Shown: positions 1 through 64,000 of the stretch, piece after piece | Layout: each line of letters begins with the position of its first letter | Position numbering within the stretch: position 1 is the stretch's first letter | DNA from: a virus | Taxonomy: Duplodnaviria; Caudoviricetes | Reading direction: 5' to 3' (one strand) | DNA length: 64,000 nucleotides | Virus record (IMG/VR): IMGVR_UViG_3300043391_000370 | Span: 1 to 64,000 of that record | Notes under the pieces: generated by a model | The model's database searches: none | What the model saw: only the letters and a program-made list of their open reading frames with translations | What the model was told of the DNA's origin: nothing | Made by a program: the position numbers and the translations under genes

Positions 1-444
1 CTCATATGCTTCGTCTGAACCAGGAACTAAACCACTCCAATCCTTATACTGCTCTGGAAGAACCTCACCAAGTTTCTCTTTCAACTCACGGATTTCTGCT
101 TCCAGTTTCTTGAGTTCTTCATCCTGATCCGCATCATACTCAATAAGTTTTTTGTGATAATCTTCTGCAAGAAAGAGATCATACTCATCAGCAACTTTCT
201 TCATCTGTGCTTCACTGTTGCTGTCATTGAATGCCACACGGCAAGCACCATCCATAATGCTGTACTCACAAAATCCAGCAGCACCTAGAAAGTTCTTGAA
301 GAGTTCATAATACTGATGAATATTCAAGTCTTCTGCTGGTGCTTCAACTGTAATGGTTTTGCAGTCTACACTTTCAGGAAACCACTTGCTTGGTGGGTCT
401 TGATTATCACTTGTGTAAGAAAACTTGACGGTTGCTTTGTACAT
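1..444 (-). CDS. Hypothetical phage protein, 3' end outside the window (MYKATVKFSYTSDNQDPPSKWFPES...)
   Basis: Hand-translated open frame from ATG at 444 to the window edge; lies just downstream of the promoter at 467-495. Confidence 0.75.
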   Translation of the reverse strand, partial: MYKATVKFSYTSDNQDPPSKWFPESVDCKTITVEAPAEDLNIHQYYELFKNFLGAAGFCEYSIMDGACRVAFNDSNSEAQMKKVADEYDLFLAEDYHKKLIEYDADQDEELKKLEAEIRELKEKLGEVLPEQYKDWSGLVPGSDEAYE

Positions 445-466
445 GGTATGTTTTGATTACCTTCAT

Positions 467-522
467 ACTATAAAACCTCCCGACTCAAAAGTCAAGAGGC
501 AGTGGACGGTTTTTAAAGTGTC
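467..522 (-). promoter_or_regulatory. Sigma70-like early promoter with conserved upstream element
   Basis: TTGACT(490-495)-17 nt-TATAGT(467-472), preceded by GACACTTTAAAAACCGTCCACTG (500-522). Confidence 0.75.
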
Positions 523-525
523 TGT

Positions 526-750
526 TTAGACTTCATAATCCTCTTGATAATACCCACTAACGACATTATCATCCCAAGCAGTCGGCAATTCGTTCTCTCG
601 TGCTTTCATATGATTTAATCCAGAAACTGGAAGACCCTCCAAGTCTTCTTCGTGTAAAATTCCATCCAACTGTTTAATTTCGTTGAATGTATGTGGAAAC
701 CGAAGTGCGTAACGGTGCATTCCGTCGAGATTGCGATTAGTACGAGACAT
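526..750 (-). CDS. Hypothetical protein
   Basis: ORF track 526..771; the second Met (750) is the more likely start; small early-region gene in a tightly packed run. Confidence 0.6.
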   Translation of the reverse strand: MSRTNRNLDGMHRYALRFPHTFNEIKQLDGILHEEDLEGLPVSGLNHMKARENELPTAWDDNVVSGYYQEDYEV

Positions 751-782
751 AATGTTTGTGAATAAACACAATACTAATTATA

Positions 783-1013
783 TCACTTATTGAACTCTTT
801 TTCAAGTTCCTTAGCCATCCTTAATGCATTTCTCCACATTAACCATTTCACAATTGGATTTGTGGGATTATGAAGCAACCACCACTTTTGTTTTTCGTAT
901 TGGAATCTTACGATCTTAGAGACTAAGGTGACGGCATATGCCACACTATCATCCGTTGCTACAAGGTAGAAGATGAAGATAAAGATTCCAAACCAAAAGT
1001 AGTATGCAGTCAT
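783..1013 (-). CDS. Hypothetical membrane protein
   Basis: Hydrophobic aromatic N-terminus (YYFWFGIFIFIFYLVA); tight gene packing. Confidence 0.65.
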   Translation of the reverse strand: MTAYYFWFGIFIFIFYLVATDDSVAYAVTLVSKIVRFQYEKQKWWLLHNPTNPIVKWLMWRNALRMAKELEKEFNK

Positions 1014-1046
1014 TTATCAAATTCGTATTGCACTATTTAATCAAGT

Positions 1047-1283
1047 TTACAGGAATGCCTCCAATGAGGATGTGTCAGATTTTACTTTTTTAATTTGTTT
1101 GTTGATGTAAGATTTTGCAGTTACAAGAGTTCCGGAAACGTGAACTTGTTCTCCGTTGTGAAGAATCATAAACTGCTTACCGAAAGGGACTGCTGCCCAC
1201 ATTCCGTCCTTGGTGACATAACCAGCAGGATCGGAAGGTGAATTATTCAGCAGTCCGTAGTTAGGAATGAATGGTAGATTCAT
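1047..1283 (-). CDS. Hypothetical cyanophage protein
   Basis: 78-aa ORF; its start overlaps the upstream stop codon (ATGA at 1280-1283). Confidence 0.7.
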   Translation of the reverse strand: MNLPFIPNYGLLNNSPSDPAGYVTKDGMWAAVPFGKQFMILHNGEQVHVSGTLVTAKSYINKQIKKVKSDTSSLEAFL

Positions 1284-1417
1284 GCAGCATTCACACTAAT
1301 CATCTTTGCAGATGGGTTACGTGCCAGAGCAGTACGCTTGGCATCCTGATAGTCACGTGCTTCAACGTGCTCATAGAACACTTTACCAGCAACGTAGAGT
1401 TCGACTTTGCATTTCAT
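1280..1417 (-). CDS. Small hypothetical protein, 45 aa (MKCKVELYVAGKVFYEHVEARDYQDAKRTALARNPSAKMISVNAA)
   Basis: Hand-translated, below the ORF-track cutoff; follows the promoter at 1446-1475 and is coupled to the next gene. Confidence 0.7.
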   Translation of the reverse strand: MKCKVELYVAGKVFYEHVEARDYQDAKRTALARNPSAKMISVNAA

Positions 1418-1445
1418 GGGAGGAAACCTTTTTGGTTATGAGTGT

Positions 1446-1490
1446 ATTATAAGGCATTTGGTGCCCCTGCGTCAAGGCAGTGGACAGTTT
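1446..1490 (-). promoter_or_regulatory. Sigma70-like early promoter with upstream element
   Basis: TTGACG(1470-1475)-18 nt-TATAAT(1446-1451); upstream AAACTGTCCACTG (1478-1490). Confidence 0.7.
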
Positions 1491-2724
1491 ACCGATTGAT
1501 CGTGCTGAAGGCAACCTCACCTTGGTTGAAGATGATGTCCACAACATTCTGGACCTTCTGTGCGGTCCCCGTGGATGCCTTGTCAAAGGTCGGGCAGATG
1601 ACCAGACCATAGGATTTGGTGTAGGAGGGCAGATCACCTGCCACAAGGGCACCAGAACGGATTCCAGCAGCATCCTGGGGGTGCAGACGCAGGGTACGAC
1701 CCACGGTCTGACCGATGCCTACGATGTCCATAGAGCGCATGAAGACGACTGCCTCCAGAGCAGAAATATTGATGCCTTCTGCCAGAATGCTATGGTGCAG
1801 AACCACAAACTTCTTGTCAGCATCCTTGCCCCAATCGTTGAGAGTGTCAAAGAACACCTCACGGTTGACCTTCTCACCATCAATAAATGCACCGTGCTTG
1901 GAAGTGATGTGCATCACAGAATAACCTTCCTCTGCCAGTTGTTCGGCAAAGTCAGTCTCAGACAGCAGACCGATGATATGCTTGGTTGCCTTCGCACAAA
2001 TCAGAATCTTATCTACAGGATTGCTCTGAATGGTTTGGAGCAGATACTCACAGTCACGTTGAGCAATATCCTCACCCTTGACAGAGAGACGCATTTGAGA
2101 TGCAATCACCTTAGGAGGAATGATATAACCGTTCTGCACCAATTGAGGGGCAGGAACCTTAGAGATGATGCTACCGTAGATCTCAGTGTCATTCATACCT
2201 GCCTTGCCAATAACATTGCTGTATTTTGGGGTAGCAGTAAAGAAGTAGCAACGATCTGCTTCCTGTGAGAAATACTCTACGGCAGGAAAGAAGTGACGTT
2301 GGATGCTGTTATGTGCCTCATCAAAGTAAATCGTATCTACCTTAATCTCTGCACGTTGCAGTTGCTGCAAAGAGTTATAGGTAGTGAAGATCAGTTTGTG
2401 ACCAGGAGTAGTATTTGCAAACCAAGCAATATCACTGGGTTTGGTAGAAGAATAGTGATGAGTCTCACCACTGTGAACGTGCATCACAGAAGCATTAGTG
2501 ATAAACTCAAGGTATTCGGAAGACAATTGCTCTGCCAACAGAATACGAGGAGCAACAACTACAATAGTCTTAGAAGTTGTAGACAGAAACTGATTGATTG
2601 CATCAAAGATACCTACGTTGGTCTTACCACCACCGGTAGGAAACACACAGATACCCTTAGAATGCTGCTGTAGAGCATCCAGAGCATCTTGCTGGTGGGG
2701 ACGAAGTTGAATCACGTTCTCCAT
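1489..2724 (-). CDS. SF2 DEAD/DEAH-like helicase (type III restriction Res-subunit-like)
   Basis: Q motif LRPHQ, Walker A PTGGGKT, DEAH, TAT motif, motif V LAEGINI, motif VI QTVGRTLR. Confidence 0.9.
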   Translation of the reverse strand: MENVIQLRPHQQDALDALQQHSKGICVFPTGGGKTNVGIFDAINQFLSTTSKTIVVVAPRILLAEQLSSEYLEFITNASVMHVHSGETHHYSSTKPSDIAWFANTTPGHKLIFTTYNSLQQLQRAEIKVDTIYFDEAHNSIQRHFFPAVEYFSQEADRCYFFTATPKYSNVIGKAGMNDTEIYGSIISKVPAPQLVQNGYIIPPKVIASQMRLSVKGEDIAQRDCEYLLQTIQSNPVDKILICAKATKHIIGLLSETDFAEQLAEEGYSVMHITSKHGAFIDGEKVNREVFFDTLNDWGKDADKKFVVLHHSILAEGINISALEAVVFMRSMDIVGIGQTVGRTLRLHPQDAAGIRSGALVAGDLPSYTKSYGLVICPTFDKASTGTAQKVQNVVDIIFNQGEVAFSTINR

Positions 2725-2737
2725 TGCGTATAGGACT

Positions 2738-2791
2738 ATTATAGCAGAAAACCGTCCCTGGTGCGACCCAGTGGACGGTTCTTAAAGTGTC
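2738..2791 (-). promoter_or_regulatory. Early promoter variant: upstream element plus -10 box, no canonical -35
   Basis: GACACTTTAAGAACCGTCCACTG (2769-2791; 22/23 identical to 500-522); TATAAT at 2738-2743; inverted repeat AACCGTCC/GGACGGTT (2750-2757, 2773-2780). Confidence 0.65.
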
Positions 2792-2822
2792 CTAGAGCCT
2801 CGTCTCCAACCCTAACAAAGGT

Positions 2823-2851
2823 ACTCTAGCAGTATTTGGAGATTATGTCAA
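2823..2851 (-). promoter_or_regulatory. Sigma70-like promoter at the boundary of the structural and early modules
   Basis: TTGACA(2846-2851)-17 nt-TAGAGT(2823-2828). Confidence 0.6.
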
Positions 2852-2855
2852 GACC

Positions 2856-4766
2856 TTATACACCAATAGTAACCCATGCAGTTCCTGTGTATGCTTGAAA
2901 CTCTTTCACAGTCGTATTAAAGATCATGGCACCACTAGAAATACCAACTATTGCATCTCTTTGTCCCGTTGACATTCTTGGAAGATAGAAAGGACTTGTT
3001 GTAGAAACAAGATCTAAAATACCTTGTGGATTTGTGGTTCCAATACCAACACGATTATTATTAGTGGTAATTGTTGTTCCAGCAGTTCCAATAACCAATT
3101 TAGTTGCTGTGATTATTCCAGATTGTATTACAACACCAGTACCAACTTTAAGAGTAGTTGTACTTGTAATTCCCGTGGCAGTAATGTTTCCTAAGGTACT
3201 TATTCCTACACCAGAACCATTCCCTGTGGTAATATCAAGATTATATGCTGGTATTGTGGTTCCTATACCAATATTATTTGTTACATATAGATTATTGGTA
3301 ATATAAACAGTGCTGGTTAATCCAATTTGAGGTTGACCACCAGGAGTTGGAAATTCAGATACAGTAATTTGATCATTAGTACCAGAAATTGATCGCACAT
3401 AATTGCCACTAGTGTATGTTCCCAACACAATTGAATTTGGGGAAATTGTTGCGGCAAAAGCAACATTTCCAGTTCCATTAAAAGATACGGCAGGTGCAGT
3501 GACAAAACTTCCAGTAATACTAAAGTCTCTTGGTGTAACTAATTGAGTGGCATAGTCAGAAATTCCAGTTACATTGCCAGTTAAACTACCTTTAAAACCA
3601 TTAGTAGCAGTAATAATACCAGAAGCATTAATATTTGTTGAACTTAGATTGGTAATGGTTCCAGTAGTTGTAGTTAATGTAGTAATTCCAGCAGTAGCAT
3701 AAGTAAGATTTGTTCCTGAAATGGTGGTAACGACACCTACAGGGGCATTTAAGGTAGCAATAGTACCTCTTCCACTATAAGTAAGAGTTGTTCCTGAAAT
3801 AGTGGTAACAACACCAGTGACAGCATTTAAACTATTAGAACTTAGATTACCAGTATATGAACCACTCTGTCCTGTAAAATATGTAATATTGCCATCAACT
3901 GTTTTTAATGTTTGAATCGTAGCAACACCAGTTGTTCTTAAATTGCTACTGTCTAAGTAACTAACGGTTGCAGCAGTTGAAGTTAAATTAGTATTGGTTA
4001 AATTGGTAATAGTACCAATAGTTGTGGTTAATGTGGTAATTCCAGCAGTACCATAAGTAGCAGTTGTTCCTGAAATAGTGGTAACAACACCAGTGACGGC
4101 ATTTAAGGTAGCAATAGTACCTCTTCCACTATAAGTAAGAGTTGTTCCTGAAATAGTGGTAACAACACCAGTAACAGCATTTAAAGTGGCAATCGTGCCT
4201 GTTCCAGAAACTCTTAATGATGTAGTTGTAGATGCTGTGGAAGTTAAATTGGTTGTAGTTATATTACTTATAGATGCGGTTCTTGCAGTAACAATACCAC
4301 TTATATAAACATTTCCGGTGGAATTAAATCCTACACCATTTGATGTGACTGGATTGCTGCCAACCTGGAAAGTATAACTTGGATTTGTGGTTGCCACCCC
4401 AACATTACCTGCAGCATAAATGCTCGTATATCCAGGGCCAGTACTAACATTTATCCATTGTGATGTTGGTACATCACGTAATTTGGATCCATCACCATAA
4501 TAGGTTACAATACCAGTAGTTGCGGTTATAATACCTGAAGATATGTTTACATTGCCAACATTTAAATTGGCGAATGTTGCAATTCCACTTACATATAAGT
4601 TAATTGTGGTGACTAATCCGGTGACCTTTGCCGTTCCATAAACATCCAAAAACTCTCTGGGAATTGATGTTCCAATTCCCACTAGACCATTAGCATTTAC
4701 AATAAAGTTGTCATTATCAACTTGGACTCCATTCCTAAAATTGAATGACTTATTATAACTTGCCAT
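2856..4766 (-). CDS. Virion structural / tail-fibre-like protein, Thr-rich
   Basis: VGIGT repeats, internal repeats GVVTTISGTTLTYSGRGTIATLNA, and a C-terminal G-x-MIFNTT motif typical of cyanophage fibre proteins. Confidence 0.75.
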   Translation of the reverse strand: MASYNKSFNFRNGVQVDNDNFIVNANGLVGIGTSIPREFLDVYGTAKVTGLVTTINLYVSGIATFANLNVGNVNISSGIITATTGIVTYYGDGSKLRDVPTSQWINVSTGPGYTSIYAAGNVGVATTNPSYTFQVGSNPVTSNGVGFNSTGNVYISGIVTARTASISNITTTNLTSTASTTTSLRVSGTGTIATLNAVTGVVTTISGTTLTYSGRGTIATLNAVTGVVTTISGTTATYGTAGITTLTTTIGTITNLTNTNLTSTAATVSYLDSSNLRTTGVATIQTLKTVDGNITYFTGQSGSYTGNLSSNSLNAVTGVVTTISGTTLTYSGRGTIATLNAPVGVVTTISGTNLTYATAGITTLTTTTGTITNLSSTNINASGIITATNGFKGSLTGNVTGISDYATQLVTPRDFSITGSFVTAPAVSFNGTGNVAFAATISPNSIVLGTYTSGNYVRSISGTNDQITVSEFPTPGGQPQIGLTSTVYITNNLYVTNNIGIGTTIPAYNLDITTGNGSGVGISTLGNITATGITSTTTLKVGTGVVIQSGIITATKLVIGTAGTTITTNNNRVGIGTTNPQGILDLVSTTSPFYLPRMSTGQRDAIVGISSGAMIFNTTVKEFQAYTGTAWVTIGV

Positions 4767-4822
4767 TTTATGAGTACTTTCTAGTTATTTATGAAACTCT
4801 CATAATAATGAGAATTAAAAAA

Positions 4823-5344
4823 TCAAACTCCTATTGCAAACCAACTGTAAGCACAATCTGCAGTTTCAAACCAATTGTGTAGTGTAAATTCAGTTAATGA
4901 ATGAGCACTAGTACCCCAGTGATCTCTTTTATCTCCACTTGGAACAACATTCTCAGATGGAGTTGCTTGAATAGAATATACTGCTGTTGGAAATGGTATT
5001 GCAAATGTTTGAGTTTGTGCTCCACCATTACCTCCAAGACGTCCATTACTTCTTCCCCACTGCATAATCAAACCACCTGGTAGTTTCTGATATCCAGTTG
5101 CTGATAATGATTGATTAGCAACACCAGTGAAATTAGTGGTATAAACACCATTAGTTACTGTATCAGCATTACCAGTAACATTACCAGTAACATTACCAGT
5201 AACATTACCAGTTACCGGGCCAGAAAATGATGTTGCTGCTGTTAAAGTTCCGGTAGCATTCCAAGTTGGAGATCCTGCTGAAAGTTTTGCTGGTGTTACT
5301 ACACCATCTCCTATAAATCTCGATTGTACTTGAGTCTGTGACAT
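4823..5344 (-). CDS. Small tail-fibre protein with C-terminal GYQKLPGGLIMQWG tip domain
   Basis: GNVT repeats; C-terminal domain starting GYQKLPGGLIMQWG, commonly seen at phage fibre tips. Confidence 0.75.
   Translation of the reverse strand: MSQTQVQSRFIGDGVVTPAKLSAGSPTWNATGTLTAATSFSGPVTGNVTGNVTGNVTGNADTVTNGVYTTNFTGVANQSLSATGYQKLPGGLIMQWGRSNGRLGGNGGAQTQTFAIPFPTAVYSIQATPSENVVPSGDKRDHWGTSAHSLTEFTLHNWFETADCAYSWFAIGV
5167..5212. repeat. 12-bp tandem repeat (CATTACCAGTAA x ~3.8) encoding GNVT
   Basis: Read directly from the sequence. Confidence 0.9.
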
Positions 5345-5361
5345 TTTAAGTTCTCCTTTTA

Positions 5362-8300
5362 TTAGTATTTAATACATGCCAGAAGTGCTATGTTTCTTGG
5401 ACGAGTTTCTGTGCCACCTCTAGATTGTGTGTCTACTGCTCCCCTATCAGATCCACCGTCCCACCCAGCAAATTCTTGATTATTCCCCGCACCAGTTCCG
5501 TCATTTGCAGTGGAATCTCTTGTATCAAGTGTATGAGTATGACTCTTAAAGTCATCTGCCTGAGTTTGACCAAAAGGTCTTGCAGCATCATAAGTTGTTC
5601 CATCATCTGCCCAACTACGAATAAATTGCCCTCTTAGGTCTGGAAGTTGTCCAGCAACACCATAAGTAGTTGAAAGAATTGCATAAAGAGCAGAGAAGTC
5701 AGCAGTAACTCCTTGAACTGTTCCTACTCCATTTGGCACAGTATTACCATTTGCTTTTAGATAACCAGTGGGAGCAGTTGATGCTGCAAAGTGAAATACT
5801 GCACCGACAGGAACAATTCCATTACCACTGAACGAAGTACCAGTAATAGTACCACCAGTAATAGAACCAATACCAGTGCTTAATGAAGTACCAGTAATAG
5901 TACCACCAGTAATAGAACCAGTATCAGTGTTTAATGAAGATCCGGTAATAGTACCGGAAATATTAATATTGTTTTTCCAAGCAACTCCAGTTGATGCAGT
6001 ACTATCTTCGGTCAATATATAACCATCATTGCCAGTAACATTAAGTTGTATAGCACTATTATCAGCAGTTGCCACAAGAATCTGTCCCTTGGTATTCCAA
6101 TCAATATTAGAAATCAGAGAACCTTGCCCACCAAGAGCAACGATAAAGTGACTTGTTCCACTTGCAGGTGCCGTTGTGAAACGAATAGTACTTGTATTAG
6201 TTCCAGGAGGAGATTGAACAATCTCAAAATCAGTTCCTGGTCTTTGAATTACACCACCCAGTGATACGATTAAGTTAGCACTACCTCCGGCAGGAATAAA
6301 AGCATTGCTATTAATTGTAAGTGTAAAGTCGGTAAGAACTCCATTAAATGCAAGTTGATCACAAATCAATGAATTACCAAGTGGGAATGTGCCACTTATA
6401 CTTGCGGTGTTTGCCGGAGTGTATCCAAGAGCATTGATAACTTCTGTACCAGTCAGTGCAGCATCAGTACCACCTGCCTTAAGGAAGTTAGTTGCAGTTG
6501 CACCAGACTTTACAAACTTTAATGCAGTAATACCAATTCCAGAGTTTACAGTTAATGAACCATCAATTGTGGTATTTCCGTTTGATGCCGTAACATTAAA
6601 CTTATTGGTATTAATATTTAAATTGCCAGTAAGATTCAGTGCTCCTGTAACACCAAGAGTAGAACTCAGGGTAGTGGCACCCGTAACATTAAGTGTTCCA
6701 CCAACATTTAGATTTTTAACAATAGCAGCACCACCACTTACAACCAGTGCCCCAGTTGCAGTAGTTGTTGATTGTGCGGGATTAGTAAGTTTTAGTTGTC
6801 CCGTAATATTGGTCGCATCTTTAATCTTAACTTCTTTATTGAAGGTAACTGGCCCATTGAATTGGGAAAGAACTTTATTAGAGTTTCCACCCTCAACAAC
6901 AAGTCGTTCTTTAATTGTAACTTCATCAAATACAACACTCAAACGATTTGGATCTTCTCCAGTAACTGTTGGTTTTGGAATATCGAATGATACAATCTGC
7001 CCACTAGATGATGAAGTCTTGGTATTTCCATTGAATACATCACCATTATTATTCATACCAGTATAAACAACAACACCACCAGATCTTTCTTGTGACTGAA
7101 CAAGAAACTCTTCTCTTTCAGTTAGATTCGTAACCTGAACCTGTGGTAAACCTGTTGAATAGTTGCCAGGCCCATATCCAAGATACTCAAATGTATGTCC
7201 AGATGCTCTGGCAATAGAAGGTCTTCTAAACTCAATAGCAATTGGTTTAATCTTTATAATTCTTGAACCATCCTCATGGTTGTTTTGTCTTGTTGCAAGA
7301 GAACCACGAATAACTGTGAGTTCATCATTAAAAGTGCCACCAAGAGTGCTACTTGCTACTCTCATAATCTCATCATTAATCTGAATATAAGATCCAATTG
7401 GAAATCTCTTTGTAGTCGCAGCAGCACCAACGGGACTTGAAACTCTAATTTGAGTTGCACTTGGAAATGAAACAACTGTTAAAGTTTCCCTATCAAAGAG
7501 TGAAACACTTCTTACTGCCAAGTTCTCATCAGAAGAATCTGAGATTGCATCGTTTGCCGAAAGTCCGTGCTTGAGAATATAACCACCAGTTGCAGATATT
7601 GTTTTATTCGTAACTGCAGTGAATGTATTGATTCCAACTCTTGCACTTACAATGTAGTCTCCAAGATTATTATTATTAGAATCAATCACTCTGAATCTAT
7701 TTCCCGCAACTAATCCGTGAGGAGCAGAACAGTTGAATGTAGTAGTACCAGAAGTATAAGGTGATGAAGAAATCTGAATCGAAGTTCCGACTACTAATGC
7801 ATATTGAGACGTTGTAATAACTGGATCTCCTGCAGTTTTGGCAATCGCAATCTGATTCTTGGCAGAAACGGATGTAATTCGATAGTAACCATCAGAAGTT
7901 GTACCTGCACCAGTAAATTGAACAACATTACCAATTGCCGTTGTGATTCCAGAAGTGGAAACATTAAATCTAGCACTTCCATTACCACCTACTACAGAAG
8001 AATCAAAGTATAGTACATTGCCATCAGAATAAGCAGATCCAGAAGAAACAATATCTGCCGATTCTACTCCACCAGCAATAAGAACTGTTGCGGTTGCACC
8101 TCTCCAATCGGTAAGTGCCGCATTATTAAAGAGTCTGACATTCTGATATAATCCATTAGTATAAGTAGCACCAGGAGTTAAACTACTATAGGTAACAATA
8201 CCGGCAAATCCGTGATCTCTTGAAAAACTGATTGTTGCACTTGAAGTAGAACTAGAAACTGCAGATATACCAAGACCTACACCAAAAGATGTAAGCAAAG

Positions 8301-11300
8301 TATCAGTTGATTCTTTTGTAATACTCTTCTTAAGATCATTTGTTACAACTTCACCAATGAAAGATCTCTTCGCAAATGACTTAGCAGATGTTGGATTATC
8401 ATTAATATTATCTCTATCTAACTGAGGATATAAGTCAACAATATTTTGACTATACTTAAGATTTGTAAACTCCGTTGGAACTGCCTTATCTGCTGTTAAA
8501 GCATAGATGTGATAGATACCATCTTGAACATCCTCAATATATTCAGAAATTACCTCATTTCTATAAACATAAAGATTGGATTTAAGATCATTTCTCTCAA
8601 ATCTTGGAAGTGAAGTTGTTCTGACAGTTATGTCATTTGTGAATGATCCTGGAGTTACATTTGTTGTATATGTGAATGATGTAGCATTAACAATAGATGC
8701 AACGGTAAAGGTTCCATTGTAGGATGTGCCAGAAGATGAAGTGTCAGTTACGTTCTTGACGATAATGCCATCACCAACCTGAAGATTGTGTGGGAGTTCA
8801 GAAATAACAGTTACATTTGGTGAATTGTAACTGCAAGTTGAAATAAATCTTGGATTTCTCTTATACTCATAATCATCGGATGTAAGAGTAGACTTTGTAA
8901 AGTCTATATCAATTGCACCAGTACTGGATTCTTGAATGATAAATCCATTCTCGGGATTTTTTGCATTCGCAGATTCTTTTGGAATTACAACTCTAATCTT
9001 ATAAATTTTCTCATCTAAACTTCTGGTATCTGCAATTCTCTTGACATAAGAAGGTTCGGTTCTATCAGTGCCAATACCAGCAACACCTAATGTACTCAGT
9101 GCAGTGTAGATTGAACTATTTGCATTTGTCTTAATGTACCATTGACTTCCATCATATTGAACTGGATGTCCAATATCTCCGGCAACTTTGTCGGATACTC
9201 TACTTAGGATTTTAAGATTGGTTCCACCAGAAACACTAATTCCAATACCAGTTGTTGCATTCGATGCAGAAGATGCAAGTTTAATTTTATCATTATCCCC
9301 ATTGTCAATTGTATAATAAACAGTATTTTCTACAATATTTTCTGGCAGATCACCATCGTCACTTAGAATAATAACCTTTTCACCAGTATCAAGTGTATTT
9401 GCCCCAATTGTAAAACTATTCGATGATGGTGCAGATGCAGTGTATTGCTTAACACTACTCGTAACTCCATCTGACATCAGAATGTTTGCCGAGTATTCAA
9501 CACCACTTTCAGTTTTGAAGTATAATTTATCATTTACTTGTGCCCCAATACGATATCCTTGTGTAAGAATTGGTGGTACATCATCTAAAGAATTGTATCC
9601 ATAAAGATACAATCGTGAATTATTTGCAACAAAAGTTGTGACTCCGACATCTAATGAAGTCCAATCAATATTATCTTCTTCTTCTACGATTGCTCTTGGG
9701 GTAATGATAGAGGTAATGAATGCTTTATTGTCTTTCTCAAATGCTTCTTTCTTAAATCCACTGGCACTGAGTGAAATCTGACCAAAGTTTGAGTTAGAGT
9801 TTGTAATACTAAAGTCTGCACCAGTTTGAGAATCAAAGTGCTTATTGAAACCAATTGCAAAGACGGATACAATTTGAATAAAGGAATCATTACTTCCCTT
9901 AATATGACTTGATTCCCATCCGTTTCTATAAATTGCCGTTGGTTCTAGGTGATAGGCAGTACCAAGACTTGTAGAGGATGATTGTGAAGAAAGAGTTGCT
10001 CCTGCAACTTTAGTAGTAGAAAGTCCCTCATATACTCTAGATGTTTTGTTGTATTTTACAAATGCACGGTCATCTTTCTGCAGTGAAACACCAGTGAATT
10101 GTGCAACAACCATCGAACGGAAACCTGATGCCTTGCTGCCATCAGCGTGCATTCCGTTCATACCATAAACGGAACGCAGAGAGATATTAAAGATATAAGG
10201 TGATGCACCAGATACTGTATCAGTCTCAATCGTTACGGTTGCATTAGATGCACTTCCTGGTGTTGGTAGATTGGGTCTAAAAGTTGGTAGTAAGTATGTA
10301 AATATTGTTGGATCATTATCACTAATACTTTGAACTACTGTTGAGATATTATAATCTTCTGGTGAAACTCCCTTAATCTTAATTGGAGTTCCTGCCGAAA
10401 GTTCATGGGGTACTGCAGTCTTAACAGTAACTTGATTACTTGCGGTTCCACCAGATCCGGATTCAATATTATCAATTTCAATAGGGTCTGCGGCAAATGC
10501 ACCAACAATTTCCCATTCAGGTCTTTGCTTCTCAAAACCAAGAGAATTGGTAGGATACTTCTGGTCAATTTCTCTACCAGATGCCTCATTAAATGCATTT
10601 GAGAGTTTTGCATAATACATATCCAGGTCAGTAAGACCATATGAACCAACTTCATTCACACCATCTGCATACTCAAAGCAGGTGAGTTTGTGGTGAGAGA
10701 ATGTTGGTATTGATTGATTATTAACTGAAAAATCTACTGGGTCAGTATAAACTGTTCCTTGTGTACTACCATCAAATAAGCAGAACTGCCAGAAATAGGA
10801 GGCACCAGTAATTCTAAAGATTGCAGAGTTAGTAACATTAGAATCTGTTGGGTTAGGTACATACTTTGGACGCAGTTTAGTCTTTCTTAAGTCGAGACCA
10901 ACAACCGAAGTACCTCTGGGTACAACAACACCACCATTAACACTATTGAACTTATAGAGAATGTTATCTGATTGTGTTAAGTCAAAATTAGAGTCAAGTT
11001 TCAGTGATAATGTAGATGAAGCTGATGATTCTGATCCACCAGGTGCTACTGCTCTTGCTTCTGAACCATTATCATAAACTGCAAAACCAGGTCTATTATC
11101 AATTGTATGCTGACCAGGCATCAAGAGAATGGTTGTCTTTTCTACATCATCATTACTATTTCCTAACTGATATGAGAATCTTGCTGCTTCTAAGAGTGCC
11201 CTTTGTAATGTCTTAAAGGGTTGTGCAAGTGAGTTACCTTGATTAGTAATGCTATCTGTTGAATCAAGGTCACTTGGACTAACGTATAATATTCTGCCTT

Positions 11301-11337
11301 CGGTGTTCTTAATGAAATTATCTAACTTGTTAAGCAC
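5362..11337 (-). CDS. Large tail fibre/tailspike-like protein (1991 aa) with C-terminal phage tail-collar domain
   Basis: N-terminal YVSPSDLDSTD...PFKTLQRAL beta-helix-type start; C-terminal PVGAVFHFAASTAPTGYLKANG...PDLRGQFIR...ETRPRNIALLACIKY collar signature. Confidence 0.85.
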   Translation of the reverse strand: MLNKLDNFIKNTEGRILYVSPSDLDSTDSITNQGNSLAQPFKTLQRALLEAARFSYQLGNSNDDVEKTTILLMPGQHTIDNRPGFAVYDNGSEARAVAPGGSESSASSTLSLKLDSNFDLTQSDNILYKFNSVNGGVVVPRGTSVVGLDLRKTKLRPKYVPNPTDSNVTNSAIFRITGASYFWQFCLFDGSTQGTVYTDPVDFSVNNQSIPTFSHHKLTCFEYADGVNEVGSYGLTDLDMYYAKLSNAFNEASGREIDQKYPTNSLGFEKQRPEWEIVGAFAADPIEIDNIESGSGGTASNQVTVKTAVPHELSAGTPIKIKGVSPEDYNISTVVQSISDNDPTIFTYLLPTFRPNLPTPGSASNATVTIETDTVSGASPYIFNISLRSVYGMNGMHADGSKASGFRSMVVAQFTGVSLQKDDRAFVKYNKTSRVYEGLSTTKVAGATLSSQSSSTSLGTAYHLEPTAIYRNGWESSHIKGSNDSFIQIVSVFAIGFNKHFDSQTGADFSITNSNSNFGQISLSASGFKKEAFEKDNKAFITSIITPRAIVEEEDNIDWTSLDVGVTTFVANNSRLYLYGYNSLDDVPPILTQGYRIGAQVNDKLYFKTESGVEYSANILMSDGVTSSVKQYTASAPSSNSFTIGANTLDTGEKVIILSDDGDLPENIVENTVYYTIDNGDNDKIKLASSASNATTGIGISVSGGTNLKILSRVSDKVAGDIGHPVQYDGSQWYIKTNANSSIYTALSTLGVAGIGTDRTEPSYVKRIADTRSLDEKIYKIRVVIPKESANAKNPENGFIIQESSTGAIDIDFTKSTLTSDDYEYKRNPRFISTCSYNSPNVTVISELPHNLQVGDGIIVKNVTDTSSSGTSYNGTFTVASIVNATSFTYTTNVTPGSFTNDITVRTTSLPRFERNDLKSNLYVYRNEVISEYIEDVQDGIYHIYALTADKAVPTEFTNLKYSQNIVDLYPQLDRDNINDNPTSAKSFAKRSFIGEVVTNDLKKSITKESTDTLLTSFGVGLGISAVSSSTSSATISFSRDHGFAGIVTYSSLTPGATYTNGLYQNVRLFNNAALTDWRGATATVLIAGGVESADIVSSGSAYSDGNVLYFDSSVVGGNGSARFNVSTSGITTAIGNVVQFTGAGTTSDGYYRITSVSAKNQIAIAKTAGDPVITTSQYALVVGTSIQISSSPYTSGTTTFNCSAPHGLVAGNRFRVIDSNNNNLGDYIVSARVGINTFTAVTNKTISATGGYILKHGLSANDAISDSSDENLAVRSVSLFDRETLTVVSFPSATQIRVSSPVGAAATTKRFPIGSYIQINDEIMRVASSTLGGTFNDELTVIRGSLATRQNNHEDGSRIIKIKPIAIEFRRPSIARASGHTFEYLGYGPGNYSTGLPQVQVTNLTEREEFLVQSQERSGGVVVYTGMNNNGDVFNGNTKTSSSSGQIVSFDIPKPTVTGEDPNRLSVVFDEVTIKERLVVEGGNSNKVLSQFNGPVTFNKEVKIKDATNITGQLKLTNPAQSTTTATGALVVSGGAAIVKNLNVGGTLNVTGATTLSSTLGVTGALNLTGNLNINTNKFNVTASNGNTTIDGSLTVNSGIGITALKFVKSGATATNFLKAGGTDAALTGTEVINALGYTPANTASISGTFPLGNSLICDQLAFNGVLTDFTLTINSNAFIPAGGSANLIVSLGGVIQRPGTDFEIVQSPPGTNTSTIRFTTAPASGTSHFIVALGGQGSLISNIDWNTKGQILVATADNSAIQLNVTGNDGYILTEDSTASTGVAWKNNINISGTITGSSLNTDTGSITGGTITGTSLSTGIGSITGGTITGTSFSGNGIVPVGAVFHFAASTAPTGYLKANGNTVPNGVGTVQGVTADFSALYAILSTTYGVAGQLPDLRGQFIRSWADDGTTYDAARPFGQTQADDFKSHTHTLDTRDSTANDGTGAGNNQEFAGWDGGSDRGAVDTQSRGGTETRPRNIALLACIKY

Positions 11338-11381
11338 TGGATTTTTACCCCTACAACTATCTGTCTTATATGCTTTATTTA

Positions 11382-11687
11382 TTAAGTTAAATTTTCCTCA
11401 TTAAATTCCATAATGTCTTCTGGTAGGTCTTGTGGATTCTCTAAATCCATCTCAAATAATAGTGGATGTGCTTCTTCGTCTATAAGATAGAATGAGTTCT
11501 TAAATAAATCATCTGGTTCATATGCACGATACTTATCTGCCGTTCTACAGAGGTCTTGGTCGTATAAGTGCCCGTCATGTAATTCATCGAAGGTAAATGG
11601 AATCTCGTTGATGAAGTACATTTTCACAATCATACTTCCGTTATTATACCAACAGTATGACTGACTTATTTTATACTTGAAAGACAT
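11382..11687 (-). CDS. Hypothetical acidic cyanophage protein
   Basis: 101-aa ORF with typical phage composition and position. Confidence 0.7.
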   Translation of the reverse strand: MSFKYKISQSYCWYNNGSMIVKMYFINEIPFTFDELHDGHLYDQDLCRTADKYRAYEPDDLFKNSFYLIDEEAHPLLFEMDLENPQDLPEDIMEFNEENLT

Positions 11688-11718
11688 TTGAGTATCTCAA
11701 TATCTTATATTTATTTTA

Positions 11719-11793
11719 TAGCGGTGATGAGATTCGAACTCATACTGTCGAAATTTTAAGTTTCGTGCCTGCTGCCAGTTGGGCTACACCGCC
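11719..11793 (-). tRNA. trnL: tRNA-Leu(UAA), short variable loop
   Basis: Acceptor GGCGGTG/CACCGCT, discriminator A; anticodon arm CGAAA-CTTAAAA-TTTCG; T-arm ATGAG-TTCGAAT-CTCAT. Confidence 0.9.
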
Positions 11794-11802
11794 AATAAGA
11801 CT

Positions 11803-11831
11803 ATTATAACTCATAGAGTCCTAATAGTCAA
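11803..11831 (-). promoter_or_regulatory. Sigma70-like promoter for tRNA-Leu
   Basis: TTGACT(11826-11831)-17 nt-TATAAT(11803-11808), ending 10 nt upstream of the tRNA. Confidence 0.75.
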
Positions 11832-11832
11832 G

Positions 11833-11904
11833 TGCTCGTTGTCGGTTCTGCCCCGACCTTCTATCGTTTATGAGACGATTGCATTCCTAGATTGCTAAAC
11901 GAGC
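11833..11904 (-). tRNA. tRNA with CAU anticodon (Met or Ile2; identity uncertain), atypical T-loop
   Basis: Acceptor GCTCGTT/AACGAGC plus A; anticodon arm ATCGT-CTCATAA-ACGAT; T-arm GTCGG-GGCAGAA-CCGAC. Confidence 0.75.
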
Positions 11905-11907
11905 AGA

Positions 11908-11995
11908 TACTCGTGGATGGTTACGATCCATCTCAAAGGCCCTGATCTGGGGCAAAGAGTTTATAAGACTCCCCTGACTACCAAGTCTCACGAGC
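11908..11995 (-). tRNA. tRNA-Ile(UAU)-like with long variable arm
   Basis: Acceptor GCTCGTG/CACGAGT plus A; anticodon arm GGAGT-CTTATAA-ACTCT; ~23-nt variable region with GCCC/GGGC stem; T-arm GATGG-ATCGTAA-CCATC. Confidence 0.7.
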
Positions 11996-12043
11996 ATAAA
12001 AGTTGCCTTGAAGCAACATATAAGACCTATAAGTTGCCTTGAC

Positions 12044-12226
12044 TTAACAACCTTCTTCGTGGTCGGTGTGTATTCGTATGAGGTCGTCTGCTTCTTTGTA
12101 TTGACTATAAGGAATCATCATAGCATCTCCGTGTTCGCTAGTAATAATAAAGGACTCTCCATTTTCCACCCTTTCTAGTAGATTATCAAAGTCTGCTTGA
12201 AATTCTTCCACGGTAAAAACTTCCAT
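12044..12226 (-). CDS. Phd/YefM-like (prevent-host-death) antitoxin-fold small protein
   Basis: TVEEFQADFDNLLERVENGESFIITSEHGDAMMIPY matches the Phd/YefM pattern (helix, GE-x-I-I-T, G-x-A-x-x-x-P); acidic C-terminus. Confidence 0.6.
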   Translation of the reverse strand: MEVFTVEEFQADFDNLLERVENGESFIITSEHGDAMMIPYSQYKEADDLIRIHTDHEEGC

Positions 12227-12229
12227 TTC

Positions 12230-12415
12230 TCAAAGAGGATCAGTATATGCAAGGCAATCTTCACTTACTTGACTGCGAACAACTTCTAATACATTCATAA
12301 ACTGGTCAACCGTTTCACACTCTACAGTTTTCTCTCCACCGTTACTAGAATAAAGATAGAACTTACGAGCAAGAGTATCGACAACACAGCGGGTCAGGGT
12401 CTCTTCGACAGGCAT
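12230..12415 (-). CDS. Hypothetical cyanophage protein
   Basis: 61-aa ORF directly downstream of the promoter at 12442-12471. Confidence 0.7.
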   Translation of the reverse strand: MPVEETLTRCVVDTLARKFYLYSSNGGEKTVECETVDQFMNVLEVVRSQVSEDCLAYTDPL

Positions 12416-12441
12416 CAGGCATTTCGTTTGATTACCTGAGT

Positions 12442-12471
12442 ATTATAGGGCATTCTGGGGCGGCGTGTCAA
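12442..12471 (-). promoter_or_regulatory. Sigma70-like promoter for the small-gene/tRNA operon
   Basis: TTGACA(12466-12471)-18 nt-TATAAT(12442-12447). Confidence 0.7.
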
Positions 12472-13064
12472 GCACTTTGATCGGTCACATAATACCAGGT
12501 AACTGCGACTCTTTTTTTTCCACTCAAAACCTTTTGCCCGGAATGAGGAAAGCACCAATTTGATGGGAAAAATAATCCATATCCCGGAGAAGGTTTATAT
12601 GTTTGATGAGGAAATTCTGTGCCTCCACCATCAAATTCATCATTTAGATATAAAACAATACTTATGATTCTATGATATTCTTTGGAATTTGGATCATTTG
12701 AAACATCGTGATGAAACTTATATTCTTGATTTGAAGAATATTCTAAAACCTGAATTGATTCTCGGTGACAAGTAGTAGAATATCCAGCAGGGACAGGATA
12801 ATATTGAAACATAGAATTAATAGGAATAACTCTTTCTTTATAAACTAAGAGAGATTTATTTATCCTATCGTGCAAAAGTTTAGTTGCAATATGCTCTTCA
12901 TTTAATGTAGACCCAAGACTTGATCTTACTGAGGTATCAATTCTAGATTCCCCATTTGAATCAAAAACAGTATTTTCTTGAAAAATTAAAGTGTCAACAT
13001 AATCGTTGATAATTTTTAATTCTTCTTCATTTAAAATTTTAATGTTTTGAATAAGTTCGTTCAT
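12468..13064 (-). CDS. 2OG-Fe(II) oxygenase, prolyl-4-hydroxylase-like
   Basis: HxD motif (FHHD), ISIVLYLNDEFDGGGTEF, distal His (FPH) and R (KKRVAVTW). Confidence 0.9.
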   Translation of the reverse strand: MNELIQNIKILNEEELKIINDYVDTLIFQENTVFDSNGESRIDTSVRSSLGSTLNEEHIATKLLHDRINKSLLVYKERVIPINSMFQYYPVPAGYSTTCHRESIQVLEYSSNQEYKFHHDVSNDPNSKEYHRIISIVLYLNDEFDGGGTEFPHQTYKPSPGYGLFFPSNWCFPHSGQKVLSGKKRVAVTWYYVTDQSA

Positions 13065-13087
13065 GATATTTAATAATGGTTAAATTA

Positions 13088-13726
13088 TCAATTTAATGCA
13101 ATTACTTGCACACCAAAGTCAATAGCATCATCTGTACCTTCTAGCATATTAATCCAAGAAGAATTGCCAAAATTTTGATAATACTTTTCCCAAACCCCAC
13201 CTTGCTTTATATATGCATTAGTAACCTCTCTCCAAGTTCCCGATTGCTTTACAAATATATTACCAGCATTTTTCCAAGATCCACTCTGTTTTACACCTAC
13301 AGATATTGGATTTGAAATATAACCACTACCCGGATAAGCAAAATCTCCCCAAGTTAATGATGCCCCACCAAGATAAAATTGTGTTCCTGGTCCAGAAGAT
13401 GTAAAGGACAAAAGATAATCTCTTGTTCCAGACCCAGAATAAGCATAAATTGTTTCTGCTCCAGGAAATCTAATGTTATCCATGTCATCATCTAATATTC
13501 CATCAGAAGGAACTGGATTTGCATTAGAACTGTAGTAAGTAAATCCACCCAAAGGAGCACCCTCACCACCATCACCAAATGGTTTTGATACCACCACACC
13601 TCCACCAACGCTGAAAGTATAAGTATTGCCAGCCTGAGATACTGCAGCAAATAAAATATTAGTTGTAGAATCAGTCAATCTTAAATAATAATTTCCATCA
13701 TTTTTTTTAATAAAAGTAGCTGCCAT
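13088..13726 (-). CDS. Tail-fibre-associated protein with VKQSGxW repeats
   Basis: Three C-terminal (V/I)KQxGxW units; directly follows the 1951-aa fibre gene. Confidence 0.65.
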   Translation of the reverse strand: MAATFIKKNDGNYYLRLTDSTTNILFAAVSQAGNTYTFSVGGGVVVSKPFGDGGEGAPLGGFTYYSSNANPVPSDGILDDDMDNIRFPGAETIYAYSGSGTRDYLLSFTSSGPGTQFYLGGASLTWGDFAYPGSGYISNPISVGVKQSGSWKNAGNIFVKQSGTWREVTNAYIKQGGVWEKYYQNFGNSSWINMLEGTDDAIDFGVQVIALN

Positions 13727-13730
13727 AATT

Positions 13731-16700
13731 TTATGTTATTTGATACCAAACATCTCCATCATATCCTTCGGTAGTTGGAGTATATGTCTGTATGTATCTG
13801 GTTCCATAAGAATTGCTATTTGATGCAATCGATATTGTAGCACCGCTAGTAGTTATTGGATTCGTACCCGTATATCCAGTTTGAGTTACAGTTATATTAG
13901 TAATTCCAGGAGGACCAGTAACACTTGGACCAGGAGGACCAGGAACAGTACTAGGAGTTCCGGGAGGACCAGTAACACTTGGACCAGGAGGACCAGGAGG
14001 ACCAGTAACACTAGGACCAGGAGGACCAGTAACACTAGGACCAGGAGGACCAGGAGGACCAGTAACACTAGGACCAGGAGGACCAGGAGGACCAGTAACA
14101 CTGGGACCAGGAGGACCAGTAACACTGGGACCCGGAGGACCAGGAGGACCAGTAACACTAGGACCAGGAGGACCAGGAGGACCAGTAACACTGGGACCAG
14201 GAGGACCAGGAGGACCAGTAACACTAGGACCAGGAGGACCAGGAGGACCAGTAACACTGGGACCAGGAGGACCAGTAACACTGGGACCAGGAGGACCAGT
14301 AACACTAGGACCAGGAGGACCAACCTGTTGAACGAAGGTTATTGTTGTTTCATTTCCAGAAGCAGTGGCAGTAACACCATCACCAACAAAAGCAATTGTA
14401 TTAATTGCACCTGGAGTTCCCACAACAGTAGTTTCTTCTTTAATCGTAATTCCACCAACAACTCCAGTACCGGCAGATGTTCCCAATGCCATTGTTCCAC
14501 GACTTGGGAAATAATACTTACCATCATCACCATTACGAATGCAAATTAATACCCAATTATAAGGAATATCCAAATTAGATGTATAAGAAGCAACTCTAAA
14601 ATTATCTGCTAATGATGTACTTGGAGATCCAAGTGGAAGAATATAATAAAGTGCCTGCCATGCTGATAATGGAATTCCGTCAGATGTTGCAGTTACATTT
14701 CCTGCACCACCAACTCCAGTAATAGTTCCAGATAATGGGCAGGAAATAGAAAAATGACCATCAGTAGAAAAATTAGTTCCGTTACCATTTGAAATAACAA
14801 TAAATCTAGTATCCCATTTAATATATCCAGATGCATTTGCAGTAATAGTACCTCCACCATTAATGTTTACATTTGCTCTTAGGGATTCTGATAAAGTAAC
14901 AGAATTGGTAGAAATATTTCCAGTAGTTCCAGAACCATACCAAATGCTTTGTCTATTTGAAGCATTGCCTTTATAAAGATCTCCACCAGGATTTAAATAT
15001 AATGATGCTTTTGGCTCCAGTGCCATATTATCACTGACCCCACCTTCACCATCATTTTCAGTACCTATTCGAAGGCAACCATTTTCTCCACTATCTGTTA
15101 TTCTATAAGTATCATTATCATTATCCCAAATAATATATCCATAATCTGCCCCACCAGTATCTGTGCCACCAAAAGATTCTTCTTTACCGAAGAACATAGT
15201 TTTGGTCGCATCAAGTTCTATATTATCCTTAAATCTAACAGTACTATCAAATGTTGAGATTCCAGTAACATTTAAATTTGAAGTAAAAGGTCCATTAAAT
15301 GCTGCTGCATAAACAGTTCCTGGAAATCTTGTATCACCAGCATTATCCAAAAGACTTGCTGTTCTTTGTAGAGTTGAGAACTCACCAGTATATTGTCTTA
15401 CATAAATCGGTTCTGTAGCATTATCACTAGTTGCTATTTCTACAAATCCTTCATCAGTTGCAGTACCACCAACAAGAATTCTAAAGAAATCATTATTTGC
15501 CATATTACCACGAATTAATTCAGTGGTAGATGTACCAGTCAGCATTGTATTGGTTAAACGACCAATAAAATCACCTTTAGGAGTTACATTCCCACTAGCA
15601 TCTACTCTAAGTGTTGTAGTAAGACCAACAGTTCCTCCAGTAACATTAGATGCACTTAATGTAGAATCTGCAAAGTAAAATCCACCAGCACCAGCACCTC
15701 TTTGATTTATTAACCAAGTTGCTCCATCACCATTAGTCCTATTCCAATGAATATAAGAACCTTGCGTATCAATGGTGGTATATGGTGAAGTAGTTCTTGG
15801 ACTTAATATAGTTGCCTTATCAGCACTAGCAACATTAAATCCTGTAGTTACATCAACCCAAGAAGGAACATTACCAACTCCATTGGATTTGAGAATTGTT
15901 CCAGATCCACCATTTGCTAAGAACGTAGTATTACTAGGAGAAGATTGATAAGGAATATTACCAATATCACCACCTTTAAGATTAGTAGAGATTCCAGCAT
16001 TATCGGCATAAGTTGCTATGCCTGCCTTAGTAGCATAGGTGGCAATACCAGCATTGGTTGCATAGGTGGCAATACCAGCATTATCTGCATAAAATGCCGT
16101 ATTGGCATTACCGGTAACAGCACCTACAAATTCATTGGCATATACTTTACGCCAATACTTTAATGTACCACCTAAATCCTTACCATTAGCATCTATACCA
16201 GATGATGAATTAGTAGAAGGTAATAAATTGCCCGAAATTGTTAATGCCCCGGCAGTAAAGTTATCAAGTCTTACATCATAATCTTGAGCAATAGTTCGTT
16301 TAAAATCAATATAACCACCAGTATCACCAGCTCTGTATAATTCAATATTTCCATCACTACCAACAATAACTTGACTTCCTCCAACATTTGTAACAAAATA
16401 ACTAGCGGTAGTTACACCAATTACAATTAATTGATCATCAATAGTTGTTGTACCACCAAAGGAATCAATAGTTAGATTACCCGATGTAGTATCAATTTCA
16501 TTATTATCAGTAATTCCTATTTGAATATTATCAATATAAGCACCACCATTAGCATCAATAACTCCAGTAAAGGTACTAAATCCAGTAACTTGAAGATCTC
16601 TAGTTGTAGTTAATCCAGAAACACCTAAGTTTCCTGCCGTCAATAAATCTGTAGAGGGATTATAAGTAATACCAGCATCAGTATAAAGAAACTCATTACC

Positions 16701-19586
16701 TCTTGGGGAATTATTAGAATCCACAAAAGTGGGATAGTAAGTTATGGTTCCAGTAGTAGTTCCTGTAGATACTTGAGACGCACTATCGGCATTACCGGTA
16801 ACAGCACCTACAAATTCATTGGCATATACTTTATTCCACCCAAGACTTAATGTACCCAAATCATATGTGTTTGTTGCAGAAGGAGTTACATTACCGGCAA
16901 CCTGAAGTTTTGATGTTGGATTTGTAGTTCCTATACCAAGATTACCAGAAATATAAGCACTACTTTGAACTTGAAGTTGTTGATTTGTGGTTCCTGTTGG
17001 AAATAAAGCACCAGCACCATCACCAATTATAAATTCACCAATAGTAGTAATTCCAACATATACTCTACCATTAGCACCTGCTGTCGAATTATCTTCTCTG
17101 AAAATTCTAAACAAATTGGTAGTAACACCAACAGAATAATTATCAATATTCCAACGAATAGGAGTTTCAGTTTTTCCTCTTAAAACAAACTGCCCACCTT
17201 CACCAATAGTATCATATAATGATTCTATAGCACCATATACGGATAATTTTTCTGATGGATTTGTGGTTCCAATTCCCAATGAATCCGTAGAAGGATTCCA
17301 TACCAATAAGTCATCAGTTCTTACAGTTGATAATCCAGCAGTAATATCAACGAATGGAATATATCTATTTGTATTAGTAGTATCTAAAGAAACTGCAACA
17401 GAAGATGCATATCCAATAATATTACCATTGAAAGTATTGGCATAGATATTATTCCATTTCTGAGATAAACTTCCAATATCTTGAGTTCCATTGGTAGAAG
17501 GTGTAATTCCAGTACCAACTCTAGAAGTAAAACTTACAGTATCAGTAGTGGCATCACCAAAAGTAACATTACCATTAAATGTTGTTATTCCAGTTATAAT
17601 AAGATTGTCATCAATTGTTGTTGTGCCACCAGCAGAATCAATTGTTAGGTTACCTGTAAAAGTATCAATTTCATTATCACCAGAAATTCCAATTTGGATA
17701 TTATCAATATTTGCCCCACCATTAGCATCAATAACTCCAGTAAAGGTACTAAATCCAGTAACTTGAAGATCTCTGGTTGTAGTTAATCCAGAAACTCCAA
17801 GATCCTTAATGGTTGCAATACCAGTGACCTGAAAATCTTTGGTTTTTAGAAACTCTGTGAACTCTGCTCTTCTACCACTAATTTCATCATAAAAAACATC
17901 ATCTTTAACATATAAATCACCACCAACATATAAGTCACCACCAGTAGTGGTAATTCCACCATTAGATGCTAATGTTGTGATTCCAGCAATATTTAATTGT
18001 CCACCAACATTTAGATTTTTCTCAATTCCGACACCACCATTTACTATAAGAGCACCAGTATCTTTATCATCGGATTGTGTTGTGTCATTTACATAGACGG
18101 CATCATTTATTTGAGTCGTTCCTAACTGAGAATCTAAAATAAGATTTCCAATAGTTGTACTAATCGTATCTACAGAAAGTTTAATATTATCAAATGTACC
18201 AACACCAGTAACATTCAAATCATTAATGGTTGCAATTCCAGTGACTCTCAAATCTCTGGTGCTTGTAAAACCGGCAACATTTAATTTATTAGTAGTGGTT
18301 ACTCCAATAACATCTAGATTTGTAGTAGTAGTGAGTCCAGTAACACCTAATGTTTTTATGGTTGCTATACCAGTTACATTTAAATTAATTAAATTTGTTC
18401 TCTCAATATTAATATCACCAACTGTTAAAATACCAATATATCCATATTGTGAGGTAATAAAACCAACGGTGGCAATTCCAGATACAACAAGATTTCCATT
18501 AACCGTTGCTGTTGATGAGGTTAAAGAAATAATATTATTATAAGTTCCACCAGAATTTTTAGCATTTAATGAAATTGTGCCCCCAATAGAAGAATTAAAA
18601 ATTCCAAAGATGCTATCCGTTCCACCATTTACAATAATATCTCCACCAACATCTGTAGTATTAGTAATATAAAGATTGTTACCTAGTGTGGTAACACCAG
18701 TAACTATAAGACCATTGGTTGTAGTAATACCAGTAACACCTAAAGTTGCTATGGTAGATACACCAGTGACTCTTAAGTTATCAATCTCTGTCTGACCCTT
18801 AAATCTAGAATACCCAAGAACATCTAAAAGATATGCTGGTTGAGTACTACCAATACCAATACGACTATTAACTGGATCGAATACAAAATTAGAAGCACCA
18901 TCAACTAAACCAGCAGAATTATTATACTGTATATTTGTATATGTTCCACCGGCACCTGCTCTAATCGTGCTCTGATTTACCCAAAGTAATCCACCTAAAC
19001 TATTTTTAACTAATAATTCTCCATTGTTTCCGGATTGATTATTATAATCATAGATTGTACCTCTTAAACGAAGATCACCAGTTAGGTCAAGTTCTTGTGT
19101 TGGGAGTGTTGTTCCTATCCCAACATAGTTTGTAGAATTATCATAAAAGAGTCCCGATGCTCCCTTAAAATCATTATTATTATTGAATATAACTTGCCCC
19201 TGAGTACCTGGAGAAAATACTGTAATCGTAACTCCAGTTCCTGGAGATCCATCAGGATTTAAGTAACCTTTTGCAGTAATTGCGGAACCAACAAAGTTAA
19301 GTTGAGTAATGCTACTTACTCCACCTGCTGGGGTGATTAATCCTTCATCATATATTGAAATAGCTCCAGGAATTAATCCCCCACCAACAGGAACCCAATA
19401 TCTTTGTCCAGGAAATCCAATAATTGATACTGATTGGTATTGTTGTCCAACAGGAAGTATGGCACCAGGAAGAACTGGATCACCAAGATTTGGTTCTGCC
19501 TGATTTACTGCAAGATATTGATACCTATCTGAAGTAAGTCCAGATTGTGCTATTCTTTTAGATCTTCCGCTTAGATACTTTGCCAT
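13731..19586 (-). CDS. Giant tail-fibre protein (1951 aa) with C-terminal collagen-like GPP repeats
   Basis: Conserved cyanophage N-terminus MAKYLSGR...DRYQYL...AEPNLGDP; VGIGT modules; GPPGPSVT repeats. Confidence 0.85.
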   Translation of the reverse strand: MAKYLSGRSKRIAQSGLTSDRYQYLAVNQAEPNLGDPVLPGAILPVGQQYQSVSIIGFPGQRYWVPVGGGLIPGAISIYDEGLITPAGGVSSITQLNFVGSAITAKGYLNPDGSPGTGVTITVFSPGTQGQVIFNNNNDFKGASGLFYDNSTNYVGIGTTLPTQELDLTGDLRLRGTIYDYNNQSGNNGELLVKNSLGGLLWVNQSTIRAGAGGTYTNIQYNNSAGLVDGASNFVFDPVNSRIGIGSTQPAYLLDVLGYSRFKGQTEIDNLRVTGVSTIATLGVTGITTTNGLIVTGVTTLGNNLYITNTTDVGGDIIVNGGTDSIFGIFNSSIGGTISLNAKNSGGTYNNIISLTSSTATVNGNLVVSGIATVGFITSQYGYIGILTVGDINIERTNLINLNVTGIATIKTLGVTGLTTTTNLDVIGVTTTNKLNVAGFTSTRDLRVTGIATINDLNVTGVGTFDNIKLSVDTISTTIGNLILDSQLGTTQINDAVYVNDTTQSDDKDTGALIVNGGVGIEKNLNVGGQLNIAGITTLASNGGITTTGGDLYVGGDLYVKDDVFYDEISGRRAEFTEFLKTKDFQVTGIATIKDLGVSGLTTTRDLQVTGFSTFTGVIDANGGANIDNIQIGISGDNEIDTFTGNLTIDSAGGTTTIDDNLIITGITTFNGNVTFGDATTDTVSFTSRVGTGITPSTNGTQDIGSLSQKWNNIYANTFNGNIIGYASSVAVSLDTTNTNRYIPFVDITAGLSTVRTDDLLVWNPSTDSLGIGTTNPSEKLSVYGAIESLYDTIGEGGQFVLRGKTETPIRWNIDNYSVGVTTNLFRIFREDNSTAGANGRVYVGITTIGEFIIGDGAGALFPTGTTNQQLQVQSSAYISGNLGIGTTNPTSKLQVAGNVTPSATNTYDLGTLSLGWNKVYANEFVGAVTGNADSASQVSTGTTTGTITYYPTFVDSNNSPRGNEFLYTDAGITYNPSTDLLTAGNLGVSGLTTTRDLQVTGFSTFTGVIDANGGAYIDNIQIGITDNNEIDTTSGNLTIDSFGGTTTIDDQLIVIGVTTASYFVTNVGGSQVIVGSDGNIELYRAGDTGGYIDFKRTIAQDYDVRLDNFTAGALTISGNLLPSTNSSSGIDANGKDLGGTLKYWRKVYANEFVGAVTGNANTAFYADNAGIATYATNAGIATYATKAGIATYADNAGISTNLKGGDIGNIPYQSSPSNTTFLANGGSGTILKSNGVGNVPSWVDVTTGFNVASADKATILSPRTTSPYTTIDTQGSYIHWNRTNGDGATWLINQRGAGAGGFYFADSTLSASNVTGGTVGLTTTLRVDASGNVTPKGDFIGRLTNTMLTGTSTTELIRGNMANNDFFRILVGGTATDEGFVEIATSDNATEPIYVRQYTGEFSTLQRTASLLDNAGDTRFPGTVYAAAFNGPFTSNLNVTGISTFDSTVRFKDNIELDATKTMFFGKEESFGGTDTGGADYGYIIWDNDNDTYRITDSGENGCLRIGTENDGEGGVSDNMALEPKASLYLNPGGDLYKGNASNRQSIWYGSGTTGNISTNSVTLSESLRANVNINGGGTITANASGYIKWDTRFIVISNGNGTNFSTDGHFSISCPLSGTITGVGGAGNVTATSDGIPLSAWQALYYILPLGSPSTSLADNFRVASYTSNLDIPYNWVLICIRNGDDGKYYFPSRGTMALGTSAGTGVVGGITIKEETTVVGTPGAINTIAFVGDGVTATASGNETTITFVQQVGPPGPSVTGPPGPSVTGPPGPSVTGPPGPPGPSVTGPPGPPGPSVTGPPGPPGPSVTGPPGPPGPSVTGPPGPSVTGPPGPPGPSVTGPPGPPGPSVTGPPGPSVTGPPGPPGPSVTGPPGTPSTVPGPPGPSVTGPPGITNITVTQTGYTGTNPITTSGATISIASNSNSYGTRYIQTYTPTTEGYDGDVWYQIT
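13906..14321. repeat. Coding tandem array of 24-bp and 33-bp units (GPPGPSVT / GPPGPPGPSVT, 13 PSVT units)
   Basis: Read directly from the DNA (GGACCAGGAGGACCAGTAACACT) and the translation. Confidence 0.95.
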
Positions 19587-19589
19587 ATC

Positions 19590-20249
19590 TTATACTAAAC
19601 TATTTTCCAAGATGCTACAAATAAACTCCATTTGTAATGGTGCAACTAATCCACCACTCACATAACTATGTGTAATTCCAGCACCTACACCAGAATTAGT
19701 CACAAATGTCTTTGAAGTTCCTACATCACCAATAATGGAAGTTATAGTAAAAGATGCTTGTGGTGATGGAAAAATAGTCGTTGTGATTCCAGTTGATCCG
19801 GTGCAAATAAAATTAAGTCCACTCATTGTGACTTGATCATTTGCAACAAAATTATGAGCAGTTGAGGTTGTAATAGTAGTGATTCCTGTATAAGTATCAT
19901 ATACACAAGTACTAATAGAAACAGTACCTGATTGAGTTCCTCGTATTACAATGGAATCGGAAATAAGTGCCGTTCTTTCTAGTACCAATCTACCATCAAT
20001 TATGATTAAACTATCATTTGGTGGAATTTGAGACTCTTTAATGATTCTAATATCTCTAGTATTTGCTGTTTTATTTGTCTTTCTTCTATGCGTAAATGTA
20101 ATTGATGGATATGTATTGACTCCAACATTCGATACTTGTGCATAAAGAATAATTGAAGATACTCCAGTTGGGGTGGAGTAGACTGTTTGCTCTCCCGGTG
20201 CAACCGGAACTGCAATTGTTAGAAACTTATTAACTGGTGCAACTGCCAT
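19590..20249 (-). CDS. Virion structural protein (conserved in cyanophage fibre operons)
   Basis: MAVAPVNKF...YAQVSN N-terminus; position within the structural operon. Confidence 0.7.
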   Translation of the reverse strand: MAVAPVNKFLTIAVPVAPGEQTVYSTPTGVSSIILYAQVSNVGVNTYPSITFTHRRKTNKTANTRDIRIIKESQIPPNDSLIIIDGRLVLERTALISDSIVIRGTQSGTVSISTCVYDTYTGITTITTSTAHNFVANDQVTMSGLNFICTGSTGITTTIFPSPQASFTITSIIGDVGTSKTFVTNSGVGAGITHSYVSGGLVAPLQMEFICSILENSLV

Positions 20250-20253
20250 TTTT

Positions 20254-23200
20254 TTATCTCAATGCAAGAATTAAAGGTGTAACTTGTGCCTGTATTGCTT
20301 TACTAAAATCTCTACCAGTAATTGTTGATGTTGTTTGATCCACTTGAATACCTTCACCAATGTTAAAGTTTCCTTTTTGATCTGTACTTGTATAGGGTAT
20401 TTGGGCACCATCAAGAGCAACAATTTCATTTTCTTTGATGGGTACAGCACCCTTCAAAGGAGTTGAAGTATTTATATCGGTTCCAGTGCCAATATATTCA
20501 AAAGAATGTCCACTTGTGAGAATACGACTAATTCTTCTCATTTCAATCGCATCATTGGCATAAACAAGATAAGGGACAAATTCATTCAATGTTACTGTCG
20601 TTACAGTACTAATTCCACTTAATGTTTTCGGTAATGTTGCCTCAGAAACTGTATAATAAATCGGTTCCATAACCGCAGTCAAATTATTTGTTGGAACTCC
20701 ATTAATCCTAACTTTCATATTTTGAGAAGAAAGATAATTTCTTCCACTATTGATTAGATCAACAGAAGTAATTTCTCCAGCATCATTAATTGTTGGAGAA
20801 ACTTCGGCAATAATTCCTTCTGGACCTAATGGAGTTGTATTATTTGTATTAAAATCGTAGATAGTAATATCGGGTGGTGACCCAGCACTATATCCAGAAA
20901 GAGTAGTACCTATTCCAATACTCTTCAATCTTTGCATTGGTGCAGTAATAATTCCAGTTTGTCCGGTATTATAATTTGAAAGATTGATCTTAAACCATAG
21001 TGCCTGACCATCATAAGGTCTTCTTATTTGAGTTCCGTCAGTTACATTTTTGAAGGTAATTATATCTGCTTCTGCAGTTGTGGTTGTGCTGACAATTCCA
21101 GTAAATTCTGTTCTACCCAGACCAACTGCATAAAGTCCAAAATTACCAAAAGATGAATTAGAGTTTGTAAGGTCACACTGCCCACCACTATCCACATAAA
21201 TTGCCTTATCACAGTTAATGGTAAAGATAGAAACCAACTGAGCATATCCACCGTTTGTAATAGAGACACCAATACCTGCCTCATTATATTGCGTAAATGA
21301 GTCACAAACCATACACTTAAGGTCTGCACCAATAATATTAGTACCAGTAAAATTGGCACTTGCATGATCTCCATTAATCTTCATACCAATACTTAATGGC
21401 ATAAAGTTGGTACAGTTTCTTACATATGGAGATCTCCATCTTCCACTTGCACCTTCATTTGCAGGTCCTGGTGCAGTATATCCAGTCACTGCACCATAAG
21501 ATTTTCCTGCCACAATATCAGCAGTTATTGGTGGGAACGCAAGTGCTCCTCCACCAGGATTTGTTCGTCCAGTATCACATGAAAAGTTCATATTTTCAAT
21601 CAGACATCCTCGTCTTACGTGAAAAATATCTTTACCAGTATTTTGAGGGACAACGGTAACAAGTCTCAAATCTTGTCCAGATACACCAACATCGGTTCTC
21701 AATCCAATAGGATTATTCTCATAATAAACTCCTGGACGAACCATAATAGTATCTCCAGATTGAGCAATTGCTGCCGCAGCACCAATTGTAAGTTTGGCAT
21801 CCCCTTCGGTATTTCCACCATTATCATCATTACCATACTTGGAAACCCAAATTAGATTTCTAGAATCTGCTCCTGCTGGTGCCCAAATAATCTTTCCGTC
21901 AGGATTATTAACTGGTACTGCATTTGGACCATTACTAATAATTGTAGTTACAATACCAGCACAAGTATAAATTGCAGATACTACATTAGAACAACCATTG
22001 GGATTGGCATTTCCCCCAACATTTGTATCATCTTGAAGAGTTAAGTCCTTTATTTGACGAATGCTACTTACACCACTTTGATATGATTTTAGTAGTGGTG
22101 CATTATTAATTACATATCTTGCAACAGTTGCAGCAGCACCAATCGCAGCAATAGAAGCAGCTTTAACATTAAGATCATTAATATAAAGTAAGGTATTTCC
22201 ACTATAATATGATCGACCAGCACCTACAGACTGAACATTACCACCTTTTGTAATGTCAACAGTAATTGCCTTTAGAATATCTTTAATATCATCCTTACAT
22301 GAAGTATAATCTCCTGAAGTTAATGTAAATGCCGGACTTTTATAATCAGTACTGGTAATATATCCAACTGCCTCATTTGCAATGAAATCAAGATTCAAAC
22401 GAATCATATTTGCGGCATCAAAGAATCTACCACCAATGATTTCTCCAGAATCATCTACACTGACTTGTGTTAGTACTGATCTTGGAGTTTGATAGAAATT
22501 AGTATCGTACCCAACTTTATTATTTTTATCAATTATTGCTTTTCTAAATTTAACATCCTTTGCCAAATCAATATCAAACTCTGGATTGTAGGTCCCTATA
22601 CCTACAGAACCAATCCCTGTAGTGGTAATAACTGTTCCAGCAATTCCAACTTTAAGAGTTGAATTTAAATTAGTTGCTCCACCAACATTTAAGTTCTCTT
22701 CAATTCCAACACCACCTTCTACTATAAGTGCCCCAGTATCTTTAGTTGTAGAAGAAGTTGTAGAAAATACCTTAGCAACTCCACCAACATTTAAGTTCTC
22801 TTCAATTCCAACACCACCTTCTACTATAAGTGCCCCAGTATCTTTAGTTGTAGAAGAAGTTGTAGAAAATACCTTAGCAACTCCACCAACATTTAAGTTC
22901 TCTTCAATTCCAACACCACCATTTGTTATTACTAATGCACCATTATCCTTCGTAGTTGATGATGTAGAACTGGTAAAAGTAACATTTCCATCTACATTTA
23001 ACGTCCCTGTAACACCTTCATTTCCACCAATATAAGTATTTCCTTCAACACCCAGTCCACCATTTGCAATGACAACTGCTCCAGTATCTTTATTTGTCGA
23101 TTGTATACTTGAATTAAAAGTCGAAAGTCCGTCAATATCTAAAGTTGACTCAAATTTAACTCCTTGTGTAGCACGAAAAGTTCCAGTAATATCTAATTTA

Positions 23201-23544
23201 TATGTTGGATTTGTAAGTCCTACCCCAACTTTTCCAGTAGAAGTAACTACGAGATCAGATCCAGTGGCACCAACTTGAAAATTTTCAAAAACTACAGATG
23301 TTCTAATACCAACATTAGTAAGTCTATATACTGCCGCACTTTGTCCCGTACCAGTAAATCCCCACAAATCTTGTGTTTGAATGTCAGCAATCCAATTAGG
23401 ATTACTTGGGTTTACGACTGGTATACAAGTATCTGTTCCAATACCAAGACTGTTTATTTGTTTAAAATTAATAGCACCAAATACCTGTGCTAGGTCATTT
23501 GTTGGAATAAATACACCTTGGTCTTGAACATAAAATCTTGTCAT
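20254..23544 (-). CDS. Tailspike-like structural protein (1096 aa), paralog of 5362..11337
   Basis: WVSKYGNDDNGG...AKLTI...GDTIMVRPGVYYE; shares TNSNSxFG and SGHxFEYxG motifs with the 1991-aa protein. Confidence 0.8.
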   Translation of the reverse strand: MTRFYVQDQGVFIPTNDLAQVFGAINFKQINSLGIGTDTCIPVVNPSNPNWIADIQTQDLWGFTGTGQSAAVYRLTNVGIRTSVVFENFQVGATGSDLVVTSTGKVGVGLTNPTYKLDITGTFRATQGVKFESTLDIDGLSTFNSSIQSTNKDTGAVVIANGGLGVEGNTYIGGNEGVTGTLNVDGNVTFTSSTSSTTKDNGALVITNGGVGIEENLNVGGVAKVFSTTSSTTKDTGALIVEGGVGIEENLNVGGVAKVFSTTSSTTKDTGALIVEGGVGIEENLNVGGATNLNSTLKVGIAGTVITTTGIGSVGIGTYNPEFDIDLAKDVKFRKAIIDKNNKVGYDTNFYQTPRSVLTQVSVDDSGEIIGGRFFDAANMIRLNLDFIANEAVGYITSTDYKSPAFTLTSGDYTSCKDDIKDILKAITVDITKGGNVQSVGAGRSYYSGNTLLYINDLNVKAASIAAIGAAATVARYVINNAPLLKSYQSGVSSIRQIKDLTLQDDTNVGGNANPNGCSNVVSAIYTCAGIVTTIISNGPNAVPVNNPDGKIIWAPAGADSRNLIWVSKYGNDDNGGNTEGDAKLTIGAAAAIAQSGDTIMVRPGVYYENNPIGLRTDVGVSGQDLRLVTVVPQNTGKDIFHVRRGCLIENMNFSCDTGRTNPGGGALAFPPITADIVAGKSYGAVTGYTAPGPANEGASGRWRSPYVRNCTNFMPLSIGMKINGDHASANFTGTNIIGADLKCMVCDSFTQYNEAGIGVSITNGGYAQLVSIFTINCDKAIYVDSGGQCDLTNSNSSFGNFGLYAVGLGRTEFTGIVSTTTTAEADIITFKNVTDGTQIRRPYDGQALWFKINLSNYNTGQTGIITAPMQRLKSIGIGTTLSGYSAGSPPDITIYDFNTNNTTPLGPEGIIAEVSPTINDAGEITSVDLINSGRNYLSSQNMKVRINGVPTNNLTAVMEPIYYTVSEATLPKTLSGISTVTTVTLNEFVPYLVYANDAIEMRRISRILTSGHSFEYIGTGTDINTSTPLKGAVPIKENEIVALDGAQIPYTSTDQKGNFNIGEGIQVDQTTSTITGRDFSKAIQAQVTPLILALR
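22677..22920. repeat. Perfect 102-bp tandem duplication (~2.4 copies, 34-aa unit)
   Basis: Identical copies with period 102 (units start at 22679, 22781, 22883). Confidence 0.95.
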
Positions 23545-23565
23545 TTTATTTTCTTGTGTTAAAAA

Positions 23566-23573
23566 TATTTATA
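23566..23573 (-). promoter_or_regulatory. T4-type late promoter TATAAATA
   Basis: Exact consensus, ending 22 nt upstream of the ATG at 23544. Confidence 0.75.
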
Positions 23574-23583
23574 GATCATAATA

Positions 23584-24117
23584 TTAAGAATAGAGTGGCA
23601 CACCTTCATCTAGAATGAACATTCCCTCAGTAGTGCCAATTCCTGGACCTCCTGGTACAGGTTCTATAACTATAGGAATCCATCTAATTCCTCTATCATC
23701 CATTGCCAAATAATATCCATTTTCTCCAGGAGAGTTTACTGAGTCGTAAATATACTGATCAATTTTAACACTTCCGGCCACATCAAGTCTTTGTTGTGGT
23801 TCTGTGCTTCCAATACCAACTTTATTACTAACTAAGGCTGTTCCAGTTACATCAAGTTGTTTTTGTGGGTTGACATTACCAATACCAACTTTATCACTAA
23901 CTATTGCTATTCCAACTACATCAAGTGCTTGCCTTGCTGTAGTAGTAGTTCCTATTCCAGCTTTATTACTAACTATTAAATTATCAGAAAGTAAATTGAT
24001 TAAATCTTCTGGTATCTTGTAAGTAGTACCAAACTCCGGATCCGGATCAGTTACAAACTCTATTTCGTCGGAAACAAAATATTTTTTAGCGTAAGTGAAA
24101 GTACTAAATGCCGACAT
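23584..24117 (-). CDS. Structural protein with VGIG repeats
   Basis: Three KVGIG...QxLDVxG units; operon context. Confidence 0.7.
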   Translation of the reverse strand: MSAFSTFTYAKKYFVSDEIEFVTDPDPEFGTTYKIPEDLINLLSDNLIVSNKAGIGTTTTARQALDVVGIAIVSDKVGIGNVNPQKQLDVTGTALVSNKVGIGSTEPQQRLDVAGSVKIDQYIYDSVNSPGENGYYLAMDDRGIRWIPIVIEPVPGGPGIGTTEGMFILDEGVPLYS

Positions 24118-24120
24118 GTT

Positions 24121-24831
24121 TTAGATTACCTTTTTATCATAGTGATACCCAGCTATCGACCTTTCAGAATTATCACCAGGATAATCTTCTATATCACCCT
24201 CATATTCTACTATTAATTTTTCAGTATCTATTCTTTCTCCGTATACGTGGTAAAAGCAATGTATATTACTCGTATGATTAGATTCTAATACGATTTCAGT
24301 ACTATCAAATTTTTTTACAATAATATCTTGATGAAATTCAATTGGAGTAATTGAAACAGTAATAGTATTAGGATCTACAAGTTTTTTCCAATATTCTGGA
24401 AGTTCAATTACATTTTTATTTATTAATTTACCTCGAATATATACCGCCGCTTCTGGACCTTCAACACAACTATGAGTTAGTCTCCAACCATCTTTTGTTG
24501 GGTGGGGAATATCAAAGTTTTTCTTTGTCGAAAGTCTGTGCTTCCCATTATTGGAATAGACTTCTCCCTTTGCCTTAATATTTTTTTCTACATTTACATT
24601 CTTTTTTACATTTATATTTCCTTCTACATTTACGTCTTTATCTACATTTACATTCTTTTTAACATTTACATTGCCGTCTGTATTAATATTAGGTGTAGAA
24701 GGTTCTTCAGGATTTTTGATTACATTTAGATCTCCATAAAGATTGGAGTTATTAAAACCTTCTATGCCTGCCCAAAAAATTGGAGGTTCATTAAAATTTA
24801 TTTGATTACTTAAGTAGGTTTTATCTGCCAT
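24121..24831 (-). CDS. Baseplate/tail-associated protein with NVNV repeats and C-terminal KxFDIPHP...GPE domain
   Basis: KKNVNV repeats; KNFDIPHPTKDGWRLTHSCVEGPEAAVYIRG motif common in cyanophage gp5-adjacent genes. Confidence 0.65.
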   Translation of the reverse strand: MADKTYLSNQINFNEPPIFWAGIEGFNNSNLYGDLNVIKNPEEPSTPNINTDGNVNVKKNVNVDKDVNVEGNINVKKNVNVEKNIKAKGEVYSNNGKHRLSTKKNFDIPHPTKDGWRLTHSCVEGPEAAVYIRGKLINKNVIELPEYWKKLVDPNTITVSITPIEFHQDIIVKKFDSTEIVLESNHTSNIHCFYHVYGERIDTEKLIVEYEGDIEDYPGDNSERSIAGYHYDKKVI

Positions 24832-24833
24832 TT

Positions 24834-25388
24834 TTATTTAATAAATTTATTAGTATCACCGGCATTAAAACTATTTTGCACAATATCATCACCTGCTGGA
24901 GAACCTGGAGGGAATATTCTTTCCCCAGAAGAGGTTCCTTTTGGAGCAAGATTTCCCGTTTTTGCAACACAATCTGCCTGATTTGCCTGAACTACAAATC
25001 GAGAACCTGCCTTAATATTAACATTTCTTCCTGCACTTAGATTAATGTTTTCATCAGCATCAATAATAACATTTTTTGCTCTGATTCTTACATTACCATT
25101 TCTTTCTGCCGTAATCGTTACATCTCCATTTTTACCAGCAATAACAATATCTACACCACCTGTATTATTCTGTCCTGCAATTATTTCTATTGATCGATCA
25201 TTATAAAGTTTAAACATCCCATTGGCGTTACTTAGTCCAAATACATTCGTATCTTTATTGTCGGTAACTCCATAAAAACTATAAATGTCAGTACCATCCA
25301 AACCTACCTGCTGATTCCTAATATCTAATCCAAAGTTAGGTCCTAGTTTCCAGTAACTTCTTTTTTGCCAGTCTGTTTCTTTAGTCAT
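24834..25388 (-). CDS. gp5 C-terminal-like spike protein
   Basis: Beta-strand repeats (GDVTITAERNGNVRIRAKNVIIDADENINLSAGRNVNIKAG), directly downstream of gp5. Confidence 0.6.
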   Translation of the reverse strand: MTKETDWQKRSYWKLGPNFGLDIRNQQVGLDGTDIYSFYGVTDNKDTNVFGLSNANGMFKLYNDRSIEIIAGQNNTGGVDIVIAGKNGDVTITAERNGNVRIRAKNVIIDADENINLSAGRNVNIKAGSRFVVQANQADCVAKTGNLAPKGTSSGERIFPPGSPAGDDIVQNSFNAGDTNKFIK

Positions 25389-25390
25389 TT

Positions 25391-27457
25391 TTATTTAACA
25401 CAATCAATAACTTGTTTCACTTCACCCTGATATACCTGTGCCGTAAATCCAAAGACAGGTTTTAATTTTGCTCCAGAACCAGTATTTGATATAACTCTTA
25501 AAACTGGTCTGTCAGTAATGTTTTTAATATTTATGGGAGTAACACTGGAGATTGATCCATTATTAATTACAACATCATATTTATTTTTAAAGTTATCTGT
25601 TACAATATCTCCGGGTTTATAATTATATCCAGGATTTTCAATAATAACTCTAGAGATTGTTATATTCTGTTGTTGCTGTAGTTGTCCTGCATCCTCCACA
25701 ACTACTGCACCTTCTATATCATTAGGTATCGGTTGATCTCCCAAAGTATATCCTTCACCATCAGAATTAATTACAATTGCCGTAACCTGCCCATTTTCAA
25801 TAACCGATTGAGCAACGGCACCATACCCCTTTCCACAATTATCTGAAATTGATACAAACGGTGGATATGTGTATCCAGAACCAGAAGATGTCATAATTGC
25901 ACCAATAATACTTCCAGTATCTCCCAAAATAGATCCAAAGATTGGAAGTGCCGATGCTCCAGAACCACCACCCCCAAATATATTAATTGTAGGTGGATTG
26001 CAAGTAGTTGGTGTTCCACCAAAACATGCACTCAATCCATTACCAGTAAAGTCTGGAAGACTAATGTTTGGGCTTAAGAAATCAAGAGATCCAACAACAC
26101 TTTCAAGTGCAGATAATGGACTTTGGGCACCATCAGCAATAGATTTTGCAGTATTTGCAAGGCTTAGAATATCATTTACATTAAATGATGATGATTGAAC
26201 AGGCCCAGAACCAATCTTCCATTTCTGAACACTATCCTCAGGATTTTCAGGTTCTTCCCCACAATTAAGAGATAATGAAATGCCAAGTAGACTTTCGGCA
26301 AGATTTTTTACTGTATCCAGAAGATTAAAGTTACTAAAACTCAATAGTAAACCAAGAACACCAAGAACTGCAGACATTCCTGCTGTAATTAAATCAATAA
26401 TTGCATTTAATATTCCACCAACAAACTGATCAATCACACAATTTACAACATTTGCAACATTTTTTAACAAGGCACATACCATATCTCCAATCAAAGATCC
26501 AAGTTGATCTATAATGCTGCCAATCAAACAAGGAATTAGTTTCTGTAATTGTTTGACTGGTTCAATTGTTGCTGCCTGTGCTTTTGCCCCTGCTAAATGT
26601 GCCGCAGACTTACTTTGTGTGGAAGCAAATACTGTTGCGTATGTAGTGTTATAAACACTTTTAGCACCTTGTTCTAGAGCAGGTTGCAATTTCTCATAAG
26701 TACCATTTACAACTCCTCCAACAATTTCCGTACTAATACCCTGTATTTTTTTAGAGATTTCTTCACATAATTTTTCAACTTGAGCATCAATCCATTCTTG
26801 TGCTAGATTTGGATATGATTTAAGATCTTGCAAAAATTTAATTGCATTTTGCATTTCTGTGGAGATTTTATCAATCTTAGATCCAGGAATTGTGGTTCCA
26901 AGTTGTAGTGTATCGCCAATTACACTAGAATATGCAATTTTATTGATACTATTTGCAACTTGTGGGGGTAAATGAACGGGAGACTCTTGTGCTTCTGTTG
27001 TCTGCTCATTTGTTTGATTTTCCTTTAACTTAGATCCATCATTTTCTATTTTACTTGTATATCCTGTAAATGGTTGAAATGGCAATCTAAATTCTTCTTT
27101 TGATGCTCCTTCTTTTGTTTTACCAAATACTCCTATAATAACGGGAAGTTGAGCATTATCACCATCCATAAAGAAACCGAATACGGAATCTCCTGGTGCA
27201 ACTTTTATACTCGTCGCATAATTTCCGGCACCACTACCATCAGTTGCGGATAATAAGACTTGTGCCCAAGGAAGATCATCATTTGATAAGTCCGCCTCAT
27301 TGGACGGATGATACCCCATAATACGAACTTTACGTCTATTTCCCCATCCCTCTTTATCAAGTTGCTTCTTTTGAGCAGATTCTGGTGCTACTTGCCCAAT
27401 CCACCAAAGAAAACCATCTCTTCCAACGAAATTACTTTTGAGTAAAGACTGTTCCAT
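25391..27457 (-). CDS. gp5: Baseplate hub subunit gp5 (OB-fold N-terminus)
   Basis: GRDGFLWWIGQV...RKVRIMGYH...DLPWAQV...VFGFFMDGDNAQLPVIIG. Confidence 0.9.
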   Translation of the reverse strand: MEQSLLKSNFVGRDGFLWWIGQVAPESAQKKQLDKEGWGNRRKVRIMGYHPSNEADLSNDDLPWAQVLLSATDGSGAGNYATSIKVAPGDSVFGFFMDGDNAQLPVIIGVFGKTKEGASKEEFRLPFQPFTGYTSKIENDGSKLKENQTNEQTTEAQESPVHLPPQVANSINKIAYSSVIGDTLQLGTTIPGSKIDKISTEMQNAIKFLQDLKSYPNLAQEWIDAQVEKLCEEISKKIQGISTEIVGGVVNGTYEKLQPALEQGAKSVYNTTYATVFASTQSKSAAHLAGAKAQAATIEPVKQLQKLIPCLIGSIIDQLGSLIGDMVCALLKNVANVVNCVIDQFVGGILNAIIDLITAGMSAVLGVLGLLLSFSNFNLLDTVKNLAESLLGISLSLNCGEEPENPEDSVQKWKIGSGPVQSSSFNVNDILSLANTAKSIADGAQSPLSALESVVGSLDFLSPNISLPDFTGNGLSACFGGTPTTCNPPTINIFGGGGSGASALPIFGSILGDTGSIIGAIMTSSGSGYTYPPFVSISDNCGKGYGAVAQSVIENGQVTAIVINSDGEGYTLGDQPIPNDIEGAVVVEDAGQLQQQQNITISRVIIENPGYNYKPGDIVTDNFKNKYDVVINNGSISSVTPINIKNITDRPVLRVISNTGSGAKLKPVFGFTAQVYQGEVKQVIDCVK

Positions 27458-28795
27458 TTATGGTTTCTCTATATTTGTTCCGTAACGTCCAAAGGTATCT
27501 CTAAGTAATGTCATTGAAGTATATGAACCTTCTGTATCAAAGTGATGACATAATTCTTTTATCATATATAGACCACTTTGATCATCATCATATTTTACTC
27601 CATCTTCTCTGGAAATCTTAGGGAACTTACAAGTAATAATATCACCAGCTCTTAGATTTGTATTTGAAGGTACAGTCATACTCAAAGTTTGAGTAAAGAG
27701 TACATTATATCTCATAATTGCCTGAGATTGATATTTTGATGGATCTGCATTGGATGCCTTAGAAATATCTGCATCCACAGTTCCAATATCCAAAACTTGA
27801 CTTAAGATTCTTGTGGGTAGATCACCAAGTTTTTGATTAGAATCATTACTAATTTTAGGTAGTTCTAATGTTTGTCCTAGATTTGCAGATTTTCCTGCAT
27901 AATTCTCAAGTTTAAATACTGATTCCTTAAATGTAAAATTAAGTGGATCATAAACTATTCTGTAACTAGAATAGGTTCCTAATCTAAGTTTCTCAATTAG
28001 ATTTTGATTTCTGTTTGTGGTATATTGTAGAATACTAAAATCATTATCTCTTTCATATCCAGTCTGGTTTACATCACTATAGATGTAAGTTGCTTTTGAT
28101 GGTTGTGAAATTAGATTATCAATTGATCTGAAACTGAATCCATCTTGTGTTTGGAAGAATACATAACCTGCCGTGGCATCTTTCTTTGAGGATTCAGGAA
28201 CTCCTTTAGATGCTAACCATACTAAAACTGTAAATGGTTTTCTTAGATTTCCAATAAATCCATACTTATTCTGTGTCTTATCAATTTCATCAATCTTATC
28301 AGTCTTTAAGTATTCCTTGATGATACTTTCTACAGAGTCACTGATTGATTGACTGGTTGGAAACTTCTTTGGAACTCTTACAGTCTCATTTGTAATTGCT
28401 TCTCTTGAAACTAGATTTAGTTCAAAGAACTCTTTTTGAGATCCTGAAATAACATTGGTGATACTTGAAACATAAAGATAATCCTTCTCATCGGTTGCAA
28501 AATCTAATCCAGGATTTGTGGCAGAATTACCGGCAATCTTTAAGGAAACTCTTTCACCACCTCTTAAGGGAAGACCATTATAAATTGACTGAAATGATCC
28601 TGTTGCATTTCCTTCATTATCCTTTGCCTGGATAGAATCTCCAGTGTTTCCTACTTGAATCTTTGCAGTGATTGATGGTGAGAAGATATCCTCATAATAA
28701 TCAATAGAAACTGTACCAGTTCTAATATCAACCGTTCTCTTTTGGTCGTTGGATTCAAGTATAAGTTCTTCGTAAATTGACTTTTTTACTGACAT
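27458..28795 (-). CDS. Baseplate hub/tail protein (gp27-like position)
   Basis: YYEDIFSP, VPGNxxLRAG-like (VPSNTNLRAGD) and SGLYMIKELCH motifs; synteny upstream of gp5. Confidence 0.65.
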   Translation of the reverse strand: MSVKKSIYEELILESNDQKRTVDIRTGTVSIDYYEDIFSPSITAKIQVGNTGDSIQAKDNEGNATGSFQSIYNGLPLRGGERVSLKIAGNSATNPGLDFATDEKDYLYVSSITNVISGSQKEFFELNLVSREAITNETVRVPKKFPTSQSISDSVESIIKEYLKTDKIDEIDKTQNKYGFIGNLRKPFTVLVWLASKGVPESSKKDATAGYVFFQTQDGFSFRSIDNLISQPSKATYIYSDVNQTGYERDNDFSILQYTTNRNQNLIEKLRLGTYSSYRIVYDPLNFTFKESVFKLENYAGKSANLGQTLELPKISNDSNQKLGDLPTRILSQVLDIGTVDADISKASNADPSKYQSQAIMRYNVLFTQTLSMTVPSNTNLRAGDIITCKFPKISREDGVKYDDDQSGLYMIKELCHHFDTEGSYTSMTLLRDTFGRYGTNIEKP

Positions 28796-30741
28796 TATGT
28801 GTATGCTAGATCTAGTAAGAGTTTCTTTGTGATGAAACTATTTAACGGATTAATTATAATGGGAATTATTCCTCCCCCACCACCTCCAGCAGAGACTTGT
28901 GGTTGTGCTGGTGGATCTTCTTCTATCACAACAATAGTAGGACCATTTCTTTGTTGTGCTAATTGTTGAGATACTTGTTGTCTTTGTTGAGTTCCTTGTG
29001 GTGCTATTTGTGCTGGTGTTGGTGCAGAAATTGTTGTTGGTTGCCCAGAAGTTCCAGTTAATTGTTTTCCGATTGAAAGAAGATTTAGATATGGTCTTGG
29101 ATTAATAGAATCACCACCTCCAGGTCTTACTTCAAAGTGAAGGTGTATTCCAGTAGATCCACCTGTGCTTCCAATTTCACCAATTGTTTGTCCATTATAA
29201 GACTGCCCACGTTTTACAAATACTTTTGCTAGGTGCGCAAAACGATATATTGTATTTCCAGATTTAATATCAACATAATTACCATATCCACCACTATACC
29301 CCAAAGAAACATCAGAAATTGTGCCCGATAGTTTTAATGCAACATAGTATCCTGGTCCTGCCGGAGCAATATCAATTCCATTGTGCATCCGATATTTGCC
29401 AGTTGTGGGACTAAGCCTCATTCCTCGTTCTGATGTAATCTTTCCTGCTGCTCCTCCAGGTTTACCTTTAAATTGATCTATAACTGATGTTGAAACTGCC
29501 GATGATGTTTGTGCTGGTGCTGTTTGTGTTTGCGGAGATCCTAATGATTTTTTATACGTTGATTGTAGACTTCCTATTGATTTATATGATTGTCCATAAA
29601 AACTTTTTCCCCCCTTTGGGGAATATGGGAAAGATGCCCACTCCGGAGCAAGAAGATCTGAGACTCTTTGACTCATACCTTCTTTTTTTAACATTTCTGC
29701 AGTAACTCCTCTCCTTTTAGCAAGATATATTGCTGCCTCATCTTGTTTTCTTGCAGTAAATGCCTCATTTGATTTTAATATTCCAGCAGCAACTAGTCCC
29801 CCTAATGTTGAAGGCATAAATTGATATCTACCAGTAGCACCACTCCATTTATGTTGACTACCTGGCCTCCCATAACTATTACCCAAATCTATAACTTGCT
29901 GAACTGTCAGTTTACCAGATTCCAAATCTTTGTTAACCCCACCACCAGAAATGGTTCCATAACTTTTTGAGGTTCCTTCAGCAAAAGCAATAGTTTCTAA
30001 CATTGCTTTTTGTTCTGAAGTACCAACAGATGCCCCACCAGCACCTCCACCACCAGAAGGTTCTTGCATACTCTCATTTTCATATTTTGTTCCAGTAGGT
30101 TTAGCATCCTCACCACTAGCAATTCCTTCACCCAGAGATGTAGTGAGTAATCTAAATCCCTCATCAAACTGACTTTGCATATCATCAAAGGTATTTCCCA
30201 AACCTTTCACAGCATTCTCAACTCTCTTGTTACTATCGGTAAAGTCAAATGTTAGAATATTTTTACCAATAGCACCTAGAACATTTCCAAATCCTCTAAA
30301 GATACTCACAGTATTATTAAAAAATCCACTTACAATAGTAGAAAGTCTTTGCATTCTAGCAATCAATTCTTGTGCCATCGTAATAATGGACGGTAGATTA
30401 TAAAGCAACCATCCAACTAACAGAGTTCCAAGGAAGTCCATAATTCTTCCCAAGAATCCTTTGGTACTTGAAGCAATTGCCTTTGCCTGTCTTTTAATAA
30501 CTCCACCAATACTTGATGCTTCTATCAAGTCTTCTCTATTTTTTCTTCTTTCTCCCTCTTGTCTTCTTTGGGAAAGAATATAATTTCTTGCTATTGATTC
30601 TCTTTTTACCTTTGTTTTTCTTAATAGAATATTATTAAGTTTTCCAGTTTTTTTCTTTAGACCAGAAAATGAAGACCTTACGGACTTGATACTGGAACGA
30701 ATATTGATGAGACTATTGGATGGTTTTACTGCTACTGCCAT
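28795..30741 (-). CDS. Tail-associated protein with lysozyme-like and M23 peptidase domains
   Basis: ETIAFAEGT...ATGRYQFMPSTL (lysozyme-like); HNGIDIA...HL...GSTGGSTGIHLHFE (M23). Confidence 0.85.
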   Translation of the reverse strand: MAVAVKPSNSLINIRSSIKSVRSSFSGLKKKTGKLNNILLRKTKVKRESIARNYILSQRRQEGERRKNREDLIEASSIGGVIKRQAKAIASSTKGFLGRIMDFLGTLLVGWLLYNLPSIITMAQELIARMQRLSTIVSGFFNNTVSIFRGFGNVLGAIGKNILTFDFTDSNKRVENAVKGLGNTFDDMQSQFDEGFRLLTTSLGEGIASGEDAKPTGTKYENESMQEPSGGGGAGGASVGTSEQKAMLETIAFAEGTSKSYGTISGGGVNKDLESGKLTVQQVIDLGNSYGRPGSQHKWSGATGRYQFMPSTLGGLVAAGILKSNEAFTARKQDEAAIYLAKRRGVTAEMLKKEGMSQRVSDLLAPEWASFPYSPKGGKSFYGQSYKSIGSLQSTYKKSLGSPQTQTAPAQTSSAVSTSVIDQFKGKPGGAAGKITSERGMRLSPTTGKYRMHNGIDIAPAGPGYYVALKLSGTISDVSLGYSGGYGNYVDIKSGNTIYRFAHLAKVFVKRGQSYNGQTIGEIGSTGGSTGIHLHFEVRPGGGDSINPRPYLNLLSIGKQLTGTSGQPTTISAPTPAQIAPQGTQQRQQVSQQLAQQRNGPTIVVIEEDPPAQPQVSAGGGGGGIIPIIINPLNSFITKKLLLDLAYT

Positions 30742-30742
30742 C

Positions 30743-32395
30743 TTATATTACCACATTATAATTAACTTGTGAATAGAGCACATAGAAATTATCTGGGTTT
30801 GATGCTGATATTGCTGGAACTTCATTTACAGAACCACCAGTAGGAGCAGCACCAGATTGTTGTTGAGCAGGAGAACCTATTCTCTTATACACTACATTTG
30901 GTGTTGGTTCTGGTGCTGGACCCACATTAAGTGGTAATGTTGCTATTTTACTAGTTTGAGCAGGTGTTTTTATATCTGCCTGTGCTGGTTGTGATGAAAC
31001 TTGTGCAGGAGTTCCCTGCTCTGGGTTCATATTAACTTCTCCAAATTGTGGTGGTTTTGTCCAATCAATTTTACTTGCTTGAGATGTTAAATCTCCCATC
31101 TTCTGATCAAATGATTGCTCATTTCCTGCAGGAGTGGGGGCATTTGGTGTTTTATTTTTTGGTACTACTGGTGTTTTTGGGGTTACTGCTGCTTTTGGTG
31201 GTGTTTTTTTATTTTGCCCAATACCAGTAAAATCTGCAGCATATCCCAATCCAGATGTAATCAGTCCAGCTGTCCAGACAAATGGTATGCTAATACCAGC
31301 TGCTTCAGAAAAACTAAGTGCTGCTGAAGTAGAATGAAGACTTCCTGCTAATGGATTACCTCTTTCAAAAGATTCTTTAGCAGAATTAGCTTCAATTACT
31401 CCACCAGCAACAGGGAAAAGTCCTCCCAAAAATTTTGCTCCTAATCCTGTACCCCTCTTTACTGCCGCAGATGCAGCTTTAGCCTCTACTGATGTTGCTG
31501 CCTTTACTCCAGTGCCTGTTATTGCTGCTACACCAGCCTTTGCTGTCGAAACTATTGCCGATCCAGCAGATGTTAATACTTTTGCAAGTGCTCCAAAGAA
31601 TCTACCAACAGTATTCTTAAGTAACCACCCACCAATTTTAAGAGATAGTTTTGTGATAGTACCAGCAATAGCAAAAAATCCACCATTCAATAAGAATAAT
31701 GTTCCGGCAGCAATTCCAAGACCTTTTAGAACATTATCTCTGATTTCTTCTAATTTTTTACCATTTCCTTCTGATAATGCTTTAAGAACCTCAATTCCTT
31801 TATTAGCAAACCATCCAGCAAATAGTGTCGTAAAGAATTGTGCTACTTTACTTAAAATAGATTGTGCCTTTTGTGCAATTTTCTGCACAGGAGCAATTAA
31901 TGCACCCTGAATTGCTTTTTCTAAAAGACTTTCCCTTCCTACTCTTAATCCCTGCTCTGTTGCCCTCCTCTGTTCTTCTTGCTCCTGTTTTGTACGATTT
32001 TGTTCTAGAACACTATCATAAGCAATTACATCAGTAATTCTACTTAAGGCACCACTAAAATCAGTGACTTCTGTTTTTAATCCCCCAACCTGTTCCTGCA
32101 ATCCACCTATGGTTTGTGTCTGGATGGACACTACATTGTTTAAATTAACGACTTGAGTTCTTAAACTGTTAACCTGTTCTTGTAAGGAAGTTATTGTTTG
32201 TGATTGAGTCTGTACGAGTGCTAAAGCTCCCTCATCTGGTTGCCTGTTAATAGCAACCAGTGGACCACCACGTCTAAAAATATTTGATGATATATTACGA
32301 CTTTTTGCGAATATTGCCTTTCTTCTTTCCGCAGACAAATAGGACCCTGATACAGGATCTACTCCACTTTGTGCTATTTGTGCGAGATCAGCCAT
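30743..32395 (-). CDS. Tape-measure-like / tail protein
   Basis: Coiled-coil N-terminus, Ala/Gly-rich amphipathic helices, Pro-rich tail; synteny. Confidence 0.55.
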   Translation of the reverse strand: MADLAQIAQSGVDPVSGSYLSAERRKAIFAKSRNISSNIFRRGGPLVAINRQPDEGALALVQTQSQTITSLQEQVNSLRTQVVNLNNVVSIQTQTIGGLQEQVGGLKTEVTDFSGALSRITDVIAYDSVLEQNRTKQEQEEQRRATEQGLRVGRESLLEKAIQGALIAPVQKIAQKAQSILSKVAQFFTTLFAGWFANKGIEVLKALSEGNGKKLEEIRDNVLKGLGIAAGTLFLLNGGFFAIAGTITKLSLKIGGWLLKNTVGRFFGALAKVLTSAGSAIVSTAKAGVAAITGTGVKAATSVEAKAASAAVKRGTGLGAKFLGGLFPVAGGVIEANSAKESFERGNPLAGSLHSTSAALSFSEAAGISIPFVWTAGLITSGLGYAADFTGIGQNKKTPPKAAVTPKTPVVPKNKTPNAPTPAGNEQSFDQKMGDLTSQASKIDWTKPPQFGEVNMNPEQGTPAQVSSQPAQADIKTPAQTSKIATLPLNVGPAPEPTPNVVYKRIGSPAQQQSGAAPTGGSVNEVPAISASNPDNFYVLYSQVNYNVVI

Positions 32396-32561
32396 TTGCT
32401 TGATTCTTTAGATTTTCTTCTTCAATATAATTTTGTAGCAAAGTTACGTAGATCTCCCTCTCCCAAGGAATCATATCTTCAAGTTCTGTCAAAGAGTATT
32501 TATGATGCTGCATCATGGCAAAGTTTGTCTTGTAGTATGACGCAAGGTCAGTATGCGCCAT
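32388..32561 (-). CDS. gp51: Baseplate hub assembly catalyst gp51, 57 aa
   Basis: Hand translation MAHTDLASYYKTNFAMMQHHKYSLTELEDMIPWEREIYVTLLQNYIEEENLKNQANG with the hallmark MIPWERE; directly follows gp26. Confidence 0.9.
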   Translation of the reverse strand: MAHTDLASYYKTNFAMMQHHKYSLTELEDMIPWEREIYVTLLQNYIEEENLKNQANG

Positions 32562-32563
32562 AC

Positions 32564-33283
32564 TTACGCGAAAAAAGCAGATAATCCCTCCAGAACTACC
32601 TCACTCTCAACTTTAGTATTGGGATTTTTAATCTTAATTGTATGAGAAAGTTTGGGCATTGTTTCAAAGAACTTTTCAACTTCTTTGAATTGCTTCGAAC
32701 TTAACTGCTCAACAAATTCTAATAGTTCTTTCTTTGTAGAATCACTCGCAGTCCAAGACTCTTCTTCCGAATAAATTTGATCAATACAAGAAACAATCAA
32801 ATCAAAGGTATCATCAACACTTACACTCTCACCAGAATCAAAGTTGTTCTTAATGAACTCAGTCATTGATGGATATCGCATTCTCAATGTTAAAGAATCG
32901 TCCAACTTGATATCACGAGAATGTTTTGGGTCTACTTCAACGTTAATTTCATCAAGATTGATACTTGTTGGAACCTGAGTTGTTCCATCATCAGGGCAGG
33001 TGATCAAAACATCTACTGTTTCACCAACTGACTTACCTCTAATATTAAGGAACAAATACTCAATATCAAATGTTGAGAGGTCTTCTACTTTAATACCTTT
33101 GCTTAAAATGCAATTAGAAATTACTGTCTTAACCGCATTCGCAATCTGTTTGGAATCTTCGGTTTCTAGTGCAATGATCAGAATCTTTTCTTCTTTGACT
33201 AGGAAGGGTCTATATCTAATTTTCTTTTTTAATGATGGAATTTCCAACTCATAAATTGGAGTCGCAATCTTTGGTAAAGGCAT
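32564..33283 (-). CDS. gp26: Baseplate hub subunit gp26
   Basis: MPLPKI...YRPFLVKEEKIL...FDIEYLFLNIRGKSVGE...TCPDD. Confidence 0.92.
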   Translation of the reverse strand: MPLPKIATPIYELEIPSLKKKIRYRPFLVKEEKILIIALETEDSKQIANAVKTVISNCILSKGIKVEDLSTFDIEYLFLNIRGKSVGETVDVLITCPDDGTTQVPTSINLDEINVEVDPKHSRDIKLDDSLTLRMRYPSMTEFIKNNFDSGESVSVDDTFDLIVSCIDQIYSEEESWTASDSTKKELLEFVEQLSSKQFKEVEKFFETMPKLSHTIKIKNPNTKVESEVVLEGLSAFFA

Positions 33284-33321
33284 AATAACCCATAAAGTTC
33301 AGTTAAAATTATTTAGACTGC

Positions 33322-34095
33322 TTATGCAATACCTCTTGGTCTTGGATCATCCAATCTACCTGTTCCAAGATTTAAGTTTCTATTAATCAACTCATCTCTT
33401 CCAGTTGCAAGTCTGGTTAATTGATTACTTGTACTAGATGTAGTAGCAGGATTGGGAACGTTGCTAATTATATTATTATTAATATTTTTTTCAACATCCC
33501 AACTTAATACCTTACCACAAACATATCTCTCATAATTGAATGAGGCACTGATTCTCAATACATCAGAACCATTATAACTTACCGGTGTGGAGTTTAATGC
33601 CAGTGGAAAAAGTCCAAAGAAATTATATTCAATCTCCTTATTATAATCTCTATCAAATTTAATAATCTTGGTTGTATTGCACTTATATGCTTCTGGATAT
33701 CGCATTCTAAAATAATACCCCTCTCTATATGGATCAGCATTAGATCCACCAGAAATAAACTCCATCCAGTGCTCTATAAATCTTAACTGCCGATAATCTC
33801 TATCAACATAGAACTCTAACCCAATTTCGGTAAAGATTCTACGATGAGCAATTCTCTCATTTACTCCTGTGAAATTATTATTGATATCTGCCGTCGCAAA
33901 TGAGGTTCCGGGTAGTGATGCAGAATGGCAAAGTAATCCTGCTTCTTCTGCAATAAATCTTGGTTCAACACCTCTCACATAAAGATGCGATAAGAGTGCC
34001 CCAGGCAGACCACCAAAGATAACCTGGAAGTGTGAAGTCTGGGCAAGATTAGTAAATAGTGGTTTGAAATCAGCTATTCTACGAGGTCTGACCAC
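33322..34095 (-). CDS. Tail-tube-like baseplate protein (gp19/gp54 family)
   Basis: LCxxASLPG, FYVD...F..WM, FPxxxxSTPVSY motifs; synteny. Confidence 0.7.
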   Translation of the reverse strand: MVRPRRIADFKPLFTNLAQTSHFQVIFGGLPGALLSHLYVRGVEPRFIAEEAGLLCHSASLPGTSFATADINNNFTGVNERIAHRRIFTEIGLEFYVDRDYRQLRFIEHWMEFISGGSNADPYREGYYFRMRYPEAYKCNTTKIIKFDRDYNKEIEYNFFGLFPLALNSTPVSYNGSDVLRISASFNYERYVCGKVLSWDVEKNINNNIISNVPNPATTSSTSNQLTRLATGRDELINRNLNLGTGRLDDPRPRGIA

Positions 34096-34096
34096 T

Positions 34097-34133
34097 CTAA
34101 ATACCTTTTATGAGTCTTAGTATACTTATTTAG
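34097..34133. promoter_or_regulatory. Divergent late-type promoters (CTAAATA on + at 34097-34103 and on - at 34127-34133)
   Basis: CTAAATA variant on both strands in the short divergent intergenic region. Confidence 0.5.
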
Positions 34134-34571
34134 ATGTCTTATAAGGGAAAATACCAACCGTCATTCCCAAAAAAATATAAAGGAGATCCCACAAATATTG
34201 TGTATAGATCTTTGTGGGAGAGGACTTTTATGAAATATTGTGATACGAATGATAACGTTTTAGAATGGTTCTCGGAAGAAATTGCAGTTCCTTACAGATC
34301 TCCAATAGATAATAAGATTCATAGATACTTCCCAGACTTTTATATCAAAGTTAAAGAAAGTAATGGGCAGATTAAAAAGTATATAATCGAAATCAAACCA
34401 AAGAAGCAAACAGTAGAACCAATACCACAAAAGAGAAGGACAAAAGGATATATCTATGAGGTTTATGAGTATGCCAAGAATCAGGCAAAGTGGAAGGCAG
34501 CAGAAGAATGGTGTGCTGATAGGGGGTATGAGTTTAAGGTGCTCACGGAAGATGATTTAGGTATCAAATAA
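34134..34571 (+). CDS. gp4: Head completion nuclease gp4
   Basis: YKGKY.P..P.KYKGDP..I.YRS.WE...YFPDF...EIKP...N.AKW.AA. Confidence 0.92.
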   Translation: MSYKGKYQPSFPKKYKGDPTNIVYRSLWERTFMKYCDTNDNVLEWFSEEIAVPYRSPIDNKIHRYFPDFYIKVKESNGQIKKYIIEIKPKKQTVEPIPQKRRTKGYIYEVYEYAKNQAKWKAAEEWCADRGYEFKVLTEDDLGIK

Positions 34572-34981
34572 TGCCAAGAAAGACTCTCAGACAAAGAAAA
34601 GGTCCAAATCCCACAAGTGATAAGAGTAATCGTATTCGTAGTGTTTTGGATAATTTAATTGGAAATGAAGATCCTGATGATTTAATGATTGAGATATTGG
34701 ATGCGATACAAGAAAGTGGAAAGATACCCAGTGTGGGTAAGTATTATGTCTTTGTTTATAATCCAAAGACACCCAACATACAATACGATCAAAATCCATT
34801 AGTCGCAGTGACTGATATATTCCCTCAATGGGGATTTAGGGGTATTAACTTTCACTGGGGGTCTAAGGGAGTTAGACAATATACTTGGGACGAAATACCT
34901 GGTTCTTTATATGAGGTTTATGCGGAAGAACTTGCCGACTTGAGAGAGATACCTTTTGGTAAAATTCGTCTAAATAGTTAG
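34571..34981 (+). CDS. gp2: DNA end protector gp2-like
   Basis: YxPKT...YDxxPL...WGFRGINFHW; synteny with gp4. Confidence 0.75.
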   Translation: MPRKTLRQRKGPNPTSDKSNRIRSVLDNLIGNEDPDDLMIEILDAIQESGKIPSVGKYYVFVYNPKTPNIQYDQNPLVAVTDIFPQWGFRGINFHWGSKGVRQYTWDEIPGSLYEVYAEELADLREIPFGKIRLNS

Positions 34982-34991
34982 AAAATCGATA

Positions 34992-35966
34992 ATGGCAGTT
35001 TCTTTTCCATCTAATTTATCATCAGCAACTCAAGCAGCTGGCATACAGGAATATAGAAATGCTAATGCTGCTTCTACAGCACCCGCACTAAGATATAGAT
35101 ATCCACAGAAGAGTATTGGTAAGGATGACGACTACTTAGAGATAGGTGTTATTGAATATGTTCCACCTGGATTTGAGACAGGAAAGAATAATCTCAAATT
35201 AAAAACTGGAACAGAAACCAATTCTAATAAAAAAGCAAGATATACAATACAACTACCAATTCCGGCAAATATTGGTGATACCAACCAGGTTAATTGGGGT
35301 GATGATAGTATGAATCCTCTTGTTGCTTATGGTAGTGAGCAAATAGGAGATGCTCTTAAAAGTGGTCAGTTGCAAAAAGGTATTGCCGATGTATATAATA
35401 ATACAGTTAGTACTGCAAAAGAAATACTAACCAAAGGTGGTGGGCAGGATTTAATTTCAAAGTATTTTCAATCACAATTAGTAAATTCATTAGGTGCAAA
35501 CACGACACCAGAAGGATTACTATCAAGAGCTAGTGGAAGTGTTCTAAATCCAAACCTAGAACTATTATTCAGTGGTGTTAATTTGAGATCTTTTGCTTTT
35601 GATTTTGATTTTGCACCAAGAAACTTAGAAGAATCAAATGTTGTTAAGCAAATTATAAGAATATTCAAACAATCAATGGCTCCAAAAACTGGTAGCAACA
35701 CATCAGGTGCCGGACTATTCATCGAGGCTCCAAATGTCTTCCTTCTAAAATATAAAACCGGAAGTCGAGACCATCCATATCTAAACAAGTTCAAACCTTG
35801 TGCTCTTACAAATATGGGTGTGAATTATACAGGTTCTGGTTCTTATGCAACTTATGCGGATAAGACACCTGTTCATATGAAATTAAATCTAAGTTTCACC
35901 GAACTGAATCCAATTTACAATGAAGACTACAATGAGATTCCATTATCACAAGGAGTAGGTTACTAA
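34992..35966 (+). CDS. gp48: Baseplate tail tube cap gp48
   Basis: NPNLELLFSGVNLRSF.F.F.F.PRN..ES...I...FK..MAP; PCAL....VNY. Confidence 0.88.
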   Translation: MAVSFPSNLSSATQAAGIQEYRNANAASTAPALRYRYPQKSIGKDDDYLEIGVIEYVPPGFETGKNNLKLKTGTETNSNKKARYTIQLPIPANIGDTNQVNWGDDSMNPLVAYGSEQIGDALKSGQLQKGIADVYNNTVSTAKEILTKGGGQDLISKYFQSQLVNSLGANTTPEGLLSRASGSVLNPNLELLFSGVNLRSFAFDFDFAPRNLEESNVVKQIIRIFKQSMAPKTGSNTSGAGLFIEAPNVFLLKYKTGSRDHPYLNKFKPCALTNMGVNYTGSGSYATYADKTPVHMKLNLSFTELNPIYNEDYNEIPLSQGVGY

Positions 35967-35967
35967 A

Positions 35968-36615
35968 ATGTCTTATTTCAGAGAACTACCAGACCTAGAA
36001 TATCAATCTCCTTTTGTAGATAGTAATTCCTCACAGAATTATGTAAGAGCAAAGAATTTATTTCGTCGGGTAAAACTTCGTGATGATTTAACAAATGTCT
36101 TTACTCTGTTTAATAAGTATCAAATTCCAGATGGTGTAAGACCTGATATTGTTGCAGAAGCAGTTTATGGTAGAGCAGATTATGATTGGATAGTTATATT
36201 AACTGCTGGTATTGTAAATGTAAGAGACGAATGGCCTCTTTCGAATAGAGACCTCTACAGATATGCCGAGAACATTTATGGTGAGGACTTAAATGCTGTT
36301 CATCATTATGAAACCACAGAAGTTAAAGATTCTAATGGAAGATTGATTCTTCCTGCTGGTAAGGTTGTTGATTCTAACTTTACTATTCCAAACCCAACTG
36401 ATTATAGAGCAACATTAAATCCAGTTGTAGGTATTGGTAATTATGAATATGAAACTCTAAAGAACGAAGAAAAGAGATCAATATACTTACTAAGACCGGA
36501 TTATCTACAGCAATACTTAAATGATATGAGAACAATTATGTATTATGAAAAGTCTTCTCAGTATGTTGATAAGAAATTAATTCGTACCGAGAACACCAGA
36601 GTCACAATGCCATAA
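35968..36615 (+). CDS. gp53: Baseplate wedge subunit gp53
   Basis: YFRELPD.EY...RPD.VA...YG...YDW......I.N...EWP. Confidence 0.9.
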   Translation: MSYFRELPDLEYQSPFVDSNSSQNYVRAKNLFRRVKLRDDLTNVFTLFNKYQIPDGVRPDIVAEAVYGRADYDWIVILTAGIVNVRDEWPLSNRDLYRYAENIYGEDLNAVHHYETTEVKDSNGRLILPAGKVVDSNFTIPNPTDYRATLNPVVGIGNYEYETLKNEEKRSIYLLRPDYLQQYLNDMRTIMYYEKSSQYVDKKLIRTENTRVTMP

Positions 36616-36642
36616 AAAAAGGGAGGTTTCCCTCCCCCGTTA
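36614..36642. terminator. Probable intrinsic terminator between convergent gp53 and gp32
   Basis: A-tract then GGGAGG-TTTC-CCTCCC hairpin; gives a U-tract on the minus strand. Confidence 0.7.
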
Positions 36643-36645
36643 TTA

Positions 36646-37560
36646 TCATTCGGCAAGTTTTGCAAAGTAACTCAGAGTATCATCATCGTCTTCATCATAA
36701 GAAGAAGACTTAGAAGAACTTAGATTGCTCAGTTCGGTACGAAGATCTTCATCAAGGTCACGAACCGGACCACGGGAAGTCTCTTCCTCATCGGCAACCT
36801 CAGGATCTTGACGACGAGTTCCTTTGTTACCGAGAACATAGTCAAGACGCTTCTTCAGTTCATCATAAGACTTAAACTGATCGACAGCAACGAGTTCTGC
36901 AAGAGAATACTGCTTCTTCCACACTGCTTCCATCTCTTCATCATCGTCCAGTAGGGCACCTTGTGCGGCAAACTCACTGGAATCATAGTTGCGATAACCA
37001 GCAACGTTCTTTGCCTTCAGTTTGAAGTTAGCACCCTGCCAGAAGTCAAACGGATCGATAGGAGTCTCATCTTCAAACTCAGGTTGCATTGCGGCAGTAA
37101 TCTTATCAAAGATTTTCTTACCGAACTTATAAAGGAAGACTTTACCTTCGTTAGCAGGATTCGCAGGATCTTTGACAACGTAGATATTAGCAGCATAAGT
37201 CAGTTTGCGTTTCTGCTTACGTGCCAATTCCTTACCAGCATCAGTACCATTGTTCCAGAGTTCGGAGTTCAGTTCTGATACGGGATCCTTTTGTCCTAAG
37301 GTAGTCAGAGAGTTCTCAATGAACCAACCACCAGGACCTTGGAATGCATGGGAATAGAGCTTCACAAACGGCAGGTCTTCACCGTCAGGAGCAGGGAGGA
37401 AACGAATGATTGCATAACCATTCTGAGATTTATCACATTCTAAACGCCATAACCGATCATCAGAAGAACTAGAAGAAGAATTCATCTTCTCAACTTCTTT
37501 AACAAGTTTGGCAGTGAGAGAACCAAGTTTGGATTGTTTTTTTAAATCTGAAAAAGACAT
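36646..37560 (-). CDS. gp32: Single-stranded DNA-binding protein gp32
   Basis: DDRLWR...GYAIIRFLPA...HAFQGPGGW.IEN...DPFDFWQGANFKLK; acidic tail ending YFAKLAE. Confidence 0.95.
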   Translation of the reverse strand: MSFSDLKKQSKLGSLTAKLVKEVEKMNSSSSSSDDRLWRLECDKSQNGYAIIRFLPAPDGEDLPFVKLYSHAFQGPGGWFIENSLTTLGQKDPVSELNSELWNNGTDAGKELARKQKRKLTYAANIYVVKDPANPANEGKVFLYKFGKKIFDKITAAMQPEFEDETPIDPFDFWQGANFKLKAKNVAGYRNYDSSEFAAQGALLDDDEEMEAVWKKQYSLAELVAVDQFKSYDELKKRLDYVLGNKGTRRQDPEVADEEETSRGPVRDLDEDLRTELSNLSSSKSSSYDEDDDDTLSYFAKLAE

Positions 37561-37622
37561 TTGGATTTTTTGGATAAATTGGATTTGTTGGATTTTATTT
37601 TGTGTGAGTTACCAACACATAT

Positions 37623-37651
37623 ATTATATATCAGATGTTCTCTGAAGTCAA
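37623..37651 (-). promoter_or_regulatory. Sigma70-like gp32 promoter embedded in the endonuclease 3' end
   Basis: TTGACT(37646-37651)-17 nt-TATAAT(37623-37628). Confidence 0.7.
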
Positions 37652-38305
37652 GTATCTAAGAGTATCCGAACCTAAAATTTTCATCAATTTTCTTTTCCCT
37701 CGACAGCACTCCGATAAATGCCCCACATTACACTCTAGTATTCTAGCAGCTTCTTTAATACTTTCATATTTGCATATCAAACTACCCCCACTATTAAATC
37801 TCCCAACTTCTTTCCTATTTGGATTAGAATATCTTAATTTTTTTCTAGTTTCTTCAGAATGAATTTTTCCTTTGTTTATCTGACTTAATTTTCTTTTTGT
37901 CTCTTCAGATAGTTTATTGCCCAAATGAGATTTTCTCAAGTTCTCAATATGTTCTGGAGAGAACTTCATCCCCTTCCTTATTTGTGATATCTTCTTTTTT
38001 GTATCTTCGGACATCTCATATTGACTGCCGCCTTTCATAAGATTATAACCATTTGGATACAAAGAGTTTTTTTCTTGTATCCAATATTCTTCCCTATCAT
38101 TCAATAATTTAACCTCACATTCTTCAATAATATTAATAGTAAAATTATCCCATCCATATTTTCTTATTGCATTATAAAAAGGATTTGTATTTTTATAGGA
38201 TTTAGCATTGTATCTATGGCATCTTATTCTAGACTTAAAATCTTTTGCCTGACCAACATATATTTTCCCATTAATTTTATTTACAAACTCATACACAACT
38301 TTCAT
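37631..38305 (-). mobile_element. Free-standing GIY-YIG homing endonuclease (Seg-like) with NUMOD3 repeats and a C-terminal NUMOD1-like HTH
   Basis: VVY...KIYVGQ...R...H, E.YWI; repeats SEDTKKKIS/SEETKRKLS/SEETRKKL; YESIKEAARIL...SECCRGK. Confidence 0.9.
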
Positions 38306-38333
38306 TTTTTTATCAACTTCCAGTTTCCATTAT

Positions 38334-38364
38334 TATTTATAACAAAAATAATATTATCTGTCAA
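38334..38364 (-). promoter_or_regulatory. Overlapping sigma70-like (TTGACA-17-TATAAA) and late (TATAAATA) promoters upstream of the endonuclease
   Basis: -35 at 38359-38364; -10 at 38336-38341; TATAAATA at 38334-38341. Confidence 0.65.
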
Positions 38365-38686
38365 GAAATTGTTTGAGAGACTCAATGGTCTTATTCATAC
38401 TACTGAAAAGTAAATTCATATCAGTGTCTGGTGAGAATCCCATCAGAGCCACAGATTTTTTCAGATTTTCTTTCATCTCAACCGCTTGTGGGTCATCAGA
38501 AAGAGAAAGTCTTGTGTACATAATACGTTGCTTTTCTAATAGCAACGTCATCTTTTCAATGTGTTCCAGTTTATCTTCACGGGACATTGAACCAAAAGAA
38601 AGAATACTTCCATAAATGAACTTCTGAAGATCATTAATTTCTTCAAGTTCTTCTTGTATAAGTTCAGAGTCAAAGAATTTACTCAT
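38354..38686 (-). CDS. DUF1825-type cyanobacterial/cyanophage protein
   Basis: FFDSELIQEELEEI..LQ...QRIMYTRLSLSDDP.A..MK; usual position between gp59 and gp32. Confidence 0.8.
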   Translation of the reverse strand: MSKFFDSELIQEELEEINDLQKFIYGSILSFGSMSREDKLEHIEKMTLLLEKQRIMYTRLSLSDDPQAVEMKENLKKSVALMGFSPDTDMNLLFSSMNKTIESLKQFLDR

Positions 38687-39269
38687 TTACAATTTCCCGT
38701 AGAAGTTCTTTATAATCAGACACATCAATATGTATAAAGGGATTGTATTTCCTAATTTTTAAACTTACAATTTCCCAAACAGGATCTAGTAGTTTCGTAT
38801 CAAATACCTTCCCGAACTGGAAGATTTTGTCGTATATGACTAGAACTTCAGGAGAAATCTTCCCACCCAGGAACTTTTTTAGAATTGGTGGATGGCCTTT
38901 CGAACAATTGAAAGCATCTTCTAATTTTGTTTCCGAGAGTAATTCTTCCGATTGTTCTTTGAACAAGTAAGTCAAACTCTGCTGTCGTTTCATCCACTCT
39001 GTGTATGTTCTTTCTCCTTCGTTTATTAAAGAACCAATCCATAAATTTTGTGGGGTGTCTGTGGCAACAAAGTTTGATACAAGAAAATCTACAATTTCAT
39101 TATCAGAATATTTCCTCGAAGATTTCTCAAAGAAATATTTGTCTTTTCGTTTATTGAAGGAAGTTAGAGTTGCTCTTGACTTCCCACGATATTTAAAGAA
39201 ATCGTATTTTGGATTTGTGAAATGACTTTTGAGTGAAAGATAATGTTGATATGTCTCAAAAGGACTCAT
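38679..39269 (-). CDS. gp59: Helicase loader gp59
   Basis: Y..YLSLK.HF....YDFFKY.GK....L.SF..RKDKYFF. Confidence 0.88.
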   Translation of the reverse strand: MSPFETYQHYLSLKSHFTNPKYDFFKYRGKSRATLTSFNKRKDKYFFEKSSRKYSDNEIVDFLVSNFVATDTPQNLWIGSLINEGERTYTEWMKRQQSLTYLFKEQSEELLSETKLEDAFNCSKGHPPILKKFLGGKISPEVLVIYDKIFQFGKVFDTKLLDPVWEIVSLKIRKYNPFIHIDVSDYKELLREIVNE

Positions 39270-39526
39270 AGTGGCAATTTTGCTCTCGAAGTTTTTTTCA
39301 TAAAGTTTAGATTGATAGCATCATACTTCAATCTTTCTTTGAGTGGTTTAGATACAAGTTTCGTAATTGAATCTACCTCAATCTTATTAATCTCACAATA
39401 ATGGCAAATAGCATCGATGTAGTTCATACCTTCCTCTGCAACAATCTTCTCTATTTCTAGGGAAAACTTGGAAGGAGTTAAGAACTTATCCTCTATTGCC
39501 TGCTCTAATTCCTTGTTAGGTTCCAT
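39266..39526 (-). CDS. gp33: Late-transcription coactivator gp33
   Basis: FLTPSKFSLEIE......NYIDAI..YC.........KL.SKPLKE.LK.DA..LN; start moved to MEPNK (39526) to remove the overlap with the upstream gene. Confidence 0.85.
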   Translation of the reverse strand: MEPNKELEQAIEDKFLTPSKFSLEIEKIVAEEGMNYIDAICHYCEINKIEVDSITKLVSKPLKERLKYDAINLNFMKKTSRAKLPL

Positions 39527-40196
39527 ACTGCTCAAGTTTATCTCCAACAAATTTTCTAATATATTGGACGAGCAATTTAAGGTACTTTGCTTTGTCGTAT
39601 TCTTCATAAACTACACATTCTCCATTTTCACAAGACATAATGATAACAAATTTTTTGACTGATACCCCAGTCAGTTCGTAGTACATTGCAGCATAAGCAC
39701 AGCACTGAACGAAATAATGATCGATCCAATCTCTTGGTTTCGGTTTCTTAGAAGTCTTAAAGTCGATGATTGCTAATTCACCATTATACTCGGCAATGCA
39801 ATCAACAGTTCCTGCAATACCTAATTGCTTACTATATAGGGAACCTTCAAGAGAGTGAATATTATCAATATTCTTGAGAGTTGACTTCGCAATATTAAAC
39901 AGAAACTCTGAGATTGGAAGAATATCTGTAGGAAGATCATGATTTTTCAGAAAATACTCAGTAAGAGTATGCATATCCGTACCACGACTTGTTGCAAGTT
40001 TTGTGATACGGTCTGCTTCCTCATCTCCAACTTTCTTCCTCCACTTCACAAAGATTTCTTTATTAAAATGACTTGTGATAGAAGTGATTGAAACTAGTTT
40101 GAGTAGTTCTTCATCATCAGGTACTTTATAATATCGAATACCATCTATAGTCTCCCGATCAAGTTTCGGGAGAGTCACATCAATATGATTGAACAT
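39516..40196 (-). CDS. PD-(D/E)xK exonuclease (Cas4-like superfamily)
   Basis: RGT.MH, AG.VDCIAEY.G.LAIIDFKTS, Q..AYA.M. Confidence 0.85.
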   Translation of the reverse strand: MFNHIDVTLPKLDRETIDGIRYYKVPDDEELLKLVSITSITSHFNKEIFVKWRKKVGDEEADRITKLATSRGTDMHTLTEYFLKNHDLPTDILPISEFLFNIAKSTLKNIDNIHSLEGSLYSKQLGIAGTVDCIAEYNGELAIIDFKTSKKPKPRDWIDHYFVQCCAYAAMYYELTGVSVKKFVIIMSCENGECVVYEEYDKAKYLKLLVQYIRKFVGDKLEQYGT

Positions 40197-40954
40197 TAAA
40201 ATCCTTCTTCAATTTTAGCAATAAGATACTGACGAACTAATCCAGAACGGACAATATCATCGACACCAAACTCTATTATATCAAAAGAATCCATTTTACG
40301 CAAGACACTCATAAAATCAATAATTCCATTCTTCTCACTTGTTTTTACAAGGTCTGATTGAGTAGCATCTCCACAGAACATAATCTTACAATTTTCACCA
40401 ACACGAGTAATAATAGAATCTAATTCGTGAAAATTAAGGTTGGCAAACTCATCTACAAGTACAATACAATTATCCAGAGTAACTCCACGAAGAAAAGAAG
40501 TAGACCAGAACTTAATCGTCTCTTGTGATTTAAGATTGCCATAGAGCATCTCAAACTCAACATCAGAAGGCATTTGGAACATATACTTCACCATATTCTT
40601 ATAAGGAATCTGGTAGATGTCTGCCTTATCATCGTGAGAACCAGGAAGAAATCCAATTTCTCTTGTAGGAACTAATGACCTTACAATATAAACTTTTTCA
40701 TAAGGAGTTCTTTCATCCAGCACTTCTTTTAGAGCATTATAAAGAGTGATGAAAGTCTTACCAGTACCTGCACATCCATAGGCAACAAGATGCTTACCTT
40801 CGGCATATGCATCAAAAAGTTTTCTTTGATTGTCTGTAAGGGGATCAATATCTAATAGATATTCACTCCCAAGTGCTTTCTTTCTTTTCATCTGACGAGT
40901 TGTAAGACCAACACCGATTGGTTGGTCATTCGTCGTTCTTTTTCTTCTTGCCAT
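40196..40954 (-). CDS. phoH: PhoH-family ATPase
   Basis: GCAGTGKT, RSLVPTREIGFLPG, STSFLRGVT, VDEFANL, GD..QSDL. Confidence 0.95.
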   Translation of the reverse strand: MARRKRTTNDQPIGVGLTTRQMKRKKALGSEYLLDIDPLTDNQRKLFDAYAEGKHLVAYGCAGTGKTFITLYNALKEVLDERTPYEKVYIVRSLVPTREIGFLPGSHDDKADIYQIPYKNMVKYMFQMPSDVEFEMLYGNLKSQETIKFWSTSFLRGVTLDNCIVLVDEFANLNFHELDSIITRVGENCKIMFCGDATQSDLVKTSEKNGIIDFMSVLRKMDSFDIIEFGVDDIVRSGLVRQYLIAKIEEGF

Positions 40955-40963
40955 ATTAGTTGT

Positions 40964-41206
40964 TTAGATTTTCTTTACTCTTGATCCAGGAGCCCTGCTT
41001 GATTTTTCAAGAACTTCGTTCCATCCAGGATTTTTTGCAACGAGTTTATCTTTCCACTCACCAATCTCTCCTGGACTTGCAGATCCTTGCGACCAATCTC
41101 TTTTCCATTCAGGATTGTCCTGATACCACTGTGTGACGTCATGAACACTCATTTCAAGCACTTTTGTCTCACCAGTTTCTTTATGAATAATCGGATAAAT
41201 TGCCAT
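40964..41206 (-). CDS. Conserved hypothetical cyanophage protein
   Basis: 80-aa ORF between thyX and phoH (NPEW, PGWNEVL). Confidence 0.75.
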   Translation of the reverse strand: MAIYPIIHKETGETKVLEMSVHDVTQWYQDNPEWKRDWSQGSASPGEIGEWKDKLVAKNPGWNEVLEKSSRAPGSRVKKI

Positions 41207-41236
41207 TTTTTATAATAATGTGTACGATTATTTAGA

Positions 41237-41989
41237 TTAAGGACTCAAACGTGCCTTATGAAGTCTCTTCTCTTCATAATATGCCCAAATACTTGGAGTC
41301 CATTTTTGGAGTTCGGGTGCAAAAGAATCGCATAATGCTTGAATCTCAAGTTGAGCATCAAGTTTAGAACGAAGATCCATAAAGTGAAGTACAGAACGAA
41401 GGTTGAATGAAACTACAAAGTTCTGACGAATTGCTTGTGCAAGATAATCACGAATATGCTCTTCACACATACCTTTATCATACTTCACGGCATAACGCTT
41501 ACACCCCTCTACAATCCACTGTAGTTCATCTTGTCGATCTTCTCCTGTCCACTCATACTTCTTACCTTTACGGTTAGTATAGAACCCCACAGGTCGCACA
41601 TAGAAGACTTCTTCAACATCCAGTTCTCCACTGGCAACTTTGACTACACGCTTACCGGTATAACGTTGAGATTGAACATCCCAAGTTGTTCCAATACGAT
41701 GAGTTCTTGCCTGAACGATCACATTATGAACAAATCCAGCACAAGAAAATGTAATTTGTGGATGCTCCAAAGGCCCCCAATGTCCTCTTTCATTTGCCAA
41801 AAGTTGTTCTACAACCCACTCACCACATTTTTGATTGCTAGGAACTTCCACTTGATGAATTGGAACTTCAGAATAATCACCCTTACCTGCTTGCCAAATT
41901 ACTTGTTCTGGGGTTGGGTAGCATTGAAGTTTTACTACCTCAAGATTCTTATCAAGTTCAAGTAGATCTTTTGATTTAATAGGTCTCAT
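41237..41989 (-). CDS. thyX: FAD-dependent thymidylate synthase ThyX
   Basis: GHWGPLEH, RTHRI...DVQSQRY, FNLRS..HF.DLR. Confidence 0.9.
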   Translation of the reverse strand: MRPIKSKDLLELDKNLEVVKLQCYPTPEQVIWQAGKGDYSEVPIHQVEVPSNQKCGEWVVEQLLANERGHWGPLEHPQITFSCAGFVHNVIVQARTHRIGTTWDVQSQRYTGKRVVKVASGELDVEEVFYVRPVGFYTNRKGKKYEWTGEDRQDELQWIVEGCKRYAVKYDKGMCEEHIRDYLAQAIRQNFVVSFNLRSVLHFMDLRSKLDAQLEIQALCDSFAPELQKWTPSIWAYYEEKRLHKARLSP

Positions 41990-42141
41990 TTCTTTCCAAA
42001 TCCTTTGTATTCTTTTGATGTGGTCTTTTCTAATTCTAGCACAGAAAGTTGTGCCTTCATAAATTGAAGTTCTTCACTGGAATACAAATAATCCTGCTTC
42101 AGTGCTTCCTTGATCAATTTAATTGCCTTTTTGTTCCTCAT
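41986..42141 (-). CDS. Small hypothetical protein, 51 aa (MRNKKAIKLIKEALKQDYLYS...KGFGKK)
   Basis: Hand-translated; ATGA coupling at both ends. Confidence 0.7.
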   Translation of the reverse strand: MRNKKAIKLIKEALKQDYLYSSEELQFMKAQLSVLELEKTTSKEYKGFGKK

Positions 42142-42293
42142 TCTAAATCCTCAAAAATTTCGTCGTAATCTAACTCTTTTGGTGTAATATCATCAAATTG
42201 ATATGCCTGAACATCAGAATATAATTCTGCTTTCAGGGAATCTACAAGAAGTTCTAAATTACGGACAATTAGTTTTAGTTTGTCTTTGTCCAT
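42138..42293 (-). CDS. Small hypothetical protein, 51 aa (MDKDKLKLIVRNLELLVDSLKAE...)
   Basis: Hand-translated; follows the promoter at 42315-42343. Confidence 0.75.
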   Translation of the reverse strand: MDKDKLKLIVRNLELLVDSLKAELYSDVQAYQFDDITPKELDYDEIFEDLE

Positions 42294-42314
42294 TGCATAT
42301 AGTTCTCTGGGAGC

Positions 42315-42350
42315 ATTCTACATAAAAAAAGGAGACCTGTCAAGGTCTCC
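42315..42350 (-). terminator. Intrinsic terminator overlapping a sigma70-like promoter
   Basis: GGAGACC-TTGACA-GGTCTCC-T7 hairpin; its loop is a -35 box spaced 17 nt from TAGAAT (42315-42320). Confidence 0.75.
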
Positions 42351-42356
42351 AGTAAA

Positions 42357-42449
42357 TCAACGCATTGCCATTGCAAGTTTTGCTTGATGTTTGCGTTGCT
42401 CTTTTTCTTTTTGTTGTTTGATTAAAATAAGTTGCCAATTGTTTTTCAT
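42357..42449 (-). CDS. 30-aa basic, Gln/Lys-rich peptide (MKNNWQLILIKQQKEKEQRKHQAKLAMAMR) downstream of the riboswitch
   Basis: Hand-translated; strong RBS AAGGAG at 42457-42462. Confidence 0.75.
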   Translation of the reverse strand: MKNNWQLILIKQQKEKEQRKHQAKLAMAMR

Positions 42450-42480
42450 AAGAGGTGCTCCTTTACTTTGTGGGTATTGG

Positions 42481-42538
42481 TGCGTTCCTTCGGTATTCCT
42501 ACTTCCGTTTGCTATTCGCAAATAGCAAATGAACGTTC
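42481..42538 (-). ncRNA. Glutamine riboswitch (glnA-class RNA motif)
   Basis: P1 CGTTC/GAACG; A; P2 TTTGCTATT-TGCG-AATAGCAAA; CGGAAGTA; P3 GG-AATA-CC; GAAGGAACG. This matches the glnA consensus CGUUCA..CGGAAGUA..GAAGGAACG. Confidence 0.85.
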
Positions 42539-42541
42539 GAT

Positions 42542-42549
42542 TATTTATG
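42542..42549 (-). promoter_or_regulatory. Late-type promoter / -10 element CATAAATA
   Basis: Ends a few nucleotides upstream of the riboswitch 5' end. Confidence 0.55.
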
Positions 42550-42559
42550 ATTTTTATTC

Positions 42560-42575
42560 TGTAACAAATGATACA
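42560..42575. promoter_or_regulatory. NtcA-binding box
   Basis: TGTA-ACAAATGA-TACA, a perfect TGTA-N8-TACA palindrome. Confidence 0.7.
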
Positions 42576-42634
42576 AAATTAAAAACCTTCGTGTGAGAAA
42601 ATTTTGGGGAGATTTTTTCCCACTATTTTGGAAA

Positions 42635-42991
42635 TCACTTCCGCTTTTTCTTTTCGGGTGCTTTGTATCCCCAGATTCTTGGATTTACTTTACCATAACC
42701 CCAGGCAATTTTCTGAACTGCTCCGTGACCGAACTTATCAAAATATAAATCAAAGATTTTTACTTTACTTCCACGGCAAAGATCCATATAAGTTTCATCC
42801 TTAACAATATAAGTTACGATATAGGCATCAAGGGGAAATGATGGATCCTTGAGTTGTTGTAGTGTTGCTTTTTCTAAAAGAATTTCACATCCATAACGGG
42901 AAGGAATATCTTTCTTTTCTTCTGCCGTCCATTCCACAGTTGTTTTTTCCTCTGCGACACTGCTGGTTTTACTCACGAACGACCACCCCAA
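42635..42991 (-). CDS. Conserved hypothetical cyanophage protein
   Basis: 118-aa ORF with FD.YYD-like and GYG..NP..WG motifs. Confidence 0.7.
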   Translation of the reverse strand: MGWSFVSKTSSVAEEKTTVEWTAEEKKDIPSRYGCEILLEKATLQQLKDPSFPLDAYIVTYIVKDETYMDLCRGSKVKIFDLYFDKFGHGAVQKIAWGYGKVNPRIWGYKAPEKKKRK

Positions 42992-43572
42992 GTAATAGAT
43001 GGGTATGCCTGACTTACAATTTCTTTTGTAATCTTATATTTGGTATCAAGTTTCTTATCCTTTACAAGAATTAGAATTTCTGCTTCTAGTGGATGCAGTC
43101 CCTCTAGAATATTAATGAACATAGATTCTCTACGAATACTATTTATTGCGTCATTACCACCTTTAAGGAAGTGATAGAAGTGCTTAAACTCTCTACGAAT
43201 TGTACTATGCCCCTTATTTGCATCTGCAGTATTACCGATAGAGAACGAACCAACTTCATGCATCTTACGAATTTCTTCAGTAAGTTTATCACTCATTGAT
43301 CCATTAAAAGTTGTCTGATCCTTATAACCAGAATACGGTACAGGGCCATCTGGGAGCACAGAAATCACACTCTCATCAAAGTTCCAAATAAAGACTGCTC
43401 TGATTGATGGATGATCATACTTTTGTAGAAGTTCTACCTTCTTTGCATTGGTTTTTTGACGAGATACCAAGTCAAAAACCTCAAAGGCAAATGGATTAGT
43501 TGGTAAATTGTCAATTACAGGAGCAACTCTTTTGGTAGTGGTTGTCTTGGTTTTTGTTGTAGTTGTAGTCAT
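42973..43572 (-). CDS. Conserved hypothetical T4-like protein
   Basis: WNFDES....LP.G.VPY...RRESMFI.ILEGLHP.EA..L. Confidence 0.8.
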   Translation of the reverse strand: MTTTTTKTKTTTTKRVAPVIDNLPTNPFAFEVFDLVSRQKTNAKKVELLQKYDHPSIRAVFIWNFDESVISVLPDGPVPYSGYKDQTTFNGSMSDKLTEEIRKMHEVGSFSIGNTADANKGHSTIRREFKHFYHFLKGGNDAINSIRRESMFINILEGLHPLEAEILILVKDKKLDTKYKITKEIVSQAYPSITWGGRS

Positions 43573-43595
43573 AATTATTATCAGTTAAAAAAAAA

Positions 43596-43823
43596 TTAAT
43601 CTTCGTCGTCTTCTTCGTCAGAGTCAAAATAACCTTCCTCAAAACGAATTGCTAATACTTCGTCAGGAATTAGGTTTCCCTGATTATCAAACATTTCTGG
43701 ATGAATTCTAGGAATCTCCCTATAACTCATCATATACTCCCTGGCAACCCATCCAGTTACAATTCCTACTATAAAGAACAGTATGATTAAAAAAGAACCT
43801 AATACTAAGCTAACTGCTAACAT
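43596..43823 (-). CDS. Hypothetical membrane protein
   Basis: N-terminal TM helix, HPEMFD.QGN motif, acidic tail. Confidence 0.75.
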   Translation of the reverse strand: MLAVSLVLGSFLIILFFIVGIVTGWVAREYMMSYREIPRIHPEMFDNQGNLIPDEVLAIRFEEGYFDSDEEDDED

Positions 43824-44031
43824 CTTTTTTTCTCCTTATAGGGATTGTTTTTTTCTTTATAGTCAAAGAAAATTCAAAATAGATAGTTACTTCTCGTCTT
43901 AAAAAGCAAAGTAATTTCTCAAAAATAATATGAAAGTCTTTCGGTTGCCTTCTTTTACCCCCACTAAGTATAAGTTCTACTCCACGATTCATACCGTGGT
44001 TCTCAGAGTTATTTATGTTCCTATTAGGCAA
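43810..44031 (-). CDS. Hypothetical protein
   Basis: 73-aa ORF overlapping both neighbours by a few bases. Confidence 0.55.
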   Translation of the reverse strand: MPNRNINNSENHGMNRGVELILSGGKRRQPKDFHIIFEKLLCFLRREVTIYFEFSLTIKKKTIPIRRKKDVSS

Positions 44032-44260
44032 TTTGCTTCTCTTTCAAAAACTTAACGGTATCAGTACACCCACCAAGTTTTTGATTATCACAAATAACCT
44101 GGGGGAATGTAGAACCTTCACCAAACTCCGAATAGAATTCTTCTTTGGTAAAATCTTCTCCCAAATTATACACCACAAAGTTATTTCCTGTCAACTCTAG
44201 AACTTGTTTAACTTTGTAACAGTAAGGGCAATCTTGTTTGGAATAAACGGCGAAGTTCAT
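44024..44260 (-). CDS. nrdC: Glutaredoxin (NrdC-like)
   Basis: CPYC active site, TFPQV, GGCTD. Confidence 0.9.
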   Translation of the reverse strand: MNFAVYSKQDCPYCYKVKQVLELTGNNFVVYNLGEDFTKEEFYSEFGEGSTFPQVICDNQKLGGCTDTVKFLKEKQIA

Positions 44261-44290
44261 AATTTTGTAATATCTATAGTAATTTATATA

Positions 44291-44393
44291 AGAAAAAAGA
44301 GGAGATTTCTCTCCTCTTATTATACCACCAACTCACTTCTTCTCACCACAGAAGAAGGTCTTGGTCCCGAAGTCGCAGGGAATCATCAAGACT
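44291..44393 (-). ncRNA. Candidate stand-alone small RNA (~100 nt)
   Basis: Own promoter at 44399-44427; stems GTCTTG/CAAGAC (inner TCCC/GGGA) and CTTCTTCT/AGAAGAAG; terminator AAGAGGAG/CTCCTCTT plus T-tract; no convincing ORF. Confidence 0.55.
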
Positions 44394-44398
44394 CCTAT

Positions 44399-44427
44399 AT
44401 TATAAGGGATTTTATGGTAGGTGTCAA
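44399..44427 (-). promoter_or_regulatory. Consensus sigma70 promoter
   Basis: TTGACA-17 nt-TATAAT(44399-44404). Confidence 0.75.
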
Positions 44428-44651
44428 GCCTCTGCAGGAACCTCTTCTGAAGTGACATCAACGGTTTGCTCTCCAGCAACTGGTTCGCAAACAGGAGTCG
44501 TGATTGTTGCTTCTATTTCATAATCTGGACCATGCTCTTCAATCAAAGCAGAGACCTCTTCGATTGTATGACCAGTATCGTTATTAGAATCTGCAGTTAA
44601 ATGATACAGATGCATTAAAGGCAGTGTAAGTGTTGTAGTTTCGGTTGCCAT
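44424..44651 (-). CDS. Hypothetical acidic protein
   Basis: ORF track 44424..44711; likely start is MATETT at 44651, abutting the upstream stop. Confidence 0.6.
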   Translation of the reverse strand: MATETTTLTLPLMHLYHLTADSNNDTGHTIEEVSALIEEHGPDYEIEATITTPVCEPVAGEQTVDVTSEEVPAEA

Positions 44652-45682
44652 TAACCTTTCCTCCATAATTCTTTTGAAAATTGTACCCAATCTTGTATGC
44701 GGGTTTCCCAACTGTAGTAATTATTTATGACCTCTACCTGACGAGTACTATCGAACTCACCATTTCGGTATTCCGTAATTGTTCTTTTCAGTTCTCTGGC
44801 AAATCTTTCAATATGCTTTTGACGATCAGGAATATAACCATAATGACGGGCAAATCCCATTCCAGTTTCTGGTAGAGCAGCAAGATTACTGGACAGTACA
44901 GAACATCCAGCAGCAAGTGCCTCAATCATACAAATACAAGAAGTCTCCTGAAAGTATGCAGGATATGCAAAGATATGAGTGTTCATTAACTGCTCACGAA
45001 TCTTAGAGTTATTTGTTCTTGTATGACGAACAACTCTCTTATCAGCATTTGCAAGTGATAAGCAATAACGAAGAAACTGTTCCTCTTGTTCACAGACATG
45101 GGCATATTCATAACTCTGGAATCCTTCTGCATGTTGCTTCTTACGATTATCAGGATCAAGTTCATGGAAGATATGAAGATCAAAGTCTTCTTCGGGAAGA
45201 AGTTTAATCGATTCCAAAAGAACATCCAGACCACGAATAGGATTAGGATGGAACATCAATTGAAGTTTTCCTTCCGGTTTCTGATGCACTTCAAAAGGAT
45301 GAGTTGCATTCTTCAAGACATAACACTTCTCCATCGGAAGACCAAACTTCTCACCAAATCTTTCGTACTGCCAATCAGAAACAAAGACATATGCCTTAAA
45401 GTGTTTCTGGAATTGTTTGTCCATCAGTTGTTCTAGGTTGGCTTCCAGATGATGTGGATGCAACCAAACAATATTTGAACTATCAGGTGCGATTACATTA
45501 TCACCTGGAATCACACACCAATGCCAGTCTGCAAGGTCAGGAGCAGCAGGAAGAACTAGATCTTGCCATGCTCTTCCCATAATCTCAGTACCACCAGTTC
45601 CATCGGGATTTAGTGATGCTTCCAGAAGTGGGGGCATATTGTTGTGTAGATATTCAGGTTTTGTGTTTACAGTTTCAGTCAT
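44651..45682 (-). CDS. Glycosyltransferase, GT-B fold (GT4-like)
   Basis: GGTE, FVSDWQ, RGLDVLL, AYPAYFQETSCICMIEALAAG..VL.S.L.ALPET. Confidence 0.88.
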   Translation of the reverse strand: MTETVNTKPEYLHNNMPPLLEASLNPDGTGGTEIMGRAWQDLVLPAAPDLADWHWCVIPGDNVIAPDSSNIVWLHPHHLEANLEQLMDKQFQKHFKAYVFVSDWQYERFGEKFGLPMEKCYVLKNATHPFEVHQKPEGKLQLMFHPNPIRGLDVLLESIKLLPEEDFDLHIFHELDPDNRKKQHAEGFQSYEYAHVCEQEEQFLRYCLSLANADKRVVRHTRTNNSKIREQLMNTHIFAYPAYFQETSCICMIEALAAGCSVLSSNLAALPETGMGFARHYGYIPDRQKHIERFARELKRTITEYRNGEFDSTRQVEVINNYYSWETRIQDWVQFSKELWRKG

Positions 45683-46554
45683 ACTACCTCCTTTAAGAAG
45701 TTTTCCATCGGTGATTTTTTGAATATCTCAAGTCCTTGTTCTGCCTGTTCATCAAGTTTTTTTGCATCTCTTAGAAGTTCATAAGTCTTTCTTACAAAGT
45801 CTTCATAAGGTGCAGTATTTACAGTACCTTCCATATAATCGGGAAAGTCAGTTGTTACATTTCTTTCAGAGATTACAGGCACTTTATTCTGAATTAAATG
45901 TGATACACGAATGATCTCAAAGATTTCATTATCGTGATTGTGTAAATTGATGACTAACTTTGCTCTCTTAATGAGATCATCTCGTTCATCACCATAGGTG
46001 CTTTGAACTGCAACGAAGTTGACATTCTTATCTTCGGCAAACTGATTCATAATGTTCAGTCTTCTTTGACTTGGAGACATATAGGCAAGAATATCAATAT
46101 CTCTTTCCTCTGGTTTGTTTCTTTCAAAGTATGAGATTTCTGGAACATATCCAATTTGAACATGCTTGATATTTTCTACACCTGCCTTTTGAAGTACATC
46201 AACATTTCGTTTTGAATAGTCCCATACTTCAAGACCACGATACTTACGACACCAACGCAGACATTCTGGTTGATCTCTCATCTGTTCCAAAGAATAAACA
46301 ATCGTATCTTTTGGAATGTCGTGTCTCACAACGTCCACAGGAGTATGATGCATTCCAAATACAATATTTCGTGCATTCGGATTGAAGTCATTAATACTAT
46401 TCGTTACTTCATGTCCCAATTTTTGAAGAGTAAAATAAACTGCTGCTTCAATTTCGTTAAAGACATTTGAATGAACATAGAACCCATTATCAGGCACTAT
46501 ACGGCACAAATTAAATCTCATAAATAAACTCTCCAAAGTTTTTCTTAATATCAC
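45679..46554 (-). CDS. Putative glycosyltransferase (GT-B-like)
   Basis: EVWDYS..N, DIDIL, R...I..AKLVINLH......FE..RV..L..NKV.VISE. Confidence 0.7.
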   Translation of the reverse strand: MILRKTLESLFMRFNLCRIVPDNGFYVHSNVFNEIEAAVYFTLQKLGHEVTNSINDFNPNARNIVFGMHHTPVDVVRHDIPKDTIVYSLEQMRDQPECLRWCRKYRGLEVWDYSKRNVDVLQKAGVENIKHVQIGYVPEISYFERNKPEERDIDILAYMSPSQRRLNIMNQFAEDKNVNFVAVQSTYGDERDDLIKRAKLVINLHNHDNEIFEIIRVSHLIQNKVPVISERNVTTDFPDYMEGTVNTAPYEDFVRKTYELLRDAKKLDEQAEQGLEIFKKSPMENFLKEVV

Positions 46555-47944
46555 TAATTAGATTTATATCCTTAGAAACAATACCCAAACCGTTCGAATG
46601 ACGGAAGTTTGTTTTAGGTAGATTGATTTCCTTAAAGAATCGACTCACACCATAACCTGCTTTATCTACACAAGTATCGTGCATCAGAATGATACCATCT
46701 TCCTTTACAAACTTGATCCAAGTTTCAAAGTCATTCTTGACTGCTTCATAAGTATGATAACCATCAATATGAAGAATGTCAATTGGTTTGTTCCAGGTTT
46801 TTGCCACATCATCAAATAAACCTTTGATTAAGGTAATATTAGATAATTCAAGTTCTTTTTGTTTCTCAAGTACATATTCATAAGTATCACGAATACCTGC
46901 CTGATCATCACCCTCAAAACTATCCACACCATAGATATGACCTATTTCTGGAAGTGCAAAACAGAATGTTGAGTATCCATAATCCACACCAAGATCCACG
47001 ATTGTTTCTGGTTTCTTGATACGAACCAACCAATCGGCAAACTGCCTATGATCTCTCCAGTTCATATTACTTCTTGTGCCAACCTCTGTAAGAGTATGAA
47101 TCTTGTTAAATCGACGAACCTCTTCTTCACTCTTATGACTCTCATCATACATCTCTCTTGGATAGTAGATGAAGTATCTTTCCAGACCTTGATTATCATA
47201 CTGATGATGACGACGATAATGAAAACAGAACTGCTTTGGAATACCAGTTGCCATCCAAAGTTCAAAACAATAACGATAGTTTTGTAGTTCTCTCATCATA
47301 GCTTCAACATCCATGTACTCTTCAATCTTGAGTGGATGTTTCAGTTTACGAATGTAATCATTTCGTGCCCACCAGAAGTTTCCGGCATAGTGCTGAACCA
47401 CAAAGTCCAATTTAATGTCGTGCCTTTCAACCCAATCAACACCACAGCAATCATATCCTTCATCTAGTTTGGCAATACAATCTTCCCACTTTTCAATATT
47501 AAAGTACTGCATATAGTGCCTCCAATCTTTGATGGCACCAGGAATGTGGGTTGTATAAGAACTCATTCCTTTGTTATGGAAGTAGAAGGTATAACCATCA
47601 TCTTCTAGAGCATGTTCATAAATCTTTGCAAGAGTCTGTCCTTCATAAAGATTTGGTTGCTCTCCTACGTTCCTGACATCGATAATGTTCACAAAAGGGA
47701 ATCGTTCTTTAATATATCCAAGAACCATGTCATCATAAGAATGCCCAGTCTTAGAGTTGTGCAGTCCTAAAGGAAGAGTCACGCACATATTGACCGTTGC
47801 CTTATCAGCAAGACCACTAGATCTCAACAATCCCATTTGCTCATCAATCCACCAGATCCACATATTCTGTGTGTCGGGAATGAATAGATGATAGAAAATT
47901 GTAATTGTTTTCTTAATTTCTTTTTCGTTTTTATAATTGAGCAT
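46511..47944 (-). CDS. Fusion of an uncharacterised HxKG/GNFWW domain and a class I SAM methyltransferase (Methyltransf_24-like)
   Basis: YFHNKG...YAGNFWWA; C-terminal IVDLGVDYGYST, DSFEGD, IDILHIDGYHTYEAVKNDF, ILMHD; likely start MLNYK (47944). Confidence 0.75.
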   Translation of the reverse strand: MLNYKNEKEIKKTITIFYHLFIPDTQNMWIWWIDEQMGLLRSSGLADKATVNMCVTLPLGLHNSKTGHSYDDMVLGYIKERFPFVNIIDVRNVGEQPNLYEGQTLAKIYEHALEDDGYTFYFHNKGMSSYTTHIPGAIKDWRHYMQYFNIEKWEDCIAKLDEGYDCCGVDWVERHDIKLDFVVQHYAGNFWWARNDYIRKLKHPLKIEEYMDVEAMMRELQNYRYCFELWMATGIPKQFCFHYRRHHQYDNQGLERYFIYYPREMYDESHKSEEEVRRFNKIHTLTEVGTRSNMNWRDHRQFADWLVRIKKPETIVDLGVDYGYSTFCFALPEIGHIYGVDSFEGDDQAGIRDTYEYVLEKQKELELSNITLIKGLFDDVAKTWNKPIDILHIDGYHTYEAVKNDFETWIKFVKEDGIILMHDTCVDKAGYGVSRFFKEINLPKTNFRHSNGLGIVSKDINLISDIKKNFGEFIYEI

Positions 47945-48632
47945 ATCGTTCTCTTGGATAAAGTGCATGATAATGATCAACAGCACTATAATGAATTGAT
48001 CTTACCTTTGGTTTGTTGGTTGCTAACCACACCTCATAACAGAATCGATGCCCACCTAGTTTTTCGGTGAGACTCTCATCATAATATAAAGTTCTGTCCA
48101 ATACATTTGGAAGTGTTTTGATATAGTCGGTAGTTGCCCACCAGAAGTTTCCAGAAAAATGTGGATAGAACTCATGAGTCCAGTTCGTAGAAACTGCATC
48201 TACCTGATCATCTTCAATTTTCTGAACACAATCTTTCCACCTTTCAATTGACCAGTAGTTCATATAGTGTCTCCAGTCTTCTACAGGTGGAGAACCATAT
48301 TGTAGCATACCTTTGGAGTGAATGTAAAGGACATATCCATCATTTGTTTTTGAATATGTCTGAAGTTCTTTAAGTGTTTGCCCTTCGAAGAGATTCTCCT
48401 GTTCACCTTTTCCAGACATTACTCTAGAAGATAAAATATTTACAAAAGGAAACTTCTGTTTAATAAAGATTTTGATTTCATTTACGGCAAAATCAGGTGC
48501 GGCAAAGCACATATTAACCGTTGCCGCATCTGCCAAACCACTTGACTTTACGAGTGATAGTTGCTCTGTCACAATCTTATCCCAGGCACTATTCATGGCA
48601 CCTAGGTGATAAAATACTGCAAGTTTTTTCAT
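47931..48632 (-). CDS. Stand-alone paralog of the HxKG/GNFWW domain
   Basis: LYIHSKG...WRHYMNYW...HFSGNFWWA...RFCYEVW. Confidence 0.7.
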   Translation of the reverse strand: MKKLAVFYHLGAMNSAWDKIVTEQLSLVKSSGLADAATVNMCFAAPDFAVNEIKIFIKQKFPFVNILSSRVMSGKGEQENLFEGQTLKELQTYSKTNDGYVLYIHSKGMLQYGSPPVEDWRHYMNYWSIERWKDCVQKIEDDQVDAVSTNWTHEFYPHFSGNFWWATTDYIKTLPNVLDRTLYYDESLTEKLGGHRFCYEVWLATNKPKVRSIHYSAVDHYHALYPRERYAQL

Positions 48633-49312
48633 ACTACAATATTAGACTTAACGTGCCCCACGACTACAGTTGGATCAACAAAAACTTGATGACCATTTTG
48701 TGCGACTCTATCACACCAGTCCAGGTCTTCACCCAATGGAAGTTCATAAATGACTCCATCAACTTCCTGAACAACTTTGCCAAGACCATACCAAGGACGT
48801 TTGATACCTTCAAAGACTCCTTGCTTGACGCACATGAAACCAAGACCAACACCATAGACTGGAAATGAATCTCCGACTTGCTGAAGTAATGAGATCTCAT
48901 CTCTAGTCATCGGACGATAATCATCTTTGTTTTGATGAATCATGGCATCGGCACCTTGTGCCTCAAAATAGACACCAGAAATAATATCCTGTTCTGAACT
49001 ATAGAGTTTCAGAAAGTGCTCAGGATTCCAGACAATATCACTATCGATACAGAATAGTTTATCATAAGTGTATTGTCCTTTGCCTGGTTGAGAATTAAAG
49101 ACTTCTAACTGACGACTACCAGTAATGGTTGCTTCTCTTGCATTCGTGACAATCGAAGCATACTCATTCTGATAGTGCCAGGTCAGTCCATTTGCCTGAA
49201 GAGCCTGAATGGTTCCTAGCAAAGACTTAACATACTCCGACACCATGTTACGACCTGGTGTCGTAATGACCACATTAAAGTGTGGTTTTTGATTATTTTG
49301 ATATTTCATCAT
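48629..49312 (-). CDS. GT-A (GT2-like) glycosyltransferase
   Basis: DxD motif CIDSDIVW; GLGFM.VK.GVFE....PW; GEDL.WC; VGHVK. Confidence 0.75.
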   Translation of the reverse strand: MMKYQNNQKPHFNVVITTPGRNMVSEYVKSLLGTIQALQANGLTWHYQNEYASIVTNAREATITGSRQLEVFNSQPGKGQYTYDKLFCIDSDIVWNPEHFLKLYSSEQDIISGVYFEAQGADAMIHQNKDDYRPMTRDEISLLQQVGDSFPVYGVGLGFMCVKQGVFEGIKRPWYGLGKVVQEVDGVIYELPLGEDLDWCDRVAQNGHQVFVDPTVVVGHVKSNIVV

Positions 49313-50034
49313 AGTACGATCATTTTTTCATGTCCAACTCTAACCTTTGGATTACACCAAATCTCAAAACCATATTCCCTAAAGTCCTCACACATCGCAA
49401 CATCTTCTGAGCACATGTCCTCAAGAATAACTCCATCCTCACGAATGAGTTGAACTTTCTTTGGTGCAAACCAAGGATAAGGAATCTTCTCAAAGACACC
49501 TTTCTTCATCAGAACCCAACCAAATCCACAGTACTCAATCTTAAATGGTCCTGGTCGTCTTTGCATATCTTCAATTGTCTCAAAGTAATAAGAACCTTTG
49601 TTCATCAAAAGTTTCTTATCCATATCAACGACGACTGTGGACTGATTGGATGATGCAGTTCCATTTGATTGGACATACCAACCAGTCGAAATATCCTTAT
49701 CCATCTCAAGAAGGTCTAAGACATTCTGTGTATTGAAAACAATATCACTATCGATCCACATAATATAATCATAATTAACCTGACCTCTCCAGGGAGTCAG
49801 CATCGTTCCGGCAAAGTTATCTGCCTGCAAACAATCAGTTCGGGCAAAGTTTACCATCGAACTATAGTGTTGAGAGATGTAAAAATTGATTCCGAGTTGG
49901 TTTAAATCAAAAACCAATCGAATGAATTGTGTGAGAAATGTACCTGAATATGAACGACCCGGAAGACAGAAGGCAATTGTTTTTCCTTTAAAATCATTCT
50001 TCGGTTGATTCGAATAATTTAGCATAAATGACAA
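49309..50034 (-). CDS. GT-A (GT2-like) glycosyltransferase, paralog of 48629..49312
   Basis: WIDSDIVF; GFGWVL.KKGVFE..PYPWF; SEDV.MC; VGHEK. Confidence 0.78.
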   Translation of the reverse strand: MSFMLNYSNQPKNDFKGKTIAFCLPGRSYSGTFLTQFIRLVFDLNQLGINFYISQHYSSMVNFARTDCLQADNFAGTMLTPWRGQVNYDYIMWIDSDIVFNTQNVLDLLEMDKDISTGWYVQSNGTASSNQSTVVVDMDKKLLMNKGSYYFETIEDMQRRPGPFKIEYCGFGWVLMKKGVFEKIPYPWFAPKKVQLIREDGVILEDMCSEDVAMCEDFREYGFEIWCNPKVRVGHEKMIVL

Positions 50035-50070
50035 TCAGATAATAATGATTATAGCATATCTAGGCAAGTT

Positions 50071-53000
50071 TTACCACCAGGTAATTTTAACATATCCATC
50101 CCCACCATCTCCACCGACACCAAAGGTTTGATTTTCATCTGCATATGCACCACCACCTCCACCACCTCCACGATCCCCATTACCACCATCACCGGCAATT
50201 CCTATTGAAGTTATAGAAGATGAAGATAGGGTTCCAGAAACACCAGCTGCGGCATAACCAGCAGCACCATAGGTAATTGAATTCAAAAGGTTTGTTGTGG
50301 TGGATGTTCTTGATGTCCAGGTGATCGCATCCGTGGAGAGTCTGATTACACCACCAGCACCGACTGCATAATAGATGCTGTTCAAATAACTTAATCTAAA
50401 AATTGCAGAAGTACCAAAACCTGTTGTTCTTTGTTCCCAAATGATTGTATCTGTGGATGTTCTAAGCAATCCAGCATTACCACCGGCAAAGAATACTGTA
50501 CCATAACTTACGGCATTAATGTTTGTTGTACCAAATCCTGTGGTTCTTAGTACCCAAGAAATCGTATCAGTCGAAGTGATAATAGTATTGGTCACACCGA
50601 AATAATCACTTGTTGCCGCAACATAATAATTACTATCATAAGTGAGTGCAGTAATGGACTGAACATTTGTCATAACCGTGGTTCTTAATGTCCAGGAAGC
50701 AGTATCTGCAGAAACGGCAAAGTATGCACCATTCACACCATAAGATGATAGAAGTGTCTGAGTCGATGCAGTTAGAGTTCCTGCTGCACCGGCAAGTAGG
50801 TAGTTATTATTACCATAGACTGAAGTAGAAATTGCCGTTGTACCAAATCCAGAAGTTCTTGCAGTCCATACAATACCATCAGTCGAAGTTCTACTGATTG
50901 CACTATTACCGGAAGCAACATATATTCCATCACCATAAACATAAATGATACTGTTGACATTTATCGTACCAAATCCAGTAGTTCTTGTTGTCCAGGCAAT
51001 TGCATCTGTTGAAGTTCTTAATGTTGCAGCACCACCAGCAATATAGATTGTTCCATAAGTTAATGCAAGTATACTAGAAGTACCGAATCCAGTAGTTCTT
51101 GAAGTCCAGACAATTGAGTCCGTGGATGTTCCAAGCAATCCACCATTACCACCGGCAACAAAAAGAGTTCCGGCAGTAAAGGCATTAATTTGAGTTGCAC
51201 CGAATCCTGATGTTCTTTCAGACCAGGTGATATTATCAGTAGAAGCAATCAAACTTCTAGCATTTCCAAGATAGTTGGTGCCTGTTGCAAGATTATAACT
51301 TAGTTGCGTGGTTGTAGAAGTTGTTATGGTTCCACCATAACCACCGGCAACAAGAATATTATTTGCAAAAAGTAATTGAGCACGAACGATTGATGTTCCA
51401 AAACCAGGGTTTCTTAAAGTCCAGGTGATTGCATCTGTTGAAATATTTAATCTTCCACCATCACCACCAATAACATAAAGATTATTTGCATAAAGTAAAG
51501 ACCAAATGCTTCCCCCAGTAAATCCAGAAGTTCTTAATGTCCAGGTGATTGCATCTGTTGAAGTGCCTAAAGATGGACCACCACCAATACTAGCAGCAAC
51601 ATAAAGACCATTCCCATAAACTAAAGAATAAATGATTGTTGTACCAAATCCAGAAGTTCTTTGTGTCCAGGTGATTGCATCTGTTGAAGTGTTTAAGATT
51701 GCACTATCACCAGCAGCAACATAAAGATTATTTCCATAGACTACAGAAAAAATATATGAACTACCAAAACCAGAGCAAGTTCTTAATGTCCAGGTAAGTG
51801 AGTCTGTGGATGTTGACAGATTTCCAGACTGATTTCCAGTTACATACTGATTATTTGCATAAATGATTGACCACGTTTGCGTGGCAGGTGTGGTTCGGTA
51901 TTGCCAGACAATTCCATCAGTTGAAGTATTTAAGAATCCACCATCACCACTTAGGAAATAAGTATTATTTGCATAAGTTGAAGTGATAAAATTATCAACC
52001 ATACCATTAGAAGTTCTTTGAGTCCAGGTGATAGTATCTGTTGAAGTGACTATAGTTCCACCACCACCAGCAGCAACATAAAGACCATTCCCATAAGTTA
52101 GAGCATAAATGACTGATGAACCAAATCCAGAGGTTCTTTGAGTCCAAGTACTGAATGGAACTAAAGTACCACCATTTACAGCAGTAAGAGTTTGAATATT
52201 AAGTGCGGTACTTCTAACAGTCCAGGTGATTGTATCGGTTGAAGCATTCAAAGTAACACCAGTACCAAAAGAACCAAGAATACTTTGAGGGGTTGAAATC
52301 ATTCTTCCCGTAATACCACTCATCACAAAAGTCTGATTGCCATAAACTGAAGCAGTAATTGCACTTGTACCAAATCCTGATGTTCTAAGTGTCCAAACAA
52401 TAGCATCCGTTGAAACTAATTGAGTACCCGCAACACCACCAGAAGCATAAACATTATTATTATAAACTAGAGTGTTGATGACTGATACACCAAATCCAGA
52501 AGTCTGTAGTGCCCAGTTAATTGTATCAGTTGAAGTTGTTAAGAAAGGTTGACCGATATAGTTTGTACCGGCAGCAACATAAAGAGATTCACTTGTGGTT
52601 AATGTCGTAATCGTTTGAGTATTAAGTCCAGTACTTCTGAGTGTCCAGGTGATTGTATCAGTCGAAGAACTTAGATATGCACCATTACCAAAGGAAGAAA
52701 GAACAGTATCATTTGAAGTAGTCAGAGTTCCACTTGCACCACCGGCAAAATAAATGTTATTTCCAAAAGTCAGAGCATTAATTTGTGATGTACCAAATCC
52801 AGAAGTTCTGAGTATCCAGGTTATTGCATTTGTAGAAGTTGCCGATACACCATTTACACCAACTGCCGTAAAGACTGATTGCCCATAAGTTAATCCAAGA
52901 ATATTGTTTGCACCAAATCCCGAAGTTCTTAATGTCCAGACAACTGAATCTGTAGAAGATGATACCAATCCACCATTACCACCGGCAAGATAAAGTGTTG

Positions 53001-56000
53001 CTCCATAAGAAATTGCACGAATATCTGTTGTACCAAGTCCAGAAGTTTGTACAATCCAACTGGTTGAATCACGAGAATATGTAATTGTTCCAGAGGCACC
53101 ACCAATAAGATAGAGTCCATCAACAGTTGAATATAATCCGGCATAAATTGTTGATGTACCAAAACCAGAAGTTTGTGCAGTCCAGGTGATTGTATCGGTA
53201 GAAGATGTAAGTGTTCCTGCATCACCACCAGCAATATAGATTCCTAAATCACTTGAGTAGGTTGTTTCATAAATGATTGAAGTACCAAAACCAGAGGTTC
53301 TCAATTCCCAAGTAATTCTATCCGTTGAAGTGGTTAATGTTCCAGCAGCACCACCGGCAACAAAAGATGTTCCATAGGTCAAGGCATTAATTAAAGTCGT
53401 ACCAAAACCAGAAGTTCTTAATATCCAGTTAATGGAATCAGTTGAAGTATTGATGATTCCAGCATCCCCACCGGCAATATAAAAATTATTTCCATAGGTC
53501 AAAGCATTAATTGAAGATGTACCAAAACCAGTAGTGGTTCTTGTAGTCCAAAGAGTTGAAAGTGTGGCACCGGCAGCAACATAAAGATTATTAGTATAAC
53601 CAAAAGCATTAATTGCTAGTGTCGTTCCAGAGGTTCTTTGAGTCCAAACAATATTATTAGTAGAGACTTGTAGATTTCCATTTACCGCAGAAAGGTAATT
53701 GGTTCCTGTTAGGAATGAATAAGATCCACCAGAACCTAGTGTTGTAATTTTATCCAGATTAAGAAATCCAGTAGTTCTTAATGTCCAGTTAATCGCATCA
53801 GTCGAAGCACTTATTACTCCACCATCACCAAGATTAGCAAGTGTGGTTTGTGTTGTAGATGTTAATGTGCCAGCATCACCACCATTTAGATAAGTATTGT
53901 TTCCATAAACAAGTGCTCGTATTGTGGTGCCACCGAATCCTGATGTTCTCAAAGTCCAGGTGATTGCATCTGTAGAACTGATATTTGCACCAGCAACACC
54001 AGAAGCAACATAAACTCCACTATTATGGGCAAGACCAACGAAACTTTGAATTACACCAGCAGTTCTTAATGTCCAGGCAATTGCATCTGTTGAAGTTAAA
54101 ATTGTTCCACTTACACCAGAGACAACATAAACACCAGCATAAAGAGATTGATATAATGCATTTGCGGTTCCTGATGTTCTTGCAGTCCAGGTAATTGCAT
54201 CGGTAGAAGTTTGAATCACACCGGCATTACGTGTTAAAAGATAAGTCGGTGTCGGTAAACTAGAATAATTAAGTGACTGGATAGAATTAGTAACATCACC
54301 AGATGTTCTTATAGTCCAACGAATAGCATCAGTAGAAGTAAATACTGTTACCGAACTAGTAAAAACATAAGTGGATATTGGAGAATCACCATAAGCAATT
54401 GCCACAATACTAAGAGTTGTAGCAGTTCTTTGTGTCCAGGCAATAGTATCTGTAGAAGTTCTTAAAAGTCCAGAACCACCAGATAATACATAAGGTTCAT
54501 TACCTGTAGTTGCAGAACCAGATTTTCCGGCAACATACAGAAGTCCATTACCACCAGAAGATTGACCAATAGTGGCTGCTGTTCCAGAAGTTCTAGAAGT
54601 CCAGGCAATACCATCTGTAGATACTACCAATCTTCCACCAGTACCAGCAGCAAGGAAGTTAGTACCATCATATATTGATGTATAAATTGCAGAAGTACCA
54701 AATCCAGAAGTTCTTTGATCCCAAATAATATTTGCACCACCAATAAGAATCTCACCATTAAAGAATGTTGCAGTATTAATTATAGATGGACTGGTTGATG
54801 TGGTTCTTGTAGTCCAGGCAATTGCATCTGTAGAAGTTCTGGTTGTAATATTACTGGCAGCAAGGTAAATATTATTTCCAAAGGCAAGTGTAGAAATTGT
54901 GGATGTACCGAATCCAGCAGTTCTGAGGAACCAAATTGTAGAAACAGAAGCACCTCCGGCAACGAACTCATTATTAAAGAATGTCATCGCACCAATTGCA
55001 GTCGTTCCGAATCCAGAGGTTCTAATTGCCCAGGAAATTGTATCGGTAGAAGCAGTTAAGAGTCCACCAGCACCGGCAGCAGCATAAAAATTATTACCAA
55101 ATGCAAGTGTGGCAATTGCAGAAGTACCAAATCCTGATGTTCTTTGATTCCACATCGTGGTGATTGTTGCACCACCGGCAAGATAAAGACCGTTATTATA
55201 TCCTAGTGCCGTGATTGGTTGGTTATTGGCAATACCAGGATTTCTTGATGTCCAGTTAATCGTATCCGTAGAGGCAATTATAAAACCTTCGTTTATATAA
55301 TTAGTACCACCGGCAAGATAAAAAGTATTATCAGAGAATGTTGTAGTAATGGTTTGAGTATTGATTCCTGTGGTTCTAAGTGTCCAATTGATCGTATCAG
55401 TAGAGATACTAAAGTGAGCACCATTACCAAACGAAGAAACTTGTGCATCTAAAGCAGTAGCAATTGTTCCACCACTACCAGCAGCATAGAAAGATCCAGA
55501 ATTATATAATAACTGGCCGATTGTGGATCCACCAAATCCAGAAGTCCTAGTGACCCAAGTAATTCCATCTGTTGATGTCGTAACTGTATTTGTTCCAGAA
55601 TTAACTTGACCTCCAGCAACATATACACCATTACCATAACTCAAAGTATTAATAAAGACTGTACCAAATCCTGCTGTTCTTAATGTCCAGACAATTGTAT
55701 TTGTTGAAGTGTTTAGAACTCCACCTTGCCCACCCGCAAGATAAAGATTATTTGCATAAAGTAAAGAGTTAATGTTGGAAGTACCAAATCCAGAAGAAGT
55801 TCTTGAAACCCAAGAAATTGAATCGGTCGAAACTCTAATTGTTCCACCAGCACCACTAGCAAGATAAGGATTTGGTTGCCCAGAAGCATAAATTAATCCG
55901 TTTCCAGCAGCAAAATTACCAATACCAGATGTACCAAATCCAGAAGTTCTTAAAGTCCATGCAATTGTATCTGTTGAAGTGTTTATAATTCCAGAAGTAG

Positions 56001-58251
56001 CACCAAGAAAATAATTAGTACCATCAAACATAAAAGTGTAAATAGAGGATGCACTAACTGCAGCACTTCTTAAAGTCCAGGTTATTGTATCCGTAGAAGC
56101 AATTAAAATTCCCAAAGTACCCCCGGCAAGATAGATTCCATTACCATATCCTAGTGAAAGAATACCTGATGTACCAAAACCTGAAATGGTTGTTCTTTGA
56201 GTCCAGGTGATTGAGTCTGTAGATGCTGACAGAGTTCCGGTTATTCCACCAGCAACATAAAGATTGTTGCCAAATGTAAATGCCTGGATAATGGTAGAAC
56301 CAAATCCTGATGTTCTTTGAGTCCAAAGAGTTGATACTGCAACACCAGCAGCATAATAAGTCGTACCCTTATATCCAAGAGCATTAATTGTTTGAGTAGT
56401 ACCAAAAGTTCTCAAATTCCAAGTTGATAGTCCAGATGAGAATGCTCCACCACCGGCACCACCACTACCGATGCTTCCAGTATAAGAACTTAGAATACTT
56501 GCTGCTCCATTTGTTCCGGCATTTGAACCACCAGTAACAGTATAACTATTTCCATAATAGTAAGAGGTAACACTACCACCACTATTCGTATTATAAGCAC
56601 CACCGGCACCACCAGTCGGTTGATAAGGTACTGATGGTGATGTTGCATTAATTCCAGTTCCAAGTACAGAAAGACCGGCACCACCAGCAAGACCGGCAGT
56701 TGTATAGAATGGATTTACAGTAGATGCAGTTGCCGCACCTGCTGGACCTGCCGTGACTGCCGTATCAGAAGCACCAGTACCACCGGCAGCACTTAAGGTA
56801 TAAGTAAGTGTCCCGTCAGTAATATGAGGTATTCCAGTCCAGGTTAAAGTTGTTGCGGAACCTGATGATGTACTGTTAACAACATTAAGATTACCAGTAG
56901 TGCCTACAAGATAAAGACCATTTAAGTATTCAGTTGTCCATGCAATACCATAATTCTGAACAAGTGCGGTTCTTTGTGTCCAAACTATCGTATCGGTAGA
57001 AGTCGCAACAAATCCAGTTGGTGCCGATGTAACTCCAATATTAATAGCAGCACCACCAGAAGCAACATAAACACCATTACCATAAGTTATAAACCATGTC
57101 GATGATTTACCAAACCCAGAAGTTCTATAAGTCCAGGTGATTGCATCTGTAGAAGTGGTTAGTACTCCAGCAGAACCACCGACAACATAAAGATTATTCG
57201 CAAACTTAATTGCTTTTACATCAGTATAACCAAATCCAGAAGTTCTTTGTGTCCAGGTGATTGCATCTGTTGAAGTGTTTAGAACTCCACCATTACCAAC
57301 GGCAACAAAAGATGTTCCATAAGCAAAAGTATTAATAGTTGTTGTACCAAAACCAGAAGTTCTTTGTGTCCAGGTAATCGAGTCCGTTGAAGTATTTAAG
57401 ATTCCACTATCACCACCGACAACATAGGTATTGTTTGCATAAAATGAGGTATAAATGTTTGATGTACCAAAACCAGATGAAGTTCTTAAAGTCCAGGCAA
57501 TTGCATCTGTTGAAGTTTGAATCAATCCAGAAAATCCACCAATTACAAAAATATTATTCCCATAAATGATAGACCTACTAACAGTAGTTGGTGCCGCAGA
57601 AGTTCTTAAAGTCCAAATAATTGTATCTGGAGAAGTATATATTGATACAGAAAAGGAAACATAAACACCATTACCATATGCTAATCCAAAAACAGTATTA
57701 TTAGTGGCTCTTGGTCTCCATGTAATACCATCAGTACTTACAGATAATCCACGATTTCCTGCAAGACCACGAGTACCAGGTGTTACGGTAATCGTAGAAG
57801 CACCGGCAAGTTCTGGACGACGAATGATCCAAGAAGCATAGGCACCAGAACCTCCACCGGCAGCGGCACCTAATGTACCTGTTGGTCTTCCTGCTGATCC
57901 CGCACCACCTGCACCAATTGCCTCAATATAAAGAGTCGATGCACTTTGAGGAACATAAAAGGTTTGTGCAAATGGTTGTGTAAACTCCTGAGCACCTTTA
58001 TAAGTTACTGCATTACTTGCCGATGAAGTTAATGGTTTCCAACTGGTTGAACTACTTGAATATGGTGATGTGAGTAAGGTTCCAGTACCACCACCAGAGA
58101 TTACATAATTATCCGATGTCTTTGTGGAGTATAATAAAGATGAAGTATTCGAAGTTCTGAGTGTCCAGGTGATTGAATCCGTCGAACTAAGTACTGCACC
58201 AGTTAATGGACTTGTCGCAATATAAGTATTATTGATGTAATTGATCTTCAT
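50071..58251 (-). CDS. Giant virion-associated repeat protein (2726 aa): Gly-rich scaffold plus 56 STDxxxWTxRT (Asp-box/Ycf48-like) repeats
   Basis: Repeat unit STD(A/T)I(T/A)WTxRTSGFGxxxIxxxxYGNNxYVAGG; Gly-rich domain ending GGDGYVKITWW. Confidence 0.85.
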   Translation of the reverse strand: MKINYINNTYIATSPLTGAVLSSTDSITWTLRTSNTSSLLYSTKTSDNYVISGGGTGTLLTSPYSSSSTSWKPLTSSASNAVTYKGAQEFTQPFAQTFYVPQSASTLYIEAIGAGGAGSAGRPTGTLGAAAGGGSGAYASWIIRRPELAGASTITVTPGTRGLAGNRGLSVSTDGITWRPRATNNTVFGLAYGNGVYVSFSVSIYTSPDTIIWTLRTSAAPTTVSRSIIYGNNIFVIGGFSGLIQTSTDAIAWTLRTSSGFGTSNIYTSFYANNTYVVGGDSGILNTSTDSITWTQRTSGFGTTTINTFAYGTSFVAVGNGGVLNTSTDAITWTQRTSGFGYTDVKAIKFANNLYVVGGSAGVLTTSTDAITWTYRTSGFGKSSTWFITYGNGVYVASGGAAINIGVTSAPTGFVATSTDTIVWTQRTALVQNYGIAWTTEYLNGLYLVGTTGNLNVVNSTSSGSATTLTWTGIPHITDGTLTYTLSAAGGTGASDTAVTAGPAGAATASTVNPFYTTAGLAGGAGLSVLGTGINATSPSVPYQPTGGAGGAYNTNSGGSVTSYYYGNSYTVTGGSNAGTNGAASILSSYTGSIGSGGAGGGAFSSGLSTWNLRTFGTTQTINALGYKGTTYYAAGVAVSTLWTQRTSGFGSTIIQAFTFGNNLYVAGGITGTLSASTDSITWTQRTTISGFGTSGILSLGYGNGIYLAGGTLGILIASTDTITWTLRSAAVSASSIYTFMFDGTNYFLGATSGIINTSTDTIAWTLRTSGFGTSGIGNFAAGNGLIYASGQPNPYLASGAGGTIRVSTDSISWVSRTSSGFGTSNINSLLYANNLYLAGGQGGVLNTSTNTIVWTLRTAGFGTVFINTLSYGNGVYVAGGQVNSGTNTVTTSTDGITWVTRTSGFGGSTIGQLLYNSGSFYAAGSGGTIATALDAQVSSFGNGAHFSISTDTINWTLRTTGINTQTITTTFSDNTFYLAGGTNYINEGFIIASTDTINWTSRNPGIANNQPITALGYNNGLYLAGGATITTMWNQRTSGFGTSAIATLAFGNNFYAAAGAGGLLTASTDTISWAIRTSGFGTTAIGAMTFFNNEFVAGGASVSTIWFLRTAGFGTSTISTLAFGNNIYLAASNITTRTSTDAIAWTTRTTSTSPSIINTATFFNGEILIGGANIIWDQRTSGFGTSAIYTSIYDGTNFLAAGTGGRLVVSTDGIAWTSRTSGTAATIGQSSGGNGLLYVAGKSGSATTGNEPYVLSGGSGLLRTSTDTIAWTQRTATTLSIVAIAYGDSPISTYVFTSSVTVFTSTDAIRWTIRTSGDVTNSIQSLNYSSLPTPTYLLTRNAGVIQTSTDAITWTARTSGTANALYQSLYAGVYVVSGVSGTILTSTDAIAWTLRTAGVIQSFVGLAHNSGVYVASGVAGANISSTDAITWTLRTSGFGGTTIRALVYGNNTYLNGGDAGTLTSTTQTTLANLGDGGVISASTDAINWTLRTTGFLNLDKITTLGSGGSYSFLTGTNYLSAVNGNLQVSTNNIVWTQRTSGTTLAINAFGYTNNLYVAAGATLSTLWTTRTTTGFGTSSINALTYGNNFYIAGGDAGIINTSTDSINWILRTSGFGTTLINALTYGTSFVAGGAAGTLTTSTDRITWELRTSGFGTSIIYETTYSSDLGIYIAGGDAGTLTSSTDTITWTAQTSGFGTSTIYAGLYSTVDGLYLIGGASGTITYSRDSTSWIVQTSGLGTTDIRAISYGATLYLAGGNGGLVSSSTDSVVWTLRTSGFGANNILGLTYGQSVFTAVGVNGVSATSTNAITWILRTSGFGTSQINALTFGNNIYFAGGASGTLTTSNDTVLSSFGNGAYLSSSTDTITWTLRSTGLNTQTITTLTTSESLYVAAGTNYIGQPFLTTSTDTINWALQTSGFGVSVINTLVYNNNVYASGGVAGTQLVSTDAIVWTLRTSGFGTSAITASVYGNQTFVMSGITGRMISTPQSILGSFGTGVTLNASTDTITWTVRSTALNIQTLTAVNGGTLVPFSTWTQRTSGFGSSVIYALTYGNGLYVAAGGGGTIVTSTDTITWTQRTSNGMVDNFITSTYANNTYFLSGDGGFLNTSTDGIVWQYRTTPATQTWSIIYANNQYVTGNQSGNLSTSTDSLTWTLRTCSGFGSSYIFSVVYGNNLYVAAGDSAILNTSTDAITWTQRTSGFGTTIIYSLVYGNGLYVAASIGGGPSLGTSTDAITWTLRTSGFTGGSIWSLLYANNLYVIGGDGGRLNISTDAITWTLRNPGFGTSIVRAQLLFANNILVAGGYGGTITTSTTTQLSYNLATGTNYLGNARSLIASTDNITWSERTSGFGATQINAFTAGTLFVAGGNGGLLGTSTDSIVWTSRTTGFGTSSILALTYGTIYIAGGAATLRTSTDAIAWTTRTTGFGTINVNSIIYVYGDGIYVASGNSAISRTSTDGIVWTARTSGFGTTAISTSVYGNNNYLLAGAAGTLTASTQTLLSSYGVNGAYFAVSADTASWTLRTTVMTNVQSITALTYDSNYYVAATSDYFGVTNTIITSTDTISWVLRTTGFGTTNINAVSYGTVFFAGGNAGLLRTSTDTIIWEQRTTGFGTSAIFRLSYLNSIYYAVGAGGVIRLSTDAITWTSRTSTTTNLLNSITYGAAGYAAAGVSGTLSSSSITSIGIAGDGGNGDRGGGGGGGAYADENQTFGVGGDGGDGYVKITWW

Positions 58252-58304
58252 CTATTATACACCTTTCTGTTGGAAATTATAATTCAACGGACACATTTTA
58301 ATTC

Positions 58305-58311
58305 TATTTAG
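58305..58311 (-). promoter_or_regulatory. Late-type promoter CTAAATA between the two giant genes
   Basis: Within the 83-nt intergenic gap; RBS-like AAAGGTG precedes the ATG at 58251. Confidence 0.5.
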
Positions 58312-58334
58312 ATTGATTACAAAATGGTAATATA

Positions 58335-61300
58335 CTAATATCCAGAAGTTCTCTGAGTCCAGGTAATTGTATCTGTTGAGACTGCAAAGGAACTACCTGT
58401 ATCACTTGCAATATAAAGACTATCCTTACCAACAAAGGTAATATCATCCACAGAAGAAGTTCCAAATCCAGAAGTTCTTAAGTACCAAGTAACAGTATCA
58501 ATTGAAGTAGCAATTGTTCCAGAATCACCAACAATAAAATAAGTTGCATTATAATATTTAACACCATTAATTATTGTTCCCATAGTAATTCCTGTTGCTC
58601 TTGTAGTCCAGATAATTGAATCCGTCGATGCCGCAATTATTCCAGGTCTTCTATCATAATCTGAGAACGATGCCAGATAATATTGACTTCCCAAAATAAC
58701 ATGATCTAATTGCTGTACGTTCACAGAAGAAGTTCTTAATCTCCAGGAAATTGCATCGGTGGAAACAATAATAGTGGCACCATCTCCACGATTCGTTAGA
58801 GAACTATAAGTTCCGGTAGCAACATAACCAAATGATGAAACCTGAACATAAGTATCATTATTATAAGCAATACCATTAATTATATCAGTAATACCAGAGG
58901 TTCTGGCAATCCAGATTACACCATCAGTTGAAGCAGAGTTACCACCACCACCAGAAGTTACATAAAGATTATTGGCATATAATACATTTCGAGTACCACC
59001 CGTAGCAACAGTTCTTAAAGTCCAGGTGATTGAATCTGTGGATGTTTGAATAATTCCAGCACCAGATGGAGAAATGTGTCCAGCAACATAAAGATTTGTA
59101 CCATTATAAGTTATACCATTAATTGGATATCCTGGTTGCCTATAAGCAGATGTTCTTAATACCCAAGAAACGGCATTTGTGGAAACTGCAATTGATGTAT
59201 TGCCATCAAAATCACTAAATCCACCGACAAACTTCAGACCATCATAGAAAAAGGTATTTGCATCTTGAACATTTGATACTGTGGTTCTAACAAACCAGTT
59301 AATGGTGTCTGTAGATGCCGATAAGAATGCACCATTACCTGGATTAGTGAGTGATGCATAGGTTGCCGTACCCAGAATACCAAGCTCTCCAGAAAAAATA
59401 AATTGATTATTTGCATAACTTAAAGTAAAAATATTTCGGGTTACTCCAGAAGTTCTAAGAGACCAAGTAATTGTGTCTGTTGAGATTGCTGTGCCACCTG
59501 TAGATGCACTAACAACATAAAGTCCATTATCATAAGCAAATGAATAGATAGTTGTTGAACCAAATCCAGAAGTTCTTAGTGTCCAGGTGATTGCATCTGT
59601 TGAAGTGTTTAAAGTTCCACCACCGGCACCACCAAGAATATAAGTACCGTTCTGATACAACATTCCATAGATTGTTGCACCAGTACCTGATATGCCAGCA
59701 GTTCTTAACGTCCAGGTGATAGTATCTGTCGATGTTATAATAGGTGGAATTTCACCAGATCTCCCACCACCACCAGCAACATAAAGACCATTACCATAGA
59801 TTAATCCTCGACTATCTCCAGTATTAGTAAGTCCGGTTGTTCTTAGTGACCAGAAAATTGCATTTGTCGAAACTGAAATTACACAATCATTTGCAACACC
59901 AAGAGATTCTCCAGAAACACCAGAACCAACATAAAGACCATTAACATAGATTAGTGCTCGATAAAATGCGGTTGTTCCAGAAGTTCTTTGTGTCCAGGCA
60001 ATTGCATTTGTTGAAGACGTAATGGTTCCACCCCGACCATTCAAAACATAAGTACCGGCATTATAAACAAACCCATGTATTGCACTCGTACCAAATCCAG
60101 AAGTTCTAGCAGTCCAGGTGATTGTATCCGTAGAAGCAATTAAGAGTCCACTATTGCCACCAGTAACGTAAAAACCATTCTGATAAATTACTGTTCCCAT
60201 TCCACCAAATCCAGAAGTTCTTAAAGTCCAGGCAACAGTAGGATTCAAACCACCAATCAAATAAAATCCACCACCAAAATAAACAGTATTTACAGTCTTA
60301 CCATAAGACCTAGAAGTTCTTAAAATCCAGGTGATATTATCAGTCGAAGCAGAAGTCACACCAGGAATTGAGAAATAATCAGTTCCGGAAGCAACATAAT
60401 AAGAACTCGAAGCAGTTAGTTTATCAACCTGAACCATTCCTGATGATGTGGTTCTTGTAGTCCAGGAGACTGCATCAGTAGAAACATTCAGTCTTGCACC
60501 ATTACCTAAGGTTGTTAAGATACTTGCAGATGCTGATTGAAGTCTTCCTGTGGTTCCAGAAGTTATGAAAGTATTATTACCGGCAGCAGCACGATGCATT
60601 AAAGTAACAGATTGACTTATAGTAGATGTTCTTGATATCCAAATGATTCCATCAGTTGATGTTCTTGTAGAACCTCCAGCAGTAGCAAGCACAAAAATAT
60701 TATTTGCATATACTAAATCTCTAGATATTGATGTTCCTAGTGACCCAGTTCTTAATGTCCAAGTGATTGTATCTGTGGAAGTTTGTATAATGCCATTATT
60801 ATCACTCGAAACAGTAACATAAAGATTTGAACCATTTGTACTAAGAACTGCAGTATAATTTGATGCTGCAGCAGTTCTTGCAGTCCAGTTAATCGTATCT
60901 GTGGAAACTGCAAGTGTTGTATTGGAATTATAATTACTCAGAGCAGCAAGATAAAGTGAAGAACTGGAAGTGATCGCATCTACTTGCTGAACATTCGGTA
61001 TTGAAGTTCTTATGTCCCAGGTGATATTATCAGTAGAGGTTGATAGAAGTGCTCCGTTTCCTAGATTTGTGAGTTGTGAGTATGTTGCCGTGGTTAGAGT
61101 TCCATTATCACCACCAGCAACATAAGTATTATTGCCAAAGGTTAATCCAATTATACGAGTTGAACCAAATCCAGAAGTTCTTTGTGTCCAAGTGATAGTA
61201 TCTGTTGAAATGATTAATGTTCCACTATTACCTGAAGCAACATAAAGATTATTTCCATAAAGAAACTCATATAAATTAACTGCAGTTCCAGAAGTTCTAA

Positions 61301-63479
61301 AAGTCCAGGCAATTGTATCTGTTGAAGTGGTTATAAGTCCACCATTACCACCGGCAACATAAGTATTGTTTCCATAAACTAATGATTGAATTGCATTCGT
61401 ACCAAATCCAGAAGTTCTAAATGTCCAAGTGATTGCATCTGAGGATGTTGCTAAGGTTCCAACAACACCACCAGCAACATAAAAATTATTACCAAATGTA
61501 AGTGTTTGAATATTAGTATTGCCAAATCCTGAAGTTCTATAAGTCCAAGTGATTGCATCTGTTGAAGTGGTTATAGTTCCACCCGTACCACCAGCAACAT
61601 AAAGGTTATTTGCATAAGTAATTTCAAATATACTACTTGTACCAAATCCAGAAGTTCTCTGCTCCCAAGTAATAGTATCTGTTGAAGTCGATAATACATT
61701 TGCACCAAATGCATTAGCAACATAAAGATTATTTCCATATGTTATTGCAAAAATTTCAGTTGTACCAAATCCAGAAGTTCTCAAAATCCAACTGATTGAA
61801 TCAGTCGAAGTACTTATGAGACCATTTCTTCCATTAATTGTATAAAAATTATTTGCAAAAAGGATATTACTTATTTGTTCTGCAGTTCCAGAAGTTCTTA
61901 AAGTCCAACTTACAACAAGACTTAAACCACCAACCAAATATCTACTATCATCGGCATAAAGTGAAGTAATCGCATTTCCACTCACACCAGCAGTTCTTAA
62001 AGTCCAAATGATATTATTTGTAGATACAGAAATAATACCTCCCACACCAGCATAAGTACAATTTGATGCAAGATAATATGAGGAATTAGAAGCAAAATAA
62101 TCGACTTGTGCAATACCTGATGTTGTGGTTCTTGTAGTCCAGGATACTGCATCGGTAGAAGCAGTTAGAAGAGCACCATTATCAAGAAGTCCTGATGCCG
62201 TGGTTAAAGTTCCACCACTACCACCAGCAACATAAAGATTGTTTACATAACGTAACATACTAATAAGTGATGTACCAAATCCAGAAGTTCTATAAGTCCA
62301 GGTGATTGCATCTGTTGAAGTGGTTAATCTTCCATTATCACCACCAGCAACATAAGTATTGTTTGCATAAAGTAAAGATAGAATATGTGTAGAACCAAAT
62401 CCAGAAGTTCTTAAAGTCCAGGCAATTGTATCTGTTGAAGTGTTTAGAGTTCCACCAGTACCACCTACAATATAAGTATTGTTTGCATAAAGTACGGAAC
62501 GAATCTGTGATGCACCAAATCCAGAAGTTCTTTGAGTCCAAGTGATTGAATCAGTTGAAGTGTTTAGAACTCCACTAAACCCACCAGCAACATAAAGATT
62601 ATTTGCATAAATTAAAGGAATAATAACTGTTGCACCAAATCCAGAAGTTCTTAGTGTCCAGGCAATTGAGTCTGTCGAAACTGATATTCCACCATCACCT
62701 GCAATATAATAATTACTGTTTGCATAAATTAATGATGCAATAGTTACCGAAACACCAGAAGTTCTTAGTGTCCAGGCAATTGAGTCTGTTGAAGTGTTTA
62801 GAGTTCCACCAGCACCAGCAGTAACATAAAAATTATTTTCAAAAATAATTGCTCTTATGGTACTTACACCAAATCCAGAAGTTCTTTGAGTCCAATTATT
62901 CAAAGAATCATAAAGACCACCAGCAAGAAAATATCCCTGACCAAAGACTACATCATTAATATCAACACTACCAAACCCAGAAGTTCTTAATGTCCAGGTA
63001 ATTGTATCAGTATATCCACCGGCAACAAAGTATCCATTTCCATAGGTTACGTCATTAACTGTAGTAGTTCCAAATCCTGAAGTTCTTAAAGTCCAACTTA
63101 AACTTCTATCCGTGTCACCACCGGCAAGGTAAATATTATTCCCATAAACAACATCATACAATATCGCATTTGAAGCAGACGTTCTTAAAGTCCAAGATAC
63201 TGCATCCGTAGAAGTATTTAATATTCCTGTACTACTTCCTCCAACGGCAACATAAAGATTATTGGAATAAAGGAGTCCGTTAATATTATCTGTACCAAAA
63301 CCAGCAGTTCTTAAAATCCAGACAACTCCTGGAGATGGATCAACTTGCAAAAAGGTATTAGCAGCTGCCGTTGTAACTGATGCAAATGAGGCATTATCTA
63401 CATACTCTTTGTTTACAACATCAGTAGAATTGGATACTACACTTACATCAATAACCTTATTACTGTCTAATGTTGCCAT
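58335..63479 (-). CDS. Giant repeat protein (1714 aa) with 40 WTxRT repeats
   Basis: Same repeat family as 50071..58251; N-terminus has a DVVNKEYVD fibre-type motif. Confidence 0.85.
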   Translation of the reverse strand: MATLDSNKVIDVSVVSNSTDVVNKEYVDNASFASVTTAAANTFLQVDPSPGVVWILRTAGFGTDNINGLLYSNNLYVAVGGSSTGILNTSTDAVSWTLRTSASNAILYDVVYGNNIYLAGGDTDRSLSWTLRTSGFGTTTVNDVTYGNGYFVAGGYTDTITWTLRTSGFGSVDINDVVFGQGYFLAGGLYDSLNNWTQRTSGFGVSTIRAIIFENNFYVTAGAGGTLNTSTDSIAWTLRTSGVSVTIASLIYANSNYYIAGDGGISVSTDSIAWTLRTSGFGATVIIPLIYANNLYVAGGFSGVLNTSTDSITWTQRTSGFGASQIRSVLYANNTYIVGGTGGTLNTSTDTIAWTLRTSGFGSTHILSLLYANNTYVAGGDNGRLTTSTDAITWTYRTSGFGTSLISMLRYVNNLYVAGGSGGTLTTASGLLDNGALLTASTDAVSWTTRTTTSGIAQVDYFASNSSYYLASNCTYAGVGGIISVSTNNIIWTLRTAGVSGNAITSLYADDSRYLVGGLSLVVSWTLRTSGTAEQISNILFANNFYTINGRNGLISTSTDSISWILRTSGFGTTEIFAITYGNNLYVANAFGANVLSTSTDTITWEQRTSGFGTSSIFEITYANNLYVAGGTGGTITTSTDAITWTYRTSGFGNTNIQTLTFGNNFYVAGGVVGTLATSSDAITWTFRTSGFGTNAIQSLVYGNNTYVAGGNGGLITTSTDTIAWTFRTSGTAVNLYEFLYGNNLYVASGNSGTLIISTDTITWTQRTSGFGSTRIIGLTFGNNTYVAGGDNGTLTTATYSQLTNLGNGALLSTSTDNITWDIRTSIPNVQQVDAITSSSSLYLAALSNYNSNTTLAVSTDTINWTARTAAASNYTAVLSTNGSNLYVTVSSDNNGIIQTSTDTITWTLRTGSLGTSISRDLVYANNIFVLATAGGSTRTSTDGIIWISRTSTISQSVTLMHRAAAGNNTFITSGTTGRLQSASASILTTLGNGARLNVSTDAVSWTTRTTSSGMVQVDKLTASSSYYVASGTDYFSIPGVTSASTDNITWILRTSRSYGKTVNTVYFGGGFYLIGGLNPTVAWTLRTSGFGGMGTVIYQNGFYVTGGNSGLLIASTDTITWTARTSGFGTSAIHGFVYNAGTYVLNGRGGTITSSTNAIAWTQRTSGTTAFYRALIYVNGLYVGSGVSGESLGVANDCVISVSTNAIFWSLRTTGLTNTGDSRGLIYGNGLYVAGGGGRSGEIPPIITSTDTITWTLRTAGISGTGATIYGMLYQNGTYILGGAGGGTLNTSTDAITWTLRTSGFGSTTIYSFAYDNGLYVVSASTGGTAISTDTITWSLRTSGVTRNIFTLSYANNQFIFSGELGILGTATYASLTNPGNGAFLSASTDTINWFVRTTVSNVQDANTFFYDGLKFVGGFSDFDGNTSIAVSTNAVSWVLRTSAYRQPGYPINGITYNGTNLYVAGHISPSGAGIIQTSTDSITWTLRTVATGGTRNVLYANNLYVTSGGGGNSASTDGVIWIARTSGITDIINGIAYNNDTYVQVSSFGYVATGTYSSLTNRGDGATIIVSTDAISWRLRTSSVNVQQLDHVILGSQYYLASFSDYDRRPGIIAASTDSIIWTTRATGITMGTIINGVKYYNATYFIVGDSGTIATSIDTVTWYLRTSGFGTSSVDDITFVGKDSLYIASDTGSSFAVSTDTITWTQRTSGY

Positions 63480-63515
63480 TTACTTCGAGTCTCCGTAATG
63501 ATATTTATTGATCAT

Positions 63516-64000
63516 CTACCACCAAGTAATTTTCACATAACCATCACCACCATTACCACCATTACCAAAAGTACTTCCAATCGAAGCACCACCACCTCCA
63601 CCACCACCTCTGATACCATTACCACCAGTTGCGGCAATTGATACACTTGCTCCTGCACCACCACCACCAAAACCATAAGGAAGTCCAGTAATTGCAGTTG
63701 CACTACTTCCATTTGTTCCTAATGATGACCCACCAGATACTGATGTCGTATTTCCATAAAAATTAATTGTTCCACCGGCACCACCAGATGTTGTTGTGAT
63801 TCCTGCACCAGATCCACCACCGGTTGCCTGATATTGATTGGAAGATGTAAGTGCAGTATATCCAATACCACCTGTATTATTTGCACCCGAGAGTCCGATG
63901 GTAGTGTAATAATAATTGGTGATTGCAGTTTGTGCGATACCTGGTGTTTGTCCAGGACTACCAGATGCAGTTAAATTATAAGTTCCTCCGGGGCCAGTCC
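63516..64000 (-). CDS. 3' end of a Gly-rich paralog (5' end outside the window) ending GGDGYVKITWW
   Basis: Hand-translated 161 codons: TGPGGTYNLTASG...GFGGGGAGASVSIAATGGNGIRGGGGGGG...GDGYVKITWW*. Confidence 0.85.
   Translation of the reverse strand, partial: TGPGGTYNLTASGSPGQTPGIAQTAITNYYYTTIGLSGANNTGGIGYTALTSSNQYQATGGGSGAGITTTSGGAGGTINFYGNTTSVSGGSSLGTNGSSATAITGLPYGFGGGGAGASVSIAATGGNGIRGGGGGGGASIGSTFGNGGNGGDGYVKITWW

Follow-up and report, generated by a model that had tools for sequence, protein, structure and literature searches.

A conserved cyanophage cassette that places a 30-residue peptide behind an NtcA-type box and a glutamine riboswitch

The cassette and its control elements

The window analyzed here, a stretch of 64,000 nucleotides, comes from an IMG/VR virus record of 81.7 kb with a completeness estimate of 38%, and S-SRM01, a freshwater Synechococcus phage, is its nearest match among the isolates of the phage collection. 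A cassette of about 250 bases, adjoined by the T4-like cyanophage genes phoH (40196-40954) and thyX (41237-41989), lies between a gene for a 118-amino-acid protein (stop at 42635) and the next gene (ATG at 42293); all cassette coordinates refer to the minus strand of the window. It is set apart from the 118-amino-acid gene by a hairpin 3′ of that gene (42605-42622), the CCCCAAAATTTTCTCAC context of which is also found in the related loci L005, L123, L129 and L149. Every part listed for this stretch in the first-pass annotation, namely the box, the riboswitch, the AAGGAG ribosome-binding site, the peptide as quoted and an intrinsic terminator, has been located. Related phage loci were collected by scanning viral contigs for the aptamer core (at least 120 loci) and for leaders of the window type (32 loci). 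The parts are conserved among these relatives and are therefore probably functional, and sequence comparison supports the view that the cassette is a real, conserved, stand-alone unit with control elements like those of the cyanobacterial gif genes.

The first of these elements, identified by motif search, is the NtcA-type operator TGTA-N8-TACA (42560-42575; TGTATCATTTGTTACA), which is the perfect palindrome reported earlier at that position. Its GTA-N8-TAC core spans 42574-42561, and a −35-like TTGTTA (42567-42562) lies within it. The motif occurs four times in the window against 1.8 expected, and the box is not significant by itself, but the cassette copy is the sole intergenic one, the other three lying inside long ORFs. 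Its placement is conserved: among the matches listed for 138 distinct phage aptamer units, GTA-N8-TAC is found 38-39 nt before CGTTCA in 24, every other offset occurring four times or fewer, and 22 of the 27 distinct leaders sharing the 12-nt sequence AGUAAAGGAGCA have the box at this offset (it lies elsewhere in three and is absent from two). In the alignment of related leaders, variation is free within the N8 but absent from the GTA and TAC half-sites, as is characteristic of a palindrome to which a protein binds. The box lies 24-25 nt upstream of the P1 stem of the aptamer, and its center (42567.5) precedes the first base of P1 (42535) by 32.5 nt, so that the earlier figure of 28-30 nt to the riboswitch was close but slightly short. 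A different arrangement is seen in the cassettes that encode subtype C of the peptide family described below (L006, 2098-2290, and L127), in which the box is 59 nt upstream of the aptamer and is followed by a complete TTGACT-17-TAGGAT promoter and an additional hairpin, with no terminator immediately 3′ of the ORF; this geometry may entail a different response to NtcA.

The aptamer (42479-42537) is a type-1 glutamine riboswitch (glnA RNA, RF01739) with an extended 9-bp hairpin. The Rfam covariance model matches 42537-42479 on the minus strand with 56.3 bits, against a gathering score of 35, and an E-value of 1e-9; the match is full length (model positions 1-53 of 53), includes every conserved core base and is returned unchanged when the whole virus record is searched, in agreement with the glnA-class riboswitch that had been proposed at 42481-42538. 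The P1 stem CGUUC/GAACG and the conserved cores ACGGAAGUAGG and CCGAAGGAACGCA are present and invariant in 25 relatives; the hairpin differs among relatives in length and sequence, whereas P1 does not. Besides the aptamer, a single Rfam match was obtained in the window, to a tRNA gene (11719-11793, minus strand, 56.4 bits).

The leader that follows (42450-42478), presumably the expression platform, contains AGUAAAGGAGCA, which does not vary across 25 aligned leaders even though the ORFs they control belong to different families, and the Shine-Dalgarno (SD) sequence AAGGAG (42463-42458) is located 8 nt 5′ of the ATG at 42449. No conserved helix that sequesters the SD sequence was found in the 25 leaders, for which RNAalifold returns the aptamer helices alone. 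Two candidate pairings were rejected: the CCUCUU stretch just downstream, with which the SD sequence pairs in a single-sequence fold, is not conserved, and a hand-built pairing between the 5′ strand of P1 and the SD sequence is lost in variants with a short hairpin. Because there is no conserved SD-sequestering helix, the direction of the switch is assigned solely by analogy, according to which glutamine binding would turn the phage gene ON.

Between the box and the aptamer lies an AT-rich, −10-like block, CATAAATAAT (42540-42549), which can be read as ATAAAT or AATAAT and also fits the late-type consensus NATAAATA. Alignment of the relatives places an AT-rich, −10-like hexamer 10-12 nt past the box and 7-9 nt before CGTTCA in every related leader. 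If this conserved block is the −10 element, transcription would start at approximately 42536, 1-3 nt before P1, and the center of the box would fall at about −29.5 to −31.5; the value near −30 follows from taking the block as the −10 element. The centers of NtcA repressor sites are at −30.5 in Synechocystis gifA, −28.5 in Anabaena gifA and −7.5 in gifB, and activator sites are centered at −41.5 (PMC6316151). The predicted position of the phage box is that of a gifA-type repressor site, and neither that of an activator nor that of the cellular gifB type; the repression-compatible position claimed in the first-pass annotation is thus supported, given the same reading of the AT-rich block. An activator geometry for NtcA, with 22 nt followed by a −10 element, was considered and rejected because the start site would fall about 10 nt inside the aptamer, within P1.

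The promoter element CATAAATA that had been proposed is present (42549-42542) and fits NATAAATA, but its promoter class is not confirmed, because the T4-late core ATAAATA is kept in just 5 of the 27 related leaders. A T4-type late promoter is the less probable reading of this element, the core being missing from the other 22 leaders and the spacing between box and aptamer being kept.

A box adjoining a type-1 glutamine aptamer is also found at 56 cellular cyanobacterial loci. In 47 of them, box and aptamer are separated by a gap of 15-17 nt and the −10 element (TATAAT or TAGAAT) lies within the box, and the ORF in loci with this gap is a full-length or short DUF4278/gifB homologue. Because the box overlaps the −10 element in these 47 loci, the pairing of an NtcA box with a glutamine aptamer appears to be a recurrent repressive design. 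The phage cassette differs from these gifB-type cassettes in its spacing and seems to combine a gifA-type operator position with a gifB-type riboswitch; therefore, it is no simple copy of a cellular gifB leader.

Seven nucleotides past the stop codon of the ORF begins an intrinsic terminator (42324-42350; GGAGACC-TTGACA-GGTCTCC followed by T7), with an 8-bp GC stem and a predicted energy of −13.5 kcal/mol. Of 23 distinct relatives, 21 likewise have a terminator 3′ of the ORF, and the stems stay paired despite their different sequences. The loop sequence TTGACA is at the same time the −35 element of the next gene, the TAGAAT of which follows the T-run with 17-nt spacing to give a sigma-70-type promoter, TTGACA-17-TAGAAT (42315-42343; 11 of 12 matches). 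Both features recur in the relatives, as TTGAC(A) within the loop and as TA(G/A)AAT past the T-run, and the interleaved terminator and promoter are found, with different stem sequences, in most related loci.

The peptide and its host counterpart

The ORF (42357-42449) consists of 30 codons (42449-42360) and a stop codon (42359-42357), and encodes exactly the 30-residue peptide quoted in the first-pass annotation, which is basic (+6) and rich in glutamine. Members of its family were found at 33 phage loci and fall into three subtypes that are joined into one family by intermediates from a library of 1.8 billion proteins: subtype A, with 30-32 residues, includes the window peptide, subtype B has 26 residues and starts with MALILIK, and subtype C has 33 residues. 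Subtype A has a pN/pS of 0.09, with 7, 0 and 19 variable columns at the first, second and third codon positions; in subtype B, the corresponding values are 0.20 and 9, 5 and 18. These substitution patterns support the conclusion that the ORF is genuinely coding and its peptide under purifying selection. AlphaFold2 predicts a single helix from residue 2 to residue 29, with a pLDDT of 92. Searches of Pfam, NCBIfam and PDB sequences with the peptide gave no match, and Pfam remained empty at E-values up to 10 for 15 family members. PHROGs returned weak matches alone (phrog_545, E = 0.0065, and phrog_5136), and the ESM Atlas returned no informative neighbors, its coiled-coil-like look-alikes having chance-level scores.

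The ORF of most sister cassettes encodes a YRG-repeat protein that matches DUF4278 (PF14105). Assignment of the window peptide to DUF4278 was nevertheless rejected, as Pfam gave no match and hhalign against the phage DUF4278 proteins gave a probability of 0.1%. For comparison with IF17, 16 full-length homologues from the cellular loci were used, with inclusion of the IF7-like C-terminal part (KAR-LMM-NRH-x-VK-x-RQQSML), which carries the arginines that bind glutamine synthetase (GS). A relationship to IF7 or IF17 was likewise discarded (hhalign, 0.1-0.2%), and the profile comparison with IF7, IF17 and DUF4278 that had been suggested earlier finds the peptide similar to none of them. Since similarity to DUF4278 and IF17 is lacking, action of the peptide on GS is a matter of speculation.

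Counterparts of the peptide are found in the hosts. A search with the peptide profile of 401 sampled genomes of the cyanobacterial phylum gave nine weak matches, all in genomes of 1.5-3.3 Mb, which is the picocyanobacterial range. Seven of the nine start 15-25 nt past a Glutamine-II riboswitch (RF01704, 38-45 bits), a context that provides independent evidence that these weak matches are real. An hhalign comparison of the phage family with the host helix gives 94.5% (E = 8.3e-8) over 25 columns. When the search was widened within the same cyanobacterial family, the module was found in 82 of 251 sampled genomes, and 16 of 20 tested host loci were directly behind RF01704. The module is N-terminal and has the motif LxLI[KR]-x4-K-x2-R-x3-A-[QKE]-[LF]-x-MA, which is present in the window peptide; the window ORF starts 29 nt after RF01739, within the distance of 15-30 nt from a glutamine riboswitch that was taken as typical of the module. 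Some of the host picocyanobacterial cassettes also have a perfect NtcA box beside the aptamer.

The host proteins, annotated solely as "hypothetical", occur in three forms: the helix alone (33 residues), the helix with an HSEGIDYTSAH tail (45-48 residues) and the helix fused to YRG/DUF4278 repeats (57-62 residues), in which DUF4278 matches residues 24-57. In one phage protein (L013), the order is reversed, the helix following the YRG motif. The helix module itself has no match in Pfam, NCBIfam or PDB. The window peptide ends in LAMAMR at the point where the fused host proteins run on as LMAKAYRG, and this end, together with the homology, indicates that it consists of the helix module alone. 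To judge from these alignments, the peptide is the viral copy, in shortened form, of a helix encoded downstream of the hosts' own glutamine switches. The same comparisons support the identification of some of the host homologues with the DUF4278 "IF17-like" proteins of Klahn (2018).

In the same cyanobacterial family as the host matches, four loci (L297-L300) have type-1 aptamers with the P1 stem CGTTG/CAACG. Upstream of each come TTGACA and a perfect GTAGCAAyTGCTAC box, the box at a distance of just 9 nt. These aptamers control a basic micro-protein of 39 amino acids (MSIITVHYLQRHREEAARRAKELAYRRR...), which is a further unannotated type of riboswitch-linked peptide.

Relation to known systems

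The closest likeness in regulation is to the gif genes of Synechocystis sp. PCC 6803 (PMC6212724, PMC6316151). They share with the phage cassette a GTA-N8-TAC operator in a repressor position, which in gifA is at −30.5 and in the phage is predicted at about −30, a gene for a small protein with a type-1 glutamine riboswitch in its 5′ UTR, as in gifB, and the apparent logic of making the product only when nitrogen is plentiful. The gif-like control claimed for the cassette is borne out to the extent that an NtcA-type box in a predicted repressor position, retained in 22 of 27 leaders, is combined with a type-1 glutamine riboswitch. Unlike the gif genes, the unit is phage-borne, and its 30-residue product has neither DUF4278 nor an IF7-like region.

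In its product, the cassette resembles a subset of the picocyanobacterial "Downstream-peptide" genes (PMC2864571), to the N-terminal helix of which the phage peptide is homologous; these genes are also monocistronic with their own terminator, and some have a perfect NtcA box near the aptamer. However, the host genes found in this analysis use the type-2 aptamer (RF01704) and the phage uses type 1, and the host products of 33-62 amino acids carry extra tails or YRG/DUF4278 repeats, whereas the phage product is the helix alone. Of 429 Downstream-peptide ORFs, 360 have the YRG motif according to Weinberg et al. (2010), and a description of the helix module was not found in their paper (PMC2864571).

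Among phages, the DUF4278 (YRG) cassettes of L002, L083, L086, L097, L103, L114 and S-SRM01 have a homologous promoter, box, aptamer and leader, with the 38-39 nt spacing and AGUAAAGGAGCA, but they code for a YRG/DUF4278 protein where the window codes for the helix peptide. The position of the cassette beside thyX and phoH is syntenic in S-SRM01, in which, in contrast to the plain single aptamer of the window, the aptamer is split around a 55-codon ORF. In that phage (L121, MW015081.1; 3140-3480), the NtcA-type box GTATCGGTTGCTAC is followed by a sub-threshold aptamer (28.9 bits), the 3′ half of which seems to be displaced by about 150 nt downstream, so that it encloses the ORF QPX47982.1; the YRG ORF (MSQVVYRGVPYDT...) comes after the split aptamer. 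This is a layout with a gene inside a glutamine riboswitch. In L131 and L133, which belong to subtype B, a second, degenerate aptamer-like element (CGTTCA...GGCGGAAGTAA...GGAACGGATCGT) is located directly upstream of the main aptamer, and the arrangement represents tandem or interlocked forms.

Phage aptamers of the RF01739 type have been described in T4-like cyanophages (PMC9964418) and in the methylophage Melnitz (PMC9004378). Those reports concern the RNA alone or a link to tmRNA, and describe neither an NtcA box nor a regulated micro-protein. In the literature searched, no description was found of a phage unit of NtcA box, riboswitch and micro-protein, or of the helix module.

Regulatory logic and possible function

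The most probable reading, to which a probability of roughly 60% may be assigned, is that the cassette is a monocistronic phage gene built for expression only in a nitrogen-replete host, by means of NtcA repression and a Gln-ON switch, with the helix as its product. Transcription would start a few bases from the aptamer, and an NtcA operator at about −30 would occupy the −35 region and the spacer. At high 2-oxoglutarate, that is, under nitrogen limitation, host NtcA would bind and block the promoter, as at gifA, and bound glutamine would, by analogy with gifB, permit translation from the AGUAAAGGAGCA ribosome site. The transcript would stop at the intrinsic terminator, and the product would be a basic α-helix of 30 residues. 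NtcA repression and the Gln-ON switch would together act as an AND gate for nitrogen sufficiency. A coherent AND gate of this kind, with NtcA repression and a Gln-ON switch, is known from gifB, where the switch is needed for the synthesis of IF17 (PMC6212724). The peptide would most likely bind the same host partner as the host module, and through a shared partner the phage could impose a "nitrogen-replete" response on the nitrogen metabolism of the host.

As an extension offered tentatively, the 25-residue helix may be the true effector of an unrecognized family of nitrogen-status micro-proteins in picocyanobacteria, where it follows glutamine riboswitches with or without DUF4278, and in their phages, the minimal, NtcA/glutamine-gated phage version of which takes over host nitrogen control. 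That the phage protein is cut down to a single helix of 25-30 residues points to the helix as a functional unit of the host proteins. If so, the target of the helix could be GS, in a lineage without a demonstrated inactivating factor, or a different target, for example PII, PipX or NtcA.

It is rather unlikely that the peptide is a phage GS inactivating factor, that is, a functional analogue of IF7/IF17 by which host GS would be switched off at high glutamine. The two control inputs are identical in kind to those of the gif genes, the peptide is predicted to be a small basic helix, and the N-terminal part of DUF4278 "IF17-like" proteins is among its host homologues, all of which would suit such a factor. 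However, the hhalign values of 0.1-0.2% were obtained against full-length IF17 with its IF7-like C-terminal part, DUF4278 gave no match, and the picocyanobacterial IF17-like proteins are without the C-terminal residues that are needed for GS binding (Klahn 2018, PMC6212724).

Expression from a T4-type late promoter (NATAAATA), or under positively acting NtcA, with the box timing or boosting expression under nitrogen stress, is distinctly unlikely. NtcA-type boxes have been proposed as drivers of other cyanophage genes, and this reading would account for the position of CATAAATA, 6 nt before the predicted start site, for ATAAATA in five of the 27 relatives and for the full TTGACT-17-TAGGAT promoter downstream of the subtype C box. 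Against it, the late core is missing from the 22 remaining relatives and the spacing between box and aptamer is kept, a box centered near −30 is a misfit to class II activation (−41.5), and activation under nitrogen stress would oppose a Gln-ON riboswitch, so that the gene would almost never be expressed.

That the palindrome is the site of another CRP-family or phage protein, or a mere conserved promoter element, would be compatible with the lack of enrichment of TGTA-N8-TACA by itself in the window, but is very improbable, because fixed GTA/TAC with a free N8 is the NtcA consensus pattern, because the motif precedes glutamine aptamers in the 56 cellular loci and in host picocyanobacterial cassettes, and because NtcA control of gif-type genes in hosts is experimentally established (PMC6212724). 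The proposal that the RNA itself acts, as a glutamine-binding sRNA or decoy with an incidental ORF, draws on the shortness of the ORF and the compactness of the terminator-bounded transcript, and is extremely improbable in view of the pN/pS of 0.09, the distribution of the 26 variable columns, of which 19 fall on third codon positions and none on a second position, the amino-acid motif kept across three diverged subtypes and the host genes, and the invariant, properly spaced SD sequence.

If the preferred reading of a gene reserved for the nitrogen-replete host is correct, phages have taken over a whole control logic, comprising the predicted NtcA operator and the glutamine aptamer. To our knowledge, glutamine riboswitches are the sole RNA sensors of nitrogen status in cyanobacteria. 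The cassette offers a short, synthesizable peptide and a 250-bp control region, and with them a route to the coupling between infection and host nitrogen.

Phage glutamine riboswitches (L001-L120) precede at least six more families of basic ORFs of 30-65 amino acids, examples of which are MNRFDHLHK...NGxGTSGY, MxxYTLWCYKQLIKQ, MTLWxxYCR, MTKYQxxLFxRAVKK...NPFYP and MNYRDFExARKKER...DPRLQKI. Many of the ORFs of these further families lie behind tandem aptamers, and most are without an NtcA box.

What the first reader, a model, noticed from the sequence alone, without database searches (positions are those of the whole stretch)
50071..58251. 2726-aa protein parses as a recursively nested tree of eight 7-repeat (beta-propeller-like) domains
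The ~40-aa WTxRT repeats are not a linear array. Two special junction types recur. 'Entries' are places where a repeat breaks off after its Y-x-A-G-G strand and a new repeat starts at once: VAVSTLW ~56325, ATITTMW ~55150, ASVSTIW ~54931, ANIIW ~54722, ATLSTLW ~53548, TLVPFSTW ~52144. 'Returns' are places where the interrupted repeat resumes: LDAQVSSFGNGA ~55440, TQTTLANLGDGG ~53840, NDTVLSSFGNGA ~52700, PQSILGSFGTG ~52275, TTTQLSYNLATGTNY ~51295, TQTLLSSYGVNGA ~50745. Read as parentheses, they balance (order ( ) ( ( ( ) ( ) ) ( ) )). Counting Trp-repeats by hand at each nesting level gives 7 for every one of the 7 domains in the 50215-56437 insert. A separate 7-repeat block (56880-57745) is inserted earlier in the Gly-rich scaffold. 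Inference: 7-bladed propellers are inserted into loops of other propellers, up to 3 propellers deep inside the outer one, giving a branched multivalent virion adhesin. I know of no description of this recursive architecture.
Basis: partly seen in the sequence, partly recalled or inferred. Interest (0 to 1): 0.93.

Follow-up and report, generated by a model that had tools for sequence, protein, structure and literature searches.

The report
Propellers nested inside propellers, cyanophage protein
A 2,726-residue protein in the tail-gene region of a T4-like cyanophage appears to be a glycine-rich tail-fibre-type core carrying a branching tree of seven-bladed beta-propellers, each spliced into a blade loop of another, an arrangement I could not find described anywhere.

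Summary
The ORF at 50071-58251 (minus strand) has 57 repeats of about 40 residues with a short Asp-box (S-T-D-x-x-x-W). Read as brackets they balance, and all seven groups in the large insert have exactly 7 repeats (0 of 2,000,000 random placements do).

Eleven family proteins contain 23 discontinuous "parent" groups. Twenty-two sum to 7, in eight different partitions. Nearly every group has six Asp-boxes plus one Asp-box-less first strand, the signature of a closed Asp-box propeller.

AlphaFold2 gave one leaf confidently: a closed 7-bladed propeller (Z 31.9) whose limits match an entry and a return. Nesting therefore rests on sequence grammar and comparison, not on a confident 3D model.

The whole tree sits in loops of a Gly_rich_2 scaffold related to phage minor tail proteins, so a virion-borne multivalent adhesin is the likeliest role (inferred).

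The gene is also the C-terminal part of a split architecture shared with the upstream 1,714-residue gene. Earlier notes of this scan flagged the same stretch, and an untested note reported a single propeller-in-propeller insertion in a bacterial enzyme.

The parts
50071..58251 (-). Whole ORF, 2,726 aa (P0001)
58054..58251 (-). aa 1-66: strands 1-3 of one blade, the W strand of repeat #1, then strands 1-3 of a last blade. These complete the 6-repeat root propeller of the upstream 1,714-aa protein.
   Evidence: Collinear with unsplit relatives P0005 and P0011.
57742..58053 (-). Gly-rich scaffold, part 1 (..YKGAQEFT..FYVP..YIEAIGAGG.. to ..NRGLS)
   Evidence: Collinear with the contiguous Gly_rich_2 domains of P0009 and P0029.
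56842..57741 (-). Block B: seven repeats (#2-8) inserted in a scaffold loop that is uninterrupted in P0009
   Evidence: Marginal DUF6242 and Kelch_1 hits.
56443..56841 (-). Gly-rich scaffold, part 2
56344..56442 (-). Outer propeller P0, fragment a (repeat 9: velcro W strand plus strands 1-2 of blade 1)
55453..56343 (-). Leaf propeller P1 (repeats 10-16)
55171..55452 (-). P0 fragment b (return linker, repeats 17-18)
54955..55170 (-). P2 fragment a (repeats 19-20)
54739..54954 (-). P3 fragment a (repeats 21-22)
53836..54738 (-). Leaf propeller P4 (repeats 23-29)
   Evidence: AF2 pLDDT 60-80.
53566..53835 (-). P3 fragment b (return linker, repeats 30-31)
52696..53565 (-). Leaf propeller P5 (repeats 32-38), the one confidently modelled
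   Evidence: AF2 pLDDT 80-93. VIA Z 31.9, rmsd 2.3 A over 280 residues to the 7-bladed 2z2n_A, model range 471-755.
52279..52695 (-). P3 fragment c (return linker, repeats 39-41)
52168..52278 (-). P2 fragment b (return linker, repeat 42: W strand and strand 1 of a 'TNY' blade)
51301..52167 (-). Leaf propeller P6 (repeats 43-49), inserted in loop 1-2 rather than loop 2-3
50761..51300 (-). P2 fragment c (rest of the split TNY blade, repeats 50-53)
50194..50760 (-). P0 fragment c (return linker, repeats 54-57)
50071..50193 (-). Gly-rich scaffold, part 3 (Gly run .. GDGYVKITWW, stop)
58252..58334 (-). 83-nt spacer between the two giant genes, with CTAAATA (58305-58311) and a purine-rich ribosome-binding site before the ATG
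58335..63479 (-). Upstream partner gene, 1,714 aa (P0002): scaffold N-terminal segment plus a second nested tree ( ( ( ) ( ) ) ( ) )

Best explanation
The protein is a phage tail-fibre-type glycine-rich (Gly_rich_2) core whose loops carry beta-propellers of the short-Asp-box kind. One plain 7-bladed propeller sits in an early loop. A late loop carries an outer 7-bladed propeller (P0). Further complete 7-bladed propellers are spliced into P0, usually into the loop between strands 2 and 3 of a blade and once into loop 1-2. The tree is P0 > {P1, P2}, P2 > {P3, P6}, P3 > {P4, P5}.

Each inserted propeller starts with a W strand that has no Asp-box. This strand closes that propeller's own last blade (1+3 'velcro' closure). 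The propeller ends with strands 1-3 of that blade. A linker of about 10 residues then hands the chain back to strand 3, the Asp-box and strand 4 of the interrupted parent blade.

Shown: the junction grammar, the counts, their conservation with varying partitions in relatives, one leaf fold, and the split scaffold.

Inferred: closure of the parent rings in three dimensions. Also inferred: that the assembly, together with the upstream 1,714-residue protein that shares a propeller and the scaffold's N-terminal segment with it, is a late-expressed, virion-borne, multivalent carbohydrate- or surface-binding fibre.
For: Junctions and counts:
- Junctions and counts in P0001.
- Random placement of the junctions gives all-sevens in 0 of 2,000,000 trials.
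- Virtual splicing of each truncated repeat to the six residues before the resumed Asp-box restores repeats of normal length, 37-40 aa. A distinctive 'TNY' blade is split exactly across leaf P6.

Comparison with relatives:
- There are 23 parent groups in 11 proteins. Twenty-two have 7 blades, in eight different partitions. The 23rd has 6 and is completed by P0001 aa 1-66.
- Nearly every group, parent or leaf, shows '-AAAAAA': six s-Asp-boxes and an Asp-box-less first strand. This is the n-1 rule described for closed Asp-box propellers (PMC2716378).
- The positional ortholog P0011, with the same downstream gene order, is a strictly linear five-level nest.

Structure prediction:
- AF2 models leaf P5 at pLDDT 80-93. 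Its strand order is 4/1/2/3/Asp-box, which places the entries in loop 2-3. That paper names loop 2-3 as the variable loop of Asp-box blades.
- VIA-align matches model residues 471-755 to 7-bladed propellers at Z 31.9, rmsd 2.3 A, 280 residues. That range runs from an entry to a return.

Scaffold and context:
- The scaffold is contiguous in P0009 and P0029, where Pfam calls Gly_rich_2.
- The compact scaffold of P0011 hits PHROG minor tail proteins 356, 416 and 754.
- Neighbouring genes encode the baseplate hub, tail proteins and tail fibres of a T4-like cyanomyovirus.
- CTAAATA lies 60 nt upstream of the start.
- Solved phage adhesin tips (Pam3 gp24, S16 gp38) use a glycine-rich lattice whose distal ends form a less conserved tip proposed to bind the receptor (PMC9608196).
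Against: - No confident 3D model of any parent propeller was obtained. The P3 fragments had pLDDT 25-65 and the model's pTM was 0.43.
- A blade-by-blade orthology test between spliced parents and an uninterrupted propeller at the same scaffold site was not diagonal.
- P0001 itself has no Pfam or PHROG hit. The leaves reach only marginal DUF6242/Kelch scores.
- No homolog was found in cultured-phage records beyond weak BNR-type matches, so no virion proteomics can be cited.
- If every bracket-parse group has 7, the total number of leftover repeats is automatically a multiple of 7. Counts alone therefore do not exclude other ways of grouping the leftover fragments; the junction types do that work.
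Confidence: 0.75

Rival explanations
1. The chain is a linear string of propellers. 'Entries' and 'returns' are only unusual inter-propeller linkers, and propellers form from consecutive repeats.
For: Many more distant family members are plain arrays of 7-repeat blocks, for example P0020, P0045 and P0050. Tandem Asp-box propellers are known (GH74, PMC2716378).
Against: The runs between junctions in P0001 are 1,7,2,2,2,7,2,7,3,1,7,4,4 repeats, and fragments of 1-4 blades cannot close alone. The Asp-box-less starter strands sit at repeats 9, 10, 19, 21, 23, 32 and 43, which has no period of 7. The modelled leaf P5 occupies repeats 32-38, out of phase with any consecutive parse starting at repeat 9.
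Confidence: 0.04
2. The leaves are real inserted propellers, but the leftover fragments do not form intramolecular 7-bladed parents as bracketed. They instead pair between subunits of an oligomer (domain-swapped rings) or form an open or irregular beta-sheet scaffold.
For: The parent fragments were modelled with low confidence. The root propeller of the upstream protein must in any case be completed in trans by this protein's N-terminus, so trans complementation of blades occurs in this family. Phage fibres with glycine-rich tips are trimers (PMC9608196).
Against: Single-child relatives (the P0005 modules, P0223, P0239) have exactly one truncated blade and one return, and 2+5 or 3+4 blades, which is what intramolecular closure needs. 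The '-AAAAAA' pattern holds for parents defined by the bracket parse. A split TNY blade is restored only by the bracketed partner.
Confidence: 0.13
3. The nested architecture is the same, but the protein is not a receptor-binding virion fibre. It could be a non-virion protein acting during infection, or a decoration or glycan-shield protein that is the substrate of the adjacent glycosyl- and methyltransferases.
For: There is no direct evidence that it is in the virion. A cluster of glycosyltransferase, DUF8361 and methyltransferase genes follows the giant gene here and in two related contigs. The repeats are very rich in Ser and Thr. PMC2716378 concludes that Asp-boxes are structural, not ligand-binding.
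Against: The scaffold matches minor tail protein families. The gene lies among tail and baseplate genes on the same strand. A late-promoter-like motif precedes it. Relatives in Atlas clusters combine Gly_rich_2 with Peptidase_S74, the tail-fibre chaperone domain.
Confidence: 0.3

Closest known systems
Asp-box / short-Asp-box beta-propellers interrupted by an inserted domain ('type 2' organisation, e.g. Vibrio cholerae sialidase; Quistgaard & Thirup 2009, PMC2716378)
   Same: The repeats carry the S/T-x-D/N-x-x-x-W motif in the strand 3-4 hairpin, with n-1 Asp-boxes per ring. The propeller blades are interrupted by a foreign domain yet the ring is presumed to close. The variable loop 2-3 is the insertion site.
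   Different: Here the inserted domain is itself a full propeller of the same family, and the insertion is repeated recursively: three levels below the outer ring here, four in P0011. None of that paper's four organisational types covers this.
Glycine-rich receptor-binding tips of phage tail fibres (Salmonella phage S16 gp38, cyanophage Pam3 gp24) and the ALK/LTK glycine-rich domain; Pfam Gly_rich_2 (PF21722)
   Same: The core has runs of glycine alternating with beta segments and ends in G-D-G-Y-V-x-I-x-W. Relatives hit PF21722 and PHROG minor tail proteins. The gene lies in a phage tail region. In the solved tips the distal ends of the glycine-rich loops form a less conserved tip proposed to bind the receptor (PMC9608196).
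   Different: The variable positions carry whole propellers or propeller trees instead of short loops. No sequence match to any solved chain was found, so the polyglycine-lattice fold is assumed, not shown.
Multi-propeller proteins with tandem or interlocked rings (GH74 xyloglucanases, Aip1, DDB1/CPSF160, LRP2)
   Same: Several propellers lie in one chain with velcro closures. These are the top Foldseek matches to the model.
   Different: From my own knowledge, those rings are consecutive along the chain, with at most a terminal strand exchanged. They are not complete rings spliced into blade loops of other rings.
Ycf48/Hcf136-like and DUF6242 seven-bladed propellers
   Same: They are 7-bladed, with blades of about 40 residues. 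They are the nearest structural clusters to the ESM Atlas model of relative P0223. There are weak DUF6242 Pfam hits.
   Different: Those are single or tandem propellers with no nesting. The Pfam scores here are at or below the cut-off.

Membership tests
Short-Asp-box beta-propeller superfamily | Repeated S/T-x-D/N-x-x-x-W/F/Y motif, once per blade of about 40 residues | tested here: met
   50 of the 57 W positions in P0001 are preceded by the motif. The exceptions are the seven starter strands of the seven groups in the large insert. The consensus is taken from PMC2716378.
Short-Asp-box beta-propeller superfamily | The motif lies in the hairpin between strands 3 and 4 of a four-stranded blade | tested here: met
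   DSSP of the confident leaf P5 in the AF2 model gives the order strand 1, 2, 3, motif, W strand. This is a predicted structure, not a solved one.
Short-Asp-box beta-propeller superfamily | Closed propeller fold with velcro closure and at most n-1 Asp-boxes | tested here: met
   For leaf P5: Z 31.9, rmsd 2.3 A, 280 of 293 residues of 2z2n_A. The '-AAAAAA' pattern holds in nearly all 44 groups parsed. For the parents the fold itself was not confidently modelled.
Pfam BNR (PF02012) / PSII_BNR (PF14870) | Score above the Pfam gathering threshold | tested here: not met
   No hit for P0001. The leaves give only DUF6242 at 29.1 bits (cut-off 29) and one Kelch_1 motif.
Gly_rich_2 (PF21722) phage/bacterial glycine-rich domain | Pfam model match over the domain | tested here: inconclusive
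   P0001 gives no hit because the domain is cut into three pieces. Relatives with contiguous copies do hit: P0009 at 3.6e-8 and P0029 at 1.8e-6. The three P0001 pieces are collinear with them by inspection.
Phage minor tail / tail fibre proteins with a glycine-rich tip | Homology to annotated tail protein families | tested here: met
   The compact scaffold of positional ortholog P0011 hits phrog_356 (2e-8), phrog_416 and phrog_754, all 'minor tail protein'. P0223 hits phrog_754. P0001 itself has no PHROG hit.
Phage minor tail / tail fibre proteins with a glycine-rich tip | Polyglycine-II lattice fold; presence in the virion | not testable with these tools
No proteomics data were available.
Domain-inserted ('type 2') propeller | Fragments on both sides of the insert form one ring | tested here: inconclusive
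   The parent fragments had pLDDT 25-65. The counts and junction grammar support it.

The most novel reading that the evidence does not exclude
Propeller-in-propeller insertion is a generative, recursive grammar in this cyanophage protein family. A complete 7-bladed ring can be spliced into loop 2-3 (or 1-2) of any blade of another ring. Different phages have used this to build linear five-level nests (P0011), four-level nests at another scaffold loop (P0029) and branched trees (this window, 14 rings over two genes). All hang from one small glycine-rich adhesin core. One ring has even been cut between two genes, so it must re-form from two polypeptides. That would make this the deepest known natural domain nesting and a natural test bed for how discontinuous repeat domains fold.
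Probability: 0.6. Interest if true: 0.85.

Novelty: new variant of a known kind. Interest (0 to 1): 0.75.

Why it matters
Domain insertion is common, but from my own knowledge nesting beyond one or two levels is rare. I found no description of a propeller spliced into a propeller, let alone recursively, in the held literature.

If the parents really close, about 1,900 residues separate strands of the same blade in the outer ring. That raises sharp questions about co-translational folding of discontinuous repeat domains.

It would also show how a phage can multiply binding modules on a single compact fibre tip without lengthening the fibre. This is a different route to host-range breadth from swapping tips. 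The rapid re-wiring of the tree between related phages (linear, branched, different scaffold loops) points to an evolvable cassette mechanism.

For marine and freshwater cyanophage ecology, it marks a hypervariable candidate for a host-recognition determinant. That determinant is absent from cultured-phage records.

Tried and rejected
- AF2 of the single-child module of relative P0005 (L007:8634-10445) with a curated 20-row alignment A2 gave pLDDT 29. It carries no information in either direction.
- AF2 of aa 1095-2000 used a pseudo-alignment of whole homologs (A1) because no collinear homolog set existed. The parent fragments came out at low confidence.
- The Foldseek 'pdb' search returned only generic multi-propeller proteins. 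The VIA list was filled by leaf P5, so the parent was not tested.
- The blade-orthology matrix of spliced parents against an uninterrupted propeller at the same scaffold site showed no diagonal signal. Blades are too homogenised, and the TNY blade follows the insert rather than holding a fixed position.
- A regex-only bracket parser produced false returns from long loops and was abandoned. The HMM parser misses some W strands in distant relatives: 41 of 56 closed groups came out as 7, and most of the rest contained a gap. I therefore used a curated, script-verified table.
- Sequence searches of solved structures returned only designed Ika/Tako propellers for the leaves and nothing for the scaffold.
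- megablast and tblastn against cultured phages gave nothing or weak BNR hits.
- The ESM Atlas model of P0223 (pTM 0.43) has Ycf48/DUF6242 neighbours, but the aligned ranges cannot settle nesting.
- Literature searches for nested or inserted propellers found nothing relevant.
Full report
**What is there.**
The window is the tail and baseplate region of a T4-like cyanomyovirus. PHROG hits identify the baseplate hub, tail proteins and tail fibres. The best tail-protein matches are Synechococcus phages S-SRM01 and S-SKS1 and Prochlorococcus phage P-SSM2. The record is an 81.7-kb viral contig estimated to be 38% complete. The finding covers one intact ORF of 2,726 aa on the minus strand (P0001). 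Directly upstream lies a related ORF of 1,714 aa (P0002).

**Checking the observation.**
- Anchoring on W-x-x-R/Q-T gives 57 repeats. Most are 38-44 residues long and read S-T-D-x-I-x-W-T-x-R-T-S-G-F-G ... Y-G-N-N-x-Y-V-A-G-G-x-x-G-x-L.
- Six repeats stop after 26-34 residues, just after the 'YVAGG' strand. Each is followed by a W strand with no S-T-D before it. Six others are 57-66 residues long because about 17 residues ending G-N-G-A-x-x-x precede the next S-T-D.
- HMMs built from the junctions of both giant proteins separate junctions from ordinary repeats without overlap.
- Read as brackets, the order is (() ). Every one of the seven groups holds exactly seven W strands. With the same bracket word and random junction positions, this happened in none of 2,000,000 trials.
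- DNA copies of the repeat are 60-80% identical, so the pattern is old and is not an assembly artefact.

**What kind of repeat.**
The motif S-x-D-x-x-x-W is the 'short Asp-box' described by Quistgaard & Thirup. They place it in the loop between strands 3 and 4 of a propeller blade. They report at most n-1 Asp-boxes per ring, and loop 2-3 as the highly variable end of the blade (PMC2716378). Pfam gives nothing for P0001 and only borderline DUF6242/Kelch hits for single leaves. The nearest solved sequences are designed propellers at weak E-values.

**Structure prediction.**
- I folded aa 1095-2000, the predicted P3 ring with its two children P4 and P5. No collinear homolog set exists, so the alignment was a blade-level pseudo-alignment.
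- The model has mean pLDDT 65.5 and pTM 0.43. P5 is confident (80-93), P4 is moderate (60-80), and the three P3 fragments are poor (25-65).
- VIA-align against 48,161 chains matches model residues 471-755 to 7-bladed propellers. The best match has Z 31.9, rmsd 2.3 A and 280 of 293 residues of 2z2n_A.
- That range begins at the Asp-box-less W strand after an entry and ends at strand 3 of the repeat before a return.
- DSSP in this confident part gives the order W strand (4), strand 1, strand 2, strand 3, Asp-box. An entry therefore falls in loop 2-3, and the new ring begins with the strand that will close its own last blade.
- This rules out an in-phase linear parse and fixes what entries and returns mean for a leaf.
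- A second job, on the simpler single-child module of relative P0005 with a curated alignment in which all junctions aligned, failed completely (pLDDT 29).
- No parent ring has therefore been seen in a confident model.

**Comparative evidence for the parents.**
- The database search found 125 long relatives, many carrying Gly_rich_2. A second search found shorter ones.
- I parsed eleven proteins and verified the parse by script.
- They contain 23 discontinuous groups. Twenty-two have seven blades, split as 1+2+4, 2+1+4, 2+2+3, 4+3, 3+4, 2+5, 1+6 or 2+3+2.
- Twenty of 21 leaves have seven blades. One leaf in P0002 has six.
- Because the partitions differ while the sum stays fixed, the seven is a structural constraint, not an inherited layout.
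- In nearly every group, parent or leaf, the first W strand lacks the Asp-box and the other six have it. This is exactly the n-1 pattern of a velcro-closed Asp-box ring.
- Joining each truncated repeat to the six residues before the resumed Asp-box restores a repeat of 37-40 residues.
- The blade that follows a return is always a special type (…G-T-N-Y…). In one place that special blade is itself cut after strand 1 by leaf P6 and continues after P6's return. Its two halves match intact TNY blades.
- P0011 sits in a contig with the same downstream genes and is the positional ortholog. It is a strictly linear five-level nest. P0029 is a four-level nest at a different scaffold loop. The P0005 family (about 17 members) has two single-child modules.
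- A caveat: once all bracket groups are 7, the leftover fragments would total a multiple of 7 under other groupings too. The junction types, not the counts alone, argue for the bracketed pairing.
- A blade-orthology matrix meant to add independent support showed no signal.

**The scaffold and the split.**
- The N-terminal (aa 67-170), middle (471-603) and C-terminal (2687-2726) non-repeat pieces are collinear with contiguous Gly_rich_2 domains in P0009 and P0029.
- The seven-repeat block and the 49-repeat tree are therefore insertions into two loops of that domain.
- The compact scaffold of P0011 matches three PHROG 'minor tail protein' families.
- Solved phage adhesin tips (Pam3 gp24, S16 gp38) and ALK share a glycine-rich lattice whose distal ends form a less conserved tip proposed to hold the receptor-binding sites (PMC9608196). 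No sequence link to a solved chain was found, so that fold is an analogy.
- Following a lead from earlier notes of this scan, I confirmed the split. P0002's root ring has only six W strands and ends at …R-T-S-G-Y. P0001 begins with strands 1-3 of the next blade, one more W strand and a last three-strand blade.
- Relatives P0005, P0011 and P0239 have this ring in one piece, followed by the same S-W … Y-K-G-x-x-E-F-T scaffold segment.
- The 83-nt spacer holds CTAAATA and a ribosome-binding site. From my own knowledge CTAAATA resembles the late-promoter motif reported for cyanomyoviruses; this was not tested.
- The unit is thus a two-chain assembly of 4,440 residues and 14 rings.

**Function.**
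Nothing was tested directly. The arguments for a late, virion-borne, multivalent binding fibre are:
- the position among tail genes;
- the tail-protein homology of the scaffold;
- the promoter-like motif;
- Atlas clusters that combine Gly_rich_2 with the tail-fibre chaperone domain Peptidase_S74;
- the analogy to glycine-rich adhesin tips.

I put this at roughly even odds against other roles. The conserved downstream cluster of glycosyltransferases and a DUF8361-methyltransferase may modify these Ser/Thr-rich proteins or the host surface.

**Novelty.**
- Propellers interrupted by other domains are known (the 'type 2' Asp-box organisation).
- An earlier, untested note of this scan reports one propeller spliced into a galactose-oxidase-type propeller.
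- Full-text searches found no description of recursive propeller nesting.
- I class the finding as a new variant of known kinds (Asp-box propeller, glycine-rich phage tail tip). The architecture is unusually striking, but its key structural claim still awaits a confident model or an experiment.

Noticed in passing
window 58054-58425: The two giant genes split one propeller. The 1,714-aa protein's root ring has 6 W strands and stops at ..RTSGY. The 2,726-aa protein starts with the next blade's strands and supplies the 7th W strand. The scaffold's N-terminal segment (..VVNKEYVD..FLQVD) also lies in the upstream protein. Relatives P0005, P0011 and P0239 are unsplit.
   Followed up: partly
window 58252-58334: The 83-nt spacer between the giant genes carries CTAAATA 60 nt before the ATG, plus an AAAGGTG ribosome-binding site. 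Three of the four CTAAATA copies on this strand lie within 60 nt upstream of a gene start.
   Followed up: partly
window 62162-62915 (P0002 aa 189-440): One inserted leaf has only six repeats and a shorter return linker (53 aa). It is apparently a 6-bladed child among 7-bladed ones.
   Followed up: no
window 51301-52278: Leaf P6 is inserted after strand 1 (loop 1-2) of a 'TNY' blade, not after strand 2 like the other five. This looks like an independent insertion event.
   Followed up: partly
P0001 repeats 17, 30, 39, 42/49 and 54; P0002 repeats 11, 20, 24, 33 and 37: The blade right after every return is a distinct type (RTT..Q.I.., then G-T-N-Y or S-D-Y and a longer strand 3). It may pack against the base of the inserted ring or be part of the inserted cassette.
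   Followed up: no
window 44651-50034; L005 12174-18128; L007 10608-15562: A cluster follows the giant gene in the same order in this window and in two related contigs. It comprises GT-like genes of about 230 aa, DUF8361 genes, a DUF8361-Methyltransf_24 fusion and glycosyltransferases.
   Followed up: partly
G000:C1 about 63516-68000 (runs off the window): Two smaller paralogs (open frames of about 600 and 900 aa) have the same Gly-rich scaffold and plain, un-nested 7-repeat inserts. Both are small enough to fold whole.
   Followed up: no
P0123 aa 610-787 (L016): A 1,083-aa relative carries, besides a child propeller, a non-propeller domain of about 180 residues and unknown family inserted between blades 5 and 6 of its parent ring.
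   Followed up: no
P0032 aa 487-1085: The innermost bracket of this relative holds 14 repeats. It is either two rings whose junctions have decayed beyond my detectors or a tandem pair. Unresolved.
   Followed up: no
L002 1-2252; P0239 C-terminus: The IMG/VR relative L002 reads through the Gly-rich part only with frame changes. P0239 ends in an out-of-character hydrophobic tail. Both look like frameshifts or assembly errors in the Gly-rich region.
   Followed up: no

Follow-up and report, generated by a model that had tools for sequence, protein, structure and literature searches.

Can a single propeller be divided between the products of two neighbouring phage genes and still be completed? The question is raised by a giant tail-fibre-like gene of a T4-like freshwater cyanophage, which is present as two open reading frames (ORFs) in the window analysed here, the first 64,000 nucleotides of virus record IMGVR_UViG_3300043391_000370. 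Gene 1 (P0001; 58335..63479, minus strand) encodes 1714 aa that open with an N-terminal motif shared with its homologues, contain 40 Asp-box-like W-strands and lack a Gly-rich domain. Five full blades of a root propeller and its N-terminal closing strand are encoded here, together with the propellers nested within it. Gene 2 (P0002; 50071..58251, minus strand) encodes 2726 aa that lack the N-terminal motif and end in GDGYVKITWW, running from one and three-quarter root blades into a Gly-rich domain with 55 more W-strands in nested propellers. About 100 similar repeats of 120 nt make up the two genes.

The gene 1 protein has the C-terminus ...STDTITWTQRTSGY*, encoded as ...AVSTDTITWTQRTSGY-TAG and closing on ...WTQRTSGY, with the stop codon at 58335..58337 (minus strand). 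Gene 2 opens with ATG-MKINYINNTYIATSPLTGAVLSSTDSITW, and its protein has the N-terminus MKINYINNTYIATS. The two ORFs are in different frames, with 86 nt from the first base of the stop to the ATG; the intervening 83-nt spacer (58252..58334, minus strand) is AT-rich, at 24% GC compared with 37% for the genome. The coordinates, termini, gap length, in-frame stops and the CTAAATA and AAAGGTG signals reported in the initial annotation are all present in the sequence as described.

Gene 1 has DUF6242 as its only Pfam match (E=4e-10) and gene 2 has no Pfam match at E<=0.1; the BNR and PSII_BNR models match neither protein, and a cluster look-up in a collection of 15 billion proteins returned neither. 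The first segment of the Gly-rich domain (57742..57999, minus strand; YKGAQEFT...LYIEAIGAGGAG...) provides a unique anchor for matching homologues, and the motifs FTVP..YIEAxGAGGGG ... GGxGGDGYVxIxW are seen in gene 2 and its paralogues. Precomputed annotations assign PF21722, a Gly-rich domain of phage proteins, to the homologues P0009, P0012, P0013 and P0015. An hmmscan of gene 2 gave no match to it, probably because ~2000 aa of inserts interrupt the domain.

It had been proposed that one ancestral gene was split, and a search for unsplit homologues bears this out. We found 25 distinct homologues of 1185-4380 aa, 11 syntenic and 14 further ones from the database, all of them single ORFs in which the two ends are fused, in 11 cases at the same genomic position. 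The syntenic ORFs, in related cyanophage contigs, lie directly upstream of two GT-A-like genes. They share the N-terminal motif MA[TIS]LDSNKV...NKxYVD and the C-terminus GYVKITWW; the N-terminal motif is also present in the remaining homologues, in gene 1 and in the two paralogues of gene 2, and is missing from gene 2 only. The closest homologue, of 3589 aa, aligns colinearly across the break, its residues 1-1755 with residues 1-1710 of gene 1 and its residues 1766-3588 with residues 3-1789 of gene 2, for a loss of ~4-5 residues. About five codons of the loop between blades 5 and 6 are replaced by a stop codon, the spacer and a new ATG. A screen of ~135 loci identified genes 1 and 2 as the only clean split in the Gly-rich family; at another candidate locus, L014, there is instead a single in-frame stop near the contig end. 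These sequence comparisons strongly support the view that a late structural gene, single in the ancestor, was divided recently and in this lineage only. The ancestral product, as reconstructed from the homologues, is a protein with an N-terminal attachment motif, a root seven-bladed Asp-box propeller with nested propellers, and a Gly-rich domain with more propellers.

Where the cut falls within the root propeller depends on how the blades are counted. S-T-D-x-I-x-W occurs before nearly every W-strand, a variant of the Asp-box motif in that the Gly position is I or V. Each unit of seven W-strands has six Asp-boxes, the first W-strand having none. With a single exception, known Asp-box propellers are closed in a 1+3 arrangement in which the N-terminal strand takes part, and the number of their Asp-boxes does not exceed n-1 (PMC2716378). 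The homologues tested have seven W-strands at every level (7/7/7 in G003, 7/7 in L015, 7 in L032 and in L028). In the nested-propeller parse of the split pair, six root W-strands are in gene 1 and one is in gene 2, giving seven only when combined, and each product holds an incomplete part of one propeller. The suggestion that the joined root has seven repeats is upheld. The GTLLTS exit of the gene 2 segment resembles the exits of other seven-repeat units.

The root is encoded in pieces on the minus strand. Its N-terminal part (gene 1 residues 40-122; 63114..63362; alignment A1 and parse) covers blade 1 and the first two strands of blade 2, as far as the start of the nested insert, in addition to a scaffold strand (FLQV) and the closing W-strand VVWILRT (~63306-63332). 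The chain returns from this insert in residues 1564-1714 (58338..58790; alignment A2), which complete blade 2 with strands 3-4 and supply blades 3 to 5. Gene 2 starts with a complete blade 6 (strands 1-4, Asp-box STDSITW; residues 1-33; 58153..58251; alignment A3 on the AF2 model), followed by strands 1-3 of blade 7, ending in GTLLTS (residues 36-62; 58066..58146). A 'return' strand, SSSTSWKPLTS (residues 66-76; 58024..58056; strand E306-308 of the model), is the counterpart of QxWxPxNS in homologues that are unsplit; the Gly-rich domain follows.

An AF2 model of the unsplit, uninterrupted root of homologue L032 (87-sequence alignment) has a pLDDT of 87.8 and a pTM of 0.83. It was read via secondary structure and superpositions, and the homologue is 39-55% identical to this phage in the root pieces. 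The predicted fold is a closed seven-bladed propeller of 7 x 4 strands, in which the break maps to the blade 5-6 loop and the N-terminal W-strand (E27-31) is the sole spare strand for blade 7. Residues 27-302 superpose on complete seven-bladed propellers (Z ~31, rmsd 2.2-2.9 A over 270-283 residues). An earlier AF2 run on a 16-sequence alignment (A5; pLDDT 53.5) was discarded, and a MAFFT alignment that mixed fragments with whole roots (A4), in which the blades were out of register, was not used. The initial annotation described the cut as lying in mid-repeat. This reflects the repeat phase in which the sequence had been read; structurally, the cut is in an inter-blade loop, between blades. 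Asp-boxes occupy the loop from strand 3 to strand 4 (PMC2716378), also in the AF2 model. The last element of gene 1 is therefore the fourth strand of a blade, and gene 2 picks up near residue 2 of strand 1 in the following blade, with ~5 residues (GxxxI) missing.

So, do the two proteins come together again? Given that the one-piece gene of relatives is cut within one seven-bladed propeller, they probably rejoin by jointly completing it. We estimate a probability of roughly 0.6 for the overall explanation, that of a recent fission followed by separate expression of the halves and their rejoining via the shared root propeller. The strand counts, the 1+3 closure rule, the model of the unsplit homologue and precedents in other systems all point this way. 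The root of gene 1 would be left open, with five blades and the N-terminal closing strand, and the first ~62 residues of gene 2 would donate blade 6 and three strands (1-3) of blade 7. These would fit in with blade 5 on one side and the gene 1 N-terminal strand on the other, forming a hybrid 'velcro' blade comparable to that of Sec13-Sec16. The N-terminal W-strand of gene 1 would be strand 4 of blade 7, in line with the 1+3 closure rule, and the next gene 2 strand (SWKPL) may pair with the FLQV strand of gene 1. Through such a non-covalent joint the distal half, 2726 aa without an attachment motif, would be held to the motif-bearing half, and the ancestral architecture would be restored. That gene 2 lacks the N-terminal motif suggests that it depends on gene 1. 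More tentatively, and at slightly less than even odds, two giant fibre subunits may be joined by the propeller alone, with ~2,700 aa (the Gly-rich domain and some eight propellers) held solely by one and three-quarter donated blades, including the hybrid velcro blade, at the root of a recursively nested propeller tree.

Alternatively, the fission is real and the halves are not reassembled. Gene 1 would then be a shortened fibre with an open or defective root, and gene 2 would be unattached, attached in some other way or in the process of being lost, the split being a recent tolerated lesion in an accessory protein. We consider this unlikely, although it accounts for several observations. The split is seen in one lineage only, and so may be tolerated and not useful; divergence among its carriers is <1%; and the range of homologue lengths (1185-4380 aa) indicates that large parts of the fibre protein are dispensable. 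However, gene 2 retains its 2726-codon frame, canonical N-terminal blade motifs, a promoter-like motif and a ribosome-binding site (RBS), and the lineage occurs in samples of four studies, deposited in 2022 and 2025, none of the runs that contain the stretch being an RNA run. Substitutions on either side of the split are mostly synonymous: of nine flanking differences between two natural variants that share it, seven are synonymous and the other two conservative (A130S and I1595V), a bias that extends over both sides (binomial p = 0.0014). Moreover, fragments of propellers are generally unable to fold by themselves and complement one another readily (PMC2922654, PMC6805158).

With both ORFs intact (1714 and 2726 codons), the two halves appear to have been kept. 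Because the split looks young (~0.8% divergence among variants that have it), intact ORFs and nine substitutions are weak proof of long-term selection. Scans of viral and metagenome contigs found no carriers of the split beyond these sequencing runs, and blastn of the junction region against a phage collection gave no match, tblastn giving one distant match only. A 94%-identical relative, contig L132, was reached via the downstream GT gene; its dN/dS against gene 2 is 0.37-0.47, a value that is uninformative on the split because the contig stops 2 kb short of the junction.

The spacer offers candidate expression signals for gene 2 on the minus strand. TAA TAG at 58252..58257 lies in the frame of gene 2 directly 5' of its ATG, which makes that ATG the first possible start codon. 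The Shine-Dalgarno-like AAAGGTG (58260..58266), a function suggested by its sequence, ends 8 nt before the ATG. A late-promoter-like CTAAATA (58305..58311) is 53 nt upstream of the ATG, the second-longest distance among the intergenic spacings listed (most are 17-31 nt, with others of 49 and 38 nt), and a similar motif, ATAAATA (63502..63508), is 22 nt upstream of the gene 1 start. All four sense-strand copies of CTAAATA in the genome are intergenic, and 17 of the 27 copies of [AC]TAAATA lie in intergenic DNA, which constitutes 6.5% of the genome. In its intergenic sense-strand enrichment and its position upstream of genes, this putative promoter motif agrees with the T4-type late promoter (TATAAATA-like). 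There is no terminator in the spacer between the two genes. Transcripts of gene 2 would arise in two ways, by read-through of gene 1 transcription and by initiation at the CTAAATA late promoter in the spacer, and would be translated from the RBS of gene 2. The earlier view that the split is functional is indirectly supported by the enriched promoter motif, the persistence of the junction across samples and the synonymous-biased substitutions. As to the origin of the spacer, searches of the genome and of related loci (~53 initially, ~135 later) gave no similar copy and so no sign of a mobile promoter cassette. Exact-pattern scans of viral and metagenome contig collections for the spacer and for 'TAG-ATG-KINYINN' gave no match.

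Could the two ORFs still yield one polypeptide, through a T4 gene 60-type bypass, a frameshift or an intron? We regard this as very improbable. In programmed bypass of the gene 60 type, a take-off stem-loop acts together with a pair of matched codons, one for take-off and one for landing, by which the downstream frame is restored. The end of gene 1, GGA TAT TAG, loosely resembles a take-off site, but 86 nt and a change of frame separate the ORFs, TAA and TAG directly precede the ATG, and a ribosome landing on the sole TAT close by would continue as AAT AGA TGA and stop. With no landing codon that continues openly into gene 2 and no stable hairpin, programmed bypass was rejected. Introns are known in cyanophages, and the psbA-like gene of this genome is in two pieces; the spacer, however, is far below group I intron size at 83 nt, has no significant RNA fold or stem-loop (z = 0.64) and matches no intron or other RNA family in Rfam.

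The split is no sequencing or assembly error, and the initial annotation had already argued against a sequencing frameshift. The same junction occurs in contigs from three other studies, in one of them in a single piece. This is a 1459-nt contig from run X3, an independent study, that covers 57902-58900 with 7 substitutions, 0 indels and an unchanged spacer. Run X6, from another study, contains the whole spacer in two abutting pieces, and run X8, again from another study, covers it at 58252-58277 and 58318-58334, both without any difference. A chimeric join or collapsed repeat could be imagined among ~100 similar 120-nt repeats, with short repeat-derived contigs piling up at 58340-58379, but an artefact is hardly credible where the spacer is unique, non-repeat sequence that is spanned without indels by the X3 contig and by a 2351-nt contig of the source sample, and mostly covered by X6 and X8.

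The joint completion of a propeller proposed here is not new in principle. Sec13, with Sec16, Sec31 or Nup145C, is an open six-bladed WD40 propeller closed to seven by a partner blade, the velcro being formed by the N-terminus of the open propeller (PMC2922654). Sec16 donates three strands of the seventh blade and the Sec13 N-terminus donates the outer one (PMC2922654), the same geometry as predicted for blade 7 of the phage pair. Sec13 differs in that it is a WD40 and not an Asp-box propeller, and is part of an ancient obligate pair of eukaryotic coat proteins. In the phage pair the donor would add one extra whole blade, the fission is recent, unsplit homologues are extant, and binding is predicted. 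Closer to phage biology, the nozzle propeller of Pseudomonas podophage A1002 is split between gp39 (nozzle-rope) and gp42 (nozzle-base) and complemented in trans, as observed by cryo-EM (PMC13730344). There too, a normally single-chain tail protein is in two products, with incomplete blades in one filled by strands of the other (PMC13730344). However, A1002 features a podovirus nozzle propeller, and its genes are not a simple adjacent head-to-tail fission, whereas the pair described here is a fibre-like protein of a T4-like cyanophage with a clean cut in an inter-blade loop and a promoter-like motif in the spacer. Propeller rings can also form from separate chains with few blades each, and those systems are homo-oligomers of identical fragments (PMC6805158); in the phage pair, two non-identical chains would supply five and one-quarter and one and three-quarter blades.

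What this locus offers is a further, well-documented example, from an uncultured cyanophage and in a propeller of the Asp-box type. If the two proteins do rejoin, the locus would provide a natural case of a gene split within a closed repeat domain, with the ancestral unsplit forms extant in sister phages. Such a system would lend itself directly to studying the modular construction of giant phage receptor-binding proteins and the share of a propeller that a second chain can donate in trans. If the propeller is also their sole joint, it would represent a natural and datable case of propeller fragment complementation, one that might let phages swap whole distal 'branches' of a receptor-binding tree. 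For annotation, the 2726-aa protein without an attachment motif is an apparent orphan unless read with its upstream neighbour.

In fold, the root resembles the seven-bladed Asp-box (BNR) propellers of the Ycf48/HCF136 type, sharing with them ~40-aa repeats, an Asp-box-like motif (here S-T-D-x-I-x-W) between strands 3 and 4, n-1 Asp-boxes and 1+3 closure (PMC2716378). It differs from them in that the Gly of the classical SxDxGxTW is I or V, and the propellers here are nested and inserted in a Gly-rich domain. Ycf48 is among the Foldseek matches of the L032 root model (TM ~0.7, 14-16% identity), although by structure all seven-bladed propellers tie at Z ~31. A distant bacterial match carries PF14870, and a tblastn match, in phage DSL-LC01, bears the annotation of photosystem II assembly factor.

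Gene 1 (P0001, 1714 aa; 58335-63479, minus strand) ends ...AVSTDTITWTQRTSGY-TAG, and gene 2 (P0002, 2726 aa; 50071-58251, minus strand) begins ATG-MKINYINNTYIATSPLTGAVLSSTDSITWTLRTS. The 83-nt spacer between them (58252-58334, minus strand) carries, on the same strand, a late-promoter-like CTAAATA (58305-58311) and the motif AAAGGTG (58260-58266). The initial annotation had listed these termini, the gap, the stops and both motifs, and all are found at the locus. Both proteins are built from a unit of ~40 aa (I..L.Y.NN.YVAGG..G.L.TSTD.I.W..RTSGFG), with 40 strands bearing the conserved W (W-strands) in gene 1 and 57 in gene 2.

The source virus is a freshwater cyanophage of T4-like type. Its IMG/VR record is 81.7 kb long (estimated completeness 38%), and the window makes up the first 64 kb of it; genes nearby match T4-type families of baseplate hub/lysozyme, tail and tail-fibre proteins, and a psbA-like gene occurs in the same record. 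PsbA/PsbD-like reaction-centre genes were read by eye from ORF translations on the closest relative's contig, and the runs containing the stretch are freshwater metagenomes. Two paralogues (896 and 596 aa) lie directly upstream of gene 1, outside the window, and display the family's complete architecture. It comprises the N-terminal motif (..ITGITT...STD..NK.YVD), the hairpin 'GKFL.TDG..TSW', and a Gly-rich domain (FTVP...LYIEAIGAGGGG ... GGDGYVKITWW) whose loops hold inserted 7-repeat cassettes. In gene 1 the N-terminal motif is present and the Gly-rich domain is missing. In gene 2 the Gly-rich domain and C-terminus are present, and the N-terminal motif seen in every paralogue and homologue is missing.

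Homologous loci were anchored on the downstream GT-A-like gene, the start of the Gly-rich domain and related genomes. In every related contig showing both ends, a single ORF lies upstream of the GT pair, with N-terminus MA(T/I/S)LDSNKV... and C-terminus ...GYVKITWW (1185, 1276, 1526, 1860, 1862, 2409, 2719, 2985, 3328, 3589 and 4380 aa). Another 14 homologues (1528-3374 aa) from a set of 5.8 billion proteins are all unsplit. Among ~135 loci, the only clean pairing of a motif without the C-terminus and a C-terminus without the motif is gene 1 with gene 2. In BLASTP, gene 1 residues 1-1710 are colinear with 1-1755 of the 3589-aa homologue (53% identity), scoring far above out-of-register repeat alignments, and gene 2 residues 3-1789 align with 1766-3588. 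Alignments of the root propeller pieces indicate that ~5 residues of the unsplit proteins (GxxxI) are absent at the cut. The proposal of a split ancestral gene is thus borne out by the 11 syntenic single ORFs, the 14 database homologues and the colinear alignment across the break, and we consider it highly probable that the fission is genuine and derived, with its break at a single inter-blade loop in the root propeller. Judged from these ORFs, length by itself does not force a split, since the 4380-aa homologue is a single ORF.

Across related phages the orthologous gene varies in length between 1185 and 4380 aa, as whole 7-blade cassettes are gained or lost (range from L009, L015, L020, L023, L028, L029, L032, L012+L050, L016+L051 and L022+L053). 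In some homologues (L023, G005) the root propeller is missing altogether, and the N-terminal motif runs straight into the Gly-rich domain. Two paralogous GT-A-like genes (48629-50034; phrog_1574, weak glycosyltransferase matches), which served as the synteny anchor, always directly follow the giant gene in related phages. L014, a related contig, was rejected as a second split: it has a single in-frame stop within a Gly-rich stretch (GGG*GAF, ~170-175), close to the contig end (near its start), reflecting either an error in sequencing or another disruption of the gene, distinct from the split.

We parsed the repeats by taking as an 'entry' a W-strand without an Asp-box ~33 aa after the preceding W, and as a 'return' a spacing of at least 50 aa. 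W-strands per nesting level are 7 in homologues L032 and L028, 7/7 in L015, 7/7/7 in G003, and 7/7/14/13 in gene 1 plus gene 2 up to the Gly-rich domain; brackets were unbalanced, giving no balanced parse, for G001, L029 and L009. As the initial annotation held, the joined root has seven repeats: its level reaches 7 only when six gene 1 W-strands (54, 96, 1579, 1624, 1665, 1707) are combined with the first of gene 2 (residue 29). In Asp-box propellers the Asp-box invariably occupies the position between strands 3 and 4, n-1 is the maximum number of Asp-boxes, and closure is 1+3, using the N-terminal strand, with a single known exception (PMC2716378). Each unit here fits these rules, with one W-strand without an Asp-box, six blades with one, and then strands 1-3.

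We modeled the uninterrupted root of L032 (residues 25-352) in AlphaFold2, supplying 87 sequences of 7-W units aligned in register (A6). The model (pLDDT 87.8, pTM 0.83) has 7 x 4 strands, with the N-terminal W-strand E27-31 as the sole spare strand for blade 7. Its residues 27-302 superpose on complete 7-bladed propellers (Z ~31, rmsd 2.2-2.9 A); Foldseek matches include Ycf48 (TM ~0.7, highest identities 14-16%). Through the root-piece alignments A2 (gene 1 C-terminal part) and A3 (gene 2 start), the last residue of gene 1 maps to model position 233, just past strand 4 of blade 5, and Met1 of gene 2 to position 239, residue 2 of blade 6 strand 1, so the cut is modeled in an inter-blade loop. 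The split does fall inside one propeller, as annotated; the annotated start of gene 2 in mid-repeat depends on the repeat phase chosen, and structurally the mapping places the cut between blades. Gene 1 would supply the closing strand and blades 1-5, with the whole nested insert (residues 123-1563) carried on blade 2. Gene 2 would supply blade 6 (residues 1-33), strands 1-3 of blade 7 (36-62) and a return strand into the Gly-rich domain (66-76).

We predict in-trans propeller completion (probability ~0.6). The two products would reassemble with a hybrid blade 7, gene 2 contributing three strands of it and gene 1 its N-terminal strand, the same geometry as in Sec13-Sec16, where three strands come from Sec16 and the outer strand is Sec13 residues 1-6 (interface 2,820 A^2; PMC2922654). 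A phage precedent for a propeller shared by two gene products is the nozzle of podophage A1002, formed by gp42 and gp39 (cryo-EM; PMC13730344). Gene fission with in-trans propeller completion is an already known arrangement. New here is an Asp-box instance: the propeller concerned forms the root of a fibre protein with nested propellers in an uncultured cyanophage, and the case is unusually well bracketed by unsplit homologues.

The main rival, that the split is a recent, tolerated lesion with no tether for gene 2 through the propeller, appears unlikely. Both ORFs are intact. A variant in X3, a public sequencing run, shares the split and differs from the window at nine positions, which, barring recombination, arose after the fission because the split is shared. 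Seven are synonymous (the remainder being gene 2 A130S and gene 1 I1595V) versus a fraction of 0.25 expected for random changes (p = 0.0014; p ~0.01 by hand calculation with transition bias, synonymous fraction 0.35), a small sample from a young split at ~0.8% divergence.

Intergenic DNA makes up 6.5% of the genome and, on the sense strand, contains all four CTAAATA copies and 17 of 27 [AC]TAAATA copies; most precede a start codon by 17-55 nt, with 17-30 nt the usual distance. The motif lies 22 nt upstream of gene 1 and 53 nt upstream of gene 2. The spacer holds no terminator, and gene 2 is likely expressed by read-through plus its own promoter. These positions (in the window, for example, 63502, 58305, 41229, 34127 and 33310) appear to offer a workable map of late promoters in this phage. 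Recoding of gene 1 and gene 2 is highly improbable: their reading frames differ, TAA and TAG immediately precede the gene 2 ATG in its frame, and the spacer shows neither an RNA structure nor a match to an Rfam family.

An assembly artefact is very unlikely because the spacer is unique sequence rather than repeat and public-run contigs placed on 57700-58900 carry the same junction, in keeping with the original reading of the split: a 2351-nt contig from the probable source sample covers the entire interval, a 1459-nt X3 contig (independent sample, other study) spans 57902-58900 with 7 substitutions, 0 indels and an unchanged spacer, and runs from further studies match the spacer without difference, X6 throughout in two abutting pieces and X8 at 58252-58277 and 58318-58334. 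The split allele circulates in nature.

Across 50071-63479, the repeats parse as a recursive arrangement of 7-bladed propellers, in which the hairpin between strands 2 and 3 of a parent blade hosts each inserted propeller. Such nesting reaches as many as four levels and seems a more unusual feature than the fission. The ~280-aa 7-blade unit is also the single domain of many short phage proteins (~350-420 aa; L076, L079, L082, L089, L099, L112, L115, L128) with unrelated termini, often in tandem arrays of three paralogues. The psbA-like (Photo_RC) gene matches as two pieces ~680 nt apart on the phage's own genome beyond the window (L138:1501-1902 and L138:2582-3070; genome 78188-78589 and 79269-79757). 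A 155-aa ORF (78645-79112) lies between them, with stops counted within one match. This may reflect an intron or homing-endonuclease insertion, and a comparable layout occurs in the closest relative, L050.

What the first reader, a model, noticed from the sequence alone, without database searches (positions are those of the whole stretch)
58335..63479. Second nested-propeller tree (1714 aa) with a self-similar branching pattern
There are five entries (DTDRSLSW ~63095, YTDTITW ~62995, LYDSLNNW ~62893, LSLVVSW ~61906, LNPTVAW ~60230) and five returns (SGLLDNGA ~62185, TYSQLTNLGNGA ~61070, SASILTTLGNGA ~60515, TYASLTNPGNGA ~59350, TYSSLTNRGDGA ~58795). They balance as ( ( ( ) ( ) ) ( ) ). Hand counts of repeats are 7, 7, 6, 7 and 7 for the inner domains, with one 6-repeat exception. 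The two hub domains have the same plan, with insertions after repeat 1 and repeat 3. The outer hub of the 2726-aa protein uses the same plan, which suggests growth by recursive duplication of a hub module into its own loops.
Basis: partly seen in the sequence, partly recalled or inferred. Interest (0 to 1): 0.85.

Follow-up and report, generated by a model that had tools for sequence, protein, structure and literature searches.

The report
Nested beta-propeller tree in cyanophage fibre
This 1714-residue cyanophage protein is built from 40 short repeats that parse into six propeller-shaped domains inserted inside one another, and related phages carry the same gene with 3 to 14 such propellers, so it is a rare natural case of a protein that grows by recursion.

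Summary
It has five shortened "entry" blades and five "return" linkers at the stated places. They balance as (((..)(..))(..)) and give domains of 7, 7, 6, 7 and 7 blades. Only 12 of 166,824 balanced random placements do as well.

The genome is a T4-like cyanomyovirus fragment, and the gene lies in its fibre module.

AlphaFold2 folds the leaf domains confidently; D4 matches complete 7-bladed propellers (Z 32). It did not fold the hubs, so hub closure rests on sequence and comparative evidence:
- The hubs D1 and D2 match only in register.
- Blades that follow a return form one clade across both genes.
- An 88%-identical pair of orthologues differs by exactly a 14-blade and a 7-blade block.
- Syntenic orthologues carry 3, 4, 5, 7, 8, 10, 11, 13 or 14 propellers.
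- One relative is a 13-propeller Russian doll whose distant left and right halves share a duplication history.

Relatives have one unsplit ORF (3328-4380 aa). Here the gene is split inside a blade by a unique 83-nt spacer.

First readers of this scan noted the same ideas on this DNA; none had been checked.

The parts
63345..63479 (-). N-terminal 45 aa (MATLDSNKV...VNKEYVD), the fibre-type head shared with the upstream paralogues and with orthologues
   Evidence: 67% identical to the G001 orthologue
63120..63344 (-). D0 (outermost propeller) blades 1-2; blade 2 is a 33-aa pre-entry blade
   Evidence: segmentation; parse
63021..63119 (-). Entry 1 (DTDRSLSW) and hub D1 blade 1
   Evidence: junction conserved in G001
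62919..63020 (-). Entry 2 (YTDTITW) and hub D2 blade 1
62205..62918 (-). Entry 3 (LYDSLNNW) and leaf propeller D3, 6 blades (7 in the G001 orthologue)
   Evidence: pLDDT 80-95; 44-aa one-blade gap after residue 330
62166..62204 (-). Return linker R1 (TTASGLLDNGALL), back into D2
61932..62165 (-). Hub D2 blades 2 (post-return type) and 3 (pre-entry, 33 aa)
   Evidence: AlphaFold2 pLDDT about 30 here
61095..61931 (-). Entry 4 (LSLVVSW) and leaf propeller D4, 7 blades
   Evidence: VIA-align Z 32.1, rmsd 2.2 over 284 residues to the 7-bladed virginiamycin B lyase 2z2o
61044..61094 (-). Return linker R2 (TTATYSQLTNLGNGALL), back into D2
60525..61043 (-). Hub D2 blades 4-7
   Evidence: pLDDT 60-80
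60489..60524 (-). Return linker R3 (SILTTLGNGARL), D2 back into D1
60255..60488 (-). Hub D1 blades 2 (post-return type) and 3 (pre-entry)
59370..60254 (-). Entry 5 (LNPTVAW) and leaf propeller D5, 7 blades
59322..59369 (-). Return linker R4 (TATYASLTNPGNGAFL), back into D1
58806..59321 (-). Hub D1 blades 4-7
58770..58805 (-). Return linker R5 (SSLTNRGDGATI), D1 back into D0
58338..58769 (-). D0 blades 3-5 and the first half of blade 6; the ORF stops after ...STDTITWTQRTSGY
58252..58334 (-). Unique 83-nt spacer with stops in all frames, an AAGGTG ribosome-binding site 8 nt before the ATG of the next gene; it replaces about 5 codons of the unsplit orthologue
58066..58251 (-). First 62 aa of the 2726-aa protein: second half of D0 blade 6, and blade 7 through its third strand; the blade's closing strand is inferred to be P0001's N-terminal D strand
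50071..58065 (-). Rest of the 2726-aa protein: glycine-rich scaffold carrying eight more 7-bladed propellers nested up to four deep (Pa; H1 > Pc, H2 > H3 > Pf, Pg; Ph)

Best explanation
P0001 is the N-terminal half of a giant, fast-evolving tail-fibre-type protein of a T4-like cyanophage.

Architecture. Its 40 Asp-box-like blades (four strands, about 40 aa) form six beta-propellers arranged as a tree.
- The outermost propeller, D0, is interrupted in the B-C turn of its blade 2 by hub D1.
- D1 is interrupted after blades 1 and 3 by hub D2 and leaf D5.
- D2 has the same plan and carries leaves D3 and D4.
- At an entry the chain leaves after strand B (..YxAGG) and starts the closing D strand of the inserted propeller.
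- After the last A-B-C of the insert, a 12-17 aa return linker (T-Y-x-x-L-T-N-x-G-N-G-A) leads back into strand C of the host blade.

Split. D0 is completed by the first 62 residues of the next protein (2726 aa). That protein continues the same ancestral gene with a glycine-rich scaffold and eight more propellers. In this genome the two halves would have to assemble in trans through the split blade (inferred).

Function (inferred). The propellers are displayed as a multivalent, probably carbohydrate-binding, host-recognition array.

Growth (inferred). Whole propeller cassettes are gained, lost and re-inserted by non-allelic homologous recombination between blades. An inner cassette can be replaced by a copy of an enclosing hub module, and that step produces the self-similar plan.
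For: Shown:
- The ORF and its repeats.
- Balanced entries and returns that give domains of 6-7 blades, with 12 of 166,824 random placements doing as well.
- Entries lack exactly strand C, and returns restore it (DSSP).
- Leaf propellers D3 and D4 fold with pLDDT 80-95. The D4 region matches complete 7-bladed propellers at Z 32.1, rmsd 2.2 over 284 aa.
- The discontinuous pieces of D1 and D2 match only in register: 44% against 28-33% here, and 58% against 35-43% in G001.
- Post-return blades form one clade.
- All ten junctions are conserved in position in the 3589-aa orthologue. The return linkers are the most conserved part, 80% against 43-70% for the domains.
- Whole-module indels occur between proteins that are 88% identical.
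- Syntenic orthologues carry 3 to 14 propellers, and their blade totals are multiples of 7.
- In G003, 12 hubs have complementary left and right blade counts (4+3, 2+5 ten times, 1+6). The same two hub pairs are the most similar in both the left-piece and the right-piece identity matrices (Mantel r 0.455, 91 of 20,000 permutations).

Context:
- Tail, baseplate and fibre PHROGs in the window.
- Nearest isolate is Synechococcus phage S-SRM01.
- BFVD structural neighbours include phage tail fibre, BNR and baseplate wedge proteins.
- Relatives have unsplit ORFs.
Against: - AlphaFold2 did not fold the hubs. D2 blades 2-3 have pLDDT about 30, blades 4-7 have 60-80, and pTM is 0.43.
- A second job on a simpler one-level nest from a sister phage failed entirely, with mean pLDDT 29.9.
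- There are no proteomic, binding or expression data.
- The return junctions are not better conserved than ordinary blades at the DNA level within this gene (56% against 64%). They therefore do not look like present-day recombination handles.
- Spliced hubs show no specific orthology to the simple propellers of un-nested orthologues.
- The split could in principle be an assembly error or a recent lesion.
Confidence: 0.72

Rival explanations
1. Beads on a string. The repeats fold as consecutive, non-nested propellers or open beta-solenoid arcs. The entries are merely degenerate three-stranded blades and the returns are ordinary inter-domain linkers.
For: AlphaFold2 gave no confident hub. Foldseek's best PDB matches for the whole model are tandem-propeller proteins.
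Against: - Cutting at the return linkers gives runs of 10, 9, 4, 9, 4 and 4 blades, not closed 7-blade rings.
- The nested parse gives 7 nearly everywhere, in this protein and in more than ten orthologues.
- Discontinuous hub pieces are co-duplicated in register.
- A 14-blade hub-plus-insert block behaves as one indel.
Confidence: 0.1
2. The nested architecture is right, but the tree did not grow by inserting a hub module into itself in one step. Instead, separate tandem duplications occurred on the two sides of an inner cassette: a short 5' unit (blade plus entry) and a long 3' unit (return plus remaining blades). Selection kept only the balanced combinations.
For: - Algebraically, M[X:=M] equals (5' piece)x2, X, (3' piece)x2.
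- P0001 starts with three tandem 33-34 aa blade-plus-entry units at residues 88-187.
- G003 has near-identical tandem 5-blade 3' units and similar tandem 2-blade 5' units.
- Leaf blades share exact DNA matches of up to 35 nt, enough for unequal crossing-over.
Against: - It needs two independent events, with an unbalanced and probably misfolding intermediate.
- In G003 a two-hub block was duplicated with the same partners on both sides, which is easier to obtain in one double-crossover event.
Confidence: 0.3
3. P0001 is a decaying or artefactual fragment. The gene was broken by a recent insertion or an assembly error, and only one half, or neither, is functional.
For: - Relatives carry a single ORF of 3328, 3589 or 4380 aa.
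- P0001 ends in mid-blade.
- The spacer is unique to this contig.
- Read-level checks were not possible.
Against: - Both halves are uninterrupted ORFs of 1714 and 2726 codons in a 37% G+C genome.
- The spacer supplies a stop, a ribosome-binding site at proper spacing and an ATG exactly at the start of the next strand, and it replaces only about 5 codons.
- All junctions and blade counts in P0001 are intact.
Confidence: 0.12

Closest known systems
Si3 insertion of the cyanobacterial RNA polymerase beta' subunit (recursively nested sandwich-barrel hybrid motif domains)
   Same: Domains of one fold are inserted into each other repeatedly, with hosts that are themselves inserts and with bifurcating nodes. 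It is described as eight domains in a six-level recursive architecture (PMC13114784; structure in PMC10895346).
   Different: - Its units are small (about 70-80 aa) barrel-hybrid motifs in a conserved enzyme. Here they are 7-bladed propellers of about 290 aa in a hypervariable phage fibre.
- Here the insert is as large as the host or far larger (a 1450-aa tree inside a 290-aa propeller), contrary to the size rule reported in PMC13114784.
- Depth reaches 13 propellers in a relative.
- Copy number varies between close relatives.
BNR/Asp-box type seven-bladed beta-propellers, for example GH74 xyloglucanases (6p2k, 5fkq, 6mgj), and Pfam DUF6242
   Same: Blades of four strands and about 40 aa, with an S-x-D...W hairpin between strands C and D. 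Foldseek matches to GH74 tandem propellers. Pfam DUF6242 is matched above its cut-off. BFVD neighbours include a protein named BNR repeat domain protein, of Synechococcus phage S-CBWM1.
   Different: The motif is STDxIxW, one residue shorter and without the Gly of SxDxGxTW. No Pfam BNR match was found. The known proteins have tandem propellers, not nested ones. No catalytic residues are implied.
Virginiamycin B lyase (2z2o) and designed symmetric propellers (v13WRAP-T 7big; Ika8/Tako8 6g6o, 6g6m)
   Same: The best structural match of leaf D4 is 2z2o (Z 32.1, rmsd 2.2, 284 aa). The only PDB sequence matches are Ika8 and Tako8 (E 5e-8 to 1e-5). The blades are highly regular and close to a consensus.
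   Different: This is fold-level resemblance only (8-12% identity for the structural matches). Those proteins are single domains.
Glycine-rich receptor-binding tips of phage fibres (Pam3 gp24, Salmonella phage S16 gp38)
   Same: The partner protein and the upstream paralogues end in a glycine-rich domain with GGGGGGG runs. In Pam3 and S16 the variable loops between glycine-rich motifs bind the receptor (PMC9608196). Here whole propellers sit in loops of the glycine-rich scaffold.
   Different: Homology is not shown. There is no PDB sequence match, and Pfam Gly_rich_2 is below its cut-off in the orthologue tested. P0001 itself carries no glycine-rich domain.
Integrin alpha I-domain insertion into a seven-bladed propeller
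   Same: A whole domain is inserted into a loop of a 7-bladed propeller that stays folded (PMC12422189).
   Different: The insert has a different fold (VWA), there is a single level, and the position is fixed.

Membership tests
Pfam DUF6242 (PF19755), propeller-like domain | Match to the family HMM above the curated gathering score | tested here: met
   P0001 scores E 4.2e-10 and 40.3 bits against a cut-off of 29, with 5 stretches. Leaf D4 alone scores 26.4 bits, below the cut-off.
BNR/Asp-box repeat propellers | Asp-box S-x-D-x-G-x-T-W hairpin between the third and fourth strands of each blade; match to the Pfam BNR models | tested here: not met
   The motif is STDxIxW (no Gly, one residue shorter) and lies between strands C and D in the model. 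No BNR family was reported by hmmscan at E up to 1. The protein works like an Asp-box propeller but is not a member by this test.
Seven-bladed beta-propeller fold | Seven four-stranded antiparallel blades closed into a ring | tested here: met
   Met for leaf D4: model residues 335-652 align to complete 7-bladed propellers at Z 28-32 and rmsd 2.1-2.8, with pLDDT 80-95. The hubs were not resolved.
Nested (recursive) domain insertion, as in RNA polymerase Si3 | The host domain is discontinuous in sequence and folds around an inserted domain of the same fold, over at least two levels | tested here: inconclusive
   Sequence and comparative evidence are met: balanced parse into 7s, in-register co-duplication of discontinuous pieces and whole-branch indels. 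Three-dimensional closure of the hosts was not obtained.
Phage tail fibre / receptor-binding protein | Encoded in the tail or fibre module; N-terminal attachment region; match to known fibre families; presence in virions | tested here: inconclusive
   Supporting: the gene lies among fibre and baseplate genes; the N-terminal motif is shared with paralogues and orthologues; BFVD neighbours are named tail fibre or baseplate wedge. Missing: the only PHROG match has unknown function (phrog_22737, E 3e-4), and there are no proteomic data.
Pfam Gly_rich_2 (PF21722) fibre proteins | Glycine-rich domain matched above the cut-off | tested here: not met
   P0001 has no such domain. P0002 gives no Pfam match because the domain is interrupted. 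Orthologue L022 scores 20.6 bits against a cut-off of 24.3. Several database homologues carry a precomputed PF21722 hit.

The most novel reading that the evidence does not exclude
A family of cyanophage fibre proteins is a natural recursive protein.
- Seven-bladed propellers are inserted into the B-C turns of other propellers to depths of 4 here and about 13 in a relative. That is deeper than the six-level record reported for RNA polymerase Si3.
- The tree is rebuilt on short evolutionary time scales (3 to 14 propellers among phages whose neighbouring gene is 82-93% identical) by recombination that can substitute a module into itself.
- In this genome one propeller is assembled from two polypeptides.
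Probability: 0.55. Interest if true: 0.9.

Novelty: new variant of a known kind. Interest (0 to 1): 0.8.

Why it matters
- If the hubs close as inferred, these proteins show that a large (about 290-aa), topologically demanding fold can host inserts many times its own size, repeatedly. That contradicts the reported rule that inserts are smaller than their hosts.
- They give a natural series (3 to 14 propellers, both bushy and caterpillar-shaped trees) for studying the folding of discontinuous domains, and a template for designing branched multivalent binders.
- For phage biology, they point to a way of changing fibre valency and reach by whole-domain cassettes rather than by point mutation, in abundant cyanophages.
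- The split blade offers a natural test of propeller complementation in trans.

Tried and rejected
The planned test was whether P0001 40-121, P0001 1558-1714 and P0002 1-78 assemble into one propeller. It could not be run.
- AlphaFold2 job 1 (D2 module, residues 154-997, 50-row alignment A2) folded the leaves but not hub blades 2-3.
- AlphaFold2 job 2 (one-level nest of sister phage L010, residues 1-650, 21 colinear orthologues, A3) gave mean pLDDT 29.9 and is uninformative.
Foldseek and VIA-align listed only the best-scoring leaf domain, so hub contacts could not be read.
- The first partial-row paralogue alignment, A1, piled onto D4 and was not used. A local MAFFT run timed out.
- Global alignments between distant orthologues (54-59% identity) slip between blades and split the indels, so they were not used as evidence.
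- Spliced hubs against the simple propellers of L022 gave no orthology signal. Near-consensus leaf propellers score best against everything.
- Direct DNA repeats are only 60-81% identical, so no recent duplication is seen in this gene.
- Return junctions are not specially conserved at the DNA level. The idea that they serve as recombination handles was dropped in favour of recombination between blades.
- The glycine-rich scaffold gave no PDB sequence match and no phage-record match.
- Literature searches found no description of nested propellers in phage fibres in the held library.
Full report
**What is there.** window:58335-63479(-) is an intact ORF of 1714 aa (P0001). It is followed after 83 nt by a 2726-aa ORF (P0002, 50071-58251) on the same strand.

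The window is part of an 81.7-kb viral contig. Almost all genes lie on one strand. PHROGs identify baseplate hub, tail and tail-fibre proteins. psbA lies just beyond the window. The nearest isolates are T4-like cyanomyoviruses: Synechococcus phage S-SRM01 at 61.5% in a tail protein, then S-SKS1 and P-SSM2.

Upstream of P0001 are two paralogues of 900 and 600 aa. They carry two and one simple 7-blade propellers inside a glycine-rich scaffold that ends in GDGYVKITWW. Downstream is a glycosyltransferase/methyltransferase cluster.

**The observation.** Segmenting P0001 on its conserved Trp gives 40 units of about 40 aa with consensus STDxIxWTxRTSGFG...Y.NN.YVAGG..G.L.

Secondary structure from the AlphaFold2 model places the four strands of a blade as follows:
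- strand A: I..L.Y
- strand B: .YVAGG
- strand C: .L.TS
- strand D: W..RT

The STD...W hairpin lies between strands C and D, as in Asp-box propellers.

Five units are short (33-34 aa). They end at ..AGG and run straight into x-x-D-x-x-x-x-W, so exactly strand C is missing. Five units are long (53-59 aa).

A stack parse gives this tree:
- D3: residues 188-425, 6 blades
- D4: 517-795, 7 blades
- D2: 154-187 | 439-516 | 813-985, 7 blades
- D5: 1076-1370, 7 blades
- D1: 121-153 | 998-1075 | 1387-1558, 7 blades
- D0: 46-120 | 1571-1714, 6 Trp anchors

Among one million random placements of five entries and five returns, 166,824 were balanced. Only 12 of those gave all closed domains of 6-7 blades. 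Cutting only at the returns would give runs of 10, 9, 4, 9, 4 and 4 blades.

P0002 parses in the same way into eight 7-blade propellers nested inside two loops of the glycine-rich scaffold. Its outer hub H1 has the same plan as D1 and D2, with insertions after blades 1 and 3.

**Structure prediction.** An AlphaFold2 run on the D2 module (residues 154-997, alignment A2) gave mean pLDDT 71.8 and pTM 0.43.
- Leaves D3 and D4 reached pLDDT 80-95.
- Hub blades 4-7 reached 60-80.
- Hub blades 2-3 reached about 30.

The D4 region superposes on complete 7-bladed propellers (virginiamycin B lyase, Z 32.1, rmsd 2.2 over 284 residues). Foldseek finds multi-propeller proteins in the PDB, and phage tail fibre, BNR, DUF6242 and baseplate-wedge proteins in BFVD.

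The leaves are therefore supported as closed propellers, while closure of the hubs is not shown structurally.

**Comparative evidence for nesting.**

1. Hubs D1 and D2, each assembled from three separated pieces, are 44% identical blade for blade in register and 28-33% in the other six registers. In the orthologue G001 the figures are 58% and 35-43%. Their second inserts, D4 and D5, are also best in register (58% against 50-53%).

2. In a tree of 94 blades, eight of the nine blades that follow a return, from both genes, form one clade with support 94. That is 3 label changes against 5-9 in 1000 shuffles. D1.b2 and D2.b2 are sisters. Pre-entry blades do not cluster.

3. I searched IMG/VR with the adjacent glycosyltransferase and obtained 25 loci that are 82-93% identical in that gene. 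The gene directly upstream of it is hypervariable.

| Locus | Length (aa) | Propellers | Note |
|---|---|---|---|
| L022 | 1185 | 3 | all simple |
| L013 | 1526 | 4 | |
| L019 | 1860 | 5 | first is a hub with the 1(7)2 3(7)4-7 plan |
| L010 | 2409 | 7 | |
| L005 | 2719 | 8 | |
| G002 | 3328 | 10 | |
| G001 | 3589 | 11 | |
| G003 | 4380 | 13 | 4226 aa read |
| this window | 1714 + 2726 | 14 | 97 blades |

4. L013 and L010 are 88% identical over 1526 aligned residues. They differ by exactly two gaps: 580 aa with 14 Trp anchors (a hub plus its insert) and 301 aa with 7 anchors.

5. G001 carries the same tree as P0001. All ten junctions are at homologous positions, and the return linkers are the most conserved part (80% identity, against 43-70% for the domains). 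The only large gap is one 44-aa blade that the window's D3 lacks, which explains the 6-blade exception.

6. G003 is a caterpillar-shaped nest of twelve hubs around one leaf. The pieces to the left of the leaf have 4, then 2 (ten times), then 1 blades. The matching pieces to the right have 3, then 5 (ten times), then 6, so every hub sums to 7. Under the nested pairing, the two most similar hub pairs are the same in the left-piece and right-piece identity matrices: hub3-hub5 at 0.66 and 0.71, and hub4-hub6 at 0.59 and 0.67. Those pieces lie more than 2500 residues apart. Mantel r is 0.455, reached by 91 of 20,000 permutations, and the reversed pairing gives -0.13.

**The split.** P0001 ends ...STDTITWTQRTSGY, after strand D of D0 blade 6. 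P0002 begins MKINYINNTYIA, which is strands A and B of that blade. It then adds the A, B and C strands of blade 7 before the linker into the glycine-rich scaffold.

G001, G002 and G003 have single open frames across this point. The window instead has a unique 83-nt spacer. It contains stops, an AAGGTG site 8 nt before the ATG, and replaces about five codons. The reads could not be checked.

Both halves are long intact ORFs. I therefore read this as a real split whose products must reassemble through the split blade, but a lesion or an assembly error is not excluded.

**How it most likely works.**
- Shown: the repeat anatomy, the balanced parse, the leaf fold, the co-duplication of hub pieces, the whole-branch variation among relatives, and the fibre-module context.
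- Inferred: hubs close as 7-bladed rings with inserts emerging from B-C turns on one face.
- Inferred: the array serves host recognition, probably by multivalent carbohydrate binding. The near-consensus conservation of SGFG, W and RT in nearly every leaf blade suggests one repeated site rather than many specificities.
- Inferred: growth is by non-allelic recombination between blades, which share exact DNA matches of up to 35 nt.

Self-similarity (D1 = the plan of D2 with D2 in place of a leaf) can arise in two ways. One is a single double crossover that replaces an inner cassette with a copy of an enclosing module. The other is a pair of tandem duplications, one on each side of the cassette. 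The data do not decide between them. The DNA repeats in this gene are old, at 60-81% identity.

**Comparison with what is known.**
- The closest analogue in kind is the Si3 insertion of the cyanobacterial RNA polymerase beta' subunit. It has eight hybrid-motif domains in a six-level recursive insertion (PMC13114784, PMC10895346).
- The same survey reports that inserts are consistently smaller than their hosts. Here they are equal or far larger.
- The blades resemble BNR/Asp-box propellers and match Pfam DUF6242 above its cut-off, but not the Pfam BNR models.
- The glycine-rich scaffold of the partner protein recalls the receptor-binding tips of Pam3 gp24 and S16 gp38 (PMC9608196). No homology could be shown.
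- I found no paper in the held library that describes nested propellers in phage fibres.

**Earlier notes and verdict.** First-reader notes from this scan on the same DNA propose the same tree, the split and the scaffold. They were unchecked, and I reached the split reading independently.

The remaining gap is a structural demonstration of hub closure.

Noticed in passing
L038 (G003:C1:84800-98600), ORF of 4226 aa read out of a 4380-aa frame: A relative's orthologue is a linear Russian doll. Twelve hub propellers and one leaf sit inside the last loop of the glycine-rich scaffold, and every hub sums to 7 blades from complementary left and right pieces. The outer hubs contain near-identical tandem 5-blade units, which suggests recent expansion.
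   Followed up: yes
window 58252-58334: A unique 83-nt spacer splits the ancestral gene inside a blade. It carries CTAAATAG and TATAAT-like strings and a ribosome-binding site. Its last 14 nt (AAAGGTGTATAATA) recur once, at genome position 77204-77217.
   Followed up: partly
window 51250-52250 (P0002 residues about 2002-2334): One propeller (Ph) appears to be inserted at a different site: between strands A and B of a post-return blade of hub H2, not in a B-C turn. Its return lacks the usual G-N-G-A linker.
   Followed up: no
window 62480-62490 (after P0001 residue 330): Leaf D3 lacks exactly one 44-aa blade that is present in the G001 orthologue. The window therefore has a 6-bladed leaf where the relative has 7.
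   Followed up: yes
window 44651-50034: Six co-oriented genes lie directly downstream: two phrog_1574/glycosyltransferase-like genes, a methyltransferase fusion, a GT4-like gene and two genes without matches. The first of them is 82-93% identical in 25 IMG/VR contigs, while the fibre gene next to it varies from 1185 to 4380 aa.
   Followed up: partly
window 63516-63998 and genome 63516-68021: Two upstream paralogues (600 and 900 aa) carry one and two simple 7-blade propellers in the same glycine-rich scaffold. The linker that returns into the scaffold (..SYYQTGGVGGG..) resembles the hub return linker (..TYSQLTNLGNGA..). This hints that the first propeller-in-propeller cassette carried scaffold residues with it.
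   Followed up: partly
genome 78053-79841 (outside the window): psbA-like reading frames are interrupted by an ORF with a LAGLIDADG-type motif. This is probably an intron-encoded homing endonuclease in the phage psbA.
   Followed up: no
window 5362-11337 and 13731-19586: Two further giant ORFs (1991 and 1951 aa). The first matches tail-fibre PHROGs strongly (phrog_529). The second has only one weak match.
   Followed up: no
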